Positions 1-64,000 of a DNA stretch of 64,000 bases are shown here, one piece after another. Origin of the DNA: Chloroflexota bacterium (GTDB lineage: Bacteria > Desulfobacterota > Binatia > UBA9968); assembly GCA_050257635.1 (NCBI GenBank), contig JBLMXG010000023.1, positions 4,350 through 68,349 on the forward strand, given 5' to 3'. The translations under genes were made by a program, and so were the position numbers. The notes below the pieces were generated by a model, which ran no database searches, was not told the origin of the DNA, and saw only the letters and a program-made list of their open reading frames with translations. How positions within the stretch are numbered: the stretch's first letter is position 1; each line of letters starts with the position of its first letter.

Positions 1-541
1 GATTGTTCGGGTAATTTATCCAGAGCAACTTCGCCTGCTTGGCAATATCGCTCGGGATTGCGTCGAGATCGGGCAAAAAATGATTTTCCCGTTTCAGCGG
101 GAGAAAATAGTTTTTACCGCCATTGAAAGCGGTGCCGATGTGATAAACGGGGTAACAAGGGCTCGCTACGAGCACGACGTCCCCAGGATCGACAAACGCC
201 ACGGCCATATTGCCGATACCCTCTTTGGAGCCGATCAAGGAAACCACCTCTCGGGCCGGATCGAGCTTGACCTGAAAGCGCGATTTATACCAACCGGCTA
301 CGGCTTCGCGAAATTCCGGCATCCCTGAGCTGTTCGGATAACGATGATTCGCTGGCTTGCTGGCACCTTCGAGCAATTTTTCGATGACGGGGCTTGGCGT
401 AGGGATATCGGGATCGCCAATTCCCAGGTCGATAAGATCCACTCCACGGGCCAGCGCTTCACGCTTTCTTCGATCAATTTCGGCGAAGAGGTAAGGTGGT
501 AACTCTTTGATTCTTTTGGCTTTATTTATGGTGAACGACAA
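1..541 (-). CDS. Class I/II aminotransferase, LL-diaminopimelate aminotransferase (DapL)-like; N-terminal part only, gene continues past window start
   Basis: Reverse-strand translation gives LSFTINKAKRIKELPPYLFAEIDRRKREALARGVDLIDLGIGDPDIPTP..., the characteristic N-terminus of DapL/AspC-type aminotransferases. A GGAGG motif lies 7 nt before a TTG at 541-539. Not in the ORF track because it has no stop inside the window. Confidence 0.7.
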   Translation of the reverse strand, partial: MSFTINKAKRIKELPPYLFAEIDRRKREALARGVDLIDLGIGDPDIPTPSPVIEKLLEGASKPANHRYPNSSGMPEFREAVAGWYKSRFQVKLDPAREVVSLIGSKEGIGNMAVAFVDPGDVVLVASPCYPVYHIGTAFNGGKNYFLPLKRENHFLPDLDAIPSDIAKQAKLLWINYPNN

Positions 542-681
542 CTTTGCAGCGCCTCCGTAAGAAAATCGCAACGGTTCTACCTGTTTTTTTTGGTTTTGAC
601 AACGGGTGATGGAAACTTCATTCTTAGTAAGCGGATAATGATTCGTCTAAAAACATAGATATAATCGTTGACGGCTATAAT

Positions 682-1161
682 TTGATCGGCAGTGATCTGG
701 GGCTACACGGAGCCTTGGAGCCGAAACGCCATTGGCTGGTTCAACGGCTCTCCTTATACCAGAAAATCAAACAGTTTAAAGTCACCGTGGTTTTCGATGG
801 TTGGCGCACCGGTCGTGGAGGAAAAGTCGAGCAGCAAGTCGATGGAATACGGGTCCTGTATTCTCAGCTCAACGAAAAGGCTGATGCCGTTATAGTCCGT
901 TTGGCACGGGAGAAGGGCAGTGGAGCGGTCGTGGTGTCCTCCGATCGGGAGATTCGCCGCGCGATAGAGCGTTTCGACGCCGTCGCAATAGCTGCGAGTG
1001 AATTTAGCAAAATTCTCCGCAGCCTCGACTTTGGGCAAAGCGGCGACGATTTTGGTGACGAAAGTTGCGAAAGTTGCATTGTACCGAAAAAGGGCAATCC
1101 AAGCCGGCTTTCCAAGCTCGAACGACGGCGCAATGAAAAGCTTAAGAAACTGAAATTATAA
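682..1161 (+). CDS. NYN-domain / YacP-like predicted RNA-binding (PIN-like) protein
   Basis: The ORF product contains FDGWRTGRGG...VVVSSDREIRRA. The in-frame codons 661-681 encode IIVDGYNL, the conserved YacP N-terminal motif, but no ATG/GTG/TTG precedes them, so the true start is unclear. Confidence 0.6.
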   Translation: MIGSDLGLHGALEPKRHWLVQRLSLYQKIKQFKVTVVFDGWRTGRGGKVEQQVDGIRVLYSQLNEKADAVIVRLAREKGSGAVVVSSDREIRRAIERFDAVAIAASEFSKILRSLDFGQSGDDFGDESCESCIVPKKGNPSRLSKLERRRNEKLKKLKL

Positions 1162-1328
1162 ATCGCGTTTGGCTCTTGGCCTATCGACGAGACCCCGGCG
1201 ACGAAGAGATTCACAGTGATTACCAACCACGACCTCCTTTGAATCGCCTAGCGAAAGGCGATTCCGAACCGAATACCGAGAGTCGCGACGGGGAGCCGTA
1301 TGGCGGCGCGTCAAGAATGTCGAAATGA

Positions 1329-2045
1329 TTACTTACTCGGCGGCTTTTCCATCCTGGTCAACAGGCCATTGGTCATGACCAGCACCGAGCCGTCCGGATA
1401 AAACCAGTGTTCTTCGGACACTTTTATCGGACCGCGTAGCTTCGTGATTCGCTGCGGGGCGCCGTAAACGCGCTTCACTTCCGCGCTGGTAAGCCCGGGA
1501 GTCGGTTGTTTTTTGATTGCTGCTTCTTTGACGGCCAGCGACCACGGCTGGGCTTTGATCCACGCGACGCGATCTTTTTCCTCGGCATCGCGTTGTTCTG
1601 CTTTTCGCTTCTCATCAGCGAAGGGATCGGCGGTGAAGATCGTCAGGTTGAGCGCCTCGTGAAACAGGTCTGGTCGAATATATGCGACCTTACCGGACTC
1701 GAACTTTACGGCGTAATAGGGATCTTTTTTTGCCCGTCCGGCCAGCTCGGTGATCACGAAGGATTCCTTGTCTACTGGGCGAAAGGCAGCGGCTGCCGCG
1801 CCCGGGGCATTGACGAATTCCGGCATCTTGCCGTCCTGGGAGGAAAGCCAGAAGGTCTGCCCTACGCGGGTGGCCAGAGCATCCATCTGCTTATCGGTAT
1901 AATGATCGGAGGCGCTCACGATCCCGCGCAACGGCGAGACGAGCAGCAAAAAGATTGTGAATCCACCAAGTAACGATTTCACAGCATCGGTATTATGTTG
2001 CCGGCACCCCACTAAAATAGTCATCGACTCGCTTTCCACAAGCAC
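1329..2045 (-). CDS. Hypothetical protein, probable secreted (N-terminal hydrophobic segment)
   Basis: 238-aa ORF with the signal-like stretch SLLGGFTIFLLLVSPLRGIVSA. No recognisable domain. The start is probably downstream of the ORF-track start. Confidence 0.4.
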   Translation of the reverse strand: MLVESESMTILVGCRQHNTDAVKSLLGGFTIFLLLVSPLRGIVSASDHYTDKQMDALATRVGQTFWLSSQDGKMPEFVNAPGAAAAAFRPVDKESFVITELAGRAKKDPYYAVKFESGKVAYIRPDLFHEALNLTIFTADPFADEKRKAEQRDAEEKDRVAWIKAQPWSLAVKEAAIKKQPTPGLTSAEVKRVYGAPQRITKLRGPIKVSEEHWFYPDGSVLVMTNGLLTRMEKPPSK

Positions 2046-2206
2046 TTCACGGCATCTTCATCGAACATAAATTAGCACTTAAGGCGTGGGACGCAATCGG
2101 AGCGGACTAGTGAAGTCGGATTTTCAGTTGCGCGTTTCTGCGGAGACCGGTCGGGGCAAGTCGGATCGACCAGGGACCAACAAAGCTTATTCAGCTGGAT
2201 AGAAGT

Positions 2207-2283
2207 TGGTTGCGGGGCCGGGATTTGAACCCGGGACCTCAAGGTTATGAGCCTTGCGAGCTACCAGACTGCTCCACCCCGCG
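2207..2283 (-). tRNA. tRNA-Met (CAT), initiator type (tRNA-fMet)
   Basis: 77-nt cloverleaf read from the reverse strand: CGCGGGG/CCCCGCA acceptor stem with a C1:A72 mismatch, an A11:U24 pair, anticodon loop CTCATAA (anticodon CAT), T-loop TTCAAAT, encoded CCA. Close to the E. coli metZ/metY sequence. Confidence 0.85.
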
Positions 2284-2344
2284 ACATCAAATTGAGTTAT
2301 TCTTCTACCTTGCGCTTTAATCGGAGTCAAGGTAGGGAAACGCT

Positions 2345-2770
2345 ATGAGCGACAAAAATCGCAACCCACTGTTGACCGTCGATATCATCATTGAACTCGC
2401 CCGCGGTGAAATTGTCCTTATCGAACGAAAAAACCCGCCGCATGGATGGGCTTTGCCTGGCGGCTTCGTCGATTATGGTGAGAGCGTCGAAAACGCCGCC
2501 GTCCGTGAGGCCAGAGAAGAAACCTCTCTCGATGTCAAATTGACGGAGCAGTTTTATACTTACTCCGATCCGGCCAGAGACGCGCGTCACCATACCGTCT
2601 CGACGGTTTTTATCGCCAGTGCCCACGGAGTTCCGCGCGGTGCCGACGACGCCAAAGCCGCTCGCCCCTTCGGAGAAGTTAATTTACCAACGCCGCTCGC
2701 GTTCGACCACGCCCAAATCTTGCGCGACTACTTCGTGTTCAAAAAAACCGGCTGCCGGCCGAAACCCTGA
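2345..2770 (+). CDS. NUDIX hydrolase
   Basis: Nudix box [24 protein letters not shown] (GX5EX7REUXEEXGU). 141 aa. Confidence 0.8.
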
Positions 2771-2782
2771 GGCTGCCGAGGG

Positions 2783-3979
2783 CTAAGTCAGCTTTGCCAC
2801 TGCGTCCCGGATTCGAGCGCAGCCTTTTTCAATATCTTCGAGCGAGGTCGCGTAAGAAAAACGAATATGCTCGTGAGAGCCGAAGTCTTCTCCGGGAACA
2901 CCGGCGACTTTGGCTTCCTCGAGCAAATAATCCGCGAAATCGCAGGGAGAGCAAAGTTTCTTGCCCAGGCCGGTTTTGTTCAGAAGTAGGCTGATGTTGG
3001 GAAAGACATAAAATGCTCCCTCGGGCTTTAGACACGTGATGCCTTCGATGGCGTTGAGCCTATCGACGATCACATCGCGCCTTCTGTGAAACTCGTGCAC
3101 CATGTGAGCGACTTCGTCTTGCGGCCCGCGGATCGCTTCGAGCGCGGCCGCCTGGGCGATGGAGGTCGGATTCGACGTGCTTTGACTTTGGATCTTGGCG
3201 CCCGCGCCGATGACATCGCTCGGTCCAAGGGCGTAGCCAATACGCCACCCGGTCATCGCGTAGGTTTTCGAGACGCCGTTTACAATGATCGTGCGATCGC
3301 GCAGTGACGGGCATAGGGATACGATATTGTGAACCTCGAAACCGTCGTAGACGATTTTCTCGTAAATATCGTCGGCAAGGATCAGACAGTCATGCTTCAC
3401 CAGCACGGCGCCGATGGCCCGTAGCTCATCCCGGCTGTAAGTAGCGCCGGTAGGATTACACGGGCTGTTCAACAAAAAAACCCGGGTTCGCGGACTCAGT
3501 GCGGCTTGGAGCTGTTCCGCCCCGATCCTAAAACCAGTCCCCTCACTGGAGGGAATCAGCTTCGGCGCTCCGCCGGCGAGCAAAGCCATATCCGAATAGC
3601 TCACCCAGTAGGGTGCCGGGATGATTACCTCATCGCCCGGGTTCACCACGGCCTGCAGAATGTTGTAAACGGAATGTTTGGCGCCGCAGCTGACCAGCAC
3701 GTCCTCCTTGCGGAATTCAAGGCCATGCTCGCGTCGGTATTTTTCGCTGATCGCGGCGCGCAAGGGTTCGATGCCTTTTACGTCCGTGTACTTCGTCATC
3801 CCTTTGCGCAACGCCTCGATGGCGGCGGCTTTGATATGCTCGGGGGTGTCAAAATCGGGCTCACCGGCGGAAAAGTTGACCACGTCGACGCCTTCTGCGC
3901 GCAGCTTGCCCGCCTTCGCGGCGATTGCCAGAGTAACCGAAGGCTTAATCAGGTTGGTTCGGTCAGCGAGTTTTGTCAT
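2783..3979 (-). CDS. Aspartate/aromatic aminotransferase (PLP-dependent, class I)
   Basis: 398 aa with NFSAGEPDFDTP, NPTGATYS and the SKTYAMTGWRIGY lysine motif typical of AspC/AspB. Confidence 0.85.
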   Translation of the reverse strand: MTKLADRTNLIKPSVTLAIAAKAGKLRAEGVDVVNFSAGEPDFDTPEHIKAAAIEALRKGMTKYTDVKGIEPLRAAISEKYRREHGLEFRKEDVLVSCGAKHSVYNILQAVVNPGDEVIIPAPYWVSYSDMALLAGGAPKLIPSSEGTGFRIGAEQLQAALSPRTRVFLLNSPCNPTGATYSRDELRAIGAVLVKHDCLILADDIYEKIVYDGFEVHNIVSLCPSLRDRTIIVNGVSKTYAMTGWRIGYALGPSDVIGAGAKIQSQSTSNPTSIAQAAALEAIRGPQDEVAHMVHEFHRRRDVIVDRLNAIEGITCLKPEGAFYVFPNISLLLNKTGLGKKLCSPCDFADYLLEEAKVAGVPGEDFGSHEHIRFSYATSLEDIEKGCARIRDAVAKLT

Positions 3980-3991
3980 GCGAAGCGATCC

Positions 3992-4486
3992 TTAGCGTTT
4001 AAACATTTCCTGGAGTTTCCTTAAAACATTATGAGGTACTAGACCGGAGACATCGCCGCCCAGACTGACCACTTCTTTTACCAGCCGCGAGCTAATGTAA
4101 AACTCCGACTCACCGGTCATCATGAACAAGGTTTCGATCTGCGGTTTGAGGCGGTGGTTCATCATTGCCATTTGAAATTCGTACTCAAAATCGGAGACCG
4201 CACGCAAGCCGCGGATGATTACCCGGGAATTTTTCCGTTCCGCGTATTCCACCAGCAAACCCTGAAAAGAGTCGGCTTCGACGCGGCCTTGAAGCCCGGC
4301 GAAGACCTGATCGATCATTTGCAAGCGCTCCTCGACGCTAAAAAGCGAACGGTCCTTATCCGGGTTGGTGGCGATAGCGACGATGATTTTATCGAACACC
4401 CTCAACGTGCGTTTGACCAGATCGACGTGTCCGTTGGTGATCGGATCGAAAGAACCGGGGTAAATGGCAACCGTGTCGTTTGTCAT
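3992..4486 (-). CDS. coaD: Phosphopantetheine adenylyltransferase
   Basis: IYPGSFDPITNGHVDLVKR (nucleotidyltransferase H/TxGH motif), 164 aa. Its ATG overlaps the rsmD stop as ATGA. Confidence 0.9.
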   Translation of the reverse strand: MTNDTVAIYPGSFDPITNGHVDLVKRTLRVFDKIIVAIATNPDKDRSLFSVEERLQMIDQVFAGLQGRVEADSFQGLLVEYAERKNSRVIIRGLRAVSDFEYEFQMAMMNHRLKPQIETLFMMTGESEFYISSRLVKEVVSLGGDVSGLVPHNVLRKLQEMFKR

Positions 4487-5070
4487 GGCGTAGATCCTCT
4501 AGTTGCTGGATGGGCGTCCACCGCCTGTTTAAAAAATGACAAGAGCGTATCTCCATAGCGCCGCTGATCGTATTGTACCAGCGAATCATAAGTCGGTCGG
4601 ACCGCCTCGCGCGCGCTATGCTCGCCAACGATGGTTCCCGACACGCTGAGCAGGCGGCCTTGAGCGATGAGTTTTAGGGAGGAACCCATCAGACCCTGCT
4701 CGTAGGGCGGATCGAGAAAAATCAAGTCAAAAGTCTCGCCGCGCTTGGCAAGCGCGCGCAGGGCTCGAGCCACTGGAGCAACCCACACCGTCGACGACTC
4801 GCCGAAACCCAGGCGATCGAGATTCTGTCTGGTCGTGCGGGCTGACTTTGCAGAGGCGTCCACCAGCAGGGCGCTCGCTGCGCCGCGGCTCAACGCTTCG
4901 ATGCTTACATTGCCCGTACCGGAAAAAAGGTCAAGCACTCTCATCCCGGAAAAATCCCTCGGCAGAATGTTGAAGAGCGACTCTTTGACCCTCGCCGCGG
5001 TGGGCCGCACAGACCGGCCTTTCGGCACAAGCAGACGGCGGCCTTTTGCCGTTCCTCCAATGACTCGCAT
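4483..5070 (-). CDS. rsmD: 16S rRNA (guanine966-N2)-methyltransferase
   Basis: VLDLFSGTGNVSIEALSRGA ... IFLDPPY motifs (N6/N2 MTase DPPY). The conserved rsmD-coaD pair is translationally coupled. Confidence 0.85.
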   Translation of the reverse strand: MRVIGGTAKGRRLLVPKGRSVRPTAARVKESLFNILPRDFSGMRVLDLFSGTGNVSIEALSRGAASALLVDASAKSARTTRQNLDRLGFGESSTVWVAPVARALRALAKRGETFDLIFLDPPYEQGLMGSSLKLIAQGRLLSVSGTIVGEHSAREAVRPTYDSLVQYDQRRYGDTLLSFFKQAVDAHPATRGSTP

Positions 5071-5135
5071 CGCTTATTATTCCTTGCTAAGCAAGCGCCT
5101 TGTTAAATCGCGAATTTTCCCCACGTGCTGATTCT

Positions 5136-6173
5136 TCATCGGCTCACGCGCAGGACGATCTTACCGAATTGTTGCCCGTCTTGCATCCGCCGCTGCGCCC
5201 ACTTAGCGTCTTCCAGCGGAAAAATTTGGTCGATGACCGGTTTGCGATGGGAAGCTTCCATGAAGCTGAGCAACTGGCGAAACTCCGCGCGGCTCCCAGC
5301 TGTCGTGCCGAAAATTTTGAGATGGTTCCAGAAGATTCGCCGCAGATCGGTTTTAACCGACGCGCCGGCGTTCGCGCCGCAGGTTACCAGCCTGCCGCCG
5401 CGCGCGAGCGCCGCCAGGCATTTCACCCATTGCTCGCCGCCGTTGCAGTCGATGACGACGTCGACGCCGCGCTTGCCGGTCAACCGCCGCACTTCTTGAG
5501 GGAAGTCGGGATTACGATAGTCAAGTCCATGTGCCGCGCCAAGCTCCAGGGCCCGGGCCAACTTCACCTCGCTGCTTGAGGTTACGATAATGCGCGCACC
5601 GAAAGCGCTCGCCAGATGGAGCGCCGCCGTGGCGATGCCGCCGCCCGCCCCCATGATTAGAACCCGTTCTCCTGGCCTGAGCTCGGCATGGCCGATCAAC
5701 ATGCGCCAAACGGTCACATAGACCAGCGGAAAGGCGGCTGCTTCGTCAAACGACAATCCAACTGGCACGGCGAAGCAATTTTTTGCCGGCACCCGGATAT
5801 ATTCAGCGTAAGTGCCATTGTCATGTTCTCCCCATAGCTGCATTGCCGTACAACCGCACTCCAGCCCTTCGGCGCAGGTGCGGCACCGGCCGCAGCCGGT
5901 CAAAGGGTAGAGGCAAACGGCATCACCCGGTTTGACATTTTTTACCTCGGCGCCCACGGCGACGACCGTGCCTGACCCATCCGCGCCGAGAATGCGCGGT
6001 GAAAAAAGTTCTCCACCACGAGTGCCGGAGCGGATGGCTAAGTCAACAGGGTTCAGTGCCGCCGCTTCGAGTTTGACAATGACGTCCCTCGGCGATTGGA
6101 GCTCGGGGTCGTTGGTTTCCTCGTAGCGCAGTTGCTCAATACCGCCGTGGGCGTGAATCTGTACCGCCTTCAA
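5136..6173 (-). CDS. Zinc-binding alcohol dehydrogenase (MDR superfamily)
   Basis: GROES-like N-terminus, structural-zinc Cys cluster GCGRCRTCAEGLECGC, Rossmann motif LIMGAGGGIATAA. Confidence 0.8.
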   Translation of the reverse strand: MKAVQIHAHGGIEQLRYEETNDPELQSPRDVIVKLEAAALNPVDLAIRSGTRGGELFSPRILGADGSGTVVAVGAEVKNVKPGDAVCLYPLTGCGRCRTCAEGLECGCTAMQLWGEHDNGTYAEYIRVPAKNCFAVPVGLSFDEAAAFPLVYVTVWRMLIGHAELRPGERVLIMGAGGGIATAALHLASAFGARIIVTSSSEVKLARALELGAAHGLDYRNPDFPQEVRRLTGKRGVDVVIDCNGGEQWVKCLAALARGGRLVTCGANAGASVKTDLRRIFWNHLKIFGTTAGSRAEFRQLLSFMEASHRKPVIDQIFPLEDAKWAQRRMQDGQQFGKIVLRVSR

Positions 6174-6330
6174 AGTGATGTCCTCGACGGCCTTTCACCC
6201 GTAACCGATAGCCACGGTTGCGCCAGGGCGGCGGTCCGAAGCGAATTTAGACTGCCCATTGCCTCTTCGGAACTCCGCAAGCCTGACTGGCTACGGGTGC
6301 TGATTGGCCGATTGTGATCGATTCCGGCGC

Positions 6331-6681
6331 TTACGCCGAGAAAGACGTGCCGCAGCCGCAAGTGGCCGTAGCGTTGGGATTGGTGAATTTGAAGCCGCCG
6401 CCGTAAAGGCCCGGGACGAAGTCGATCACCATGCCCGCCAGATAGGGCGCGCTGCGGTTATCAACGAAGACCTTCACTCCGTTCAGCTCCAAAACGATGT
6501 CGTCCGGTTTGTGCCGGTCTTCAAAATCCAGTTTGTAAGAGAACCCGGAGCAACCTCCGTCGGCCACGGCCACGCGCAGGCCACAACCGTCGCGCGAATC
6601 GCGGTCCAACAGCTTTTTGATCTGTTCGACGGCGCTCGCCGTCAGCGAAAGGCTCACGGTACCTGTAAGCGCGGGTTCCAT
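6331..6681 (-). CDS. erpA: Iron-sulfur cluster insertion protein (HesB/IscA/ErpA family)
   Basis: 116 aa ending ...CGCGTSFSA with the three conserved Cys of A-type carriers. Confidence 0.8.
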   Translation of the reverse strand: MEPALTGTVSLSLTASAVEQIKKLLDRDSRDGCGLRVAVADGGCSGFSYKLDFEDRHKPDDIVLELNGVKVFVDNRSAPYLAGMVIDFVPGLYGGGFKFTNPNATATCGCGTSFSA

Positions 6682-6752
6682 AAATACTCATCAAAAGGGT
6701 ATTGCTCGTTGTCAAACATGTCAAGAGCGTGTTTAGCCACCCGGACCGACGG

Positions 6753-7679
6753 TTAACTTTCGAACAGGGCGCGGACAAAGTTTGCCGCATCGAAGGCTTG
6801 AAGATCGTCGATCTCTTCGCCGACGCCGATGTATTTAACCGGTACGCCTAACTCCTCCTGGATACCGATAATGACGCCGCCTTTGGCCGTGCCGTCGAGC
6901 TTGGTCAAAACGATGCCCGTGATATCGGCGGCTTCTTTGAAGACCCGCGCTTGCTGCAAACCGTTTTGTCCGGTCGTTGCATCGAGAACGAGGAGTGTTT
7001 CGTGGGGGGCATCCGGCTGCTCGCGCGCGATGACACGACGGATCTTTTTGAGCTCTTCGATCAAGTGAACCTTGGTGTGGAGCCGCCCAGCGGTGTCGAT
7101 CAGCAGAACGTCGACGCCTCGGCTTTTTGCCGCCTGCATGCCGTCGAATACCACCGCCGACGGATCGGCGCCGGCGCGGTGTTTGATGACGTCGACACCG
7201 GTGCGTCTGCCCCACACGTCGAGCTGCTCGACGGCGGCGGCACGAAAGGTGTCGCCAGCAACCAGCAGGACTTTTTTGCCGGAGCCATGGAACTGCGCGG
7301 CGAGCTTGCCGATTGTGGTGGTTTTACCGACGCCGTTGACGCCGAGAAAGATGATGACCCAGGGGCGCGCGGATAGAGGCGCCGGTTTGGTCGGGGGCCT
7401 GGAATCCTCCAGCATCCGCACCATGGCTGCTTGAAGCCGTCCACTCATCTCTTGCGCGGGATTATCGCCGCCAGTGGGTGATTGCCGGCGCAGGCTATCG
7501 ATAAGTTTTTGGGTTGCTTTGATGCCGACGTCGGCGGCGATCAAGCTTTCTTCCATCGCGGCGAGGGAATTTTCGTCCCAGCGGCGGTTCTGAAAAATCA
7601 CGCCGATTTTTCCGGCCAGGCTTTCGCGACTCTTGGTCAGGCCCTGTTTAAGACGCTGAAAAAACGATCCGCCGTTCAT
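6753..7679 (-). CDS. ftsY: Signal recognition particle receptor FtsY
   Basis: SRP-GTPase NG domain: GVNGVGKTTTIGKLA, DTAGR, TKLDGTAKGG. Sits immediately downstream of smc, the conserved order. Confidence 0.9.
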   Translation of the reverse strand: MNGGSFFQRLKQGLTKSRESLAGKIGVIFQNRRWDENSLAAMEESLIAADVGIKATQKLIDSLRRQSPTGGDNPAQEMSGRLQAAMVRMLEDSRPPTKPAPLSARPWVIIFLGVNGVGKTTTIGKLAAQFHGSGKKVLLVAGDTFRAAAVEQLDVWGRRTGVDVIKHRAGADPSAVVFDGMQAAKSRGVDVLLIDTAGRLHTKVHLIEELKKIRRVIAREQPDAPHETLLVLDATTGQNGLQQARVFKEAADITGIVLTKLDGTAKGGVIIGIQEELGVPVKYIGVGEEIDDLQAFDAANFVRALFES

Positions 7680-7741
7680 GGCCTGATAGTGTTAGAACGA
7701 TTTCTCGGAGTCAACCGGGTAGGATGAAAGTCGCCGTGCAG

Positions 7742-10700
7742 CTACTGCATTCTTACCGAGACGACCTTGGAAACCCCGGGCTCTGCCATGGTGATGCCGT
7801 AGAGCATCTCGGCGGCCTGCATGGATTTCTTGTTGTGTGTGACCAGGATGAATTGCGAGTGCTCGCTCATTTCCTTGATCATGTCGTTGAAGCGATCGAT
7901 GTTGGCGTCGTCGAGCGGGGCGTCGACTTCGTCGAGAAAGCAAAACGGGCTGGGCTTGGTCAAAAAAATCGCGAACAAGAGGCTGACCGCAGTGAGCGCC
8001 TTTTCGCCTCCGGACAGCAGCGTGATCGATTGCAACTTTTTCCCCGGCGGTTGGACCACGATATCGACACCGGTTTCAAGGTAGTCGTTCTCGTCGGTGA
8101 GCACCAGCTTCGCCTTGCCGCCGCGGAACAGGCGCGGAAAGATGGCTTCGAACTTTTCATTGATCGATTCGAAGCTTTCCTTGAAACGCAGCCGGCAAAT
8201 CCGGTTCAGCTTGACGATGGTTTGCTGCAAGTCCGCGATCGACTTCTCCAGATCTTCTTTCTGTTGGTTCATGAAACGGAAGCGTTCGGCAAGCTCTTCG
8301 TATTCACCGATCGCGGCCAGATTGACTTCGCCCATGCGCTCCAACCTGCCGCGCAGATCCTCGATATCTGCGGCGAGCTCCGCTGGCGACGGCCGGTTCT
8401 CGGCGAAATCGATGGTCAAGTTTTCCAAGTCGGTATCGTACTTGTCCCGTAAGTTGGCGGCTAGATGTTGCAGGCCGAGGCGTTGCTCGGCGAGGGCCAA
8501 CTGAATACGGCTTCTTTCTTCCTGACAGGCTTCGAGCAAGGGCCGGAGTTCTTTGAGGCTTTCGGTGATCTCGGCAACTCCCATGGAAATTTGCCGGTAG
8601 TTCTGCCGGTCATCTTGCAGGCGGGCTTCGAGAGCCTGCAGCTCAACGCGGCTTTGTCGAAGCGCTTCTTCGGTTTGCGCTACCGCTTGCTCGATCTCGA
8701 CGCGGCGCCTCTGATAATCGCAGATCTGTTCCCGCCGCAAAGCGATCTCTTGGGCCGCTTCCTCTTGAAGTTTGAGGCGATTGGCCAAATTCGCATGCGT
8801 GTTTTCGCGTTTTTCGCCCAGGGCGGCGTTGCGGATGCGCGATTGCGTCACGGCGCTTTCGGCGGCTTCAGCGGAGTGGCCCAATTCAGTTGATTCGTTT
8901 TGCTTGCGCGCCAAGGCCGCCTCGCGGGCGAGCTTTTCCTCGGACCGAGTTTGCGCCGAGGTATGGCACCGCTGAATTTCGTCGGCGAGAAGTTGCAGTG
9001 TCGTCGTCAAATCGCTCTGTTCCTGGATGAGGGCTTGCGTCGATTGGGTCAAGCGCTCGCTCTCTTGACTTGCGGCGCGGTGCTCATGCTCCAAGCGGAC
9101 CCGCTCGAGATCGAGCCGATGGATCTCGGCGGCCAAGACCGTCTTTTGAGTTTCCACATGCTCCAAGCGCTGCTTGAGCTTTTCATGCTGGCGCTCCTCT
9201 TGAGCAATCTCCAGATCACGCTCGGCAAGTATACTTGTGAGCTCGCGAATGCGACGCCTTTGCGTTAGAAAGCTCGCTTCCAGCGGTGCCTCGCTGCCGC
9301 CGGTCACGGTGCCGATTGGGTCGATTACTTCGCCCTCAGAAGTCACCATCGTGCTGTGATAACCATTGCGGTTCCAAAGCGCCAAACCGGCCTGAAGATC
9401 GCATACCACCACCACGTCGGAAAGCAGATACTCCGCGACATCGCGAAACCCGTCTTGAACCGAAATGATGTCGATCATCGGTGCAATCACTTCAGCTTCG
9501 CCGAGAGGCAATTCTTTATGCGGCTTGCGCGATAGTTCGAGGGGTATGAAGCTGCCGCGGCCGGAAGCTTGGGTCTTGAGATAATCAATCGCTTCGAGGC
9601 CTTCTTGGTGGCTTTTTACGATGATGTATTGCAGACGGTCGCCAAGAACCGCGGTCAGCGCCTTTTCGTAGGGTTCCGGCGCCTCGATGACCTCGGCCAC
9701 CAAGCCGTAGATTCCGTTGGCGGCGGCCCCTTGCTGCTTCTTAAGCATGATAGCGCGCACGCCTTCTTGATAGCCTTCGTAGTTTTTTTGCAGCTCTTCG
9801 AGAGAACGCAAACGTGAACGGCTCTCGTGAATCTGTTCTTTGATCCGCGCGATTTTGGATTCCTGCTCTTCGCGGCTTTTGTTCAAGCCCTGAATCGTCG
9901 CGCTTGCCTGGGCGGCTTCGAGCGTGCGATCGCGCACGGCATCGAGGCAGCTTGCCAACGCTGCGGCGCTGTCCGTCTTCTTCGCTTCGCATCGGGCCAG
10001 TTCGGCCGATACCTGAGCGAGATCGGCACGGCTCCGTGCCAGCTCTCGATCGATTTCGTCGTGGCGTTTTTCCTTGGCGAGAGCTTCATTCTTCAAATTA
10101 GCGATCTGATTGGCGGTGTCGATTAGCGCCGCCTTTTCCTCTTCCAGTTCCGTCTGAAGAGTGCGCAGCCCGGATTGAAGCTTTTCGAGCTCATTTTCCT
10201 TGTCGCGAAGAAACGATTCTTCAAAAAGCGAAAGCTGAATAAAACTCTCGTTGGCCTTGTTGAGTTCTTCGATTTCCCGAGTGAGGGTTTTGATTCTCCC
10301 TTCGAGCTGTGCCAGGGAGGCGCGTGTGTTGCTTTCGTTCTGCGCCAGCTGCGCCAGATCCTTGCGGAAAAATTCACACTTTTGCTCGTCGGTTTGAATT
10401 GCAGATCGGCGCTGGTAGACGGCTTCCTGCTGCGCGCCGATCGCCTTGTCCGCTTCCAGTAACGACAAGCGCACCGACTCGTTCTCCGCTTCTTTGCCAT
10501 GCATCGAAGCCAGATACTCGGCAAGGCGCTTTTCGGCCTCGGTCAACCGGCTTTCTTTACGGGCAATTTCGGCGTTAAAAGCCGCGCGCTGTAAAAACGC
10601 TCCCGCGAGCTCTTTGTCTTTCAGCTCCGCTCTGAGGGCGCGATAACGCTCGGCCTTTTTCGCCTGCAATTCCATCGTGCGGATCTGCCGCTCGATCTCG

Positions 10701-11296
10701 CGGACAATATCGCTCACGCGCAGCAGATTTTGCTGGGTGCGCTCCAGCTTCTTTTCGGCGATGCTCTTGCGGCTTTTGTATTTGCTTGTTCCGGCGGCCT
10801 CTTCGATCAAGGCACGCCGATCTTCGGGCTTGGAGTTGACCAATTCATCGACCTTACCCTGCTCGACAATCGAATAGGCTTTGCTGCCGACGCCGGTACC
10901 GAGGAATAGCTCGACCACGTCCTTCAGGCGGCAGATGACTTTATTGATGGCGTACTCGGATTCGCCGGAGCGAAACAGGCGGCGCGTGACCATGATCTCG
11001 CTAAAATTGGCATATTCGGCGGGGCCGCGGGCATCTTCATTATCAAAAATAATCGATACTTCCGCCATTCCAGTAGGAGGTAAACTGTCGCTGCCGGAAA
11101 AAACCACGTCCTCCATCTGGTGGCCGCGAAGATGGCGGGCGCTTTGCTCGCCCATGGCCCAGCGCAGAGCATCGACGATGTTTGACTTGCCGCACCCATT
11201 TGGACCAACCACCGCGGTAATGCCCGGATTTAGCTCTACCACAGTCTTCTGGGCGAACGACTTGAAGCCAACCATTTCAAGGCGTTTTAAACGCAT
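7742..11296 (-). CDS. smc: Chromosome segregation protein SMC
   Basis: 1184 aa with Walker A GPNGCGKSN, long coiled coils, hinge, and C-terminal LSGGEKALTA signature with Walker B LDEVDAPLD. Confidence 0.95.
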   Translation of the reverse strand: MRLKRLEMVGFKSFAQKTVVELNPGITAVVGPNGCGKSNIVDALRWAMGEQSARHLRGHQMEDVVFSGSDSLPPTGMAEVSIIFDNEDARGPAEYANFSEIMVTRRLFRSGESEYAINKVICRLKDVVELFLGTGVGSKAYSIVEQGKVDELVNSKPEDRRALIEEAAGTSKYKSRKSIAEKKLERTQQNLLRVSDIVREIERQIRTMELQAKKAERYRALRAELKDKELAGAFLQRAAFNAEIARKESRLTEAEKRLAEYLASMHGKEAENESVRLSLLEADKAIGAQQEAVYQRRSAIQTDEQKCEFFRKDLAQLAQNESNTRASLAQLEGRIKTLTREIEELNKANESFIQLSLFEESFLRDKENELEKLQSGLRTLQTELEEEKAALIDTANQIANLKNEALAKEKRHDEIDRELARSRADLAQVSAELARCEAKKTDSAAALASCLDAVRDRTLEAAQASATIQGLNKSREEQESKIARIKEQIHESRSRLRSLEELQKNYEGYQEGVRAIMLKKQQGAAANGIYGLVAEVIEAPEPYEKALTAVLGDRLQYIIVKSHQEGLEAIDYLKTQASGRGSFIPLELSRKPHKELPLGEAEVIAPMIDIISVQDGFRDVAEYLLSDVVVVCDLQAGLALWNRNGYHSTMVTSEGEVIDPIGTVTGGSEAPLEASFLTQRRRIRELTSILAERDLEIAQEERQHEKLKQRLEHVETQKTVLAAEIHRLDLERVRLEHEHRAASQESERLTQSTQALIQEQSDLTTTLQLLADEIQRCHTSAQTRSEEKLAREAALARKQNESTELGHSAEAAESAVTQSRIRNAALGEKRENTHANLANRLKLQEEAAQEIALRREQICDYQRRRVEIEQAVAQTEEALRQSRVELQALEARLQDDRQNYRQISMGVAEITESLKELRPLLEACQEERSRIQLALAEQRLGLQHLAANLRDKYDTDLENLTIDFAENRPSPAELAADIEDLRGRLERMGEVNLAAIGEYEELAERFRFMNQQKEDLEKSIADLQQTIVKLNRICRLRFKESFESINEKFEAIFPRLFRGGKAKLVLTDENDYLETGVDIVVQPPGKKLQSITLLSGGEKALTAVSLLFAIFLTKPSPFCFLDEVDAPLDDANIDRFNDMIKEMSEHSQFILVTHNKKSMQAAEMLYGITMAEPGVSKVVSVRMQ

Positions 11297-11525
11297 AGGA
11301 CTATTCTATCTAGGGAAATTACTGGCAATTTAAGCCCCTGAGCCTTGATCGCAATATTCCACAGTAGAGTAGGGGTGTCAAGAGAAAATCACAACATACG
11401 GTGGAAGTTATCGGACGTTACCGCAAGATATGGGAGACCATCAGAGGCTACGAAACAGCTCTTAGGTTTGGCTGTTCCCAAGGGCGATAATCTAAGCGCC
11501 CTGACTTTCAAAACACCGAATAAAA

Positions 11526-12191
11526 CTACATCTCAAGCAATTCGGTATTCCAATAGGAGACGTCGATGGTGTTAAGAAAAGGCATCCATTCCTTGTAGCG
11601 GGACATACTGAAAGTTTCTTGCATGAACGGCGTCCACTGGGGTTTGAACGGTTTGCGCACGAGCGGCATGTTGGCCTGTTGCGGTGTCCTTCCCCCCTTG
11701 CGCCGGTTGCATTCATGGCACGAGCAGACCACATTCTCCCAGGTGGAGGTGCCATTTTGCGAGCGTGGAATGACATGGTCAAGATTGAGCTCGTGGCGTG
11801 GCAAGCGCCGCCCGCAATACTGACATGTGCATTTATCGCGGGCATAAATATTGTACCGGCTAAAGCGCACCTGGCGCTTGGGCACCCGATCATATCCGAC
11901 CAGCAACACGACCCTGGGAACGCGGATCACGCGGTTCACCAAGCCGATCGTTTCATCGTGAGCTGAAATCGACAGATCGCTCCAGCTGGCAAAGTCGAAA
12001 GTCTGGTATTGCTCGTTGACCGCCTTGGCGATGCCTTGATAAAGTAATACGAAGGCGCGCCGCACCGACGTGACGTGGATGGGTAAATAAGAACGATTGA
12101 GAATCAGGACCTTAGTGTTGAGGATACCGTAAGCGGGCGCTGTGGCCGGGTAACTCATATAATTTCTGATACCTACACCATTGGAACGCAA
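11526..12191 (-). CDS. HNH endonuclease family protein
   Basis: CQYCG...LNLDHVIPRSQNGTSTWENVVCSCHECNRRKG (HNH with Cys4 zinc). Upstream of smc on the same strand. The exact start is uncertain. Confidence 0.7.
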   Translation of the reverse strand: MRSNGVGIRNYMSYPATAPAYGILNTKVLILNRSYLPIHVTSVRRAFVLLYQGIAKAVNEQYQTFDFASWSDLSISAHDETIGLVNRVIRVPRVVLLVGYDRVPKRQVRFSRYNIYARDKCTCQYCGRRLPRHELNLDHVIPRSQNGTSTWENVVCSCHECNRRKGGRTPQQANMPLVRKPFKPQWTPFMQETFSMSRYKEWMPFLNTIDVSYWNTELLEM

Positions 12192-12402
12192 TTCAGGGTA
12201 CTTCGCATAAAAATATCCGGGGGGGAGGTCAAAGTCAATTGCGCCATCTTCGAACGGCGCGCTACTTGCTTGAAGTCGGGCATAAATTCCTCTATAAGCA
12301 CTCTAATTCCAGTGACGATTTAACCGGGTTTGCCTGTCCGTTGGGGGTAACCCCGTCTCACAGATCGATCTCCCCTCAGCCTTTACCGGTACGTTCATTC
12401 AT

Positions 12403-13914
12403 ATGAAACAAGAGATCTTCATCAATTCGACTCCTCAGGAAAGCCGCATCGCGATCGTCGAAGATGGTCTTTTGGCGGAATTTTTAATCGAACGCAAAGA
12501 AGAAATGGGGGTTGTCGGTAATATCTATAAAGGCAAAGTTGCGCGCGTCCTTCCCGGCATGCAGGCTGCTTTCGTCGATATCGGTATGGAAAAAGCCGGT
12601 TTCCTTCATGCGTCGGATTTCTCCAGCGAGCCTGAAGACGCGCAAATCCTGACCGAGTCCGCGGATGAGGTTGAGTTTGCCGAACCCCCCAGGCCCCATT
12701 CATCGCGCCGACTGCCGCTGGAAAAGCAGATCTCCCGCGGTGAAGAAATTCTCGTCCAGGTAGCCAAAGACCCGCTCGGCACCAAGGGCGCACGCGTGAC
12801 TTCGCATATCTCGCTGCCGGGCCGTTACATGGTTTTTATGCCGGGAACCAAGCACATTGGTATCTCCCGGCGCATCGAGAGCGAAGAAGAGCGCAAACGG
12901 CTCAAGGAAATCGCGCAATCGTTGGGCACCGTTGACGGTGGGTTTATCTTGCGCACGGCTTGCGAAGGGCGCAGCAAGAGGGAAATCCAAAGAGATCTGG
13001 CATTTCTCACCAGATTGTGGAAGGGAATCCAAAAAAAGGCCGCGGGCGCCACGGCGCCGTCGCTGATCCATCAGGATCTCGATTTGATCACGCGCACGAT
13101 CCGAGATTTTTTTTCCGCCGATACGGAGCAAGTGGTGATCGATTCACCGAAGGACCACCGCCGCGTGGTTGACTTCGTGCACCACTTTATGCCGCGGCTC
13201 AAGGCAAAGATCGTCGCCTACACGGGCAAAGAGCCGCTCTTCGAGCAGCAAAACATCGAAGAGAGGGTCGTGAAAGCGCTGGACCGCCGGGTGTGGCTGC
13301 GCTCCGGCGGCTATATCATCATCGAACGAACCGAGGCGCTTACCGCCGTGGACGTTAACACGGGGCGGTTTGTCGGCAAGCGCAACCAAGAAGAAACGAT
13401 CTTAAAGACCAATCTGGAGGCTACCCAGGAAGTGGTCCGGCAACTGCGCCTAAGAAATGTCGGCGGCATCATCATTATCGATTTCATAGACATGGAAAAG
13501 GAAGCCAACCGCAAGAGGGTTTACGAAGCGCTAAGGGAGGCGCTCAAGAAGGATAAAGCGCGCACCAACATCCTGAAAATTTCCGAGCTCGGCCTGGTCG
13601 AGATGACGCGCCAGCGCACGCGCGAGAGTTTGGAAAATCAATTGCTCCGCCCCTGTCCGCACTGCGACGGGAGGGGGCGGATCAAGTCGGCGCCGACCGT
13701 AGCTTATGACGTATTACGTGCGATCAAGCGCCAACATGGGCAGACGGAAAACGGCAAGAATATCGTCGTGAGACTTCATCCGGACGTCGCCAACTTCCTC
13801 TACGACGAAAAAAACCACAGCCTGGAAAATCTCGAACGCGAGATCAATCACCGCATTATCATCAAGGCAAGCCAAGAGCTGCACCACGAAAAATACGAAA
13901 TCACCGAGACGTAA
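12403..13914 (+). CDS. rng: Ribonuclease G (RNase E/G family)
   Basis: S1 domain (NIYKGKVARVLPGMQAAFVDIG), DNase-I-like catalytic core (TEALTAVDVNTG), Zn-link CPHCDGRG. 503 aa with no long C-terminal scaffold, so RNase G rather than RNase E. Confidence 0.85.
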   Translation: MKQEIFINSTPQESRIAIVEDGLLAEFLIERKEEMGVVGNIYKGKVARVLPGMQAAFVDIGMEKAGFLHASDFSSEPEDAQILTESADEVEFAEPPRPHSSRRLPLEKQISRGEEILVQVAKDPLGTKGARVTSHISLPGRYMVFMPGTKHIGISRRIESEEERKRLKEIAQSLGTVDGGFILRTACEGRSKREIQRDLAFLTRLWKGIQKKAAGATAPSLIHQDLDLITRTIRDFFSADTEQVVIDSPKDHRRVVDFVHHFMPRLKAKIVAYTGKEPLFEQQNIEERVVKALDRRVWLRSGGYIIIERTEALTAVDVNTGRFVGKRNQEETILKTNLEATQEVVRQLRLRNVGGIIIIDFIDMEKEANRKRVYEALREALKKDKARTNILKISELGLVEMTRQRTRESLENQLLRPCPHCDGRGRIKSAPTVAYDVLRAIKRQHGQTENGKNIVVRLHPDVANFLYDEKNHSLENLEREINHRIIIKASQELHHEKYEITET

Positions 13915-14465
13915 GGCCGTCCTTCGGTGTCCAATCGGTATGGCGAAAGTTTGCTGCTGGGATCGTTTTTAGAAAGTTGCACTCTTCCTCGTTTGCGGAT
14001 GATGGTGGGCTAATCTCACACCTCAACTTCTCTATTCCTTGAACAGTTAACCCTAATCCGACAATTATCCTGGGTTCAAATTAAGTATTTTACGTGTGGG
14101 TCCGAGGGTAAATTTTGTGAAACGCGAATTTCGCCTATAGTGACCTTCTGCTGCCTCTGGCAACAGACCTATTCACGACGGAAATTGTCCGCGAACACCA
14201 ATCTTTATTGTCGGTTCATGGTTAACAGATCGTCTTCCAAACCAGGCTGAACTTATCGAGCCGATCGTCATCATCCGACCACCCGGGTATAAAAGAATGG
14301 AAACTGTGCAATCGCGATAAGTTTCCAAGCCCGTGAATTCGTTTGACTCAAGTTCTGCGAATGGGTAGTTATGCCTTGGTTTGAGTGTCCGGCGTTTTAC
14401 AAGTGCCGTTCGTGTCTCTGAGCGAATCGATGCACTGATTCTTTTTTAGGTTGGCGGAATACGAG

Positions 14466-15584
14466 ATGATCTCCATCCGCAAGCTCTGCAAAGAATTTAC
14501 TGTAACCGAAGGAAAGGTTGCAGCGCTCAAGAGCCTCGATTTGGAAGTCGCCGAGGGCGACTTCTTCGTCATCGTCGGCGCCAGCGGTTCGGGCAAAACG
14601 ACTTTACTGCGTTGCGTCGCCGGACTGGAGTCGCCGGACAAGGGTGAGATTCGCATCGCGGGAAAAACGGTATTTTGCGACGCGCCTCCAGTCTGGATCC
14701 CGCCCCAAGAGCGCAAGTTCGGCATGGTTTTCCAATCCTACGCGGTCTGGCCTCATTTGACAGTGTTCGAAAATGTTGCCTTGCCGCTGCGCGAAGGCGC
14801 ACAAAAAATTCCCCGCAGCGAAGTCAATCAGCGCGTACAGGAAGCCCTGCGCATGGTACAGCTCGACGAACAAAAAGATCGGTCCTCCACGCTTCTCAGC
14901 GGCGGCCAGCAGCAGCGAGTGGCATTGGCGCGGGCGATCGCGGTCAATCCTCGGGTGCTGTTGATGGACGAGCCGCTCAGCAACCTCGACGCGCGCTTGA
15001 GAGAGGAAGTGCGCGGCAAGATCCGCGATCTCGCCAAGCAACTGGGCGCAACGGTTTTATACGTCACCCATGACCAGGTAGAAGCCATGGCGATGGCGGA
15101 CAAGATCGCGGTCATGAGTTTCGGCAGGCTGCTGCAATACGGCGAGCCCATGGAGCTGTACCGCAAGCCTAATTGTCCCGAGGTCGCTAACTTTTTCGGT
15201 TCGATCAACTGGCTTAGCGGAAGGCTTGTCGCCGGCAACCTGGTTGAGACCTTGATCGGCCGGTTCGAAGTGTCCGCTTGCGGCGACTTGGGTGACGAAG
15301 TTCTTATAGGCTTTCGCCCCGAGTGTTTGGAGATTGTCGATCATACCGCAGGGCAAAACTGTTTTGGCGCGCTGCTTCGCTCCACCACTTTTCTGGGAGA
15401 TCAGTTTGTTTATGAGGTAGTTATCCATGACCAGTTGGTCGTGGGTAAGAGCCGCGTGGCGCCGCTGCGCGGCGACCGCCAGCTCCGGTTGCGTGTCACG
15501 CCTGAGGACCTTTTGGTGTTTCCGCAGTCGGCGGGCAAAGACCGGGAGGCTGTGGACCCGCAGCGTTTTCGTGCGGTCGGCTGA
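14466..15584 (+). CDS. ABC transporter ATP-binding protein (FbpC/PotA-like, C-terminal TOBE domain)
   Basis: Walker A GASGSGKTT, signature LSGGQQQRVALARA, Walker B LLMDEPLS, H-loop VTHD. ATG at 14466 chosen over the TTG at 14451. Confidence 0.85.
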   Translation: MISIRKLCKEFTVTEGKVAALKSLDLEVAEGDFFVIVGASGSGKTTLLRCVAGLESPDKGEIRIAGKTVFCDAPPVWIPPQERKFGMVFQSYAVWPHLTVFENVALPLREGAQKIPRSEVNQRVQEALRMVQLDEQKDRSSTLLSGGQQQRVALARAIAVNPRVLLMDEPLSNLDARLREEVRGKIRDLAKQLGATVLYVTHDQVEAMAMADKIAVMSFGRLLQYGEPMELYRKPNCPEVANFFGSINWLSGRLVAGNLVETLIGRFEVSACGDLGDEVLIGFRPECLEIVDHTAGQNCFGALLRSTTFLGDQFVYEVVIHDQLVVGKSRVAPLRGDRQLRLRVTPEDLLVFPQSAGKDREAVDPQRFRAVG

Positions 15585-15692
15585 TACCTCGGTATAAACA
15601 GGTGCCGCCTGGTCGGTCGAAACGACCAAGCGATTAGCGGGAGGCCATGACCACGCGGTTTCTTTGGCGTGGTCCCTAACGAAAGGTCGCTT

Positions 15693-17432
15693 ATGGAAGC
15701 GGTCCTCAGAATGCCCCGTTCCATTGCACTTCGCTTGAGTACTTCGCCGCTCCTGCTGGCGCTCGCCGTCGTGCCTATGCTGGTGATCTTCGTCCTGGTC
15801 GCAGCCCTGGTGTGGATCAGCTTTCAAACCGGGATCATCGGCACGGAAAACGTGCTCTATACATTAAAAAACTACGTCGCAATCCTGGGCGATCCGTTTG
15901 TGCTCAAAGTATTCTGGAACACCGTGATCTTCACGCTGTCGACGACCTTCACAGCGCTGGCGGTCGGGCTTCCGATCGCCTGGATGACCGAACGGAGCAA
16001 TCTTCCTGGCAAAGGGCTGGTTTACACGATCATGACGCTGGGCCTTTTGATTCCCGGAATATATACCGCGATGGGCTGGACCTTCATCGCCCATGTGCGG
16101 ATCGGTTTTTTGAATCGCTGGCTGATGGACGTTTTCGGTCTTGAGAGGGGCCCGATCAACATCGCGACTCCCTTGGGCATGGGCTTTGTACAGGGGCTAA
16201 ATCTCACGGCGCTGGCGTTTATTTTGACCGCACAGATGTTCCGCGCCATGAATCCGTCCCTCGAAGAAGCGGCAAAGATTCACGGCCTAAGCTTCATCGG
16301 CACCATGCGGCGAATCACGCTGCCGCTGGCATTTCCCGCTATCCTGGCGGCGATGATCTACATGCTCACCATCGGCATCGCGACTTTCGATGTCCCCGCG
16401 ATCATCGGCCTCGGCAATCGCATTTACATGCTCAGCACCTATGTCTATTTGAAGGCCAATCCGCCGGATAGCGGCCTACCTGAGTATGGAATCACCGCAG
16501 CCCTGGGCACGATGATGATTCTTTTGGCCGTCCTGCTGACGTGGTGGTACAGCCAGGTGCTGCGCCAGGGACATCGCTACGAAGTGATCACGGGGAAGGG
16601 CTACCGTCCAGCGCTGGTCGACCTCGGACGCTGGTCCATCGCCGCCTGGGTTTTCATTGCGCTGTATTTTCTCGCCACCAAATTAATCCCCCTGTTGCTG
16701 ATCGCCTACGCTGCGTTCACCCCATATCTTGCCCCGCCGTCATACGAAATGCTCGGCAAGATGTCGCTCGCGGGTTTTTACAATCTAAACTGGGATCTAT
16801 TCTGGCGCGGACTTTACAATACCGCTTTGCTCGTGATTGTCGTGCCCTTGGTGACCTTGCTGCTGTCTTTTTGTATTTCGTGGCTGATCGTGCGCTTGCG
16901 CAGCCGGATGCGTTACGTGCTGGAGTTCGGCGCGTTCTTGCCGCACGCCATGCCTGAAGTGATCATGGCCATTGGCGCGATGTTGATGGCGCTTTTCGTG
17001 CTGCCGAAATTTATCCCCCTCTACGGTTCGGTATGGCTGATCGCGATTGTTTACGTCATTTCCCGGTTGTCGTTTGCCACCCGGGCGCTTAACAGTTCAC
17101 TTTTGCAAGTCCACAAAGAGCTGGAAGAGGCCGCATACACAGCGGGCTTGTCGCCCATTCGGACTTCGTGGAGGATTCTCGTGCCCTTGCTCCGTCCTAC
17201 CCTCATGTCGGTTTGGATCTGGACGGCGATTCTCGTATATCGCGAGCTTACCGTCGCGGTGTTTCTCGTCAGTCAAGAGAGCATCACTTTGCCCGCGGTT
17301 ATTTGGAGCTACTGGTTCTCGGGAGCGATCAATCAAGCTGCCGCAGTGACGCTGCTTATGACGGCCGTGCTCACGCCGCTGATATTGATTTTTTGGTGGT
17401 TCGGGCGCCGCCAACTCATACCGGAGTCATAA
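15693..17432 (+). CDS. ABC transporter permease, fused double BPD_transp_1 domain (FbpB-like)
   Basis: About 580 aa with two repeats of the EAA-type permease motif (EEAAKIHGLS..., EEAAYTAGLS...). ATG at 15693 is preceded by GAAAGG. Confidence 0.8.
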   Translation: MEAVLRMPRSIALRLSTSPLLLALAVVPMLVIFVLVAALVWISFQTGIIGTENVLYTLKNYVAILGDPFVLKVFWNTVIFTLSTTFTALAVGLPIAWMTERSNLPGKGLVYTIMTLGLLIPGIYTAMGWTFIAHVRIGFLNRWLMDVFGLERGPINIATPLGMGFVQGLNLTALAFILTAQMFRAMNPSLEEAAKIHGLSFIGTMRRITLPLAFPAILAAMIYMLTIGIATFDVPAIIGLGNRIYMLSTYVYLKANPPDSGLPEYGITAALGTMMILLAVLLTWWYSQVLRQGHRYEVITGKGYRPALVDLGRWSIAAWVFIALYFLATKLIPLLLIAYAAFTPYLAPPSYEMLGKMSLAGFYNLNWDLFWRGLYNTALLVIVVPLVTLLLSFCISWLIVRLRSRMRYVLEFGAFLPHAMPEVIMAIGAMLMALFVLPKFIPLYGSVWLIAIVYVISRLSFATRALNSSLLQVHKELEEAAYTAGLSPIRTSWRILVPLLRPTLMSVWIWTAILVYRELTVAVFLVSQESITLPAVIWSYWFSGAINQAAAVTLLMTAVLTPLILIFWWFGRRQLIPES

Positions 17433-17518
17433 ATTTAACGCACCAAACTGTAGCATTCGAGTCGAGGCGGGCTAAAAACATATTGCCGGTGGTCAAAAGA
17501 AAAAGGGAGGACTAAACG

Positions 17519-18634
17519 ATGCTTTATCGAAGTAACGCCAGTGCGGTTGCGGCGGCGGCGATTTTTGTCGCCGGTTTGTTGTCTCCTACCTGGTTCGGTG
17601 GCGCGGCGGCGGCTGACAGCGCCAAGATCGCGGAGTTGATCAAGGGCGCGAAGCAGGAAACCACACTGCGGGCGCAGTGGGGCGCCGACACCTTGGACGG
17701 TGGTCCGGGTCTGCAAAAAATCGTCGCCGCGATGAACAAGAAATACGGCCTCAATATCAAGCCGTCGTTTACCCCGGGCGCCAACATGCAGGGGATGATG
17801 GGCAAGATCACCCGCGAACTGGCGGCCGGTCAGCCGGCGAGCAGCGACGTATATTTCGGCAACCCGCAATCGATGCTGCAAGCCATGGAGGCCAAATCGC
17901 TCAAGCCGATGGATTGGTATTCGATGCTCGAACGTCCCATGCAGAAAGAAGCCGGTTTCGACCCGATTGTGCCAGGCAACATCGGTATCGCAATGGCTTC
18001 GACGCTGGTCGGGGCGATCTACAACAGCAATTTGGTCAAGGGTAAAGATATTCCGCACAAGCTCGACGATTTTCTCAATCCCAAGTGGAAAGGCAAAATA
18101 GCTTCGACGCCGTACGCGGCTGGACTGCGTGAATTTGCCATGCCGGAACTGCTGGGCAAAGAGAAAATCATCGCCTTTGCTAAAAAGCTGTCCAAACATA
18201 TCGGCGGACTGCTGCGCTGCGGCGAGACCGACCGCATTACCAGTGGTGAGTTTCTCATGCTCGCCCTGGCGTGCGGAGATCAAGAAGTCAACATGGCGCA
18301 AAGGAAGGGAATTCCACTCGGTTACGCGATTATGGACGACGCCACGCTCTCCCATACTCGCTACGCAGGAATCCCGAAAAACTCCCGGGCACCGAATACC
18401 GCCGCCTTGTTTATCGCGTTCTTGCATACCGTCGAAGGCCAAAAGCTGATGTGGGACATCGATGGGCTTGACTTCCATCTGTACCCGGAATCGAATCAGA
18501 AAAAGAAATTAGATGCAGCTCGGGCGAGAGGCGCCAAAGTTGTCATCAGCTCGCCGCAATGGCTCAACAAGAATAAAGGCTATGTCGCGACCCAGCATGA
18601 GCTCGAAAAGATACTGCGCGGGGAAGTAAGCTAG
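17519..18634 (+). CDS. ABC transporter substrate-binding protein (family 1, Fe3+-type)
   Basis: Signal peptide, GGGAGG RBS, family-1 periplasmic binding protein profile. Confidence 0.8.
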   Translation: MLYRSNASAVAAAAIFVAGLLSPTWFGGAAAADSAKIAELIKGAKQETTLRAQWGADTLDGGPGLQKIVAAMNKKYGLNIKPSFTPGANMQGMMGKITRELAAGQPASSDVYFGNPQSMLQAMEAKSLKPMDWYSMLERPMQKEAGFDPIVPGNIGIAMASTLVGAIYNSNLVKGKDIPHKLDDFLNPKWKGKIASTPYAAGLREFAMPELLGKEKIIAFAKKLSKHIGGLLRCGETDRITSGEFLMLALACGDQEVNMAQRKGIPLGYAIMDDATLSHTRYAGIPKNSRAPNTAALFIAFLHTVEGQKLMWDIDGLDFHLYPESNQKKKLDAARARGAKVVISSPQWLNKNKGYVATQHELEKILRGEVS

Positions 18635-18660
18635 ATTACAATTTTCTATCGGACGAAAAT

Positions 18661-18691
18661 AAGAGGGGCGGGATTAAAACCCGCACCTCTT
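18661..18691. terminator. Hairpin between convergent genes (candidate bidirectional terminator)
   Basis: AAGAGGGGCGGG-ATTAAAA-CCCGCACCTCTT: 12-bp stem with one G:T wobble, AT-rich loop. Confidence 0.4.
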
Positions 18692-18712
18692 ATTATGCTA
18701 AGCATCTCAGGC

Positions 18713-19222
18713 TCAATGGTATTCCGTACCGGGCAGCGGGTTCTCCACCGCCTCTTCGAGGGATGTCGCCCGCTTCCATTCATGAGCCGGCCGGCTCCGG
18801 CCGTCGGTGCCAATCTGGTCCATGGCGGCATAGATTTCGATCTTGTAGCCGTCGGGATCGTAGAACTCCAGGCCGGGATTGCCGCCCGGGCCGCGCCGTC
18901 CTTCATAGAAAATTGTCACGCCTTTGGATTTTAGAAAATCCCGGATCTTGAATAGCTCCGAAACCGTGGCGACTTCCAAGGCCATGTGGTCGAAGCCGAC
19001 CTCGCCGCGCTTGGGCAGCTCGTTCTTTTCTGTCGCTTGAACCAAAGCAACCGTGTGATGGTCGGTGGCATTGCGGAAAAACATCATGCCACCTTCATTC
19101 TTGTCGGAAAATTTAAAACCCATGATATCGGTCCAAAATTTCGCGCTGCGCTCGATGTCGCTCACGCTCAGCACCACGTGGCCAATCTTTTTGATTTTGA
19201 TGGGAGAGCTTTCTGTTGCCAT
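18713..19222 (-). CDS. VOC-family (glyoxalase/bleomycin-resistance/extradiol-dioxygenase fold) protein, paralog 1
   Basis: KIGHVVLSVSDIERSAKFWTDIMGF ... HMALEV, the typical VOC betaalphabetabetabeta start. ATG at 19222 is preceded by GAAAGGAG. Paralog of 23230-23784. Confidence 0.75.
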   Translation of the reverse strand: MATESSPIKIKKIGHVVLSVSDIERSAKFWTDIMGFKFSDKNEGGMMFFRNATDHHTVALVQATEKNELPKRGEVGFDHMALEVATVSELFKIRDFLKSKGVTIFYEGRRGPGGNPGLEFYDPDGYKIEIYAAMDQIGTDGRSRPAHEWKRATSLEEAVENPLPGTEYH

Positions 19223-19339
19223 AAAAAACTCCTTTCCGTGAGTTTCGCGGTGGTTTTTCTGCCCCATTGGTTAGCAAGCTTTTAACACGGAATCCGGGCC
19301 AAAGGCAAAGCGCAAATTGTTCTCTCAATCCGTTGTTAA

Positions 19340-19741
19340 TCATTTGTACTGAAACCTTGCGATCAGCTTGCGGCTATAATGGCGCAGAGAATTCATGTCC
19401 AAGGATCGCCGCTTGAGCAAGTCGAGGCGGATCATTTTCCATTGGATGCTCTTGGCCAGGGCTTGGCGCTCGCCTTCCTCCTCGACATGCTTGAGCAAGT
19501 CTTCGAGCGTATGGATGTCTCTGAGAAGCTCGACTTCGGGGGGCAACACATGGGCGTTTTTGAGCACGTGGTAGCCGATGCGCAGTTCTTCGGGCACCCA
19601 GCTCAAGTCTTCCAACTTGAGCGGCTCGCCTTTGCCAGGCAAGTTGTCGAAGGCGCCGGCGCGTTGCGCTTCGAGAATTCGCTGCTCCGCGATTCTGTGC
19701 AGGAAAGATACTGCGCCAGTCTGCTCTCTCGGTCGCTTCAT
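19340..19741 (-). CDS. DUF1992 (DnaJC28-like C-terminal domain) protein
   Basis: IAEQRILEAQRAGAFDNLPGKGEPL matches the DUF1992 signature. Its ATG overlaps the upstream MFS stop (ATGA). Confidence 0.6.
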   Translation of the reverse strand: MKRPREQTGAVSFLHRIAEQRILEAQRAGAFDNLPGKGEPLKLEDLSWVPEELRIGYHVLKNAHVLPPEVELLRDIHTLEDLLKHVEEEGERQALAKSIQWKMIRLDLLKRRSLDMNSLRHYSRKLIARFQYK

Positions 19742-21009
19742 CCGCTCAACTCTTCGATGATAGGGCTTTTCCTTCCGCGCGCCGCTCGTTCCTCTGGCGG
19801 CCTGACGTGGCGAAACATCAGAAAAAATGCCACGTCGTTGATCAATTGTAACCCGCCGCCGATGAACAAGGGAAGGGTCAACGACACCGTTTGCATGAGA
19901 TAGGTGGAAATGGTCGGGCTGATGCCGAAAGGCACGATGCGCGCCAAACTGGTGACGCCGGCGGCAGAGCCGCGCTCGCTGGACTTGACCATCGCCATGA
20001 TAAACGATGCGCGCAAGGGATTGTCCATATAGGCGAAAAAGGAGCGAACGATCAACAAACTGGCACCCAAAGCCAAAGTCGGCGCCAACGGCAGAGTCAA
20101 ATAGAGCAGCGAAGCCAGAGCATGGGAAAACGCCATGGTTCTCACTACGCCGAGCCTGCGCGCGACGATCGGCGCGCTGAGGAACGACAGGGCGGCGAGA
20201 AAATATGACGCAAAGAAAATCACCCCGAGCGACTTAAGCTCCACGCCGAAGCGAAGATAGAACCAGTAGGGCACCAAGGCTCCAGCCATGCCGGCGCCGA
20301 AATTGTCGACCACCGCCAGCAGTGACATTTTGGTCACGAAGCTGCCAGTCGCGGTGGAAATTTTTCTTTCGATGTGGCGCGGTTGGTGTTCCTCGGTGAT
20401 CGAACCGTAAACGAACAACAAGACAATGCTGAATAGAATAGTCAAGCCAAACAGCGGCTTGTAGGATGCCACGGCGTTCCAGCCCCAGCTTTCTTGCAGA
20501 TATTGGGGCAGGCCGCTCACCAGCGCGCCCAGGGAGCCCATGATCGAGCCCGCGCAGAAGTTCAGCGCGTAAATCTGATTGCGATCCTCGGGGATGCATT
20601 TTTCCGCCAGCAAGGCCTCTTCGACGGGATTGAACGGACCGCCGCCGGAACCGCCGCCGCCGCTGCCACCGGCGCCGACGTTGGCAACGATCACCGCGAG
20701 AAAAATAAAAATCAGACTGCTAAAAAATATGTAAATTGCATTCGATGCGATGGTCAGCACGGCGAGCAGCATGAGGATTTTTCTGCGGCCGTAGCGATCC
20801 GACAGATAACCCCAGACCGCGGTCAGCAGAGCGCCGCTCAGATAGGCTACGGTAAAAACGATGCCGATGGTGACCGTGGAGTAACCGAGGTTGCTCAAGT
20901 AAATCGCGAAGACGACGTTCAGGTAGGAAAAAGCGAAGGCGCGGATGCCGCGCGACGCCATCAGCAGTTTGGCGTCGTGGTGAAGGCTTCGCAGTGTATT
21001 CATAGTCAA
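19738..21009 (-). CDS. MFS transporter (tandem paralog B)
   Basis: 12-TM-like hydrophobicity, MFS motif A GYLSDRYGRRKILML, central Gly-rich loop GGSGGGGSGGG. Start is TTG at 21009 or ATG at 21003, within 2 nt of the upstream stop. Confidence 0.8.
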   Translation of the reverse strand: MTMNTLRSLHHDAKLLMASRGIRAFAFSYLNVVFAIYLSNLGYSTVTIGIVFTVAYLSGALLTAVWGYLSDRYGRRKILMLLAVLTIASNAIYIFFSSLIFIFLAVIVANVGAGGSGGGGSGGGPFNPVEEALLAEKCIPEDRNQIYALNFCAGSIMGSLGALVSGLPQYLQESWGWNAVASYKPLFGLTILFSIVLLFVYGSITEEHQPRHIERKISTATGSFVTKMSLLAVVDNFGAGMAGALVPYWFYLRFGVELKSLGVIFFASYFLAALSFLSAPIVARRLGVVRTMAFSHALASLLYLTLPLAPTLALGASLLIVRSFFAYMDNPLRASFIMAMVKSSERGSAAGVTSLARIVPFGISPTISTYLMQTVSLTLPLFIGGGLQLINDVAFFLMFRHVRPPEERAARGRKSPIIEELSG

Positions 21010-22271
21010 GCGGGTGCGGGGTTCGCAATTGCGGTCTGTTCTTCCGGCGGCTTGATGTTGCGGAATATGAAGTAAAAACTGAAGTCATTGATCAGTTGCA
21101 GAAAGCCTCCCGAAAAGATCGGCACGTTCACTGAGAAGGACTGCATCAAATAGGCTGCTATCGTCGGACTCACCGCGACCGGCACCTGGCGCGATAGCGT
21201 TGTGATTCCAGCCGCTGAGCCCCGATCCTCGGGATTGACGACACCCATGATAAATGAACTTCGCAAAGGGTTGTCCATGTAGGCTAGAAAAGAGCGGGAT
21301 ATGGTGATGGCCGCAGCCACCGCAAATGTCGGGGCGAGAGGTAGTACGATATTCAAGACCGACGCCATGCCATGCGAGACGGCCATGGTTTTGACCACGC
21401 CGAAACGGCGCGCAATCGCAGGCGCGATCAAGAACGAAGACGCGGCGAGAATGTAAGAAAGAAAAAACGTGAAGCCGAGGGATTTCAATTCCATGCCGAA
21501 GCGCAGAAAAAACCAGTAAGACATCAAGGGGCTGACGAGCCCTGCGCCAAAATTATCGACTACGCCGAGCATGGCGAGCTTGGTGACGATGCCGAAGCGC
21601 TGAGTCGGTCGAGGGGAGTGCTTCTCGGCAGGTCGTTTTTGCCGCGGCACGTGGTGCTCGTCGATGCTCGCGTAGGCGAAGATGATCCCGATGCTGAACA
21701 ATACCGTCATGGCAAACAGTGGCTTGTACGACGTGACGGTTTGCCATCCGTAGCTCTGTTGTAAATATTGCGGCAGGCCGCTGACCAGGGCGCCGAGCGA
21801 GCCCATGATCGACCCGACGCACGCGTTCGTCGCGAAAATCCAGTTTCGATTTTCCGGCGTGCATTTTTCCGCCAGCAGGGCTTGTTCGACGGGGTTGAAC
21901 GGCCCGCCGCCTTGTCCGCCCGCCCCGGAGCTACCGACGCCGACCGCGGCGATACTTTCCGCGATCAAAATAAAAACGAGATGGCTAAACAATAGATAGA
22001 GAAGATTGGAAATAATCGTCAGCACAGCCAGAAGGATCAGAATGTTTTTGCGTCCATAACGGTCAGCCAAGTATCCCCACACCGCGGTAAGCAGCGCGCT
22101 GGTGGCATAACCGGTGGAAAAAACCAGACCGACAGTGACCGTGGAATAGCCCAGTTGAGCGAGATAGATCGCGAAGACGATGCTCAGATACGAAAATGCA
22201 AAAGCGCGGACGCCGCGCGAGGCCATCAACACCAGTATATCCCGTTGCAAATTTCTCTTGCCGAAAGTCAT
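21006..22271 (-). CDS. MFS transporter (tandem paralog A)
   Basis: Collinear homolog of 19738-21009 (LMASRGVRAFAFSYLSIVFAIYLAQLGYSTVTVG..., GYLADRYGRKNILIL). Its ATG overlaps the DUF1152 stop (ATGA). Confidence 0.8.
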   Translation of the reverse strand: MTFGKRNLQRDILVLMASRGVRAFAFSYLSIVFAIYLAQLGYSTVTVGLVFSTGYATSALLTAVWGYLADRYGRKNILILLAVLTIISNLLYLLFSHLVFILIAESIAAVGVGSSGAGGQGGGPFNPVEQALLAEKCTPENRNWIFATNACVGSIMGSLGALVSGLPQYLQQSYGWQTVTSYKPLFAMTVLFSIGIIFAYASIDEHHVPRQKRPAEKHSPRPTQRFGIVTKLAMLGVVDNFGAGLVSPLMSYWFFLRFGMELKSLGFTFFLSYILAASSFLIAPAIARRFGVVKTMAVSHGMASVLNIVLPLAPTFAVAAAITISRSFLAYMDNPLRSSFIMGVVNPEDRGSAAGITTLSRQVPVAVSPTIAAYLMQSFSVNVPIFSGGFLQLINDFSFYFIFRNIKPPEEQTAIANPAPA

Positions 22272-23233
22272 TGGCCGGCCGCCCCTTTGCGAGATTTTTC
22301 TCGTTCAAGATCGAGCTCAGATTTGATGCCAAGCACGCCCAGAGAGGCGTTCGCTTGTTCCAAACTGGTGCTCGCTCGAACCGCCTGCGCCGGCTTTGAC
22401 AGTGTTTCGAGTAACACCGTGGCCGACAGAAAGAACGTCAGAGCGGTGAGAGGTGTGAGTTTAACGCTTCTTTCGCCGCTGCGGATCCTGGTTTCACCCC
22501 ATGCGCCGTGAAAGCATTTGAGTGGAATCTGGCTAGCTTCGGTAGGCACGTGTTTAATCACCTCCTGCAGTTCCGCGGCAATTTTCGGCGTCAATGAACA
22601 AGCGCCGAGCCAGCCGCCGCCGGCGGCGATTTTGTTCAAAGCCATGTCTATTTCATCAATACTCAGCTCGCCGTCACTGCCGTATCCGAAAACTCCCCAA
22701 AGTACACGGTGGCCGCGCTTTTCTAACTCCACATAGGCTGCGAGCATGATCGAATCCGCCAACGGGCTGCGCAGGCCGGGTTCGTGACCCTGCGCGAGCG
22801 AGTCGCCGCCGACATCGAGCCCGACAAGCAAATCCGTTTGGAGCTCCTTAATTGCCGCTTCCATACCCGCCACTACGCCTTGTACGCCGCCGTTGATATC
22901 GATCAACAGGATCTCGGTGCCGAGCACCTCGGCCATCCTGGCTTCGGCGAATGGAACGCCGGTTGCGGTTTGGCTGGCAGCGCTGGCCATCCAGGCGCGC
23001 GGGTGCAGAGCGCGCACGTTTATTACCTCGTCGAAGTTGCGCGGTCCGGGAATCGGATCGTAGATCAGACGCTCCCAGGAAAGGCCGCCTAGAGTGCATC
23101 GCAAGCCGCAGAATTCGAGAAATCTTGCGGCAGCGAGAGCGCCCACCACATCGCCGCCGCCGCCCACGCCGATCACCAAGGCGTGCGACGAAGCGCGAAG
23201 GATGTCTTCGAGTGAAGGCGGCACTGCGCTCAT
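22268..23233 (-). CDS. DUF1152-family protein
   Basis: LVIGVGGGGDVVGA glycine motif characteristic of DUF1152. Internal Met 60 (MSAVPPSLED) taken as start because its ATG forms an ATGA overlap with the stop of the upstream VOC gene; the longer track ORF would overlap that gene by 180 nt. Confidence 0.55.
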   Translation of the reverse strand: MSAVPPSLEDILRASSHALVIGVGGGGDVVGALAAARFLEFCGLRCTLGGLSWERLIYDPIPGPRNFDEVINVRALHPRAWMASAASQTATGVPFAEARMAEVLGTEILLIDINGGVQGVVAGMEAAIKELQTDLLVGLDVGGDSLAQGHEPGLRSPLADSIMLAAYVELEKRGHRVLWGVFGYGSDGELSIDEIDMALNKIAAGGGWLGACSLTPKIAAELQEVIKHVPTEASQIPLKCFHGAWGETRIRSGERSVKLTPLTALTFFLSATVLLETLSKPAQAVRASTSLEQANASLGVLGIKSELDLEREKSRKGAAGQ

Positions 23234-23784
23234 CGGGGCAAGTGAGTATCCTGTCCCGGCACTGGATTGGCAATCGCTTCTTCCAAGGATTTTACGCCGT
23301 GCCACTCGTTCGATGGGCGGACTCGGCCATCGGAGCCGACTTGATCCACGCCCCAATAAATCTCCAGAGAATGATTGTCCGGATCGCGAAACTCGACGGC
23401 GATCTGGCAACCGGCGCGCCGCCGCCCTTCAAAATCGATCTTGGCGTTGAATTGGCGCAGCCGATCGCGCGCTCGCAGGACTTCGCCCAGCGTCGGCACT
23501 TCGAAGGCGAGATGGTGCAATTCGCGATTGCGATTTTGGCCGTCACCGGCGCCGACGAGAGCCAGACAATGATGATCGGTATGGCAGCGCAAAAACACCA
23601 TGCCGCCGGGCATCATCGCTTCGGGATAGACATCGGAGACCTTGAAGCCCAAAACCTTCGTGTAGAACTCCGTCGATCGTTCGAGGTCGGTAACTTGCAG
23701 GACGACGTGGCCGACCTTGCGGATGTGAAACCCCATGCCCTGCGGCGGTGTCATACTCTTGAGCTTTTCAATATCGACGGCCAT
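23230..23784 (-). CDS. VOC-family (glyoxalase/extradiol-dioxygenase fold) protein, paralog 2
   Basis: KVGHVVLQVTDLERSTEFYTKVLGF ... HHLAFEV. GGAGGA lies 6 nt before the ATG at 23784. Confidence 0.75.
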   Translation of the reverse strand: MAVDIEKLKSMTPPQGMGFHIRKVGHVVLQVTDLERSTEFYTKVLGFKVSDVYPEAMMPGGMVFLRCHTDHHCLALVGAGDGQNRNRELHHLAFEVPTLGEVLRARDRLRQFNAKIDFEGRRRAGCQIAVEFRDPDNHSLEIYWGVDQVGSDGRVRPSNEWHGVKSLEEAIANPVPGQDTHLPR

Positions 23785-23842
23785 AAAAGTTCCTCCGTGG
23801 GTTAAGCCCGCAAGAATCCCAGCGCGTGGAGCCAGCAGAACA

Positions 23843-24637
23843 TCAGCTTGGCGATCCCGGCATGAGGTTATGGGCGCTCAGAAAATCGATGACGAAGGCG
23901 TCGAAGCCGGCAGGATCTTCGATATTGCAGGCATGGCCGGTCTTGGGCAAGATTCGATGCACTGCGCCAGGAATCAGCGAAACCGTTTTCTTCCCCCCGG
24001 CCAGAGAGTTGTCGTACTCGCCGTTGATCACCAACGTCGGCACTTTCATCGTACCTAGCCGCCGTGTCATATCGAGCCCGCCGCGGGCGCGAAAAATCTG
24101 GCCGATGGATTCGCCCGAGAGCGAGGGATCTCTTTCGACGAACATGTGGAGCAGATATTTGCCCAATTTCGTTTCGGCAAAGTCGGGCGCGACCAGTTCG
24201 CGCAGATGCTGCAGGTGATACTTTTCGATTCCGATCCGGGTATAACCGTGGATGCGGCTATCGATGGAGCCGCCCGGTCCGCTGCTGCCGCCCACCAGGA
24301 TAATCGCCTTGAACAGCTCAGGATGATCTAAGCCCAACAAGATTGCCATACCCGAGCCGACGCTGACGCCGGCGAGAATCGCTTCGCGCACACCTTCGTC
24401 GCGACACACGCCCAGCACGTCGTTGGCCATATCGTTGAGGGTAAACGGCGTTTCGGGTTTATCCGAGCGGCCGTATCCGCGGATATCGACGGCGATCACT
24501 TTGAAGTAGGTCGAAAAATGAGCGATCTGATACATCCACAGATTATGGTCGAACGGGTTCGCGTGGACCATGATGAAGGGCAAGCCCTCGCCGGAGACTT
24601 CGTAGTAGATTTTTATGCCGTTGGCCGTGCTGTACAT
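23843..24637 (-). CDS. Alpha/beta-fold hydrolase
   Basis: Nucleophile elbow GVSVGSG, HANPFDHNLW oxyanion region, 264 aa. Confidence 0.8.
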   Translation of the reverse strand: MYSTANGIKIYYEVSGEGLPFIMVHANPFDHNLWMYQIAHFSTYFKVIAVDIRGYGRSDKPETPFTLNDMANDVLGVCRDEGVREAILAGVSVGSGMAILLGLDHPELFKAIILVGGSSGPGGSIDSRIHGYTRIGIEKYHLQHLRELVAPDFAETKLGKYLLHMFVERDPSLSGESIGQIFRARGGLDMTRRLGTMKVPTLVINGEYDNSLAGGKKTVSLIPGAVHRILPKTGHACNIEDPAGFDAFVIDFLSAHNLMPGSPS

Positions 24638-24769
24638 TTTATCGAAGTTTTACGTTCAAAACGTTCAAGCCGCTCAACCTCTGCGCTCCGTTCAAATCGT
24701 CAGAAGCCGTTGTGTTCCATCTCTCCGACGTTTTAAACGAAATGAACATTTTGTACGGCTTGAGCGAGT

Positions 24770-25474
24770 TCAGCTGGGTTTGCGCGGCCGCTCTTGCTTG
24801 ATCTTTTCTTTGACCTCGTCGAGCTTCATCACGTCCGAATACTTGTGATGCAGATCGAAGAGATTCACTTTGTGCGACAGCGGGCTGCGATCGAAGACGC
24901 ACTCTTCGGCGATCGACACGTGGTAGCCGAGCGAGTAGGCATCGACGCAACTGGCGCGCACGCAGCCGCTGGTGCTTTCGCCGCAGACGATCAGGCTGTC
25001 GACGCCCAACTGGGTCAGGTGGGCGACCAGCGGCGTGCCGAAAAATCCGCTCGCTCTTTCCTTGAAAATGACCACGTCGCCTGGCTGTGGTTTGAACTCT
25101 TCCTTGATCTCAAAGGCCTGCGGATCGATCTTCACGCGCTGGCGATTGGTGGCGTAAATCGCGTCCGGCTTGGCTTCCGGGCGGGTTTCCGTGGTGGTGT
25201 AAAAAATCGGCAGCTTCAGCGACCGCGCGAGGGCGAAAAGCTCTTGGGTCGGTTTGATCGCATTGTGGGCGTAAACGCCGCAGGAGCTTTTGTAAGTGTC
25301 GACCAGCTCGTGCGGTTCTTTGGCACCGCCTTCATAGGCGAGGTTGTAAAGGTCAATAGCCAACAGAGCCGGCCGCTGGCCGATGTAGGTGTCGCGGTGG
25401 TAGGGGACGTAGGTTTTTAAAATCTCGGGCGTGACGACATCCTTCCAACAATGGTCTTCGAAGTCTGAGGCCAT
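24770..25474 (-). CDS. Isochorismatase-family (cysteine hydrolase) protein
   Basis: PALLAIDLYN ... VVIFKERASGFFGTPLVAHLTQLGVDSLIVCGESTSGCVRAS, the catalytic Cys in the conserved isochorismatase/CSHase context. Confidence 0.75.
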   Translation of the reverse strand: MASDFEDHCWKDVVTPEILKTYVPYHRDTYIGQRPALLAIDLYNLAYEGGAKEPHELVDTYKSSCGVYAHNAIKPTQELFALARSLKLPIFYTTTETRPEAKPDAIYATNRQRVKIDPQAFEIKEEFKPQPGDVVIFKERASGFFGTPLVAHLTQLGVDSLIVCGESTSGCVRASCVDAYSLGYHVSIAEECVFDRSPLSHKVNLFDLHHKYSDVMKLDEVKEKIKQERPRKPS

Positions 25475-25708
25475 AACGATTCTCCTTACGATTTGAAAAT
25501 AGCGCGGCGTGCTCGCCGACGAACATCTTTCATCTACCCGGTAGCGGAATGGGTTGTCAAGGAAACCGCAAGGAGTCGATCGGAGGCTGGAGCACAGTTA
25601 AAAGCCACCTGTTGGCGGGTTCAAAGCTGTTCACGCGCCGCCCAGGTTTGCACCGCCATCCAATATCCGTTACTTTCAAAACGATCCGTAAACACCGCGG
25701 TTACAACC

Positions 25709-26992
25709 TTGGAACCACGCAGCCCATCCGCAATTCCATCCGGCCCAACTGGCGTCAGTCGGAAAGTCGCTTTCGCGGCGCTCCAGCATCACGATTTCCG
25801 CTGGTTTTTTTTCACCACTATGTTCGCCATGATGGCGGATAACATCGAGCATGTGATCTCTTACTGGATGCTCTTTCAAAAATTCCATTCGCCGGTGCTG
25901 GCCGGCTTCGCGGTGATCAGCCATTGGACGCCGTTTCTGCTGCTCTCGGTTTATTTCGGCGGCTTGGCGGACCGCTACGATTGCCGCAAACTGATTCAAG
26001 TCGCCCAGGTGATGTATATGGGCGTGTCGTTCGCCTGGGCCGTCTTATTTCTCACCGACACCATCGAAGTCTGGCATGCCTGCGTGCTGCTGGTGGTTCA
26101 TGGCGTCGCCGGAGTGTTTTGGACGCCCGCCGAGCAGCTGATCATTCATGACATCGCCGGTTCCGACGATCTGCCGAGCGCCGTGCGGCTCAATGCCACG
26201 AGCCGGCAATTGGGCATTCTTTTCGGCCCGGCGGTGGGCGGCGGACTCATGCTATGGTTCGGCGCGTCGGCCGGGCTTTTCACTAACGCGTTGATCTATT
26301 TGCCGCTGACGATCTGGCTGATGATCGTTCCCTATACAGGCCATACGCGCGAAGGCGCGCCACCGCGCCGGGCGCTGCGCTGGCGCGATGCGCTGGATGT
26401 GATCGGTGAGGTCGCCCACAACCGTCCGGTGATTACGATGGTCGTGTTGGGGGGAGCGGCATCATTGTTCGTCGGCAACGCCTTCCAGGCCAACATGCCG
26501 GAGTTCGCCCACGATCTTGGCACCGAGAAAGCCGATTTCGCCTACAGCGCGCTGCTCGCTGCCAACGCGGCGGGCTCGGTGTTTGGCGGCTTCGTGCTCG
26601 ACGGTAAAGCCTGGTTACCCCCGACGGTAAAGTCGTCGATCGGGTGCGCAATTCTTTGGTGCGTGGCAATGACCGCCTTTGCCTTTTCAAACAGCTATCC
26701 GCTGTCGTTGATTATTTTGTTCGCCGCCGGGGCGTTGAATTTATCCTTCTATTCGATCGCGCAGACGATTGTTCAATTGGAAGCGCCGGTGGCGTTGCGC
26801 GGCCGGCTGATCGGACTGTTTTCCATGTCCGCTTACGGGTTGCGCGCGTTCAGCGGTTTGACGGTCGGCGTGGTCGGTGGCCTGATCGGGATCCACTGGT
26901 CATTGGCGCTGAGCTCGATGATTTTGCTCGCGGTAACGGTCCTCCTGCTTGCCTTCGCATCTCAAGAGCAACGCGGCGAAGAGCTCGGCTGA
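25709..26992 (+). CDS. MFS transporter, MFS_3 / EntS-like (transmembrane secretion effector) family, tandem paralog 1
   Basis: Homologous throughout to 27199-28509 (DNIEHVISYWMLFQKFHSPVLAGFAVISHWTPFLL...). The track ORF (25493) carries an Arg-rich 95-aa extension absent from the paralog; TTG at 25709 is proposed as start but is uncertain. Confidence 0.7.
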   Translation: MEPRSPSAIPSGPTGVSRKVAFAALQHHDFRWFFFTTMFAMMADNIEHVISYWMLFQKFHSPVLAGFAVISHWTPFLLLSVYFGGLADRYDCRKLIQVAQVMYMGVSFAWAVLFLTDTIEVWHACVLLVVHGVAGVFWTPAEQLIIHDIAGSDDLPSAVRLNATSRQLGILFGPAVGGGLMLWFGASAGLFTNALIYLPLTIWLMIVPYTGHTREGAPPRRALRWRDALDVIGEVAHNRPVITMVVLGGAASLFVGNAFQANMPEFAHDLGTEKADFAYSALLAANAAGSVFGGFVLDGKAWLPPTVKSSIGCAILWCVAMTAFAFSNSYPLSLIILFAAGALNLSFYSIAQTIVQLEAPVALRGRLIGLFSMSAYGLRAFSGLTVGVVGGLIGIHWSLALSSMILLAVTVLLLAFASQEQRGEELG

Positions 26993-27198
26993 ATAACCCT
27001 TAAAAAAGAGAAATTAAAAAATTTTCACAGCAGAAATCCGCGCCGGCCTGGCGATTACTTCAGCGGTGCGACGTTTTGCATTCCCGTGGCATTTCCGCAT
27101 CCTTCGCGGCCCAGTTGAAATTAACTCCTTACGCGGTGGACATGACCGCGCGCCGCTCGCCGTTTGTGCTCGCCCCCATAATTGGTTAGTGTCGCCGA

Positions 27199-28509
27199 TT
27201 GATTCCAGCGAGTTTGGAGACGATCTTGGCTTCGAGTGATATTCGCGTCAAAACCGCCGGCGCTGCATCAAACAAGAATATCGCCTTTGCGGCGCTGCAC
27301 CATCGCGACTATCGCCGCTATTTTCTGGTCAACCTGTTTTCCACCATGGGCGATAACATCGAGCATGTGATCAGCTATTGGATGCTCTATCAAAAATTCC
27401 ATTCGCCGGTGTTGGCCGGCTTCGCCGTGATCAGCCATTGGACGCCATTCCTATTTTTTGCGGTCTATTTCGGCGCGCTGGCCGACCGCCACGATTGCCG
27501 GCGCGTGATTCAAACCGCGCAGTGCCTGTACGCGGCGGTCTCGCTTACTTGGGCGATTTTATTTTTGACCGGCACGATTCAACTTTGGCATGCTTGCGTG
27601 TTGCTGGTGATTCACGGTATGGCCGGCGTCCTGGGAAGTCCGGCGAGCCAGCTCATCATTCACGACATCGTCGGCCGTGAGTATTTGCAGAGCGCGGTGC
27701 GGCTCAATTCCACCGGACGCCAACTGGGCGTCTTGCTCGGACCGGGAGTCGGCGGGGCTACTATGCTTCTGTTCGGTCCGTCGATGGGGCTGTTCATCAA
27801 CGTGCTGATGTTTCTGCCGATGGTTTTTTTTATGGCTATGTTGCCGTACAGCGGCCATGGGCGCGAGACCGGCGTGAGCGCCAGGACGGCGCGCTTCAGC
27901 CTCGCCAGTACGTTCCGGCTCTTGCGCGAGACTTCTTCCAATCCGACGATTCTATCGATGATTCTGCTCGGCGGCGCCACGTCGCTGCTGGTCGGCAATG
28001 CCTTTCAAGCGCAGATGCCGGAGTTTGCTCACGAGTACGGCCACGACAAGCAGGACCTGGCTTACAGCGTTCTGCTCGCGGCCAACGCTGCGGGCGCGGT
28101 GGTCGGCGGCATCTTGCTCGAAGGCAGAGGCTTGCTCCAGGCGAACGCGCGCAACGCCTCAATCTGTTCGATCCTGTGGTGTCTGGCGATCATCGGCTTC
28201 GCCGCGTCACCCAGTTACCACTTATCGGTCGTCCTGCTTTTCTGCGCCGGGCTATTGAATCTGGCATTCCTGTCGATGGCGCAGACGCTGGTGCAGTTGC
28301 AGGCGCCGGCACAGCTGCGCGGCCGTCTGATCGGCTTGTTCAACACGTCGAATAATGGTCTGCGCGCTTTCAGCGGGGTAACCGTCGGCGTGGCCGGCGG
28401 CCTGATCGGCGTCCATTGGTCGCTGGCGCTCAGCGCGATGATCTTGTTAGCGGTTACGGTGGCGCTGTTCGCTTTGATTATTCCCGGGCGGAGCGAAGAA
28501 ATTGGCTGA
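27199..28509 (+). CDS. MFS transporter, MFS_3 / EntS-like family, tandem paralog 2
   Basis: 436 aa, 12 predicted hydrophobic segments, GDNIEHVISYWMLYQKFHSPVLAGFAVISHWTPF. Confidence 0.75.
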   Translation: MIPASLETILASSDIRVKTAGAASNKNIAFAALHHRDYRRYFLVNLFSTMGDNIEHVISYWMLYQKFHSPVLAGFAVISHWTPFLFFAVYFGALADRHDCRRVIQTAQCLYAAVSLTWAILFLTGTIQLWHACVLLVIHGMAGVLGSPASQLIIHDIVGREYLQSAVRLNSTGRQLGVLLGPGVGGATMLLFGPSMGLFINVLMFLPMVFFMAMLPYSGHGRETGVSARTARFSLASTFRLLRETSSNPTILSMILLGGATSLLVGNAFQAQMPEFAHEYGHDKQDLAYSVLLAANAAGAVVGGILLEGRGLLQANARNASICSILWCLAIIGFAASPSYHLSVVLLFCAGLLNLAFLSMAQTLVQLQAPAQLRGRLIGLFNTSNNGLRAFSGVTVGVAGGLIGVHWSLALSAMILLAVTVALFALIIPGRSEEIG

Positions 28510-28614
28510 GCGATAGAATTTTGCGATCTTTTACGCGCGCACTCCGGCCTGGTGAATTTGGGTCGCTAACTTGCGACGCTTTGCGTCTCCGTCGCCTAGC
28601 CGAGCAGCGGCGGG

Positions 28615-29595
28615 TTAACCTACGGCTTGACGGCGCCGAGGGTCTTTGGTCTCCTCACCGGCGCGAAATTCGTTGCGCTTCAGGACATTGTAACTGTCGA
28701 GCAGCCGCTTTTGCTCGGCTTCCGAGATCCCCAGCTGCGGGCGGCGCACCTTGGCGCTTTTAATCAAGCCTTCGTGCTGCAGGACGATTTTAATGCGCGC
28801 CACTGCTTCGACGATAGGCTCGCTGAAAACCAATTCCTTGACTGATTCCAGCTCCTTCTGAATCGCCGCAGCTTCATCGAACCTGCCGGCGCGGCCGGCA
28901 CTGTCCATGGCGCCCCATCGTTCTGTTGCCACGTTGGCGACGCCGATGAGCGCGCCATTGGCGCCGATCCGGTAGCTCTCGGCGACGAAACGGTCGTTGC
29001 CGGTCAGCACGCTCATAGCGGCTTGCTCATGCTTGAGGGCGCTGAGCGTGTCTGTAAACAGATTGATGTCGAACGAGGCTTCTTTGAAAGCAACGACGTT
29101 GTCAAGGCGGGCGATACGGCAGATCGTTGCCGGGTCATAGTAATAGCTTTTTACCGGCACTTGAAAGAGCACAATCGGGAGTTTGGTCTCCCGCGCCAGA
29201 TCCTCGAAAAATCGCACCTTGAGATTGGGGTCGACTTTTCCCCAGGCAAACAACAAAGGTGGAAAGATCATCACGCCGTCGACCGGCAGATTTTCCAGAC
29301 CGCGCATCAGACTGACCGCTTCGTCGGTCGATTGTGGCGCGATCGTGGCGACATGCACCTTGCCGCCGTCGCGCGCTGCTTTGCCGGATACTTCGTAAAC
29401 CCGGCGCTTTTCATCGATACTTAGAACTGGACTTTCGCCGATGCGCGCGCAGGAGACCAAACCAGCCACGCCCGGCAGTGACGAAAAATACTTGGTCAGA
29501 TTCGTCAAGCTCGCCAGGTCAAGCGCGCCGGAATCGTCGAACGGCGTGACATGGGGAATGAAAAGACCGCTGAAACGTTCATGAATCATGGCCAT
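28615..29595 (-). CDS. DapA-family (dihydrodipicolinate synthase / pyruvate-dependent class I aldolase) protein
   Basis: TPFDDSGALD start and the Schiff-base lysine context VVAFKEASFD. 326 aa. Confidence 0.75.
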   Translation of the reverse strand: MAMIHERFSGLFIPHVTPFDDSGALDLASLTNLTKYFSSLPGVAGLVSCARIGESPVLSIDEKRRVYEVSGKAARDGGKVHVATIAPQSTDEAVSLMRGLENLPVDGVMIFPPLLFAWGKVDPNLKVRFFEDLARETKLPIVLFQVPVKSYYYDPATICRIARLDNVVAFKEASFDINLFTDTLSALKHEQAAMSVLTGNDRFVAESYRIGANGALIGVANVATERWGAMDSAGRAGRFDEAAAIQKELESVKELVFSEPIVEAVARIKIVLQHEGLIKSAKVRRPQLGISEAEQKRLLDSYNVLKRNEFRAGEETKDPRRRQAVG

Positions 29596-29846
29596 AATGT
29601 CCTCCGGGCGTCTAACCTGTCTGCAAAACTCAAATTATAAACGATCGCGATTGCAATTGCTGCTGACATAAGTAGAACAGATCGGGACGAGAGGTCAAGA
29701 CGAGCGCGGAGGCGCAACGTTGTGCGGGAATCAGTTCAACCCCGTCGTTATCCGTCCCGCACCCAACGATGAACGTAAGGGCGCCTCCTTGACCTAATCG
29801 GATCACTATCGCAGATTAAGTAGACCTGATCGGAGAGCGCAATTCT

Positions 29847-31409
29847 ATGGATGCGATTATTTCTTGTCATGATCTCGCCGCTTTGATGGCAACGGACCAA
29901 CTCTATGCAGTTTTCGACGTGCGCGAGCGCGGTGAATTCAATGAATGTCAAATTTTCCATGCGACTTCGCTGCCGCGCAGCCAGATCGAGTTTCGCATCG
30001 CCGAGCTGGTTCCCGACCGCAGTGTGCCTATCGTCGTCTACGGTGATGGCGATGTGCGCGCGCCCTTGGCTGCAGCCACGCTGCTGCGGCTCGGCTATGA
30101 GCAGGTTGCAATTCTTCAAGAGGGGTTGGGCGCTTGGAAAAAAGAAGGCCGCCCGACAGTCAGCGGTGTCAATGTTCCCAGCAAGGCCTTCGGTGAAAAA
30201 GTCCATCACGATCGCGGCGTGCCGGACTTGAGCCCGCAGGAACTTAAAGAATTAAAATCCCGCATCGCCGACCTCATGATCTTGGACGTGCGTACTCCGG
30301 AAGAATACGGAAGGTTCTGTATTCCGGGCGGCATCAATGTTCCCGGCGGTGATCTGATTCTGTGGGCCGAGGATTTGAAGCGAAAAGAAGCGCCGATTAT
30401 CGTTAACTGCGCCGGCCGCACCCGCAGTATCATCGGTACGGCGGCGCTCAGGCGGTTGGGGTTGAACAACGTCAGAGCGCTCCGAAACGGCACCATGGGA
30501 TGGGTGCTCGCAGGCTTGGAGTTGGAAAGCAAGCCGCGACGGGCCGCTCCGCGGGCGTCGCTAGGAGGCAGAGACAAAGCCGTGGCCTTGGCGCGCCGGA
30601 TCGCCGCAGAGGAAAACCTCTGCTCGATTTCGCTCGCCGAGTTAGCGCGCTGGAAGGATGCAAAAAATGCCATGCGCTATCTCATCGATGTGCGCTCCGA
30701 AAGCGAATTTGAGGCGGGCCACTTGCCCGGATCGTTGAGCGTGCCCGGCGGCCAGGCGGTGCAGCGCGCCGACGATTTCGTCGCGGTGCGCGACGCGCCG
30801 ATCGTTTTCATCAGCGATCAATCCGCCCGCGCGGTGATGGCGGCTTACTGGTATCGGCAGATGGGTTTCCCGAAAGTTTTTGTCCTGGAGGGCGGTTTGG
30901 AGGCGTGGTCAGCTCGGGGTGGCGCGATTGAGAACGGAGCGGTGGTCAGCGAACCCCTCGGCCTGGCCGCAAGCAAAGCGCAGTGCCGCGCCATTGAGGC
31001 GCAGGCGCTCGACCGTACGCTGCGCGAGTCTTCGCCGGCTATTGTTGACGTCGGCTCCAGCCTCGAGTTTGAATCGGCGCACTTGCCCGGCGCGCAATGG
31101 CTTTCACGCGGCTGGGTCGAACCGAAGATGCCGGAGCTGTTTAGCGATCACAGCCTGGCGATCGTTCTCACCTGTCCCGACGGCCGCCAGTCGACGCTGG
31201 CGGCCCGTACGCTGGGCGAGATGGGCTACCGCAATGTTGCCGTGCTGGCCGGTGGTGTGCGCGCGTGGTCGGCGGCGGGTTTGCGAGTGGAGCAGGGCTT
31301 GACTGACTGTCTAACACCGACCAATGACGTGGTTTTGTCACCTTCGATCCGTGGAACGAAGGAAGATATGCAGCGTTATTTGGACTGGGAAGTGAAATTG
31401 GAGCGTTAG
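29847..31409 (+). CDS. Four-domain rhodanese (sulfurtransferase) protein
   Basis: Four rhodanese repeats. Domains 2 and 4 carry the catalytic-loop Cys (IVNCAGRTRS, LTCPDGRQS); domains 1 and 3 have Asp at that position (YGDGDVRA, ISDQSARA). Confidence 0.8.
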   Translation: MDAIISCHDLAALMATDQLYAVFDVRERGEFNECQIFHATSLPRSQIEFRIAELVPDRSVPIVVYGDGDVRAPLAAATLLRLGYEQVAILQEGLGAWKKEGRPTVSGVNVPSKAFGEKVHHDRGVPDLSPQELKELKSRIADLMILDVRTPEEYGRFCIPGGINVPGGDLILWAEDLKRKEAPIIVNCAGRTRSIIGTAALRRLGLNNVRALRNGTMGWVLAGLELESKPRRAAPRASLGGRDKAVALARRIAAEENLCSISLAELARWKDAKNAMRYLIDVRSESEFEAGHLPGSLSVPGGQAVQRADDFVAVRDAPIVFISDQSARAVMAAYWYRQMGFPKVFVLEGGLEAWSARGGAIENGAVVSEPLGLAASKAQCRAIEAQALDRTLRESSPAIVDVGSSLEFESAHLPGAQWLSRGWVEPKMPELFSDHSLAIVLTCPDGRQSTLAARTLGEMGYRNVAVLAGGVRAWSAAGLRVEQGLTDCLTPTNDVVLSPSIRGTKEDMQRYLDWEVKLER

Positions 31410-31418
31410 GCGACGGAC

Positions 31419-31985
31419 TCAGCAGTTGTCGTATTTCGGGCTGGCGAAGGTTTTGACGGTTCCGGTCGCCATATCGAAACGCAGTCGTGGCATGTCCGTC
31501 AGATCCTTGCCGTAGACGTGAATCTCGACGGTGTCCCGATCGGTGACGTTGTTCATCTCGTGGATGTCGTCATTGGGCGCGACCAGGCAGGAGACCATGC
31601 CGGCTTTGTTATTGACGACCTTGGTTGCCTCGACCAAGGCGCGACCAGGCCGGCTTCCGTCATCCTTCCGTACAAAGCGCGTCTCCTGAATTTCGTTTTC
31701 GACCACGCCGACCATGCCCCAGGTGTCATGGTTGTGCGCCTTGGCGTTGTCGCCCGGTCCCCACACCACGGCGGAAATATTGAACCGCGGCGCGCGGTGC
31801 AGCATGTAGCGTCCGTAGGCAGTGGCGCCACGCTTGCGGTACCGCGGCTCGATGCAATTGGAGTGGCTGACCAGCTTGGCGAGCAGCGGCCGCGCCGCGG
31901 CGACGATCTTCTCTTGGGAGGTTTCGTCCCGAGTGATGCGATCGAGGTCGGCGATGAAATCGTTGAGCGAGTAGAGATAGGTCAT
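31419..31985 (-). CDS. Cysteine-dioxygenase-type cupin (CDO / 3-mercaptopropionate dioxygenase-like)
   Basis: VVWGPGDNAKAHNHDTWGMVGVV with an H-x-H pair and a third His in EIHVYG, the 3-His cupin pattern of bacterial CDO homologs. 188 aa. Confidence 0.55.
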   Translation of the reverse strand: MTYLYSLNDFIADLDRITRDETSQEKIVAAARPLLAKLVSHSNCIEPRYRKRGATAYGRYMLHRAPRFNISAVVWGPGDNAKAHNHDTWGMVGVVENEIQETRFVRKDDGSRPGRALVEATKVVNNKAGMVSCLVAPNDDIHEMNNVTDRDTVEIHVYGKDLTDMPRLRFDMATGTVKTFASPKYDNC

Positions 31986-31994
31986 TTCAGTCGA

Positions 31995-32441
31995 TCACTT
32001 TCCGCGCACGGTCATTACCGGGCAGGCCGCGGTGGAGACTACGCTGCCAGCGACGCTGCCCATGAACAATTTGGACAGACCGGTACGTCCGTGGGTGCCG
32101 ATGACAATGAGATCGGCTTTCTTGCTCTTAGCCGCCCTGACGATCTGCTCACGGGGGGAGCCCTTGAGCAAGAGACTGTGCGCCTTGACTTTGAGCTTTT
32201 TTAGCCGCTCCATCAGTTTCGACATCGAGGCCTGCGCCTCCCGTTTGGCGATGTCCTCCAATTTGGCGTAAATCTCGGCGCTGGCGAATTCTTCGCCGGC
32301 GACGTACGGCGTCGGCTCGATCACGTGCACCACCAAGAGCTCGGCGCGATTTTGCTTTGCGAGATCGACGGCTTGGTCCAAAGCCCGTGCCGATGCTTTC
32401 GAATAATCGGTGGCGTAAAGGATTTTCTTGATGCTTTTCAA
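31995..32441 (-). CDS. Universal stress protein (UspA family)
   Basis: ILYATDYS...LLVVHV and C-terminal LIVIGTHGRTGLSKLFMGSVAGSVV ATP-binding motif. Confidence 0.8.
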   Translation of the reverse strand: MKSIKKILYATDYSKASARALDQAVDLAKQNRAELLVVHVIEPTPYVAGEEFASAEIYAKLEDIAKREAQASMSKLMERLKKLKVKAHSLLLKGSPREQIVRAAKSKKADLIVIGTHGRTGLSKLFMGSVAGSVVSTAACPVMTVRGK

Positions 32442-32486
32442 AGTTGCGCTCCTATTTTGCTCCCGGACTGAGCAGCCATCGTTTGT

Positions 32487-33539
32487 TTAAGCCGCGCGTT
32501 TTTCGACGCGCGGCAGTTTGGCGGCATCGATGTTGTACAACCGGCAAACGTTGTCGCAAACCACCTTGCGCTGAGTTTCCGGTGGCAGATGGCCCAGGTC
32601 TCGCTCGATAATTTTCAGCGAATTGGGCCAGGTCGAATTCGGATGGGGAAAATCGTTCGACCACATGATATTGTCCGCGCCCCAGAAATTTAGATTTTCG
32701 CCGCACACATGATCGTTGAAAAAGCACGCATAGATCTGATCTTTGACAAAGCTGCTGGGGTTCTTCGTGAACGGCGGCGGGTTCTGTTTTTTGAATCGAT
32801 TGTAATAGTAATCCCACTGCTGAAACATCCACGGCATCCAGCCGCTCTCATTTTCAACCGAGACGATCTTGAGCTTGGGGTTTCGCTCCAAGACGCCGTA
32901 AAAAACCAGATCGAAGAGGGCGTTGGCGATGTCCATGAGCTTCAAATTCACACTGCCGCGATAACGCTCGATGCCTTTGCGATTCTTATCCTTGTTGTAG
33001 CTGTGACCGGTCAAAATATGCAGGCTTACCGGAGCATCGAGGTCCCGGCAAGCCGCCCAAAATTTATCGTAATGATTGGAATGAAAGGGAAGATCCGGAT
33101 GCGGCGCTTGCCAGATGATCGCGCCCTTCAGACCGGCTTTGCGGCAGCGCTCGAGCTCCTTGACGCCGTTGTCGACATTGTACATGGGGATGGCGGGAAT
33201 GCCGATCAGGCGGTTGGTATCGACGCTGCAGTAATCGATGAGCCAATCGTTGTAAACGCGGAAGCAGGCTTCCTGCAGGCCCGCGTCGTCCAGTGCGAAC
33301 AGGTCGAGCATCAATGTCGGATAGAGCACTTCGGCGCTCAAACCGTCCTTTTCCATCTCCTGAATTCTGGCGTGAGGGTCCCAGCCACCCGCATGCTGTT
33401 GAAAACCCTCGCCGACTTGATGGGGCGGGAACAGCGGCGCCGCTTCGCGGTAATTTTCCGGAACGCCTTTCTTCCAAAGGTCCACCGGTTCCATGACATG
33501 GGAATCCGACGAAATGATGAGATCGCTCGCTACGGGCAT
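32487..33539 (-). CDS. Amidohydrolase_2 family protein (ACMSD/LigW-type metal-dependent hydrolase or decarboxylase)
   Basis: N-terminal IISSDSHVMEP (HxH metal ligands). ATG at 33539 is preceded by AGGAGG at 8 nt. Confidence 0.75.
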   Translation of the reverse strand: MPVASDLIISSDSHVMEPVDLWKKGVPENYREAAPLFPPHQVGEGFQQHAGGWDPHARIQEMEKDGLSAEVLYPTLMLDLFALDDAGLQEACFRVYNDWLIDYCSVDTNRLIGIPAIPMYNVDNGVKELERCRKAGLKGAIIWQAPHPDLPFHSNHYDKFWAACRDLDAPVSLHILTGHSYNKDKNRKGIERYRGSVNLKLMDIANALFDLVFYGVLERNPKLKIVSVENESGWMPWMFQQWDYYYNRFKKQNPPPFTKNPSSFVKDQIYACFFNDHVCGENLNFWGADNIMWSNDFPHPNSTWPNSLKIIERDLGHLPPETQRKVVCDNVCRLYNIDAAKLPRVEKRAA

Positions 33540-33695
33540 CGGTCGATCCTCCTTAGATAGGTTGGTCAATGGCAACTTCAAGCGCACCTTAATCGATAGT
33601 CGGCGCGACTGTCAATTGGCGAAAGGCGGGAGGCGAGAGGTATGAGTCGAAAAGACAAGGTTTCTCGCTTCGCTCGAAATGACAAGCACGAACTG

Positions 33696-34382
33696 CTATT
33701 TCGAACGGAGTGAGAGATCTTTCTCCATTTCAGACTTTCTCCACACCGACGCGAGCCAGGGTTGCTGCTCCGGCGGCAATCCGGGTGGGCGATAGTAGTG
33801 GGTGATTTCGATGAACCCCGCTTCGGTAACGAACTTGCGCCAAGCTTCCAGATTATAATAGCAGCCGTAACGCTGGCCGCTCCACCCCTCTTCGTTTTCG
33901 CCGCGCGGATTGGAGCTGAACAGGACGCCTCCTGTTTTCAAAGTAGCCCGAAGCTCTCTGAGGACGCGCGGCAATTCCTGGCTCGGTACATGAAACAGCG
34001 AGGCGTTGGCGAATATGCCGTCGAAAAATGCTGTCGGCAGGTTGAGTTTTAGGAAATCCTGCAGCCAGACCTCACAGCTGCTGTAACATCGCGCTAGCTC
34101 GACAAAGCGTGCGGCGCCTTCGAGTCCGATCGCTTCATGGCCCAGGTCGCGGAAAATTTTCAAGTCGCGGCCGGGACCGCAGCCGAAATCGAGGATGCGA
34201 TACGGCCCGGGGCCACTGAGGTGCTGCAGCAACGCCTCGCGATTTTGACTGACATCGTGGTCGCGGGTGCCCGCCCAAAAGCTTTCGGCATGGTCGTTAT
34301 AGTGGGCCAGGGTGATCGCCGAGGTTTTGGCGAGCTCGTCGACGGAAAGGTTCTCGCTCACGTGGTTGCGCTCCGCAATCAT
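33696..34382 (-). CDS. Class I SAM-dependent methyltransferase
   Basis: Motif I ILDFGCGPGRD, post-I acidic residue, 228 aa. Confidence 0.75.
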   Translation of the reverse strand: MIAERNHVSENLSVDELAKTSAITLAHYNDHAESFWAGTRDHDVSQNREALLQHLSGPGPYRILDFGCGPGRDLKIFRDLGHEAIGLEGAARFVELARCYSSCEVWLQDFLKLNLPTAFFDGIFANASLFHVPSQELPRVLRELRATLKTGGVLFSSNPRGENEEGWSGQRYGCYYNLEAWRKFVTEAGFIEITHYYRPPGLPPEQQPWLASVWRKSEMEKDLSLRSK

Positions 34383-34463
34383 GATGGCAACTCAGGCACA
34401 AAGATTCAATTGACTCGGACGAGGGCAGTGCCTAGCAAAAGGGGAAGGGCAGGAAAAGCCGAT

Positions 34464-35453
34464 TCAGCGGTCCTTTTTTGCGACTTCGGGATTTAGCAAG
34501 GTTAAGGGCTTGCCATCGATGAAGGCCAACATGTTGTCCATCGCCTGCTGGTAGCGCTCGCTCAAAATTTCCACGGTGGCATAGCCGCGATGCGACATCA
34601 GGATGGCGTTGTCGAAGCCGCGGAGCGGATGGTCCATCGGCAAGGGTTCGACGTCATAAACGTCGAGCCCGACGCCCCCCAGCCGGCCGCTGGCGAGCGC
34701 TTCGATCATCGCGGTTTCGGCAACGATCGGCCCGCGCGCCGTGTTCACCAGCAGCGCGCCTCGTTTCATCATGGCAAACTCTTTAGCGCCAATGGCGCCG
34801 CGGGTTTGCACGTTGGAATTGATGTGAATCGTCAAGATGTCGGATTCCTTCAGCAGCGTATCGAGCGGAACGCACTCGGCGCCGACCTCGGTCGCGCGTT
34901 CGAGCGTGAGGGTGCGGGAATACGCAAGCACGCGGGTGTCGTTGAAGGCTTTGATGATTCGTGCCACTTCTTTGCCGATCCTGCCGAAACCGAAAACACC
35001 GACGGTTTTGCCGGCCAGCGTGTTGCCGGCGATAGCCGGCCAGGCTTCCTCGCGCATGCGCGAATTTACCTGAGGGATCTTGCGCAGCAGGGCGAGAATC
35101 AACGCCACGGTCAGTTCCATCGTCGACATGCCGTTGTCCGGCGCGGTGCCTGCGATGGCAATGCCGTGGCGGGTCGCCGCCGGCAAATCGAGATGCACCG
35201 TGGTGCGGCCGGTTTGCGCGATGAATTTGAGCTTCGGCAGCTGCGCGTATTCCTTGTCGCTAAAAAAAGTGCGCTCGCGCATGAGCAGGATGGCGTCGAA
35301 GTCGCGCAGGCCGGCGACGATACGCTCGGGGCTGTCCAGCCGCTGGCGCAAAACTGTGATATCGGCGCGCCCTTTAAGCTCGGCGAAGGCGGGCACGGTG
35401 GCGGCAATTTGCTCGAAATCGTCGAGAATCGCGACTTTAAAATTGCTTGCCAT
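34464..35453 (-). CDS. D-isomer-specific 2-hydroxyacid dehydrogenase (NAD-binding)
   Basis: GKTVGVFGFGRIGKEVAR Rossmann motif and the catalytic His/Glu/Arg context (MSHRGYAT). Confidence 0.85.
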   Translation of the reverse strand: MASNFKVAILDDFEQIAATVPAFAELKGRADITVLRQRLDSPERIVAGLRDFDAILLMRERTFFSDKEYAQLPKLKFIAQTGRTTVHLDLPAATRHGIAIAGTAPDNGMSTMELTVALILALLRKIPQVNSRMREEAWPAIAGNTLAGKTVGVFGFGRIGKEVARIIKAFNDTRVLAYSRTLTLERATEVGAECVPLDTLLKESDILTIHINSNVQTRGAIGAKEFAMMKRGALLVNTARGPIVAETAMIEALASGRLGGVGLDVYDVEPLPMDHPLRGFDNAILMSHRGYATVEILSERYQQAMDNMLAFIDGKPLTLLNPEVAKKDR

Positions 35454-35600
35454 GGCGGCCGTTCCAATCCGTGAACCTTGTGGAGTCGCCTAGTTGTCCC
35501 CTTGCCCGAACGAACAAATTCCGCCGTTTCCCGCTTTGGCAAAGGGGATATTTTGGAGAGGCAGGGGAAATTTCAAAGTAGTATCGTTGGCCATATTTAC

Positions 35601-36281
35601 TCAAGTCATCGCCGTGACTTCGACCTCGCAGAATTTCCCTTCCGACGAGTAGCCGTCGACGAAGCAATATTCTAATTGCGGAATTCTTATCGTCACGTGG
35701 CGCGCAAAAAGCGTTTTCAGATTGTCGATACTTTGGCTGCGATGGAGATAAAACGAAACGCGAGCGGCTTTATCCCAGGAGCTGCCGGCGTCATTAAGAG
35801 AGCCAGCGATGCGTGGGAAGATGTTGTCGAACTGCTCCGCCAGCGTCGGCAGCACCGTGGTGACGCCGGAAAGAACGACGACGGAGTCATAAACCAGAAA
35901 ACGGATCGGCGCGATCGGAGGCTCGTATTCGACAACGCGCTTTGCCGCGCTGGCGACCGACGGGCGCATAGCGAGCAAGTCGAGCGCAATTCTTGCGGAC
36001 GAATCGAAATTCCCCGGCGCAATGTAACTCGAGCTCGCCGAGCGCGCTTTGCCCGATAAAATCTTCACACGCTCAACGCTGCCGAGGTCGCGGCTTTGAC
36101 GATCGCGTCCCCAGAGCCGGCTGCGCACAGTATTGTCGAGAGAAAGGCCGTGCGCCTTTAACTCGTTGTCGAAGCGCTGAAAAAGCTCGTCGGTTTCGAT
36201 CGCCGCATTCGCGGCGACCTTCGCTTCTCCGGACAGCTCGATAAATTCTTTGCCGAGCCAGGTGAAAATTTTTTTGCGCAT
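35601..36281 (-). CDS. Hypothetical protein with two RidA/YjgF-like halves
   Basis: Both halves resemble the Rid-family fold: a short N-terminal segment, then LDNTVRSRLWGRD... and VSFYLHRSQSID...CEVEVTA. The call rests on weak pattern matching. Confidence 0.4.
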   Translation of the reverse strand: MRKKIFTWLGKEFIELSGEAKVAANAAIETDELFQRFDNELKAHGLSLDNTVRSRLWGRDRQSRDLGSVERVKILSGKARSASSSYIAPGNFDSSARIALDLLAMRPSVASAAKRVVEYEPPIAPIRFLVYDSVVVLSGVTTVLPTLAEQFDNIFPRIAGSLNDAGSSWDKAARVSFYLHRSQSIDNLKTLFARHVTIRIPQLEYCFVDGYSSEGKFCEVEVTAMT

Positions 36282-36432
36282 ATTGCCGATTCGTGGAGTC
36301 GCGGGGATCCTACCTCAGCCGCAGCCTTCGATCAACTTGATCCAGCGATTCGCGGATGTTGCCGGCCGATCCTAATGCACCCAGTCCCACTGTTTTGCCT
36401 GAATCCAACAAACAGGCGAGCGGAATAGATGG

Positions 36433-37548
36433 CTACTGTTTGGTGGTCAGGCGAATCACCCGGTCGTCATCCGCTGCCGGATTGCCCCGGCCATCGCGAT
36501 TGCTGGTAAGCAGGTAAAGCGCTTTGTCTGGGCCCTCGACGATATCGCGGAGCCGGCCGAAGCGCCTGGGAAAATGGCGCTCGAACAGCTGCACCTTGCA
36601 TGGATCGTTGGAATCAAAAACCACTCGATAGAGAGTTTGTCCGCGCAATCCGGTAAACAAGAGGGAGCCCGCCCATGATCCCTGCGAAACAAAAGCAGCG
36701 CCGGAAGGCGCCCAGGTTTCGCTGCTTCCGGCGTGAAGGACCGGCGACACCATGCCCTTTTTGGCCTCATCGCCGCGGATCTCCGGCCAGCCGTAGTTTT
36801 TGCCCGGCTCGATCAGGTTGACTTCGTCGCGGCAACAGCCCTGAAAACCGCTGGGACCATGCTCGGTGGCGTAGAGCCGACCGCTTCCCGCTTGCCATGC
36901 GAGGCCTTGCGGATTGCGGTGGCCGTAGGAGTATATGTAGGATTTAGGAAATGGATTATCCGTGGGTACGGTGCCGTCTGGGTTAAGACGAAGAATCTTG
37001 CCGTTGAGCGACTTGAGACTTTGGGCGTAGCGTGTGGTCTGGGCGTCGCCAGTTGTCCAGTAGAGCTTGCCGTCGGGGCCAAACTTCACTCTGCCGCCGT
37101 CGTGGTTGTTGGCGCCGGAAACTTCGTCGATCAACGTCTTGTCGAAAACCCCCTTGGCGGTTTTCGGATCTTCGCGCAAACGCACGAGCCGGTTGCGCAG
37201 CGCAAAGGCGCCGCTCCGATAGCTATAGGCTACATAGACGTAGCGGTTTTTTGCAAACTGCGGATCGAGGGCGAGACCGAGAAGTCCGGCTTCACCCGTG
37301 GCGGTGACCTCGAGCGTCATCCAGGGCTCGACCAGAAGCCGCCCTTTTTCGACGACGCGAATGCGCCCCGGCCGTTCGCTGATGAACGTTCGGCCATCCG
37401 GCGCGAAGTCGACGGCCCAGGGAGTGTCGAGTCGGCGGGCCATCGTCTCTATATTTAAGTCGATCGCAGCTGCGCCGAGCCGTTCGCGACTCGCGCCGCA
37501 GGCCAGGATTGTAAGCAGAATTAAAAATAATCGGGCGCGAAGCGCCAT
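36433..37548 (-). CDS. PQQ-dependent soluble sugar (glucose/sorbosone) dehydrogenase, beta-propeller
   Basis: GSDH-type motifs GLLGLALDPQF, NHDGGRV, EHGPSG. Signal peptide follows the proposed ATG at 37548 (MALRARLFLILLTILACGAS). Confidence 0.75.
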   Translation of the reverse strand: MALRARLFLILLTILACGASRERLGAAAIDLNIETMARRLDTPWAVDFAPDGRTFISERPGRIRVVEKGRLLVEPWMTLEVTATGEAGLLGLALDPQFAKNRYVYVAYSYRSGAFALRNRLVRLREDPKTAKGVFDKTLIDEVSGANNHDGGRVKFGPDGKLYWTTGDAQTTRYAQSLKSLNGKILRLNPDGTVPTDNPFPKSYIYSYGHRNPQGLAWQAGSGRLYATEHGPSGFQGCCRDEVNLIEPGKNYGWPEIRGDEAKKGMVSPVLHAGSSETWAPSGAAFVSQGSWAGSLLFTGLRGQTLYRVVFDSNDPCKVQLFERHFPRRFGRLRDIVEGPDKALYLLTSNRDGRGNPAADDDRVIRLTTKQ

Positions 37549-37592
37549 GAGACGACTCGTTCCGGCGATTGCTTGCGCCGGGGCCCGGCGAC

Positions 37593-39149
37593 TCAGTTGG
37601 CAGTTGAACCGACAGCGCAACAGGTTACATGGGCGGATTTAGCTTCTCCTTGCGACTTGGCTTCCCATACGGCGCGCAAATCCGCCGAGTAGGGGTAGCG
37701 AATGCCGTTCTCTTCGAGAATCTTTGTCGTGGCATCCTCCAGATCGGCTCGGTTGAATACCATAGTCTCGTGGGTCAGCACGCCGGAGCTGGCGAATTTG
37801 AAACTGATCTGCGCGTCGCGGTTGTCGCGCAGAATCTCGACCAGATGGCGCAGGTTCTTAACCTGAATGCCGTTGACTTCGCTGAGCACGGCGCGGGCGG
37901 GATCGTCGTACCCTTGGGTCAGCCGGCTGGGAAACAACGGCGAGGCGACAATGACTAGCTCTTCGTTTTTGAAGGCGGGCTTGTCAAATCGCCGCGTGAC
38001 TAGCGGACTCGGTACGCGCCCGAGGGAAGGCATGCGTTGATTGCCCAAGCGCTCGAGGTAGTCCTGCGTCGTCTGCGAAAAAACGAAGGGCCCGAAGATA
38101 AAAAATCTCGGCACTTTGTCCATCAGATAGGGAATGACCAACTCTCTTTGCGACTGCACCGGCAGTTCGATTTCCCTGAGCCGGCCGTCACGATAGAGGG
38201 TCAGCGGCAGCATGCCGTTCTTGGCGAATTTCTGGACCAGATACGCGGCCGATAGCCGCAGGTCGTAGCGAATCGCCACTTTACCATCGCTGTCGACCGG
38301 CACATCGCCGATCTTCGTAATGACGTCCCACTCCTGCAACGGATAATCCGGATCGCTGCGGTAAGGCTGGGCAACCATCACGCCATTGATGCCTTTGGGC
38401 AAACCGAGGCGCTGGCGCAGCGCGTCGTTTTCGACCGTTTGTATCAAATCGAACATCTGCGGCTTGCCATCATAGACGCCGTCGGCGATGTCAGCCAAGA
38501 AAAGCTTGATTTCCTCGACCGGAATCAGATAGCCGATGTTTTGCGCGTTTTGAATCAAGCTAAAGACCAATCCGACGAGCTTGCCGTCCGAGACCGCCGG
38601 CCCGCCACTGTTGCCAAAGTTGAGTGCCGCGTCCACCTGAATGCGCAGCCCGGATGTCTGGTAATAATAATCCGTATACTCGACGCGCGACACGATGCCT
38701 TGGGTGACCGAGAGCTCCGTGCCGCCGGTGGGGTAGCCGTAGACATTGATGGTGTCCTTGACGCGCGGCATCTCGTCGGCAAAGGGCAAACTACCGCGAT
38801 GGTCGAAAAACGATTCGTCATCGAGCTTCAAGATCGCTAGATCCATGCCCGGCGTCATCGCCTCGACCCGCGCGGGAATGTAGCTTGCCGACTGGTTCGG
38901 CTGCACGTAAATCTGGCTTGCGTATTTGACGACATGGGCATTGGTCAAGATCCGTTTGCCGTCGATGACCACGCCGGAACCTTTGACTTGCTGCGGGCTG
39001 ACTTTGGTCCAAGGACGGAAGAGATCCGGACTGTGGTGGATCGCATGAATCTTTACTACCAAGTCTCGAATCGAATCCTGAGCGTAAATCCCGTGCGGAG
39101 AAAACAGGCACAAGCTTAGCATGATCAGCCCGATAAAGCGTCGGTCCAT
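37593..39149 (-). CDS. Secreted trypsin-like (S1/Deg-related) serine protease with C-terminal extension
   Basis: Catalytic His (TNAHVV), Asp (DLAILKL), Ser (GNSGGP). Signal peptide follows ATG 39149, which has an AAGGAG RBS. Confidence 0.75.
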   Translation of the reverse strand: MDRRFIGLIMLSLCLFSPHGIYAQDSIRDLVVKIHAIHHSPDLFRPWTKVSPQQVKGSGVVIDGKRILTNAHVVKYASQIYVQPNQSASYIPARVEAMTPGMDLAILKLDDESFFDHRGSLPFADEMPRVKDTINVYGYPTGGTELSVTQGIVSRVEYTDYYYQTSGLRIQVDAALNFGNSGGPAVSDGKLVGLVFSLIQNAQNIGYLIPVEEIKLFLADIADGVYDGKPQMFDLIQTVENDALRQRLGLPKGINGVMVAQPYRSDPDYPLQEWDVITKIGDVPVDSDGKVAIRYDLRLSAAYLVQKFAKNGMLPLTLYRDGRLREIELPVQSQRELVIPYLMDKVPRFFIFGPFVFSQTTQDYLERLGNQRMPSLGRVPSPLVTRRFDKPAFKNEELVIVASPLFPSRLTQGYDDPARAVLSEVNGIQVKNLRHLVEILRDNRDAQISFKFASSGVLTHETMVFNRADLEDATTKILEENGIRYPYSADLRAVWEAKSQGEAKSAHVTCCAVGSTAN

Positions 39150-39288
39150 GACAACTCCTTGCGGTAAACCGTGTCGAAGAATCCACCGCATTATATATGA
39201 ACAGGATTTTAAGTTAAGTCATTTAAAATCGCCTTGGGCTTTGACTGACATACCATTGTCTAGTACATCCAGCCCATCTTACTAATTC

Positions 39289-40152
39289 ATGGCACCTGAG
39301 GCGATTGCACTTCTGGCATCGGTTTCGTTTGCGTTGTTTGCCGTGTACGGCTGGCTCGGCTTGCTTTATTCGACGCCGCTCGTTGGCACGATCGTGTCAT
39401 TGTCGGCGCGCACGATCACCCTCGGTGCCGCGGTGGCGCTCAGCGGTGGCATTCCAGAATACCAAAACACGGCGTTGACGGTATTCGTTGGCCTGGGTCT
39501 GTTGCAAAGCGGGATCAGTCTGTTGACCTTTATCGGCCTGCAAAAGATCGGCACCTCGCGCAGCCAACCGCTGCGCAACAGTTATCCGCTCTGGAGCGCG
39601 CTCATTGCTGTGGTCGTGATGCACGAAAGGGCGAGCTTGGCCGTGCTTGTGGGCACTTTGCTGGTCGTCGTCGGCGTGGTGCTGATTTTCTGGAAACCGG
39701 AATCGACATTGCCCAACTATCGCGCCTGGCATGTGATGTACTCGCTCGGCGCCGGCTTTCTCGCCGGTCTGGCTTTTCCTTTGCGGCGTTACGGGCTCAC
39801 GATCAGCAACGAGCCGATCTTTTTTAGCTTTGTGGTTGCGGTAGTGTCGTTGTTGGGCGCGGTTCCTTATTTATTCTGGAAGCGAGCCAATCAGAGGTTG
39901 GTTTGGCAGCCCAAAGGCGTGCTGCATTTTCTGATCTCGGGATTTTGCGAGGCCTTGGGAGCATTGCTGACGCTCGTCGCCTTGACCAACGCTAGGGTGG
40001 TGATCGTCTCGCCGATCGTCGCGACTACGCCGTTTTTCAGTCTGGTTATTTCGTTGGTTTTCCTGCGCGGCAAGGAAAGGGTTACCGGTTTGACGATTCT
40101 CGGCACAGTTGCGGTGGTGGCCGGCACGGTCGCGATCGCGCTGGGGAAATGA
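39289..40152 (+). CDS. EamA-family (DMT superfamily) transporter
   Basis: Ten predicted hydrophobic helices in two EamA repeats. Confidence 0.75.
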   Translation: MAPEAIALLASVSFALFAVYGWLGLLYSTPLVGTIVSLSARTITLGAAVALSGGIPEYQNTALTVFVGLGLLQSGISLLTFIGLQKIGTSRSQPLRNSYPLWSALIAVVVMHERASLAVLVGTLLVVVGVVLIFWKPESTLPNYRAWHVMYSLGAGFLAGLAFPLRRYGLTISNEPIFFSFVVAVVSLLGAVPYLFWKRANQRLVWQPKGVLHFLISGFCEALGALLTLVALTNARVVIVSPIVATTPFFSLVISLVFLRGKERVTGLTILGTVAVVAGTVAIALGK

Positions 40153-40248
40153 CAAGGCCGACATAACCTTGACAGCGCGAAGCGCTGCGACGTATCGGTA
40201 ATGACTGAGGTCAAACCAATTTCTTCGTCGGTCAAAAGAGGAGGGAAC

Positions 40249-40557
40249 ATGTGGTATTTGGTTTTGCGCAGGCCGGTCAAACCACGCGAGGAGTGGACGG
40301 TCAGTCTGGATCAACATCTGATCTGGATGAAACAGCAACATGAATCCGGCAGGATTCTTTTTTCCGGTCCGACGACGGATCGCAAATATGGCGTCTATGT
40401 CATTCATGCCGGCGACAAGGCGGAAGCGGAAAAAATTGCCGCCAGCGATCCCTACACCGCCGCGGGTTTTTGTACTTTTGATTTGCTCGAGTGGGAGGTG
40501 CATCAAATTATGGGCGTCGGTCCCTTCACCGCGGCTGAGATGCGTGCCCATCGATAG
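40249..40557 (+). CDS. YciI-like (YCII/Dabb fold) protein
   Basis: MWYLVLRRPVKP... ferredoxin-like YciI family start. AGAGGAGGGAAC RBS lies before the internal ATG at 40249. Confidence 0.65.
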   Translation: MWYLVLRRPVKPREEWTVSLDQHLIWMKQQHESGRILFSGPTTDRKYGVYVIHAGDKAEAEKIAASDPYTAAGFCTFDLLEWEVHQIMGVGPFTAAEMRAHR

Positions 40558-40733
40558 AGCACAGACCGGTTTAGGAAAAATTGCGGCATGCGATTCGAGA
40601 AAAAAATTCAAAAAGAGTTCTTGACATAGATAATTCACGGCGCTAGCGTTTTTTTAGCCTCGCATTTTTAGCGAGGCGCGAAGAGCGGAGGCAGAGCGCG
40701 CCTGTCGGAGCTCTTCCATAAGCGGAGGTTTTT

Positions 40734-40829
40734 ATGACCGGAGAAGATAGTCCACCGGGCGACTCAAGCCCGCTGGCGGCGGACGCCAGCAGTTCGATCG
40801 AAATAACCGCAGGAAATCGAGCTGTGTGA
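40734..40829 (+). CDS. Candidate small ORF (31 aa, acidic Ser/Pro-rich)
   Basis: ATG is preceded by AAGCGGAGGTTTTT (a GGAGG Shine-Dalgarno ending 5 nt before the ATG). Peptide MTGEDSPPGDSSPLAADASSSIEITAGNRAV. Upstream is a TTGACA-17nt-TAGCGT promoter-like site; downstream is a perfect hairpin. Confidence 0.2.
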   Translation: MTGEDSPPGDSSPLAADASSSIEITAGNRAV

Positions 40830-41018
40830 ACCAAGCCCTCAACCCCGGCGCCGTTCGGCGCGAACCCGAAAATGGGTCACTCAGAAGGTTGGGCTTCCTC
40901 GAAGCAGTCTCGAAAAAACAATCCCAGCGGTGAGTTCGAAGCGGAGGCTGGTTGGATCGTTGGTAAGCGGGCTGCAGCGAAAAAATTAAATATGTAATCT
41001 ATGGCGCGATGGCGTCAG

Positions 41019-41054
41019 AGGAAGGGCAGTCTGACTACTCAGACTGCCCTTCCT
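41019..41054. other. Perfect 16-bp stem / 4-nt loop hairpin
   Basis: AGGAAGGGCAGTCTGA-CTAC-TCAGACTGCCCTTCCT with no mismatch. Lies between the small ORF and the 3' end of the minus-strand isomerase-like gene. Confidence 0.5.
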
Positions 41055-41115
41055 GTTTCGAGCGCCGCAGCGATGCACATCGCGTCGCATAGCCCAAGCG
41101 ATTCTCCAATTAATA

Positions 41116-41826
41116 TCAGCCCCGCAACAGTTTGCCGTAGCCCTCGATGGGTGCCTCTATACCGAGGACGTTCATGACCCACCAGAGCGAGGCGGCGGTG
41201 CTGGATACCACCGGCTTTGCCGTATCATCCTCCAACTCCTGCACGTAGGCGACCGAACGCCACCGCCCCTGAATCAACAGGCTGTCGACCTCGGGGTGCT
41301 GGCGAAATAACTCGCGAGCTACTCTATAAGAGGCGTAGTCTGGTAGCTTGACCTGATCCACCGGTTTAGAAACTTCCAACCCCTTGATTGCTAGAACTGT
41401 CACGCCGCCATCCTCATAGTATTTTTTGACGGCTTGGTTGATGCTTTCCTTGTAGGCCGTGGCGATCACCGTGGTCCGTATCCCCAAATGTTTGAGCGCT
41501 TCGACGGTTGCACCCATGGCGGTGCTGACCGGCAGACCGACCTGTCGGGATAGCTTGGCGACGATTTCCTGCTCCGCGCTGTAACCGCGCTGCGTTCCAA
41601 GGGTGATACCGCCCATGAGAATCGCATCGCATTCCTCGGCGGCGAAGATTCCCAAACCCGCACCGAGCGCGTCGATGGCCCTGTTGAATTCGGCATCGGT
41701 GTGGGCTTGGACGTTGAGCCCAGACGCGACGATGGTAAACCCCTTGGGCAAAATTAGGTCCCAATCCGACGGCGTTTCAAAAACCGAGGGTGATAAATAA
41801 CCGATGCGTGCTTTCCAACCTGACAA
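41116..41826 (-). CDS. Asp/Glu/hydantoin-racemase superfamily protein (maleate isomerase / arylmalonate decarboxylase-like), paralog 1
   Basis: ARIGYLSPS...ILMGGITLG...VIATAYK pattern of maleate cis-trans isomerase-like enzymes. TTG at 41826 is preceded by AAGGAG. Confidence 0.65.
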   Translation of the reverse strand: MSGWKARIGYLSPSVFETPSDWDLILPKGFTIVASGLNVQAHTDAEFNRAIDALGAGLGIFAAEECDAILMGGITLGTQRGYSAEQEIVAKLSRQVGLPVSTAMGATVEALKHLGIRTTVIATAYKESINQAVKKYYEDGGVTVLAIKGLEVSKPVDQVKLPDYASYRVARELFRQHPEVDSLLIQGRWRSVAYVQELEDDTAKPVVSSTAASLWWVMNVLGIEAPIEGYGKLLRG

Positions 41827-42399
41827 GGCGTTCTCCTTTTCGTGCGGCTGCAACGCTGATCATGTGATCCATGACGGGCTTGCCGAGCCACAGCCATGGA
41901 GCGGGCGCGCGGGGCGCTTAGAATACCTCAGAAAAAGGCGGTTCGGGCAGGACCTAACCCTTCCGGAGGATTTTCCTTCGCGCTTTTGTAACTTAATAAG
42001 TCTCTCATGGAAAGACTCGCTGCCGTGGCGCGCGTCACTTTTGGCGGACTCCTATCGACGCGCCGGCAAATCATGTGGGCAGGCGGTACGAAAATCGTGA
42101 CCGCAGCCAACGCAGCTGATCGCTCCGTTGCAGCGCGCCCCGCTTACCGCTTTGTCGACAAAGACGGTTCACATGGCTCGAAGCAAAGGTTAAAAAGTAA
42201 TAGATGGCTTGCCAGCCCGCAGCCCTGGCAAATCACGCCCTGCGTGAATCGCTGGGATAGCTTGCGAAACTCGAATCGCGATGTTACTTGAAGCCCAGAA
42301 AATGCTAGATTATGCGTCAAAGTTAATGAAAGGGGTTTACTTGAGCTCGATGGCGCGGTAAAAAATTCAGCCAAAAATTTGATTTGATGCGTTAGGTAT

Positions 42400-43557
42400 A
42401 TGAAAAATAAAAGATTATTTAATAAACAACTTTTTTGTATAGGTTTGGCGAGCGCCTTCGTGCTGACGTCGCTTTGGACTTGGATTCCGCTTAACGCCCG
42501 GGCCGCCGATGGATTGGAGTTTAACCGGCGCGCGACGGCGACGGCGCAAATTCTCGCGGGGGTTACACCCAATCCGTCCGACTCGGCATTGCAGCGTCTG
42601 GTTGAAACTGAGGCGTTCAAGGAACATCAGCAGTGGATGACCTCGAATTGGAATCAAGTGCGCGGCCGCATCCTAACCATGGAGAACTGGCGCAGCCAGG
42701 AAATCAAAATTCCCGGCGCGTCGAAAAAGACCCTGCTCTATCCTTTTAGCGGTCCCGACTTTCTCAACGCCTATACCTTTTTTCCCGAGCATGGCCGCTA
42801 TATTTTTTTCAGTTTGGAACGGCCCGGCACGCTGCCGGATCTAGAATCGGTGACGCCCGCACAGTTTGCCAAGTTGTTGCAGGACGTGCGCAGCGCGTTT
42901 CGCGACATCTTCGAGCGTAATTACTTTATCACTTCCTACATGACCAAGCAGCTAACCACGCCGTGGATTCGCGGCACAGTTCCGGTGATGGCGACCATGA
43001 TGGCGCTGATGAATCGCCGTATTGTTCGGATCGAGCCCCTCGACCTTTTTCCCGAGATTACTCGTAGCTTCGATTCGTCTGAGACGAAACGGCCGCGGGT
43101 TTTGATGCGTGCCGTCCGCATTGAGTTCGGCAGCCCGAGCGGTTCCAACACACAGCAACTGTATTATGTTTCGCTCGACGCCACCGACAAGGCCCTGGAG
43201 TTCTATCCCGACTTTCTGAACTGGGTGAGCCACTACAAGCCCGCCACAGTGCTGATCAAGTCGGCCTCCTATCTTCTGCACGATCAGCAGTTCTCGAAGA
43301 CCCGCGCGATGTTGTTAGACGCGGCCGATGTCCTGGTGCAGGACGACACCGGCATTCCGTACCGCTACATCAGCCACACCCCATGGCAGGTAAAGCTCTA
43401 CGGCCGCTACCACAAGCCGATCAGACCGATGACCTATGGCTATCAAAAGGATCTTGAGAGCGCCTACAGCGCCCGACCGGAACAGACTCCGTTGCCTTTT
43501 CCTTTCGGTTATCATTGGCGTGGCCAGCAGTCCGGCCTTATTGCTGCTTACCGCTAG
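42400..43557 (+). CDS. Hypothetical secreted protein (385 aa), no recognised domain
   Basis: Signal peptide CIGLASAFVLTSLWTWIPLNARA. Coding-like composition. Flanked by about 550-bp noncoding stretches. Confidence 0.5.
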   Translation: MKNKRLFNKQLFCIGLASAFVLTSLWTWIPLNARAADGLEFNRRATATAQILAGVTPNPSDSALQRLVETEAFKEHQQWMTSNWNQVRGRILTMENWRSQEIKIPGASKKTLLYPFSGPDFLNAYTFFPEHGRYIFFSLERPGTLPDLESVTPAQFAKLLQDVRSAFRDIFERNYFITSYMTKQLTTPWIRGTVPVMATMMALMNRRIVRIEPLDLFPEITRSFDSSETKRPRVLMRAVRIEFGSPSGSNTQQLYYVSLDATDKALEFYPDFLNWVSHYKPATVLIKSASYLLHDQQFSKTRAMLLDAADVLVQDDTGIPYRYISHTPWQVKLYGRYHKPIRPMTYGYQKDLESAYSARPEQTPLPFPFGYHWRGQQSGLIAAYR

Positions 43558-43569
43558 CTCGGTGATTTC

Positions 43570-44427
43570 ATGGTGCGCGGCATCGGGCTCGCTTTGGTGT
43601 TGCTGACCGTGACCAGACCGAGCGATGCCGGTGAAATCGTCCGGCGATCGTTTCAGACCAGCGACGGTGTAAAGCTTTCTTTTTTACAGGCCGGGCAGGA
43701 CCATACCGGTAATAAAAAGCCCACCATCGTCTTGATTCCCGGCTGGTCGATGCCGGCGACGATCTGGCACAAACAACTGGAGGTCTTCGGCCACCGCTAT
43801 GAAACGGTTGCTTTGGACCCGCGCGGCCAGGGGGAATCGGACGTTCCGGCCACCGGCTACACAGCAGAACGGCGTGCTGCGGATATCCACGAGTTTCTGC
43901 TGCCGCGACCCAAGGTTTTGCTGATCGGTTGGTCATTGGGCGCCATCGAAGCGCTGCAAACCATCCACATGTTCGGCAGTGCGCCGCTGGCGGGATTGGT
44001 TTTGGTCGACAGTTCGGTAGGCGAAGAACCAGCCCCGGGGCCGGGCGGCAATTTCAAACAGCGCTTGCGCGAAGATCGGGCTAAAGCTATGGCCGAGTTC
44101 GTGCGCGCTATTTTCGCTACGCGGCGCGATCAAAGGGAATTGAACGAGTTGGCGCGCAAAGCCATGCGCATGAAACTCGAAGACAGTCTCGCGCTACTGG
44201 ACTATCCTTTCGAGCGCAGCCATTGGAAAAGAATCGCACTCGGACTTAAGAAACCTTTGCTCTATGCCGTTACCCGCCAGTTCGAGCAGCAAGCCGCAAA
44301 CCTCAAGAAAGATCGTCCGGCCACCCAAGTCGAGCTGTTTAAGAAGGCGGGTCATGCCTTGTTTGTCGACGAGCCCGAGCGCTTTAACGCTCTGATCGAG
44401 AAGTTTGCAGAAAAAATTTCGCGCTGA
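43570..44427 (+). CDS. Alpha/beta-fold hydrolase, secreted
   Basis: Signal peptide, nucleophile elbow GWSLGA, 285 aa. Confidence 0.8.
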   Translation: MVRGIGLALVLLTVTRPSDAGEIVRRSFQTSDGVKLSFLQAGQDHTGNKKPTIVLIPGWSMPATIWHKQLEVFGHRYETVALDPRGQGESDVPATGYTAERRAADIHEFLLPRPKVLLIGWSLGAIEALQTIHMFGSAPLAGLVLVDSSVGEEPAPGPGGNFKQRLREDRAKAMAEFVRAIFATRRDQRELNELARKAMRMKLEDSLALLDYPFERSHWKRIALGLKKPLLYAVTRQFEQQAANLKKDRPATQVELFKKAGHALFVDEPERFNALIEKFAEKISR

Positions 44428-44480
44428 AGCGCATGGCTGGCGCCGACTAACGATTCTCGATGCTATTTGCTTGTCCGCGT

Positions 44481-45203
44481 TCAGCGAGTGCCGATCGGTT
44501 CTAAGCCGCTTTTCGAAATGACGTCAGCGGCCTCTGGCGAGGCGAGGAATTTGATTGCTGCGCGAGCCGCGTTCGAATCCCCGGTGCTTACCGCGACGCC
44601 AGCCGAGAAGACGGACACTTTCTGCACTTCTGGCGGCAGCGGTGTGATGTGATCTATCCCGGGCACAGGGAGGAGCTCGCTCATCTGCTGGAAACCAATT
44701 TCCGCTTCTCCGCGCGCGATCACGGCGCCGACGCGCTCGCCGCCTTCGATACGCCGGCTTTTACTCAGCACATGGTCGGCTATTCCTAAGCGTTGAATCA
44801 GCTCGGTGGTGAGGTACTCGCCACTGACGCTGGCGGAGTAGGCGATGGATTTCGCCTGCAGAAGCGTCCGCTTCAGCGCGTCGACCGTGCTGATGTCCGG
44901 CTTCGGAGCTCCCGCGCGCACGGCCATGCCGATGGCCGAGCGCGCGAGCGGAGTGTAGCTGTCGGCTAGGACCAGGCCGTCCTTGATGAACCCCAGAAGT
45001 ACGGCGTCCGCTACGATGACCACGTCAGCCCGTTCACCGCGCCGCAGCCGATTTGGAATTGAGTTCTCGCCGGTCCCGATGGACGTTGCGGCAGTCACGA
45101 GTTTTTTCTTCGTCAGGATCTCGAGTCGCGGCACGAGCTCAAGATAGGCCGCGGTGAAAGCGCCTGAGGTCATGACCCGGAGGTCATCGGTGGTTGTGTT
45201 CAT
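44481..45203 (-). CDS. ModA-like periplasmic-binding-fold protein (SBP_bac_11-like) lacking a signal peptide
   Basis: MTSGAFTAAYLEL... and GERADVVIVAD resemble the molybdate/tungstate-binding protein pattern. The N-terminus MNTTTDDLRV is not signal-like. Confidence 0.55.
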   Translation of the reverse strand: MNTTTDDLRVMTSGAFTAAYLELVPRLEILTKKKLVTAATSIGTGENSIPNRLRRGERADVVIVADAVLLGFIKDGLVLADSYTPLARSAIGMAVRAGAPKPDISTVDALKRTLLQAKSIAYSASVSGEYLTTELIQRLGIADHVLSKSRRIEGGERVGAVIARGEAEIGFQQMSELLPVPGIDHITPLPPEVQKVSVFSAGVAVSTGDSNAARAAIKFLASPEAADVISKSGLEPIGTR

Positions 45204-45566
45204 GTCATCTCAATATTTTCAGTGTATTTGACGGCGATTGTAGCGCACACCTTAAAGTCTTTTATCCCCTAAAGTCCGCGACTGTTCAAGGTGGGGGGGA
45301 GCGGATTTACGCATCCAAAGGTCAAGATTCCACGTTCGAGCTTGAATTTAAAAGATCCGAGCTTGAATTAAGCAAAGCGTTTGATTAAACGGACCAACAT
45401 CGGATCGACGGACACATTTCACTAACACGATCTCGATAGATCCAAGACGGCGAGACGTATCCGCGAGTTGTTCATCATTCTTCTGTAACACTTTCTATGC
45501 GGTGTTGCTCTCTTGAACTTTGATCGATTTTCATCACATTTAGTATTGAGCAAAGGAGATCACCCC

Positions 45567-46631
45567 ATGCCCGTGATTGATGCTGATACCCACGTCGACG
45601 AATGCGAAGAGACCTGGAAGGATTTGGAGGGCACGCCGTACGCGAAGTATATTCCCGTGACCATTTCTATGCCGCCCGACGAAGCGAAGCGCGCCGGTTA
45701 TAACCCGACCAACAGCCGCTGCTGGGTGGTGGAGGGTAGACTGCAGAACCGAGCGATCCGCGACGAGGTCAATCATCCCCCTCGGGTGTTTCGCGAGCTT
45801 CAAGACGTGCCGGGCCGGCTCGCCCATATGGACAAAATGGGCGTCGATATTCAGGTGATCTTCCCGACGTTTTTTATCCGTTACAATACTACCAACGCGG
45901 AAGCCGAATGGGCGCTGACCACAACTTACAATCGCTGGATCGCCGAAAAATGCGCGAAAACCGATGATCGCCTGCGCTGGGCCGCGGTATTACCGCTGCT
46001 CCAGCCCGACAAGGCGGTCGACGAGCTACGCTGGGCGAAGCAGCACGGCGCTTGCGGTATCTACAAGCGCGGCTTCGACCTCGATCGGCAGGTCACTGAC
46101 CCGCACTTTTTTCCGGTCTACGAAGAGGCCGCCGCGCTCGACATCCCTTTGTGTATCCACACCGGACACCCGCTGCCGGCCCACGAATGGGACCGGGGCT
46201 TTCCGATCATCTACTCGTTCACGACGTTGGTGAGTTCCGGTGTTGCAAAAAAGTTTCCGAAGCTTCGCTTCGGGCTGATCGAGTCGGGCGCCTCCTGGAT
46301 TCCCTACGCGATTTCCCAGCTCGGAGCGGTGAAGCGCCAGTCGCTCCGCGGCAAACAAACTCGCTTGCCGCGCCTGTTCGAACTGGAGCCGGAAATCTTC
46401 CGCGCCAACCGGATATACATCACCATCGATCCGATCGACGACGTGGAATCTCTGCTGCAGTTCGGCACCGAAGACAACCTGATGATCGGCACCGACTATA
46501 GCCACACCGACATCTCAGCGAACTTGAGCGGTTTGGACGAAGTGCGGAGCTGGGTGGATGAAGGGAGGATCACCAAAGCTCAGAGCGATAAGATCCTGGA
46601 GACTAATTCTCAAGCTTTCTACGGCTTGTAG
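45567..46631 (+). CDS. Amidohydrolase_2 family protein (ACMSD/LigW-type), second copy
   Basis: PVIDADTHVDE metal-binding start. AAAGGAG RBS lies before ATG 45567. Confidence 0.75.
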   Translation: MPVIDADTHVDECEETWKDLEGTPYAKYIPVTISMPPDEAKRAGYNPTNSRCWVVEGRLQNRAIRDEVNHPPRVFRELQDVPGRLAHMDKMGVDIQVIFPTFFIRYNTTNAEAEWALTTTYNRWIAEKCAKTDDRLRWAAVLPLLQPDKAVDELRWAKQHGACGIYKRGFDLDRQVTDPHFFPVYEEAAALDIPLCIHTGHPLPAHEWDRGFPIIYSFTTLVSSGVAKKFPKLRFGLIESGASWIPYAISQLGAVKRQSLRGKQTRLPRLFELEPEIFRANRIYITIDPIDDVESLLQFGTEDNLMIGTDYSHTDISANLSGLDEVRSWVDEGRITKAQSDKILETNSQAFYGL

Positions 46632-46852
46632 AAAATGATGTCAGATGGCGGTCAATGATCCGATTGCAAGCTTCTGGCCGCAACCGTCAATGACGTCGGC
46701 CGGATAAACGTTCGCTGACGGCGACTAGAAAACATCCGCTCGGTTCGATTTCCGAGGCGAAGGAGGCCAAGGAGTTCTTCCATCCGTTCCATTGCGCAAA
46801 TAGAGCGGATTGTATTGACTCCGCGTTCGATCTCGCGAGCCAAAAATCGTCG

Positions 46853-46880
46853 TTGCGACATATTGACGAACGTTTAGAAT
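46853..46880 (+). promoter_or_regulatory. Candidate sigma70-type promoter of the peroxiredoxin gene
   Basis: TTGCGA-16 nt-TAGAAT, about 45 nt upstream of the start. Confidence 0.35.
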
Positions 46881-46927
46881 CGCGATACCCGTAAGCATCC
46901 AAAAAACTTTTGAAAAGGAGACAAATT

Positions 46928-47584
46928 ATGGCCCTTAGAATAGGTGACGTGTCGCCGGATTTTTCTGCGGAAACTAGTGAAGGTAAAATCAACTTCCACG
47001 ATTGGATCGGCAATAGTTATGCAATTCTCTTCTCGCATCCGAAGGATTTCACACCCGTCTGCACCACCGAGCTCGGTTACATGGCCGGCCTCAAGCCCGA
47101 GTTTGACAAACGCAACTGCAAAATCATCGGTCTGAGCGCCGATCCGGTGAGCGATCACAAGAACTGGTCCAAGGACATTCAAGACGCGACGGGACACGCG
47201 CCGACTTACCCAATCATCGGCGACGCGGATCTCAAGGTCGCCAAGCTCTACGATATGCTTCCAGCCAGCGAGACACCCGGCCAGCGCACCGCCGCGGACA
47301 ACCAGACGATCCGGTCGGTGTTTGTCATCGGGCCGGACAAGAAAATCAAGGCGATGCTCATCTATCCGATGAGCACAGGCCGCAACTTCGATGAAGTGCT
47401 GCGCTTGCTTGACTCGGTGCAGATTACCGCCAAGCACTCGGTGGCGACACCGGTAAATTGGAAACCGGGCCAAGACGTCATCATTCCCACTTCGGTGTCC
47501 GATGATGACGCCAAGAAGAAATACCCGCAGGGCTTCAAAACTGTTAAGCCCTACCTGCGATTCGTTTCACAGCCAAAGGATTGA
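46928..47584 (+). CDS. 1-Cys peroxiredoxin (Prx6 subfamily)
   Basis: Peroxidatic Cys in FTPVCTTE and no resolving Cys. AAAAGGAGA RBS. 218 aa. Confidence 0.85.
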   Translation: MALRIGDVSPDFSAETSEGKINFHDWIGNSYAILFSHPKDFTPVCTTELGYMAGLKPEFDKRNCKIIGLSADPVSDHKNWSKDIQDATGHAPTYPIIGDADLKVAKLYDMLPASETPGQRTAADNQTIRSVFVIGPDKKIKAMLIYPMSTGRNFDEVLRLLDSVQITAKHSVATPVNWKPGQDVIIPTSVSDDDAKKKYPQGFKTVKPYLRFVSQPKD

Positions 47585-47603
47585 GCGAGTTTTGCGATTT
47601 TTG

Positions 47604-47648
47604 GAGAGGCGAGCGTCGATCGTTCGACGCCCGCCTCTTTTTTTTCCA
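47604..47648 (+). terminator. Rho-independent terminator after the peroxiredoxin gene
   Basis: GAGAGGCGAGCGTCGATCGTTCGACGCCCGCCTC stem-loop followed by T8. Confidence 0.6.
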
Positions 47649-47826
47649 GAAACCGCTCGACGTTGAATTTTCCGTAGCTTCGTCGAAGATCCGCTGACTT
47701 CAGTAAGCTAGAGGCGGTCGATCGAAAAGCTCGGCTGCTCGGCGTCAGGGAGGCGTTACCCACCGTATGGCCGCAAAGACGCCCGCCGAGAGGGAATCCT
47801 CGGCTGTTACGCAAGCAATGGCGACG

Positions 47827-48849
47827 CTAATTAAGATATCCTCGCTCCCGATAAAACCGTTTTGCGCCCGGGTGCAATGGCGCATCGAACGGAGCTTCGT
47901 CGTCATTGGCGCAAAGCTGGGCGATGTCGAGCGGTTTATAATTATCGGTGGGGAAATCGGCCCGGCAGCGCTCGATCGCCTCGCACAGCGCATAGGCGAC
48001 TTCGTCGGCCATGTCGGCGTGGACGATCATCGGCCAGCCGCTGAAGTCGAGCGTCGGAATCGGACGGGCGATTCCTTTGAAGTGGGCGTTCGACACGAGC
48101 GCCGAGCGGTAGCCCAAGCGAGTAAGTTGTCTGAGCATTTTACCTTCAATAGGCAGGTATCGAAAACCGTTGTCCAGAGCGGTTTGTCCCCAGCTCTTAA
48201 TACCTTCGTCGAAAACCGCGTTCACTGCGCCGCTTTCGATGGCGGCACGCCGGCGCGGATCGCTTGGCCGCGGTGCAATGTGAAATGTCCCACCCCACCG
48301 GCGGATTTGCGCCAGCGAAAAGCCGGCGGCCTTGAGCGTCGCCGACACAGTAAACATGGTTGCGTTGCCACTGAGATCGCTTTGTGGAATGCGTCCCGTG
48401 GAAATCCGCAGGGGGATTTTTTGCGCGGCGATTTGTTCCAATGACGTGATGCCGGTGGATTCGTGCACGGCGAATCCCATGACGTCCCACGAAGGAAATA
48501 CGGCGATGGCGCGCAGCGGCAAGTGTTTGCGAAAAGGACCCGCGCCGCGACAAGCCATCGTCAGCAACACCGACGGATTCACCCATGCCACCGAGTACCG
48601 TTTGTCGGCCACCGCGACGATCTCGCGAAAGCTGCCGGTCGCAAAAGTGAGGGACACTTCGTCCTTGGGTTCACCGGTCCTGCTGCGGAGCGACAAGCGC
48701 AGGCGGCGACCGAGGCGCGTGTCTGTCTGCAGCACGCCTTCGGCGGCGCGTTCGGTTTGACGTGACAGCGAAGTGTCATACAAAGCCGCTGCGATTTCCA
48801 GCAGGCCTTTGGCGCGCTGGATTCCTGCATTGTAACGCTTGATTGCCAT
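47827..48849 (-). CDS. Hypothetical protein, possibly periplasmic-binding-protein fold (TAXI/NMT1-like) without signal peptide
   Basis: Weak resemblance only (TFATGS..., VHADMADEVAYALCEAI). ATG at 48849 with GGGAGCGAG upstream. Confidence 0.35.
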   Translation of the reverse strand: MAIKRYNAGIQRAKGLLEIAAALYDTSLSRQTERAAEGVLQTDTRLGRRLRLSLRSRTGEPKDEVSLTFATGSFREIVAVADKRYSVAWVNPSVLLTMACRGAGPFRKHLPLRAIAVFPSWDVMGFAVHESTGITSLEQIAAQKIPLRISTGRIPQSDLSGNATMFTVSATLKAAGFSLAQIRRWGGTFHIAPRPSDPRRRAAIESGAVNAVFDEGIKSWGQTALDNGFRYLPIEGKMLRQLTRLGYRSALVSNAHFKGIARPIPTLDFSGWPMIVHADMADEVAYALCEAIERCRADFPTDNYKPLDIAQLCANDDEAPFDAPLHPGAKRFYRERGYLN

Positions 48850-48964
48850 GGCTCGCTCCCTTGAACAAAAAACGGCTAGAGAGTAGCCGTGATCGGACTG
48901 GCAATCAAGCATCAGGGCTTCAAATTATAGATAGAGATTTTGCAGCAAGGAACTCGAACCAAAA

Positions 48965-49007
48965 GGCCCCAGCCCGACCGCCGGCGAACGGCAGTCGGGC
49001 TGGGGCC
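48965..49007 (-). terminator. Rho-independent terminator of the R/D/H-rich protein gene
   Basis: Perfect 14-bp stem GGCCCCAGCCCGAC / GTCGGGCTGGGGCC, followed on the minus strand by TTTTGG, 21 nt after the stop codon. Confidence 0.6.
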
Positions 49008-49027
49008 GGGGGAAGCGATGGGGCAGA

Positions 49028-49654
49028 TTAACGTTTGCGCAAATTGCTCTTGAGTTCGCGGTGCGCCGCGTCAAGCGTGGCTTGGTCTTGGCGCAAATCT
49101 TTGCGGCCGTCGGCGATTTCTTTATAATCGCCACGAATCTCCTGGCGATCCTTCATGATCTCCTCTTTGCTGGCGCCATTGCGAATGTCGCGCCGCAACT
49201 CTAGGCGATCCTTGCGCAGCTCGCTGTAATTCTTGCGCAAATCTTTACGACTGTCTTGGACTTCTTTACGCGCGGCGCGGACATTCTCAAAGTTGTGGCG
49301 GATCTCCGGCTTGCTGTAGTGGCCTCGGTTGTCGAACTTGCCATGGTCGCGGCGATCGTAGCGCGCGTCGCGGCGGAAGTCGTGGCGATCATACCGGCCG
49401 TTCCACCGGGAGTGTTCGCGCTCTCCCCGATGGTAGTCCCATCGACTGTCCCGATGAAGGTCTCGTTGGTGATGACCGAAGTCGCGCCGGTCATGGGTCG
49501 AGCGGTCAAATTTCTTGGAATGAGGGTTGTCCCAGCCCTTGTGCTGACCCTGGTTTTCGACGCCATCCTTAGCGTCAGCGGTCCTAAAAATTGCGGGAAC
49601 GACCAGGCTCCCGGCGAGCACTCCAACGAAAAGAAGTTTTTTTGAGCGGTTCAT
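49028..49654 (-). CDS. Secreted low-complexity protein rich in Arg/Asp/His with periodic RKDLR-type repeats
   Basis: Signal peptide. N-terminal half is His/Arg/Asp/Trp/Tyr-rich (HDRRDFGHHQRDLHRDSRWDYHRGEREH...); C-terminal half has helical repeats (DLRKNYSELRKDRLELRRDIRNG...). Confidence 0.5.
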   Translation of the reverse strand: MNRSKKLLFVGVLAGSLVVPAIFRTADAKDGVENQGQHKGWDNPHSKKFDRSTHDRRDFGHHQRDLHRDSRWDYHRGEREHSRWNGRYDRHDFRRDARYDRRDHGKFDNRGHYSKPEIRHNFENVRAARKEVQDSRKDLRKNYSELRKDRLELRRDIRNGASKEEIMKDRQEIRGDYKEIADGRKDLRQDQATLDAAHRELKSNLRKR

Positions 49655-49781
49655 GGATTATTTTCCTCCAATGTTATTGAGCGTTGATATTTTGTTCTTT
49701 CTTTAGCGTTAATTGATATTCGTGCCCCGGACTGGCGTTCGCGATCCATGGCGCGCTTGCTTTGCTGAAACTGTTGCGGGG

Positions 49782-50048
49782 TTATCTATTGTAGTAGTCG
49801 TCTTGTTGCTGACCCTGCATGTAGTCGCCGATTAAAGCGCCGCCGACAAGGCCGGTGCCCGCACCGATCGCCGCGCCCATACCGGGACGATGGAAGGCGC
49901 TACCGATTAAACCTCCCGCCGCTGCGCCGCCAACAGCGCCGATTCCGGCACCTTTTTCCCGCGTGGTCAGGGGCCCGCCGGCGCATCCCGCCGTAGTCAC
50001 CAACGCAAGTCCGAGAGATGCGATCCACAGAGAACTTTTGGTTTTCAT
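49782..50048 (-). CDS. Glycine-zipper (OsmB/17-kDa-antigen-like) lipoprotein
   Basis: Lipobox LVTTAGC, glycine-zipper GAGIGAVGGAAAGGLIGS...GAAIGAGTGLVGGALIG. GGGAGG RBS before the MKTKSS start. Confidence 0.65.
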   Translation of the reverse strand: MKTKSSLWIASLGLALVTTAGCAGGPLTTREKGAGIGAVGGAAAGGLIGSAFHRPGMGAAIGAGTGLVGGALIGDYMQGQQQDDYYNR

Positions 50049-50560
50049 CTTGCCTCCCATTGCATTTGCTCCTTATTCGTTGCGCACGCATCGCAGTAGA
50101 GCAACGAATGTGCCACAGATGTATCGAACAGCAATTCAATGAACTTGCCTAATTTGAGACGGGATGCTCTGGAAGAACCCGTAATAATTACCGGTCGGCA
50201 GGGAAAATATTCGGCTAGCGAGATGTGCCTCACCCTGACAGAAATCAGCCAAACCGCCGATGGCGGGTTTCAGAAGTGTGCCAACGCGCGCGCGAATTAC
50301 AGGGATTTCCTTCGTTGTTGCAAATTGGTGTGGGTGCGTTTTGGGGGAGAATTTTTACAGTCTGGACGCGACTTGAATGTCAAGATACGTAGGGTGATTG
50401 TTCCCCTCATTGACCAGCTTGACGTACGGTTCCGCTCCATTCCAGGTGGCAAGCATAAAACAGATTTTTTAAAAGGCGAGAGGCTAACTTGGAGCCGATA
50501 CTTTTGTGCGGCGCGCCGAGGAACCGCAAGCCTTCACCGCCGGTTCTCTCTGTAAGGGGA

Positions 50561-51724
50561 TCATTTATGCGCGCGGATGATGTTTTGGCCGAGCCGCCAG
50601 CGCAGGACTTCGTTGGCGCCTTCGGTAATGCGGGTGCTGCGGATCTGACGGTACCACCACTCGAGGGGCAATTCCTTCATCAACCCAAGGCCGCCATGGA
50701 CCTGGATGGCGCGGTCGACAACGCGGCTCGCCATCTCCGTGGCCATGACTTTCACCATGTAGGATAGATCGCGCACGTCCTCGCCGCGATCGACGCGCCA
50801 GGCGCATTCGTAAACCAGGTTGCGAACGGCGTGGAGCTCCATCGCCGAGTCGGCGATCATGAACTGAATCGCCTGGCGGTCGGCGAGCAGTCTGCCGAAG
50901 GTTGTCCGAACTTTGGAGTACTCGATCATCATGTCGAGGCAGCGCCGGGCGATGCCGACGGGACGCGCGCCATGGCCGCGGATGCGTCCTTCGCCGATCC
51001 ATTTCTGCGCGATGGAGAAGCCGCCGCCGACTTCGCCGATCACGTTAGCGGCGGGCACGCGGACGTTGTCAAAAACCAACTGCCAGGGCGCTTCGCCCAT
51101 CATCGCCGGCCACTGTCGTTCGAGCAGCACGCCGGGGCTTTTCAGATCCACCGCGAAACAAGTGATGCCGCCGCGAGCGCGTTTCTCGGTATCCGTGACC
51201 GCCATCAACTGGGCATAGTCCGACCTTCCCGCCGCGGTGATGAAACGTTTGGTGCCATTGATTATAAAATCGTTGCCGTCGCGCGCGGCGCGCGTGCGCA
51301 TGTTGGCCGGATCGCTGCCGGTGTCGGGCTCGGTCTGAGCGAAGCAGAATCTCAATTCGCCGCGCAGCACGGGCTTCAAAAATCGTTCTTTTTGCTCGTC
51401 GTTGCAGTGAAATAGAACCGGCCGCACTTCCGGACCGAAGAGCTCTAAACTTCGAAAGGGGAGGGACGCGGCGCGGGCGATTTCCTCGTGGATAATGCAG
51501 CGCGGCAAGAGGCCGAGCCCTGCGCCGCCGTATTCGGCGGGCACGTCAAGCATCCAGAGGCCCATCGCTTTGGTCTTGTCTTGCAGCGGCTTGAGCAAGT
51601 GCTCCGGCATCGGCCCTTCGCTGTCATGGCGATATTCGCGCTCGAGCGGGATCAGCTCCTTGTCGACGAAACGGCGCACGGTGTCGCGCAGGATTTGAAT
51701 TTCTTCGGGTAGATTGAAGTCCAT
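50561..51724 (-). CDS. Acyl-CoA dehydrogenase
   Basis: 387 aa, ACAD N-, middle- and C-domain pattern, catalytic Glu near the C-terminus (ITEGANEV). Confidence 0.9.
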   Translation of the reverse strand: MDFNLPEEIQILRDTVRRFVDKELIPLEREYRHDSEGPMPEHLLKPLQDKTKAMGLWMLDVPAEYGGAGLGLLPRCIIHEEIARAASLPFRSLELFGPEVRPVLFHCNDEQKERFLKPVLRGELRFCFAQTEPDTGSDPANMRTRAARDGNDFIINGTKRFITAAGRSDYAQLMAVTDTEKRARGGITCFAVDLKSPGVLLERQWPAMMGEAPWQLVFDNVRVPAANVIGEVGGGFSIAQKWIGEGRIRGHGARPVGIARRCLDMMIEYSKVRTTFGRLLADRQAIQFMIADSAMELHAVRNLVYECAWRVDRGEDVRDLSYMVKVMATEMASRVVDRAIQVHGGLGLMKELPLEWWYRQIRSTRITEGANEVLRWRLGQNIIRAHK

Positions 51725-51751
51725 GGAGGTCCTTTTTGAGAAATAGATTTA

Positions 51752-51842
51752 ACCACAGAGGGCACAGAGATCACAGAGATTAAAATTTGGATTTCTATTA
51801 TCTTTCTCTGTGCGCTCGGTGATCTCTGTGGTGTAAACCTCC
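51752..51842. repeat. Imperfect palindrome built from CACAGAG heptamers
   Basis: Left arm ACCACAGAGGGCACAGAGATCACAGAGA, 26-nt AT-rich spacer, right arm TCTCTGTGCGCTCGGTGATCTCTGTGGT. The outer 9 bp and inner 8 bp are perfectly complementary. Confidence 0.5.
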
Positions 51843-51884
51843 GTTCCCTAAGCGCACGAAAGCCGGGTTGGGATTAACACTCGT

Positions 51885-52277
51885 TTACAGACGAAATCGT
51901 TTAATGCCTTCCACGAGTCGTTTGACGTTAAAGTTCAGCAACAAGCCCTTAGTGATGTTTGACAATTTCATATACGTGAGCAGTTGGGCTTCGTGAATCG
52001 GCACGGTTTTGTCAACACTCTTTAATTCTAAAATCACTTGTTCGTTAACCACCACGTCGATTCTATAACTACAGTCGAGATGGATCCCTTTGTATTCAAC
52101 CGGTAAAGGGACTTGCAAGCGAAACGGAATTTCCCGTAGTGATAGCTCTCGCGCCAAACATTGTTCATAAGCCGACTCCAACAGTCCTGGGCCGAGGGTG
52201 CGATGGACTTCGATCGCACATCCAATGATCTTTTCAGTCAGCGCATCTGTTTCCTGTAATGGAGGACGCATAGCCAA
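51885..52277 (-). CDS. GxxExxY-family protein (PD-(D/E)xK-like)
   Basis: [26 protein letters not shown] gives the GxxExxY signature. 130 aa. Confidence 0.7.
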
Positions 52278-52376
52278 TCTATCGCGCTCGCCCCTATTTT
52301 AAATAGAACATCCGGGCTGTCATCGGCACGTAATAGTTTACGCCCTAAGGTTTCACCTTATTCATTGAAGACTGGA

Positions 52377-53387
52377 TTAATCGCTCGCGACGATCTTATT
52401 CGATAGCGCGCCAATTTTCGAAGACGAGACTTCGACGGTGTCGCCGATTTTAAGGAACAAGTCGAGCGGGCGTTTGCCATCAGGGCCGCGCCGGGATTTG
52501 TCCGCCGCGGTGCCGGCCGAAGTGCCGCCGGCGATGACGTCGCCGGGCACGAAGGTGAAATCCTGGGAAAGATACTCCAGCACCTCACCAAAGCACCAAA
52601 TCATCTCCCGGGTGTTGTAGCTTTGGCGCACCACGCCGTTGACCCGGGTCTCGGCGTCGACGTTTTGGTGGTCCGTCTCACCGACGACGATGCACGGTCC
52701 CATGGACACCGCGCCGTCGAAATTTTTCTGCAAGTTGTAGCTCACCACTCGGTCCGTGACGCCGGCGTCGCGGATGCTCCAGTCGTGGAATAGCGTAACG
52801 CCCCACACGTAATCATGAATCTTCGCGGCGGGAATGTTTTTACCGCGCTTGCCGATAATGATCGCGACTTCGCCCTCGTAGTCGAAGTAAGTCACGCGCT
52901 TGGGAAACGGGATCGGATCGTTCGGCCCGGCGACTTCCGCAGGCACTTTCCAAAATCCCCATTGGCCGGCCTTCCTGGCTTCTTCAGTGATTTGCTCGAT
53001 GGAAACGTCAGTCTTGCCGAGCCGGTTCGCCCACATGCCGGCGAGATGGGCGGCGTAGTTGCCGCCGACGCAGGCGATGCGCCGCTCCGGCCAGGGCGCG
53101 TGCAGTTTGACTTCGGCGGCCGTGTAGACGACTCGCGGCTCACCGCGATCGTCCTGCGCCGAGGCCTTGCCGAAGCAATCGATGACCCGCTGCGCTTCCC
53201 GGAGCGCGGCATCGCCCGCTTCGATGAAAGATAAAAGTCGCGATGGAATTTGTTTTGCCACCAGTTCTTCCGGATTAGCGCTACCGTGATCTCGAAGTGT
53301 TCGCGCCAGGCCGTAATTGAGGTCGACAATAGATTCGCCCACGAGAGCGCCGACGCGGCGATCTTGACCAAACACAACGATTTTCAT
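52377..53387 (-). CDS. Fumarylacetoacetate hydrolase (FAH) family protein
   Basis: Conserved FAH C-terminal domain (DYEGEVAIIIGK..., GTSAGTA). 336 aa. Confidence 0.85.
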   Translation of the reverse strand: MKIVVFGQDRRVGALVGESIVDLNYGLARTLRDHGSANPEELVAKQIPSRLLSFIEAGDAALREAQRVIDCFGKASAQDDRGEPRVVYTAAEVKLHAPWPERRIACVGGNYAAHLAGMWANRLGKTDVSIEQITEEARKAGQWGFWKVPAEVAGPNDPIPFPKRVTYFDYEGEVAIIIGKRGKNIPAAKIHDYVWGVTLFHDWSIRDAGVTDRVVSYNLQKNFDGAVSMGPCIVVGETDHQNVDAETRVNGVVRQSYNTREMIWCFGEVLEYLSQDFTFVPGDVIAGGTSAGTAADKSRRGPDGKRPLDLFLKIGDTVEVSSSKIGALSNKIVASD

Positions 53388-53610
53388 TTATTTTCTCCCG
53401 CTGTTTTATGTGTGAGATTGCGTACCATCATGCGCGCGCTTCGGTCAAGGGTCGGTTAACTTCGAGGTTCTTCACGGGAATGTTTTCTTGACCTTTGGGC
53501 TGGTTCCCCCTATGTTTTCGCCGGTGCCCAGTGTTCAATCGATCGCTGGGTCACGCGATAGCTCGTCAGATCGGGTTTGCCGGTCGCAGCAGTTACAGAC
53601 GAGGTGAAGA

Positions 53611-54333
53611 ATGTTCGAAAGCTGGAGAGGCGTCGTCGGCGATATCAAACCGACCTATCGGCCGGGCTCGTTGGAAGACTTCATACGTTTGCTCCCGGAA
53701 GGGATCGGCGTGATTCCGCTCACCGTCGGTATCAGTTCCGGAACCGAAAAGGAATTTCGCGACGTGCTGGAGGATTACAAACAAAAGGCCGAACAACTGG
53801 CCAAGCTGGGTGCGGATCTCGTTCACATCGGCGGGGCACCGCCGATGATGGTGCATGGATTTCACGGCGAGGACAAAATCGTCAAGGATCTCGAATCCAA
53901 AATCGGCGTTCCCGTGAGCACGTCGGGCAGGTCGCAGATCGAAGCCATGCATGCACTCGGAGTCAAGAATTTTATCGGGGTGACCTACTTCAATGACCAC
54001 ATGAACGGGATTTTCGCCCACGATTTCGGCGAAGCGGGAATTACCGTCAAAGCGATGGAGGGCATCGAAGTCGCTTTCAAGGACGTCCGGCGATTGTCCG
54101 GAGAGGAGATTTACAAACACACCAAGCAAGCGTTTCTAAAACATCGAGATGCCGAGGCGATCTATATGCTCGGTTCCGGATGGCGATTGCTGAAAGTCGT
54201 GCGCCTGCTGGAGCAAGACCTGCAGGTGCCGGTGATTTACAATCTAGCCACCAAACTCTGGGACGTGCAAAAGCGTTTCCACGTGCGCGAGCCCGTGAAG
54301 GGCTATGGTCGATTGCTGGAGGAATTACCCTAG
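53611..54333 (+). CDS. Asp/Glu/hydantoin-racemase superfamily protein (maleate isomerase-like), paralog 2
   Basis: Same family pattern as 41116-41826 (GVIPLTVGIS..., IGGAPPMM..., VIYNLATK). GAGGTG RBS. Confidence 0.65.
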   Translation: MFESWRGVVGDIKPTYRPGSLEDFIRLLPEGIGVIPLTVGISSGTEKEFRDVLEDYKQKAEQLAKLGADLVHIGGAPPMMVHGFHGEDKIVKDLESKIGVPVSTSGRSQIEAMHALGVKNFIGVTYFNDHMNGIFAHDFGEAGITVKAMEGIEVAFKDVRRLSGEEIYKHTKQAFLKHRDAEAIYMLGSGWRLLKVVRLLEQDLQVPVIYNLATKLWDVQKRFHVREPVKGYGRLLEELP

Positions 54334-54443
54334 CGCCTTATTTTTGGCGACCAATGCGCCAAACACTCCGATACTGAAATAGAAGAGTCTTGCCTAATAT
54401 GCGGATTACAACTCCGCTATTCTGATTCTTATCTTGGGTTTCG

Positions 54444-55484
54444 TCATTGCCCGCCGGCTTGGATGTGAAAGGTCTGCTGGTATTCTTTGAGCCAGGTCTG
54501 TATGCGCTCGCTTACTTTGGCATCGGGCGGTGCGGGATGTTTGATTTTATCGAGGCTCAACCTCGGAAAGCGCGCTTTTACCCCGGCGTGGGAGCTGGTG
54601 AATCCTTCTTCGGTGAATAGCGTTTGGCCTTGTACCGACGCGAGGAAATCGTAAAAAAGTCTGGCGGCGCTAGGGTGCGGTGCTTTTTCGGATATGCCGA
54701 CGGGGTGAATGCTATAGACGATCGGGTTGGCGTCTGCGGACCAATCCACAGGCGCTCCTTTGGCGCGCGCCAGCTCGATCCTGTGCGCTCGAACCACCGC
54801 AACCGGGAACTCGCCGGCGACCAGAAGATTTGCAGTGTTGGTATAGCCTGGTTGGGTTTGCGGATCTTGCGCGGCCAATGCTTGCATGTATTCGCGGCCT
54901 TCTTTATCGCCGAGGTAGCTCACCATCCCGCCGTACCATTGGTAGGCTTCGGCGGGCAGACCGATCTTTTTTGCTTTCCACTTGGGCTCCAGCAGATTCT
55001 TCCAGTCTTTGGGCGCATCGGGACTTCGAACCATTTACGTGTTCCACGCGATGGTGGCAATGGCGCCGTAAATGCTCACCCAGGCGCCGTTTAGATCCCG
55101 GTGCGCCTCGGCAAATTGCCGAAAGTCCGACGTAAAGTATTTGGCCAAAGTCACGTATTTAGGCAATTGGAAGAATTGCACGTACTCCGCGGTGGCAACG
55201 TCCCAGAGGAACTTTCCCGCTCGCGCTTCGCTTCTGATGCGTTCAATCAGTCCGGCGCCTCCCATGCGCAGGTATTTGACCTTGATCGATGGATGTCTAT
55301 CTTCAAACGCCTTGATGATCCTGCCAACAATCGTTCCTCCGGTGAGAGAGCCGTACCATACGACTTCTCCCTCTTTTTTGGCGTTATCCGAATTCGCAGG
55401 ATCAGTCTGCGCGCGTGCGACGCTGGTGATAGCCAAAACCCCGGCAAGGACGCCAAAGAGAGCACGGTTTGCGAAATGCTTCAC
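54444..55484 (-). pseudogene. Fe3+-type ABC substrate-binding protein interrupted by an in-frame TAA
   Basis: ORFs 55484-55035 (signal peptide plus N-lobe, EGEVVWYGS...) and 55034-54444 (C-lobe) lie in the same frame separated only by TAA. Read on the minus strand: TGG AAC ACG TAA ATG GTT. The combined 345 aa match a full FbpA/AfuA-type binding protein. Confidence 0.6.
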
Positions 55485-55787
55485 AAATTTCTCCTTTCGG
55501 CCGTCATCGTTTACGCGCGTACTTGGTTCAACGCCTGGATGCCAACGCGTGAATGACGCCTAGCACCGCAGCACCCTTACGGTTAAGGTTTATACCAGGC
55601 GGCGCCGGATCGTTTACCGCTTTCCTAAACCAAATAGGCAAAAGAACCGACATCGGATGATTGCCGCACGGCCGGTGCCGGGAGAAGGAATTTCTCTGGT
55701 TGGCGGCAATAGTTTTTGATAAGGTCGCGCGGAATCAAGGCTTGATCCGATTGGCCGAACAAGCCGTTAGATCAAAAGGAGTTCTCT

Positions 55788-56798
55788 ATGAACCTGCATC
55801 CGAAGATTTTCTGGGGCTGCCGTGCCCTATCGATGCTTATCGCTCTCGCCTTATTGCGAGGTTCTGGACTGGCGGCGGACAAGCTCATCGGTTTTCACTC
55901 GGCGCGGACCATGTCCCAGGCGATGCCATGGATCGCGGAGGAGGCGGGCCTGTTTCGCAAATACGATCTGGATTTTCAACTGGTCTATATTTCCTCGGCG
56001 TCAATCGTCACTGCGGCGCTGCTGGGCGGCGATGCTCAGGTCGCCGTGAGCGGCGGCGAAGGCATCGTGCGCGCGCACGCGCAAGGGGAAAACGACTTGG
56101 TATTTATTGCCAGCGCCAAAAATACCCTGACGCATAGCTTGCTGGGCAAGCCGGAAATCAAAAGACCGGAGGACCTCAAGGGTAAAAAAATCGGGCTCAC
56201 CCGGATCGGCAGCAACTCGCACTATTTCATCATTCAGGTGCTCAGAAAGTACGGCATTGAGCCGACGGACGTGCATTTCATTCAAACCGGCGGCCAGGTC
56301 GAAAACCTCGCGGCGCTGCTGAGCGGTGCCGTCGATGCGGCCACCATGACCGGTCCCTCAGGAGGCACGCGGGCGGCGGCAAAAGGATTTCGCTACGTGG
56401 TTTACGGCCCCGACTTGAAAATTCCCTTCGTCGCGGCGTCGCTGATCACGCGCCGCTCTACGATTGCGTCTCGCGGAGCGGCGATCGAAAAGTTCGTGCG
56501 CGCGATGGCGGAGGCGATGAAGATCATGTTTGTCGACAAGGAGTTCACATACAAAGTCTTGGGCAAGCAATTGCGGATCAACGACCGCAAGCTTCTCGAT
56601 GCGGCCTACGACGAGGAGATCAAAGTACTGGAGCCGCGCCTGGAGTTCAAAAACGAAGCGTTCCAGGCGATCATCGATGAAACCGCGAAAGTCGACCCGC
56701 GCGCGAAAAAGATCAAGCCGCAAGAACTGGTCGACCGCCGTTACCTCGACGGGCTGAACAAGCGCGGCTATTTCGACAAACTGTGGGCGGGGAAGTGA
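55788..56798 (+). CDS. NMT1/THI5/SsuA-like substrate-binding protein (orphan)
   Basis: Signal peptide; binding-fold pattern of the nitrate/sulfonate/bicarbonate SBP family. No adjacent permease or ATPase. Confidence 0.7.
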   Translation: MNLHPKIFWGCRALSMLIALALLRGSGLAADKLIGFHSARTMSQAMPWIAEEAGLFRKYDLDFQLVYISSASIVTAALLGGDAQVAVSGGEGIVRAHAQGENDLVFIASAKNTLTHSLLGKPEIKRPEDLKGKKIGLTRIGSNSHYFIIQVLRKYGIEPTDVHFIQTGGQVENLAALLSGAVDAATMTGPSGGTRAAAKGFRYVVYGPDLKIPFVAASLITRRSTIASRGAAIEKFVRAMAEAMKIMFVDKEFTYKVLGKQLRINDRKLLDAAYDEEIKVLEPRLEFKNEAFQAIIDETAKVDPRAKKIKPQELVDRRYLDGLNKRGYFDKLWAGK

Positions 56799-56973
56799 CT
56801 CCTGCCGAGAGCTCTCTGAGGCAGTCGCACCAATGCCCAGCGCGACGGAGCCGCACCCGCGGGGAAAAAGATTCACCGCTAAGACGCCGAGGGCGCAGAG
56901 TGATTTTTTTAGACTTTCCTTCCTCCGCGTCCTCCGCGCCTCCGTGGTGGGTCTTCCGGAAATTGGCGTGAGT

Positions 56974-58101
56974 CTATTTCACTCGATGTTCTTTGACGGC
57001 GTCTTCGTTGAGCTCCAGGCCTAGCCCGGGTTTTTCCGTCAATGTGATCCAACCGTTGACCGGTCCCGGCAGATCTTTGTAAATAGTGTTGGCAGTGAGC
57101 CAGTTGTTGACGTGAACCTCGGCACGCCAGCCGTTTGGCACCGCGGCGTGCAAGTGGATATCGAAGTGGTCGCCGTTGCCGACCGCAAGATTGAAGGCGT
57201 GGGCCAATCCCACCGTCTTCATGCCCATGGTATAGCCGCCCACCGAAAGCACATGGATGTTCAGAAAGTCGACCGAGTCGTGCTTGACCAGATCGGCTAA
57301 TTTGGAAAAATTCTCCCATTGGCCGGCGGCGATCGGAATGCTTGTGTGCTTGCGCAGCTGAGACAGCAGGTGCGGGTCGTTGTGCACTATCGGTTCCTCG
57401 AACCACATGAGATTGTAAGGCTCGAAGCGCTTGCACCAGCGCACCGCGGCATCGAATTTCATCAGACAGTTGGCGTCGGCCATCAGTTCCACGGCGTCGC
57501 CGACGGCTTCGCGCACGGCACGAAGCCGTGCTTCGTCTTCGGCCGGATTGTCTTCGCGGTGCTCGCCGCTGGCACCCGAAGGATCCACTGCGCCGCGAAT
57601 GTTGGAGCGACCGACCTGGATTTTGAGCCGGCTCTGGCCGTTGGCGACCCAGTATTTTGCGGCCTCCGCCAGCTCGTTCCGGCTATAAGCGCGCAGTCCA
57701 AAGGTGATGTAAGCGGGCAGCGACTTTTGCGCACCGCCGAGCAAACGCCAGACCGGCGCATTGTAAAATTTTCCCTTGATGTCCCAGAGCGCCACGTCGA
57801 TGGCGCTGACCGCGAAGTTCCACACCCCGGCGTGGGCGCGCGTGTTGAACTTCCACAACATCTGGTGCATCAGGCGCTCGTTTTCCAGCGGGTCCTGGCC
57901 TTTCAAAAAAGGCAGCAGCTCCTGCTGGATGAAAGCGGCGGTGGCCGAATGCATGAAACCGCCGAATTGAGAAACGCCGACAATCCCGCCGTCAGTCTTC
58001 ACTTTTAGCAACCGCGCGGCCGTGCGCACCGGCTTTTTAAAGAGTGGCGGTGTGACCGGGATGTTTTGCAGCTCGATAATTTCGATGTCGGCTATCTTCA
58101 A
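56974..58101 (-). CDS. Mandelate racemase / muconate lactonizing enzyme family (enolase superfamily)
   Basis: MR/MLE N-terminal capping and TIM-barrel metal-ligand pattern (KFDAAVRWCKRFEPYNLMWFEEP). TTG at 58101 is preceded by AAAGGAG, giving M-KIADIEII. Confidence 0.8.
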   Translation of the reverse strand: MKIADIEIIELQNIPVTPPLFKKPVRTAARLLKVKTDGGIVGVSQFGGFMHSATAAFIQQELLPFLKGQDPLENERLMHQMLWKFNTRAHAGVWNFAVSAIDVALWDIKGKFYNAPVWRLLGGAQKSLPAYITFGLRAYSRNELAEAAKYWVANGQSRLKIQVGRSNIRGAVDPSGASGEHREDNPAEDEARLRAVREAVGDAVELMADANCLMKFDAAVRWCKRFEPYNLMWFEEPIVHNDPHLLSQLRKHTSIPIAAGQWENFSKLADLVKHDSVDFLNIHVLSVGGYTMGMKTVGLAHAFNLAVGNGDHFDIHLHAAVPNGWRAEVHVNNWLTANTIYKDLPGPVNGWITLTEKPGLGLELNEDAVKEHRVK

Positions 58102-58371
58102 TGCGAGTCTCCTTTGCTGCAGTGAAAAGTCCTGCGACGCCGATAAAAAGCAATACCGATACGAACGGCGAGCATTTCTTCCTCGGTATTTTCTTTTTAC
58201 AAGCGTGCGCATAATAGTCTGACCGTCGTGCCGATAACAAGGCTAACGTGAAACCATTCGCCGCTGCCTAATCTCAATTCAGCTAAGTCCGCGCCGATGG
58301 GAGAGCGGCGCCCGTAGCGGCTTATTCGCAATCGACGGGACGAGGGAGAGGGACAGGCGCAGTCGGCTATT

Positions 58372-59613
58372 TTACCCCGCTACGGCGCGCATGCGACCGA
58401 TGCTGAATAGGACGACGGCCGCGGCAACGCCGCAGATCACGGCGGACGCTTCGAAAGTGCCCTGAATGCCGATCAGCGAAGCGACGCCGCCGAGTATCAA
58501 CCCCCCGATGGACCAGAGGCCACGGTCCATAAAGAAAAAGCTCAAGACCCGGCCGAGCAGATGCGGCGGTGTGTTGGCTTGCAAGGCTGTGTTGACCGAA
58601 GCGCGAAAAGCGATGAAGCAGAAGCCCACGGCGAGCAGCAGCAGAAGCGACAGAAAGAAAAAGTGCGACAAGGCAAAAAGACCGAGAAATAGCGCGTAAC
58701 CGAGAACGAGGGCGCCAACCCAGAATAGATTCGGACTGGCTTGGCCCACTGAGGCGAGCCATAGCCCAGCGACGGTCGCGCCGATTCCTGGCGCGGACAT
58801 GAGCAGGCCAAAGCCGCCTGCGCCGACGTGCAACACGTTGGTAGCGAAGACTGGCACGAACGTCACGTAAGGGGCGCCGACCAGGGCGACCACATAGGAC
58901 AGCGCGATGATCGAGAACATCTGTGAATTGCTTCTGAGATAACCAAAGCCTTCACTGACTTCGCTCCACAAACCGACCTCACGGCGCGCTGGGCTCCAGG
59001 GCGGGAGCTCCATCAACAAAAGCGTCGCGATCAAGGCAAGAAAGCTCACGGCGTTCACAAAGAAGCAGCCGGCGATACCGACCAGCGCGATCACCAACCC
59101 GCCGATAGAAGGACCGAGGATGCGCGACAGATTGAAAACCGAGGCGTGCAGCGCGATGGCATTGGACAAATCTTCCTTGGGAACCAAACCGTTCACCAAG
59201 GACTGGCGCGCGGTCTGATTGACCGTGTTCACGATTCCCAAGAAGCAGGCGAGGAACAAAATATGCCAGTAACGAATAAAATCGAAGTAAACCGCAAACC
59301 AGTAAATGAACGCCTGCGCCATGCCCAGGCTCTGAGTGACGATCAACAGGCGCCGCCGATCCAGCCGATCGGTGAGCGCGCCACCGAGCGCGCCTAAAAA
59401 AAGCCGAGGTATGCTGTCGAAGAAACCGACCAGCCCGAGAAGAAAAGCGGAACGGGTCAAGTGCCAAACCAACCAAGCCTGTGCGACGTTTTGCATGAAG
59501 TCGCCGGCATTGGACAAGAGCGCGCCGATCACGAGCAGCCGGAAGTTGCGATGGCGCAAGGATTTGAGCGTTTGCAGTCGCGAAAAACTAAACATCGATA
59601 GCCGCGGAGTCAA
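58372..59613 (-). CDS. MFS transporter, MFS_3 / EntS-like family (third copy in window)
   Basis: RNFRLLVIGALLSNAGDF start typical of the family, 12 hydrophobic segments. Confidence 0.75.
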   Translation of the reverse strand: MTPRLSMFSFSRLQTLKSLRHRNFRLLVIGALLSNAGDFMQNVAQAWLVWHLTRSAFLLGLVGFFDSIPRLFLGALGGALTDRLDRRRLLIVTQSLGMAQAFIYWFAVYFDFIRYWHILFLACFLGIVNTVNQTARQSLVNGLVPKEDLSNAIALHASVFNLSRILGPSIGGLVIALVGIAGCFFVNAVSFLALIATLLLMELPPWSPARREVGLWSEVSEGFGYLRSNSQMFSIIALSYVVALVGAPYVTFVPVFATNVLHVGAGGFGLLMSAPGIGATVAGLWLASVGQASPNLFWVGALVLGYALFLGLFALSHFFFLSLLLLLAVGFCFIAFRASVNTALQANTPPHLLGRVLSFFFMDRGLWSIGGLILGGVASLIGIQGTFEASAVICGVAAAVVLFSIGRMRAVAG

Positions 59614-60042
59614 AAATGTTGACCCTCATTGATACGCGATTTCTCCAGCGATGCAAACGCCAATCGGGCGAGCACTGGTGAATTATCCGGTTGGAAGCAG
59701 TCGCGGAAATTTTCGTGACTCACGGAGAGATTCGAAAACGATTCAACGCGACTTTCTGAGGTAAAGGGTCGAATGCGTCAACCGCTGGATGCGGTCGCGC
59801 TCGGAGGAATTTAACCCGATAGGGCGTTAGCGATTTTGGTCGATCGAACGTGGGTGAACTAAAAAGGGGTTAAAAGACGGGCGATGTATTTCATGTTAGC
59901 GGCGCCGAACTCATTAGATTATTTAATCTCGGATACAGCAGCTACTGATGCTTCACAGATCCCTCTCCAGCAGAATGAAAATCTAGATGGTCGTGCAGCA
60001 AGATATCGCTTTGGCATGATAACGATAAGCGGCTGAGTTTAC

Positions 60043-60396
60043 TTACTGGCGCGCCGACTGAGATCGCTCGATTTCGTCAGCTATCAATCGTCGCTGCGCG
60101 GTTACCCGAGCGATCTCAACTTTTTTCTCGGTGATGTAAGCAAGATGTTCCACCTCGGCCACGTCGTGCTCTTCCGCCCAAAGCCGGTCAGCCGCACGCA
60201 AAGCCTGTTCCGCTCTTTCCAGAGCCGCGCCGGCCTTCTTTACGATCAGCGGGTCTTGGCGCGCCTGTTGATAGGCCTCGTGCGCCCTTTCTAACGCCGG
60301 ATTGCGAACGGCCGCGCACGAGACCGCGACCAACGACCCTAACACACACGCTAGCTGGGTTTGGCGCGAGATCAGTGAGATTCTCCACAATCGCAT
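60043..60396 (-). CDS. DUF4398-like lipoprotein
   Basis: Lipobox AVSCAA, helical Ala/Glu/Arg-rich body. Confidence 0.55.
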   Translation of the reverse strand: MRLWRISLISRQTQLACVLGSLVAVSCAAVRNPALERAHEAYQQARQDPLIVKKAGAALERAEQALRAADRLWAEEHDVAEVEHLAYITEKKVEIARVTAQRRLIADEIERSQSARQ

Positions 60397-60405
60397 AAGC
60401 TCCTC

Positions 60406-60834
60406 CTATGGAGATTCATGGCTGAGCGATTTTCTTGACTCAAGTTCGGCTTTCGTCGGCGGGGTGTCGCCTTTGTGCGGCACCTGACCGGCGGCGCGGC
60501 GCATGATCTCAGCCTCGGCCTTCGCTTCGGCAAGCTCCGCGTCTACCTGAGCGCTTTCGGCGAAACGGCGCGCCTCGATATAGTTCTCGGTGGCCATGGC
60601 CTGCTTGGCTCTGGCTATTTTTTCTCGGGCATTTTTCAAATCGGCGGGTGCGAATTCATCGGCACGAGCCTCGTCGGCCGCGCGCAAGCCGAGTTCTGCG
60701 TTTGCCAGTATATCGGTCGGCGGCCTTGCCGTGCTGCAACCGGCGAATGCGATGAGGGCAGCGGTTGTCCAGCTCCAAAATCGTTTACTTCCTCGGGGCA
60801 TGGTTCCGCAGCGAACATGATGGATCCAGCTCAT
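60406..60834 (-). CDS. DUF4398 lipoprotein
   Basis: Lipobox AFAGCST; ANAELGLRAADEARADEFAPADLKNAREKIARAKQAMATENYIEARRFAESAQVDAELAEAKAEAE matches the DUF4398 repeat pattern. AGGAG RBS. Confidence 0.65.
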   Translation of the reverse strand: MSWIHHVRCGTMPRGSKRFWSWTTAALIAFAGCSTARPPTDILANAELGLRAADEARADEFAPADLKNAREKIARAKQAMATENYIEARRFAESAQVDAELAEAKAEAEIMRRAAGQVPHKGDTPPTKAELESRKSLSHESP

Positions 60835-61216
60835 GAGATAGCTCCTGGCTAAAAGCCATTACCGATGGCCTGAATCGATCAGAGGATCTGAAAGACAAAC
60901 GTCTTTAGACAAATTATATAACCTCGCTTCGCCTTCACAAGGTCTGGCGACCAGGATCGAATGCCCAATAGATTTATCTCCCCGCTGGCTCGACCTCTCG
61001 CGCTACCCGGCCCGTTGGGGGATACCAATCACGGCGACCGTTCCAGGGGTGGTAGCACTTTGGATGGTCGTGCTCGTTGACAAATCAGTCTCGGACCGGA
61101 TATTTCCAGAACAAGAGCTGCGATACCCTTGCGGGAATTCGAGTGCGGCCGGCTCACTTGTGCCGGTTAGCGCTCAAGCGATTTCTGATAATGTCTTTTA
61201 GAGGAGGATTTCAACC

Positions 61217-62380
61217 GTGGTAATGCTGGGCACCGACATGAAAGTCGCGGAGACCCCGAAAGAGGGCCTCAAAGATTTTGTCTTAGCTGATCCTTACGCG
61301 GAGTGGCTCAGGAAAGAAGGTGTGAAGGTCTACGAGGATTATTACTTTCCGAGCCTGGCGAAAATCGAGCTCGGACCCTGGGAACGCAAGGGCGGTAGCG
61401 GCGCAGTGGTTCACATCAACAACAACCACATGCCCAACGACTGTCATGTCGTCGAAATCAAGCCCGGCGGCAAGTCCGAGCCCGAGCACCATATGTATGA
61501 GCTGACGTTTTACGTGGTATCGGGGCGCGGCGCCACTTCGGTTTGGCATGACGAGAAAAAGAAGGCGACCTTCGAGTGGCAGGCCGGCAGTCTGTTTTCG
61601 ATTCCGCTCAACGCCTGGTACCAAAATTTCAACGGCAGCGGCCAGGAACCAGCCCGCTACATCGCCGTCACCAACGCTCCACCGATGATGCGGCTGTTTC
61701 GCGACAACCATTTCATCTTCAACAATCCTTATATGTTCACTTCGCGCTTCGGCGGTGAAGACGATTACTTCAGCGGCAAAGGCAAGCTCTATACCCGCCG
61801 GGTGTGGGAATCCAACTTTATCGCCAACGCGCCCGACATGCTGCTCTACGGCTGGAAGGAGCGCGGCGCTGGGGGTATCAACGCTATGCTCGAAATGGCC
61901 AACAATAATACCAAGAGCCATATTTCCGAATTTCCTATCGGGACATATAAAAAGGCCCATCGCCACGGGCCCGGCGCGCACCTGGTGCTGCTGAGCGGTA
62001 CCGGCGGTTACTCACTGATCTGGACGAAGGAAGATCGCTCGGACATGATCAAGTGCGACTGGCAGCTCGGTTCAATGGTCACGGTTCCCAGCGACAACTG
62101 CTTTCACCAGCATTTCAACTCCGGCACGACTCGGGCGCGCTATCTCGCGCTGCGTCCAGGCGACATGGGACTCTACAAGAAGGGGCGGGGCGGCGGCGGC
62201 GAGAACGCCGACCGGAACATAAAAGAGGGCGGCTGGCAGATCGAATACGACGACGAAGACCGCGAGATTCACGAAATCTTCGAAAAAGAGCTCAAGTCGC
62301 ACGGCGCCACTTGCAAGATGAAGGCGTTCGTTCCGTGGTGCACCGGCGAAGTCGGGCCGACGAGCGAACGAGACACCTAG
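61217..62380 (+). CDS. Bicupin protein (gentisate-1,2-dioxygenase-like family)
   Basis: Two cupin motifs (PEHHMYELTFYVVSGRG, AHRHGPGAHLVLLSGTGG). 387 aa. GAGGAGG RBS before a GTG start. Confidence 0.55.
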   Translation: MVMLGTDMKVAETPKEGLKDFVLADPYAEWLRKEGVKVYEDYYFPSLAKIELGPWERKGGSGAVVHINNNHMPNDCHVVEIKPGGKSEPEHHMYELTFYVVSGRGATSVWHDEKKKATFEWQAGSLFSIPLNAWYQNFNGSGQEPARYIAVTNAPPMMRLFRDNHFIFNNPYMFTSRFGGEDDYFSGKGKLYTRRVWESNFIANAPDMLLYGWKERGAGGINAMLEMANNNTKSHISEFPIGTYKKAHRHGPGAHLVLLSGTGGYSLIWTKEDRSDMIKCDWQLGSMVTVPSDNCFHQHFNSGTTRARYLALRPGDMGLYKKGRGGGGENADRNIKEGGWQIEYDDEDREIHEIFEKELKSHGATCKMKAFVPWCTGEVGPTSERDT

Positions 62381-62404
62381 CTCCCAACGAGCAAGCACCG
62401 AATT

Positions 62405-62439
62405 CCCGGTCGCGGCGAGTTTAAAGAGCCGCGACCGGG
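62405..62439 (+). terminator. Hairpin after the bicupin gene (candidate terminator)
   Basis: CCCGGTCGCGGC-GAGTTTAAAGA-GCCGCGACCGGG, 12-bp stem, followed by a GT-rich rather than clean T-tract. Confidence 0.45.
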
Positions 62440-62673
62440 GTGTGTCTTAAATATGTAATCCTCCCGCGGCCAAGAAATTTCGTCGATGATGCCGCAACGA
62501 ACAGTCCCAGAACACGATAATCTGGAACTGCTTCGATTCTGGGCCGTGCTATCGAATCCTGGATTATCCCCCATGATCATTCCTCTGTAAATTCATTGCC
62601 GTGAATTCGCTGCCGACTCTTGGAGTGCGGCACGGAATCGTATACCCTTCCTCGGCCTGGTGGAATTTACAGC

Positions 62674-64000
62674 ATGCACACAGCGCAATCATTTTTGCCG
62701 CTTCTGATCGTCTTTCTGATCGCTTTTGCCGTGCCGATATTATTGTCGCGGCTAAAGCGTCTGTCGATACCCATCGTCGTCGGCGAAATCCTTGCCGGCA
62801 TGGTAGTTGGGCGCAGCGCCCTGGCGGTGGTTCCGGCGAACGATCCGTTTTTGCTCATGCTCGCCGACTTCGGGATTGTATTCTTGATGTTTCTCGCCGG
62901 CATGGAAATCGATTTTCGCAGCTTGCGCTCCTATGCACCGGCGGGCGAGCGGCATGGCGCTAACGGCGTCGATGTCTTTCCGCTGGCCTTGTTACATTTC
63001 ACGCTCACTCTGATTTTGGCCAGCGCCGCGGCTTACATCTTGGTCCGTTTCGGATTGGCGAAAAATATCTGGATCGTGGCGCTCATTTTGTCGACGACTT
63101 CGCTCGGCGTCGTCGTCCCAGTGCTCAAAGAAACCGATCTCATCGCCGAGCGGCTCGGCCAGTTTATCCTGGTGACCGCGGTGATCGCCGACTTTGCGAC
63201 CATGCTCTTGATCACGATCGCCGTGGCGATTGTCTCTCAGGGCTTGACCTTCCACATCCTGCTGATCGCTTTGTTATTCGTGGCCTTTTTCTTGATGCAC
63301 CACTTCGGCGCGATCTTCAACAAGATTCCGGCGCTGCGCCGGACGATTGAAGAGCTGAGCCATGCCACCGCCCAAATCAAAGTGCGCGCCGCGTTTACCG
63401 TCATGCTCGCCTTCGTCGCGCTCGCGGAGAGCCTGGGCTCGGAAATTATCCTCGGAGCGTTTCTGGCAGGAGCGATCGTCGGCCTCTTGCGCACCGCGGA
63501 CGACGCCGACCTGGCCCACCAGCTGGAAGCGATCGGCTACGGTTTTTTTATTCCGATTTTTTTCGTCAAAGTCGGCGTCGAGTTCAATCTGCCGGTTCTG
63601 CTAGCTTCTCCGGGCGCTTTGCTGTTGGTGCCGTTTCTCCTGCTCGGCGCAATTCTGGTCAAAGTGTTACCGGCGCTCGCGTTCACGGTTAATTTTTCGC
63701 TCAAGGAAGCTTTGGCGGCGGGAGCATTGCTGTCGGCGCGGTTGTCGTTGATCATCGCCGCCGCGGCCATTGGCAAGCGTATCGGTGTGATCGGCGAATC
63801 GGTTAATGCGGCAATTATTCTGGTCGCGGTCGTTACGGTTACGACAGCGCCATTGATCTTCGTTCGTTTCGTGCCTGGACGCAAGCGCTCCCGACTCGGC
63901 CGCATTGTCGTCGCCGGCGCGGAGGACTTGGGCATGCATGTGGCGCGCCGGCTCAGGGCCCACCTGGAGCCGCTGTCCATCGTCGACACCGATAGCGAGC
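62674..64000 (+). CDS. Cation:proton antiporter (CPA2/Kef-type) with C-terminal RCK/TrkA-N domain; 3' end outside window
   Basis: My translation from ATG 62674 gives MHTAQSFLPLLIVFLIAFAVPILLSRLKRLSIPIVVGEILAGMVVG... through about 11 TM segments, then a Rossmann-like IVVAGAEDLGMHVARRL. Absent from the ORF track because there is no stop in the window. Confidence 0.8.
   Translation, partial: MHTAQSFLPLLIVFLIAFAVPILLSRLKRLSIPIVVGEILAGMVVGRSALAVVPANDPFLLMLADFGIVFLMFLAGMEIDFRSLRSYAPAGERHGANGVDVFPLALLHFTLTLILASAAAYILVRFGLAKNIWIVALILSTTSLGVVVPVLKETDLIAERLGQFILVTAVIADFATMLLITIAVAIVSQGLTFHILLIALLFVAFFLMHHFGAIFNKIPALRRTIEELSHATAQIKVRAAFTVMLAFVALAESLGSEIILGAFLAGAIVGLLRTADDADLAHQLEAIGYGFFIPIFFVKVGVEFNLPVLLASPGALLLVPFLLLGAILVKVLPALAFTVNFSLKEALAAGALLSARLSLIIAAAAIGKRIGVIGESVNAAIILVAVVTVTTAPLIFVRFVPGRKRSRLGRIVVAGAEDLGMHVARRLRAHLEPLSIVDTDSE

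Follow-up and report, generated by a model that had tools for sequence, protein, structure and literature searches.

A conserved DUF1152-MFS-DUF1992 core in a Candidatus Binatia operon points to a possible, undescribed transport-plus-conversion unit

On the minus strand of a 64-kb stretch of DNA (the whole stretch analysed, hereafter the window), genes for a vicinal-oxygen-chelate protein (VOC2), a DUF1152 protein, two MFS permeases and a DUF1992 protein follow one another stop to start. An earlier note, made from the sequence, read them as a translationally coupled module of which it knew no description. This raises the question of whether the five genes form a genuine unit and what two proteins of unknown function could be doing next to a pair of transporters. 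The operon is real and belongs to a Candidatus Binatia genome. Its transcription unit is predicted to be larger than five genes, starting from a conserved candidate promoter upstream of an isochorismatase-family gene (ISO). The predicted order is candidate promoter, ISO, REP-like hairpin, alpha/beta-hydrolase gene (ABH), VOC2, DUF1152, MFS-A, MFS-B, DUF1992, a second VOC gene (VOC1) and terminator (Table 1).

Table 1. Features of the operon, in window coordinates and in the order of predicted transcription
Feature	Position	Strand	Details
Candidate sigma70-type promoter of operon	25531..25560	-	-35 TTGACA 25560-25555, 18-nt spacer, -10 TAGATG 25536-25531; ~57 nt upstream of first ATG
ISO, isochorismatase-family cysteine hydrolase, 234 aa, first gene	24770..25474	-	PF00857 E 1.4e-29; strong SD AAGGAG
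REP-like element, long imperfect hairpin in ISO-ABH spacer	24650..24766	-	9-nt periodic GTTCAA / TTGAAC units
ABH, alpha/beta-hydrolase, 264 aa, PcaD-like	23843..24637	-	PF00561/PF12697
VOC2, one-domain vicinal-oxygen-chelate metalloprotein, 184 aa	23230..23784	-	PF00903 E 2.6e-23; SD GGAGGA; first of five coupled genes
DUF1152 protein, 321 aa, cytosolic	22268..23233	-	PF06626 E 2.5e-90; ATGA overlap with VOC2
MFS-A permease, 421 aa	21006..22271	-	PF07690 E 8.7e-34 over whole model; ATGA overlap with DUF1152
MFS-B permease, 421 aa from ATG 21003, tandem paralogue	19738..21003	-	PF07690; TTG 21009 overlaps MFS-A stop
DUF1992 / YhdN-like protein, 133 aa	19340..19741	-	PF09350 DJC28_CD E 7.3e-23; ATGA overlap with MFS-B
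Promoter-like block, DUF1992-VOC1 spacer	19279..19308	-	-35 TTGCCT 19308-19303; TGn + TAAAAG 19284-19279
VOC1, second one-domain VOC, 169 aa from ATG 19222	18713..19222	-	PF00903 E 1e-19; SD AAGGAG
Hairpin terminator between convergent VOC1 and ABC-transporter SBP genes	18658..18694	-	18-nt arms, 89% complementary, 1-nt loop, then T-rich tail

Direct reading of the minus strand placed the four junctions exactly where the earlier note had put them. The overlaps are ATGA at 23233-23230 (VOC2 stop, DUF1152 start), 22271-22268 (DUF1152/MFS-A) and 19741-19738 (MFS-B/DUF1992). The MFS-A stop, TGA at 21008-21006, overlaps a TTG at 21009-21007 (TTGA), and the alternative MFS-B start, ATG at 21003-21001, lies 2 nt behind this stop; the ATG start is the one used in relatives, with gaps of 1-2 nt. 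Homologues support the called starts: those of DUF1152 are 316-324 aa long with M1 and S7-D10 conserved, and the MFS homologues measure 410-423 aa at 96-100% coverage. On a crude gene map, the window has five stop/start overlaps, four of them in this operon and one among the ~27 other same-strand junctions. Overlaps also recur elsewhere, with DUF1152>MFS at -1, -4 or -8 nt in ~13 loci from both sub-clades and MFS>DUF1992 at -4 nt in 4 loci. The spacing is variable, VOC2>DUF1152 being 9-200 nt in 6 loci and MFS>DUF1992 13-108 nt in many. Since DUF1152, MFS-A, MFS-B and DUF1992 lack a good SD, their internal SDs being weak, these four genes are most likely translated by termination-reinitiation, which would tie their synthesis together.

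The boundaries of the unit differ from those first proposed. The interval 18713-23784 does hold the five coupled genes, but it also contains a sixth, VOC1, behind a 117-nt spacer. Nor is the operon headed by a VOC gene: ABH and ISO lie upstream in the same direction, and comparison of orthologous regions found no conserved promoter between ABH and VOC2. In an alignment of 10 orthologous upstream regions, conserved blocks were confined to the SD and the promoter motif before ISO; in 8 orthologous spacers they were confined to the SD and the promoter-like motif before VOC1. The ISO-ABH hairpin has an RNA MFE of -42.3 kcal/mol (z -2.9) and a consensus structure of 23 pairs across 11 loci, in which 4 pairs show compensatory changes. 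GTTCAA / TTGAAC arrays are also found between other genes of Binatia loci, with one copy in the window. Two further MFS_3 (EntS-like) genes are located upstream of the operon in divergent orientation.

A gene-neighbourhood check showed that the VOC-DUF1152-MFS-MFS-DUF1992 arrangement recurs in many Binatia genomes, a genuine, conserved and tightly coupled module. Of 32 genome loci from Binatia MAGs, 28 carry this MFS behind DUF1152; in the same set DUF1992 comes next in 17 loci and is truly absent in only 3 of those with enough sequence. Three independent loci, picked via the MFS, again gave VOC-DUF1152-MFS-MFS-DJC28_CD with 4-nt overlaps. Among proteins that are 57-70% identical, the DUF1152-MFS-DUF1992 trio retains its order and orientation, yet the genes on either side are exchanged: sub-clade 1 has ISO, ABH and VOC, with the MFS-A/MFS-B order kept, and sub-clade 2 has Amidohydro_2, OCD, SBP and TctA. 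ISO is syntenic in relatives, and VOC1 is found in some of them and missing from others. The apparent invariant core is DUF1152-MFS-DUF1992 only; the VOC genes, the second MFS, ISO and ABH appear particular to one sub-clade. The five-gene module recurs, but its VOC and second MFS are sub-clade additions to this core. At 80 metagenome loci carrying distant DUF1152 genes (33-46% identical), no such MFS or DUF1992 was found nearby and the neighbours were heterogeneous. DUF1152 therefore does not need these partners, and the linkage appears to be specific to Binatia and not a general property of DUF1152.

The DUF1152 protein matches PF06626 over its full length (303.1 bits vs. a cut-off of 27; residues 19-313 aligned to model positions 1-294 of 295), and the GVGGGGD glycine loop noticed earlier occupies residues 22-28. 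The family is small, mostly archaeal and deep-branching, and contributes ~800 clusters (50% identity) to a set of 1.8 billion proteins. A literature search found no publication on DUF1152 and no description of the five-gene module, in line with the earlier note, and there is no solved structure. The structural model is of high confidence (pLDDT 96.5). Its Rossmann-like fold is closest to LmbE/PIG-L proteins (MshB/Mca-type amidases; the group includes MshB, BshB/BC1534, Dbv21, diacetylchitobiose deacetylase and GalB hydratase), at TM-scores of only 0.34-0.41. Nine residues are invariant, six of them carboxylates (Asp/Glu), and in the model the invariant residues sit on loops after beta-strands. 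Where LmbE proteins carry the Zn-binding AHPDD / (A/P)HPDD and HxxH motifs, DUF1152 has the glycine loops GGGGD and DVGGD, and across 79 diverse members no invariant or near-invariant column is a His. DUF1152 also has an extra C-terminal subdomain of ~90 residues. Pfam returned PF06626 alone, with no match to PF02585 at E up to 10; phmmer and profile searches with DUF1152 retrieved no LmbE relatives among PDB sequences. The hydropathy profile contained no TM segments.

Both transporters match PF07690 (117 and 100 bits vs. a cut-off of 33.4) and have hydropathy profiles consistent with 6+6 TM, in agreement with their first description as 12-TM transporters. They are 63% identical to each other, and motif A reads GYLADRYGRK in MFS-A and GYLSDRYGRR in its paralogue. 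An almost invariant Gly-rich cytoplasmic loop between TM4 and TM5 (21849-21941 in MFS-A) is shared by the two paralogues and by the two sub-clades, which probably marks the permease as a distinct MFS subfamily. No NCBIfam match to a characterised efflux or uptake family exceeded any curated cut-off, the efflux models giving 17-32 bits vs. 131-571. Assignment to the DHA1-type drug:H+ antiporters was rejected: motif C (GxxxGPxxGG) is degenerate, TM5 reading GSLGALVSG without GP or GG, and no curated efflux family was reached.

The third core protein, DUF1992, matches PF09350 (80.9 bits vs. 27) and, over residues 13-131, the E. coli YhdN model PRK10203 (E 2.4e-28; 98.9 bits vs. an equivalog cut-off of 155). 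It shares with YhdN (DUF1992; DnaJC28 C-terminal domain) the full-length alignment to PRK10203 and PF09350. E. coli yhdN is sigma32-regulated and co-transcribed with zntR, and its deletion causes a heat-shock growth defect (PMC12356324). Unlike the Binatia gene, yhdN has no transporter linkage.

Among the flanking enzymes, VOC1 and VOC2 are 45% identical, and the VOCs keep the 2-His-1-Glu triad. Alignment of VOC2 to the BphC catalytic domain (1HAN) gives H26/H91/E141 as metal triad and H72 as the equivalent of His195. One-domain (class I.1) extradiol dioxygenases are represented by BphC2 and BphC3 of Rhodococcus globerulus P6. The VOCs resemble these and the BphC/XylE catalytic domain in their ~170-190 aa, single VOC domain, metal triad and His195 equivalent, but in the second sphere His241 is replaced by Arg (R122 in VOC2) and Tyr250 by Glu (E131). 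Scores on extradiol dioxygenase models were 55-67 bits (E 1e-15 to 1e-18) vs. equivalog cut-offs of 320-366. ABH matches TIGR02427, 3-oxoadipate enol-lactonase, at E 2.3e-32 (112 bits vs. 256). ISO gave weak matches to RutB, BiuH and PncA, all below cut-off, and its Cys motif reads GESTSGCV.

We propose, with a probability of about 50%, that the locus is a transport-plus-conversion operon of seven genes plus VOC1, built on the DUF1152-MFS-DUF1992 core and leaning toward uptake. One conserved sigma70-type promoter would drive the seven genes from ISO to DUF1992, VOC1 would be an eighth gene with its own conserved promoter, and the terminator would close the unit. DUF1152 may be a cytosolic small-molecule enzyme or ligand-binding protein with an LmbE/PIG-L-like Rossmann fold, in which the glycine loops and the six invariant Asp/Glu would form a pocket without a Zn-His site. 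It would act on a compound carried by the dedicated MFS permease, with DUF1992 as a putative accessory, chaperone-like factor. The direction that we favour is uptake followed by cytosolic conversion; in sub-clade 1 further catabolic steps may come from ISO, ABH and the VOC metalloenzymes. Among catabolic operons, mhp and pca are familiar examples that include an MFS symporter of their own (MhpT and PcaK). Aromatic meta-cleavage and other catabolic operons share with the Binatia locus an extradiol-dioxygenase-like VOC, an alpha/beta-hydrolase of the PcaD or meta-cleavage-product-hydrolase type and MFS permeases in one predicted transcription unit. The Binatia VOCs differ in being one-domain proteins without His241 and Tyr250 equivalents, the operon has no dehydrogenase, hydratase-aldolase or regulator genes, and the conserved core consists of two DUF proteins and an MFS rather than catabolic enzymes. 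A bolder form of the proposal, which we consider improbable, is a physical three-part transport machine in which DUF1152, whose LmbE-like fold would be a new catalytic variant relying on carboxylates alone, would dock on the Gly-rich TM4-TM5 loop, with DUF1992 perhaps as adaptor or assembly factor, and transport would be coupled to conversion (group-translocation-like or metabolon-type).

The main rival is the reading of the earlier note, a detoxification or secretion unit. Here cytosolic enzymes (VOC, DUF1152 and the hydrolases) would alter a small molecule, either toxic or destined for secretion, before its export through the two MFS proteins. By analogy with low-molecular-weight-thiol detoxification, VOC could be a FosB-like transferase and the LmbE-fold protein a conjugate amidase whose product is exported. 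The best NCBIfam matches of the MFS proteins, although weak, do include H+ antiporters and drug efflux pumps (TIGR00900, MdtG, EmrD, Bcr/CflA and BcbE), but all lie far below curated cut-offs, and the antiporter motif C is degenerate in TM5. The VOCs match FosA/FosB/FosX-type resistance proteins (E 1e-7 to 1e-10), yet they are closer to extradiol dioxygenases; likewise, the nearest fold of DUF1152 is that of MshB/Mca-type amidases, whose Zn-His motifs it lacks. A weak match of ABH to macrolide esterases and the divergent EntS-like genes could also be taken for export. A defence-system search gave no matches, and no MarR or TetR regulator typical of efflux operons is present. Judged by their types, the flanking enzymes are no less compatible with uptake and catabolism than with modification and export. 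We consider export or detoxification unlikely, while keeping it as the leading competitor, and lean toward uptake with cytosolic conversion.

The genes could also have no common function, their adjacency coming from genome compaction and shared descent, with the overlaps as a by-product of tight packing. Every locus with this synteny belongs to a single class, Binatia, so shared descent could indeed explain the conserved order in part. Bacterial genes overlap most often through ATGA, the distances at the junctions vary between loci, and the neighbours of distant DUF1152 genes are heterogeneous. Against this stand the preserved order and orientation of the trio between replaced flanks, the overlaps in both sub-clades and their near absence from the remaining same-strand junctions of the window, and the lack of own SDs or promoters at the internal genes. 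Such an accidental grouping appears to us distinctly improbable.

The DUF1152-MFS-DUF1992 core thus points to an undescribed transport-plus-conversion unit. If its function is an ordinary uptake-and-catabolism step, the gain would be limited to annotation of two DUFs. The locus provides the first strong functional context for DUF1152, in the form of its own permease subfamily and a partner resembling YhdN, which selection appears to have kept together in Binatia, a lineage of soil and groundwater that is abundant and uncultured. The confident structural model, the nine invariant residues and the signature transporter loop offer experimental handles. Their study could reveal new enzyme chemistry on an LmbE-like scaffold and could show for the first time what the DUF1992 / DnaJC28 domain does at the molecular level.

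Sequence reading confirmed that five minus-strand ORFs at 23784-19340 touch stop-to-start, as the earlier note stated, and the families it assigned to all five genes were upheld by Pfam. The interval that it drew (18713-23784) does contain the five coupled genes but also holds a sixth gene, VOC1. The objection that the overlaps might reflect mis-called starts fails, since homologue lengths and a conserved N-terminus back the called starts: close DUF1152 homologues are 316–324 aa long with M1 and residues 7–10 conserved, and MFS homologues are 410–423 aa at 96–100% coverage. No start precedes the DUF1992 ATG within its ORF, and this ATG lies 5' of the region aligning to E. coli YhdN. A crude map of the genes across the whole window showed a same-strand stop/start overlap at just one further junction, so four consecutive overlaps are not the background state of the genome. 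The Shine-Dalgarno sequence (SD) is strong for ISO, VOC2, and VOC1 and weak or absent for the four overlapped genes, which is consistent with termination-reinitiation.

Two co-directional genes, ABH and ISO, lie upstream of the five. We aligned the non-coding regions orthologous to those of the window across relatives. A conserved predicted promoter is located 5' of ISO, with a strong SD downstream of it. The SD GGAGGA is the sole conserved element in the aligned ABH-VOC2 spacer. Given where the promoter, spacer, SD, and terminator evidence falls, the unit predicted from sequence is most likely P-ISO-[hairpin]-ABH-VOC2-DUF1152-MFSA-MFSB-DUF1992. Expression of VOC1 would be by read-through plus its own predicted promoter.

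Features of the operon, its flanks, and one distant DUF1152 context (window positions unless a locus is named)
Feature	Position	Strand	Description
ISO promoter (predicted)	-35 TTGACA 25560-25555; -10 TAGATG 25536-25531	minus	18-nt spacer; conserved in alignment
ISO	25474-24770	minus	isochorismatase-family, Cys-type motif; best weak matches RutB, BiuH, PncA
ISO-ABH hairpin	24650-24766		long hairpin; 9-nt periodic GTTCAA(N3) units, then inverted TTGAAC(N3) copies
ABH	24637-23843	minus	alpha/beta-hydrolase, PcaD-like, under cut-off
VOC2	23784-23230	minus	PF00903
DUF1152	23233-22268	minus	PF06626, E 2.5e-90; ATGA overlap with VOC2 at 23233-23230
MFS-A	22271-21006	minus	PF07690; ATGA overlap with DUF1152 at 22271-22268
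MFS-B	from TTG 21009 or ATG 21003	minus	PF07690; TTG overlaps TGA 21008-21006, ATG leaves a 2-nt gap
Gly-rich TM4-TM5 loop	21849-21941 (MFS-A); 20578-20676 (MFS-B)
DUF1992	19741-19340	minus	PF09350; ATGA overlap with MFS-B at 19741-19738
Promoter-like block, DUF1992-VOC1 spacer	TTGCCT 19308-19303; TGn + TAAAAG 19284-19279	minus	conserved in alignment
VOC1	19222-18713	minus	45% identical to VOC2; preceded by a 117-nt spacer
Hairpin terminator	18694-18658		between convergent VOC1 and ABC-transporter genes
ABC importer	14451-18634	plus	ATPase, fused double permease, SBP_bac_8-type binding protein; converges on operon
MFS_3 pair	25733-26992; 27199-28509	plus	tandem paralogues, EntS-like "transmembrane secretion effector"
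LCAT-like lipase-DUF1152-Na+/H+ exchanger	L031 6467-10407; L072-L074 and L091 around 4326-8358

The MFS_3 pair is divergent from the operon promoter region and syntenic in the relatives L033 and L116. The ABC importer on the other side is probably an insertion, because it is absent at the corresponding position in L116, where RNase E/G comes directly after VOC1.

The hairpin in the ISO-ABH spacer is kept at the same position in 11 loci (L003, L005, L006, L007, L008, L012, L019, L028, L033, L114, and L116), with compensatory changes of GTTCAA/TTGAAC to GTTCCA/TGGAAC. Because GTTCAA/TTGAAC arrays are found between genes elsewhere on Binatia contigs too, the hairpin resembles a dispersed REP-like element; for the same reason, it was rejected as an operon-specific regulator. 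An Rfam search of 17-27 kb of the window gave no family and no match for the hairpin. A 17-nt direct repeat, TTAC[G/T]TTCAAAACG[T/A]TC, is present upstream of ISO (25670-25686) and in the ISO-ABH spacer (24650-24666), and an inverted repeat (24683-24706/25482-25505, with ATTTGAA in common) overlaps the ISO leader. These repeats around ISO may be outlying REP-like copies or an operator.

A synteny scan limited to a single genome per species yielded 32 loci, almost all of them from Candidatus Binatia or "Deltaproteobacteria" MAGs, and the order VOC-DUF1152-MFS-MFS-DUF1992, for which the earlier note had proposed such a neighbourhood check, recurs in other genomes. DUF1152 is followed by an MFS of the same subfamily in 28 of the 32 loci; DUF1992 comes next in 17, and of the loci with enough sequence only three lack it. 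Sub-clade 1 (DUF1152 identity at least about 70%) carries two MFS paralogues in fixed order, usually with VOC2, ABH, and ISO upstream. Sub-clade 2 (65–70%) has DUF1152, one MFS, and DUF1992 without VOC, flanked by Amidohydro_2, ornithine-cyclodeaminase family, SBP, MFS_3, and TctA genes. DUF1152 overlaps the following MFS by 1, 4, or 8 nt in ∼13 loci from both sub-clades, and most others are 8–36 nt apart. The VOC2-DUF1152 junction is a 4-nt overlap in six loci and a gap of 9–200 nt in six others. Three more loci, found independently via MFS homologues, have the five-gene block with 4-nt overlaps; the presence of ISO and VOC1 varies among them. Because synteny and overlaps recur across loci, we concluded that the five-gene block is real. 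Judged by gene order, its invariant core is the trio DUF1152-MFS-DUF1992.

In L005, a single MAG, both MFS genes are cut to ∼85 aa of fragments (8984-9316) between intact DUF1152 and DUF1992, and the gap carries a TTGAAC repeat array (9285-9299); the loss reflects either natural deletion or misassembly. L024, from a bin labelled Acidobacteria, has a solitary DUF1152 (7983-8948; 65% identical to the Binatia type) without MFS or DUF1992, adjoining TonB-dependent-receptor-like giant genes, which could reflect horizontal transfer or mis-binning.

The DUF1152 family is small, with 812 clusters (50% identity, E ≤ 1e-3) among 1.84 billion proteins. The metagenome scan was queried with a 15-sequence sub-cluster, the 79-sequence alignment being too diverse, so the distant loci cover only part of the family. 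At the 80 metagenome loci of this distant sub-family (33–46% identical to the query), no MFS of this subfamily and no DUF1992 was found within 6 kb, and the immediate neighbours are heterogeneous. The MFS was likewise absent from L029-L031, the nearest non-Binatia relatives (46–54% identical). The linkage to MFS and DUF1992 is not a property of DUF1152 as such. A polytopic membrane protein lies directly downstream of DUF1152 in ∼10 of 39 clusters vs. 9% of the remaining genes at those loci (L001-L113; counts uncorrected for phylogeny). The families differ (MFS, Na+/H+ exchanger, AEC/Mem_trans, DUF981, DUF998, DUF554, and TauE) and many of the genes are convergent, and a general partnership of DUF1152 with secondary transporters was rejected on these grounds and is a lead at most. 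A second conserved context occurs in a distant clade, with LCAT-like lipase, DUF1152, and Na+/H+ exchanger on one strand.

No papers were found in the literature on DUF1152, PF06626, or IPR010581, and single-sequence and profile searches of the PDB with DUF1152 and DUF1992 gave no meaningful match. An AlphaFold2 model of DUF1152 from the diverse 79-sequence alignment reached pLDDT 96.5 and pTM 0.94, superseding an earlier one from a shallow alignment (pLDDT 70.8). MshB, a member of the LmbE/PIG-L fold, ranked top in Foldseek, weakly (E 1.4e-3, TM 0.34–0.41); the LmbE Zn-His motifs are absent from DUF1152. Family-wide invariants are G24 G25 D28 (GGGGD), D140 G142 D144 (DVGGD), D160 (SPLAD), and D187 E189 (GxDGE), and W53, E54, R55, D59, E151, E232, and R251 are near-invariant. 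All of them sit on loops following beta-strands in the predicted model. We infer that DUF1152 is cytosolic and binds a hard metal, phosphate, or polyhydroxy/amino ligand in a glycine-loop pocket rich in carboxylates.

MFS-A and MFS-B are 63% identical, both have motif A and a hydropathy fitting 6+6 TM, and neither matched a characterised family above cut-off. The subfamily signature is a cytoplasmic TM4-TM5 loop of ∼30 residues, G(A/S)GG(S/T)xGGG(Q/S)GGGPFNPVE(Q/E)ALLAEKCxPExRN, almost invariant across both paralogues and both sub-clades; a cytosolic partner may dock there. DUF1992 aligns end to end to the model of E. coli YhdN, which is sigma32-regulated and whose deletion results in a heat-shock growth defect (PMC12356324). 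The VOCs are similar to the type I extradiol dioxygenases in their catalytic domain. They keep the metal triad and a counterpart of His195, but other residues stand in for His241 and Tyr250.

As these comparisons showed, the core joins DUF1152, a cytosolic protein with a putative LmbE-like fold, to a dedicated permease and to the YhdN-like DUF1992. The gene set is conserved, and it is probably co-transcribed and translationally coupled. Enzyme-plus-MFS operons are already known; the gene set here and any DUF1152 function are undescribed. That the genes are unrelated in function is improbable, because the trio stays while both flanks are replaced. A siderophore island (EntB-like isochorismatase, EntS-like MFS_3, and Fe-type ABC transporter) is not the leading reading; it was demoted since ISO has a Cys-type amidohydrolase motif and its best matches are RutB, BiuH, and PncA. 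PADLOC defence models gave no match.

The genes accreted around the trio in both sub-clades are of catabolic/uptake types (amidohydrolases, lactonase-like hydrolase, dioxygenase-like VOCs, solute-binding proteins, and TctA). We lean towards uptake plus conversion; export or detoxification, as favored by the earlier note, is a rather unlikely alternative. A physical enzyme-permease-adaptor machine working via the conserved TM4-TM5 loop has a slim chance of being correct. For uptake plus conversion, DUF1152 would convert or bind the substrate of the permease and DUF1992 may aid the permease or the enzyme, and the hydrolases and VOCs would lengthen the pathway in the lineage of the window.
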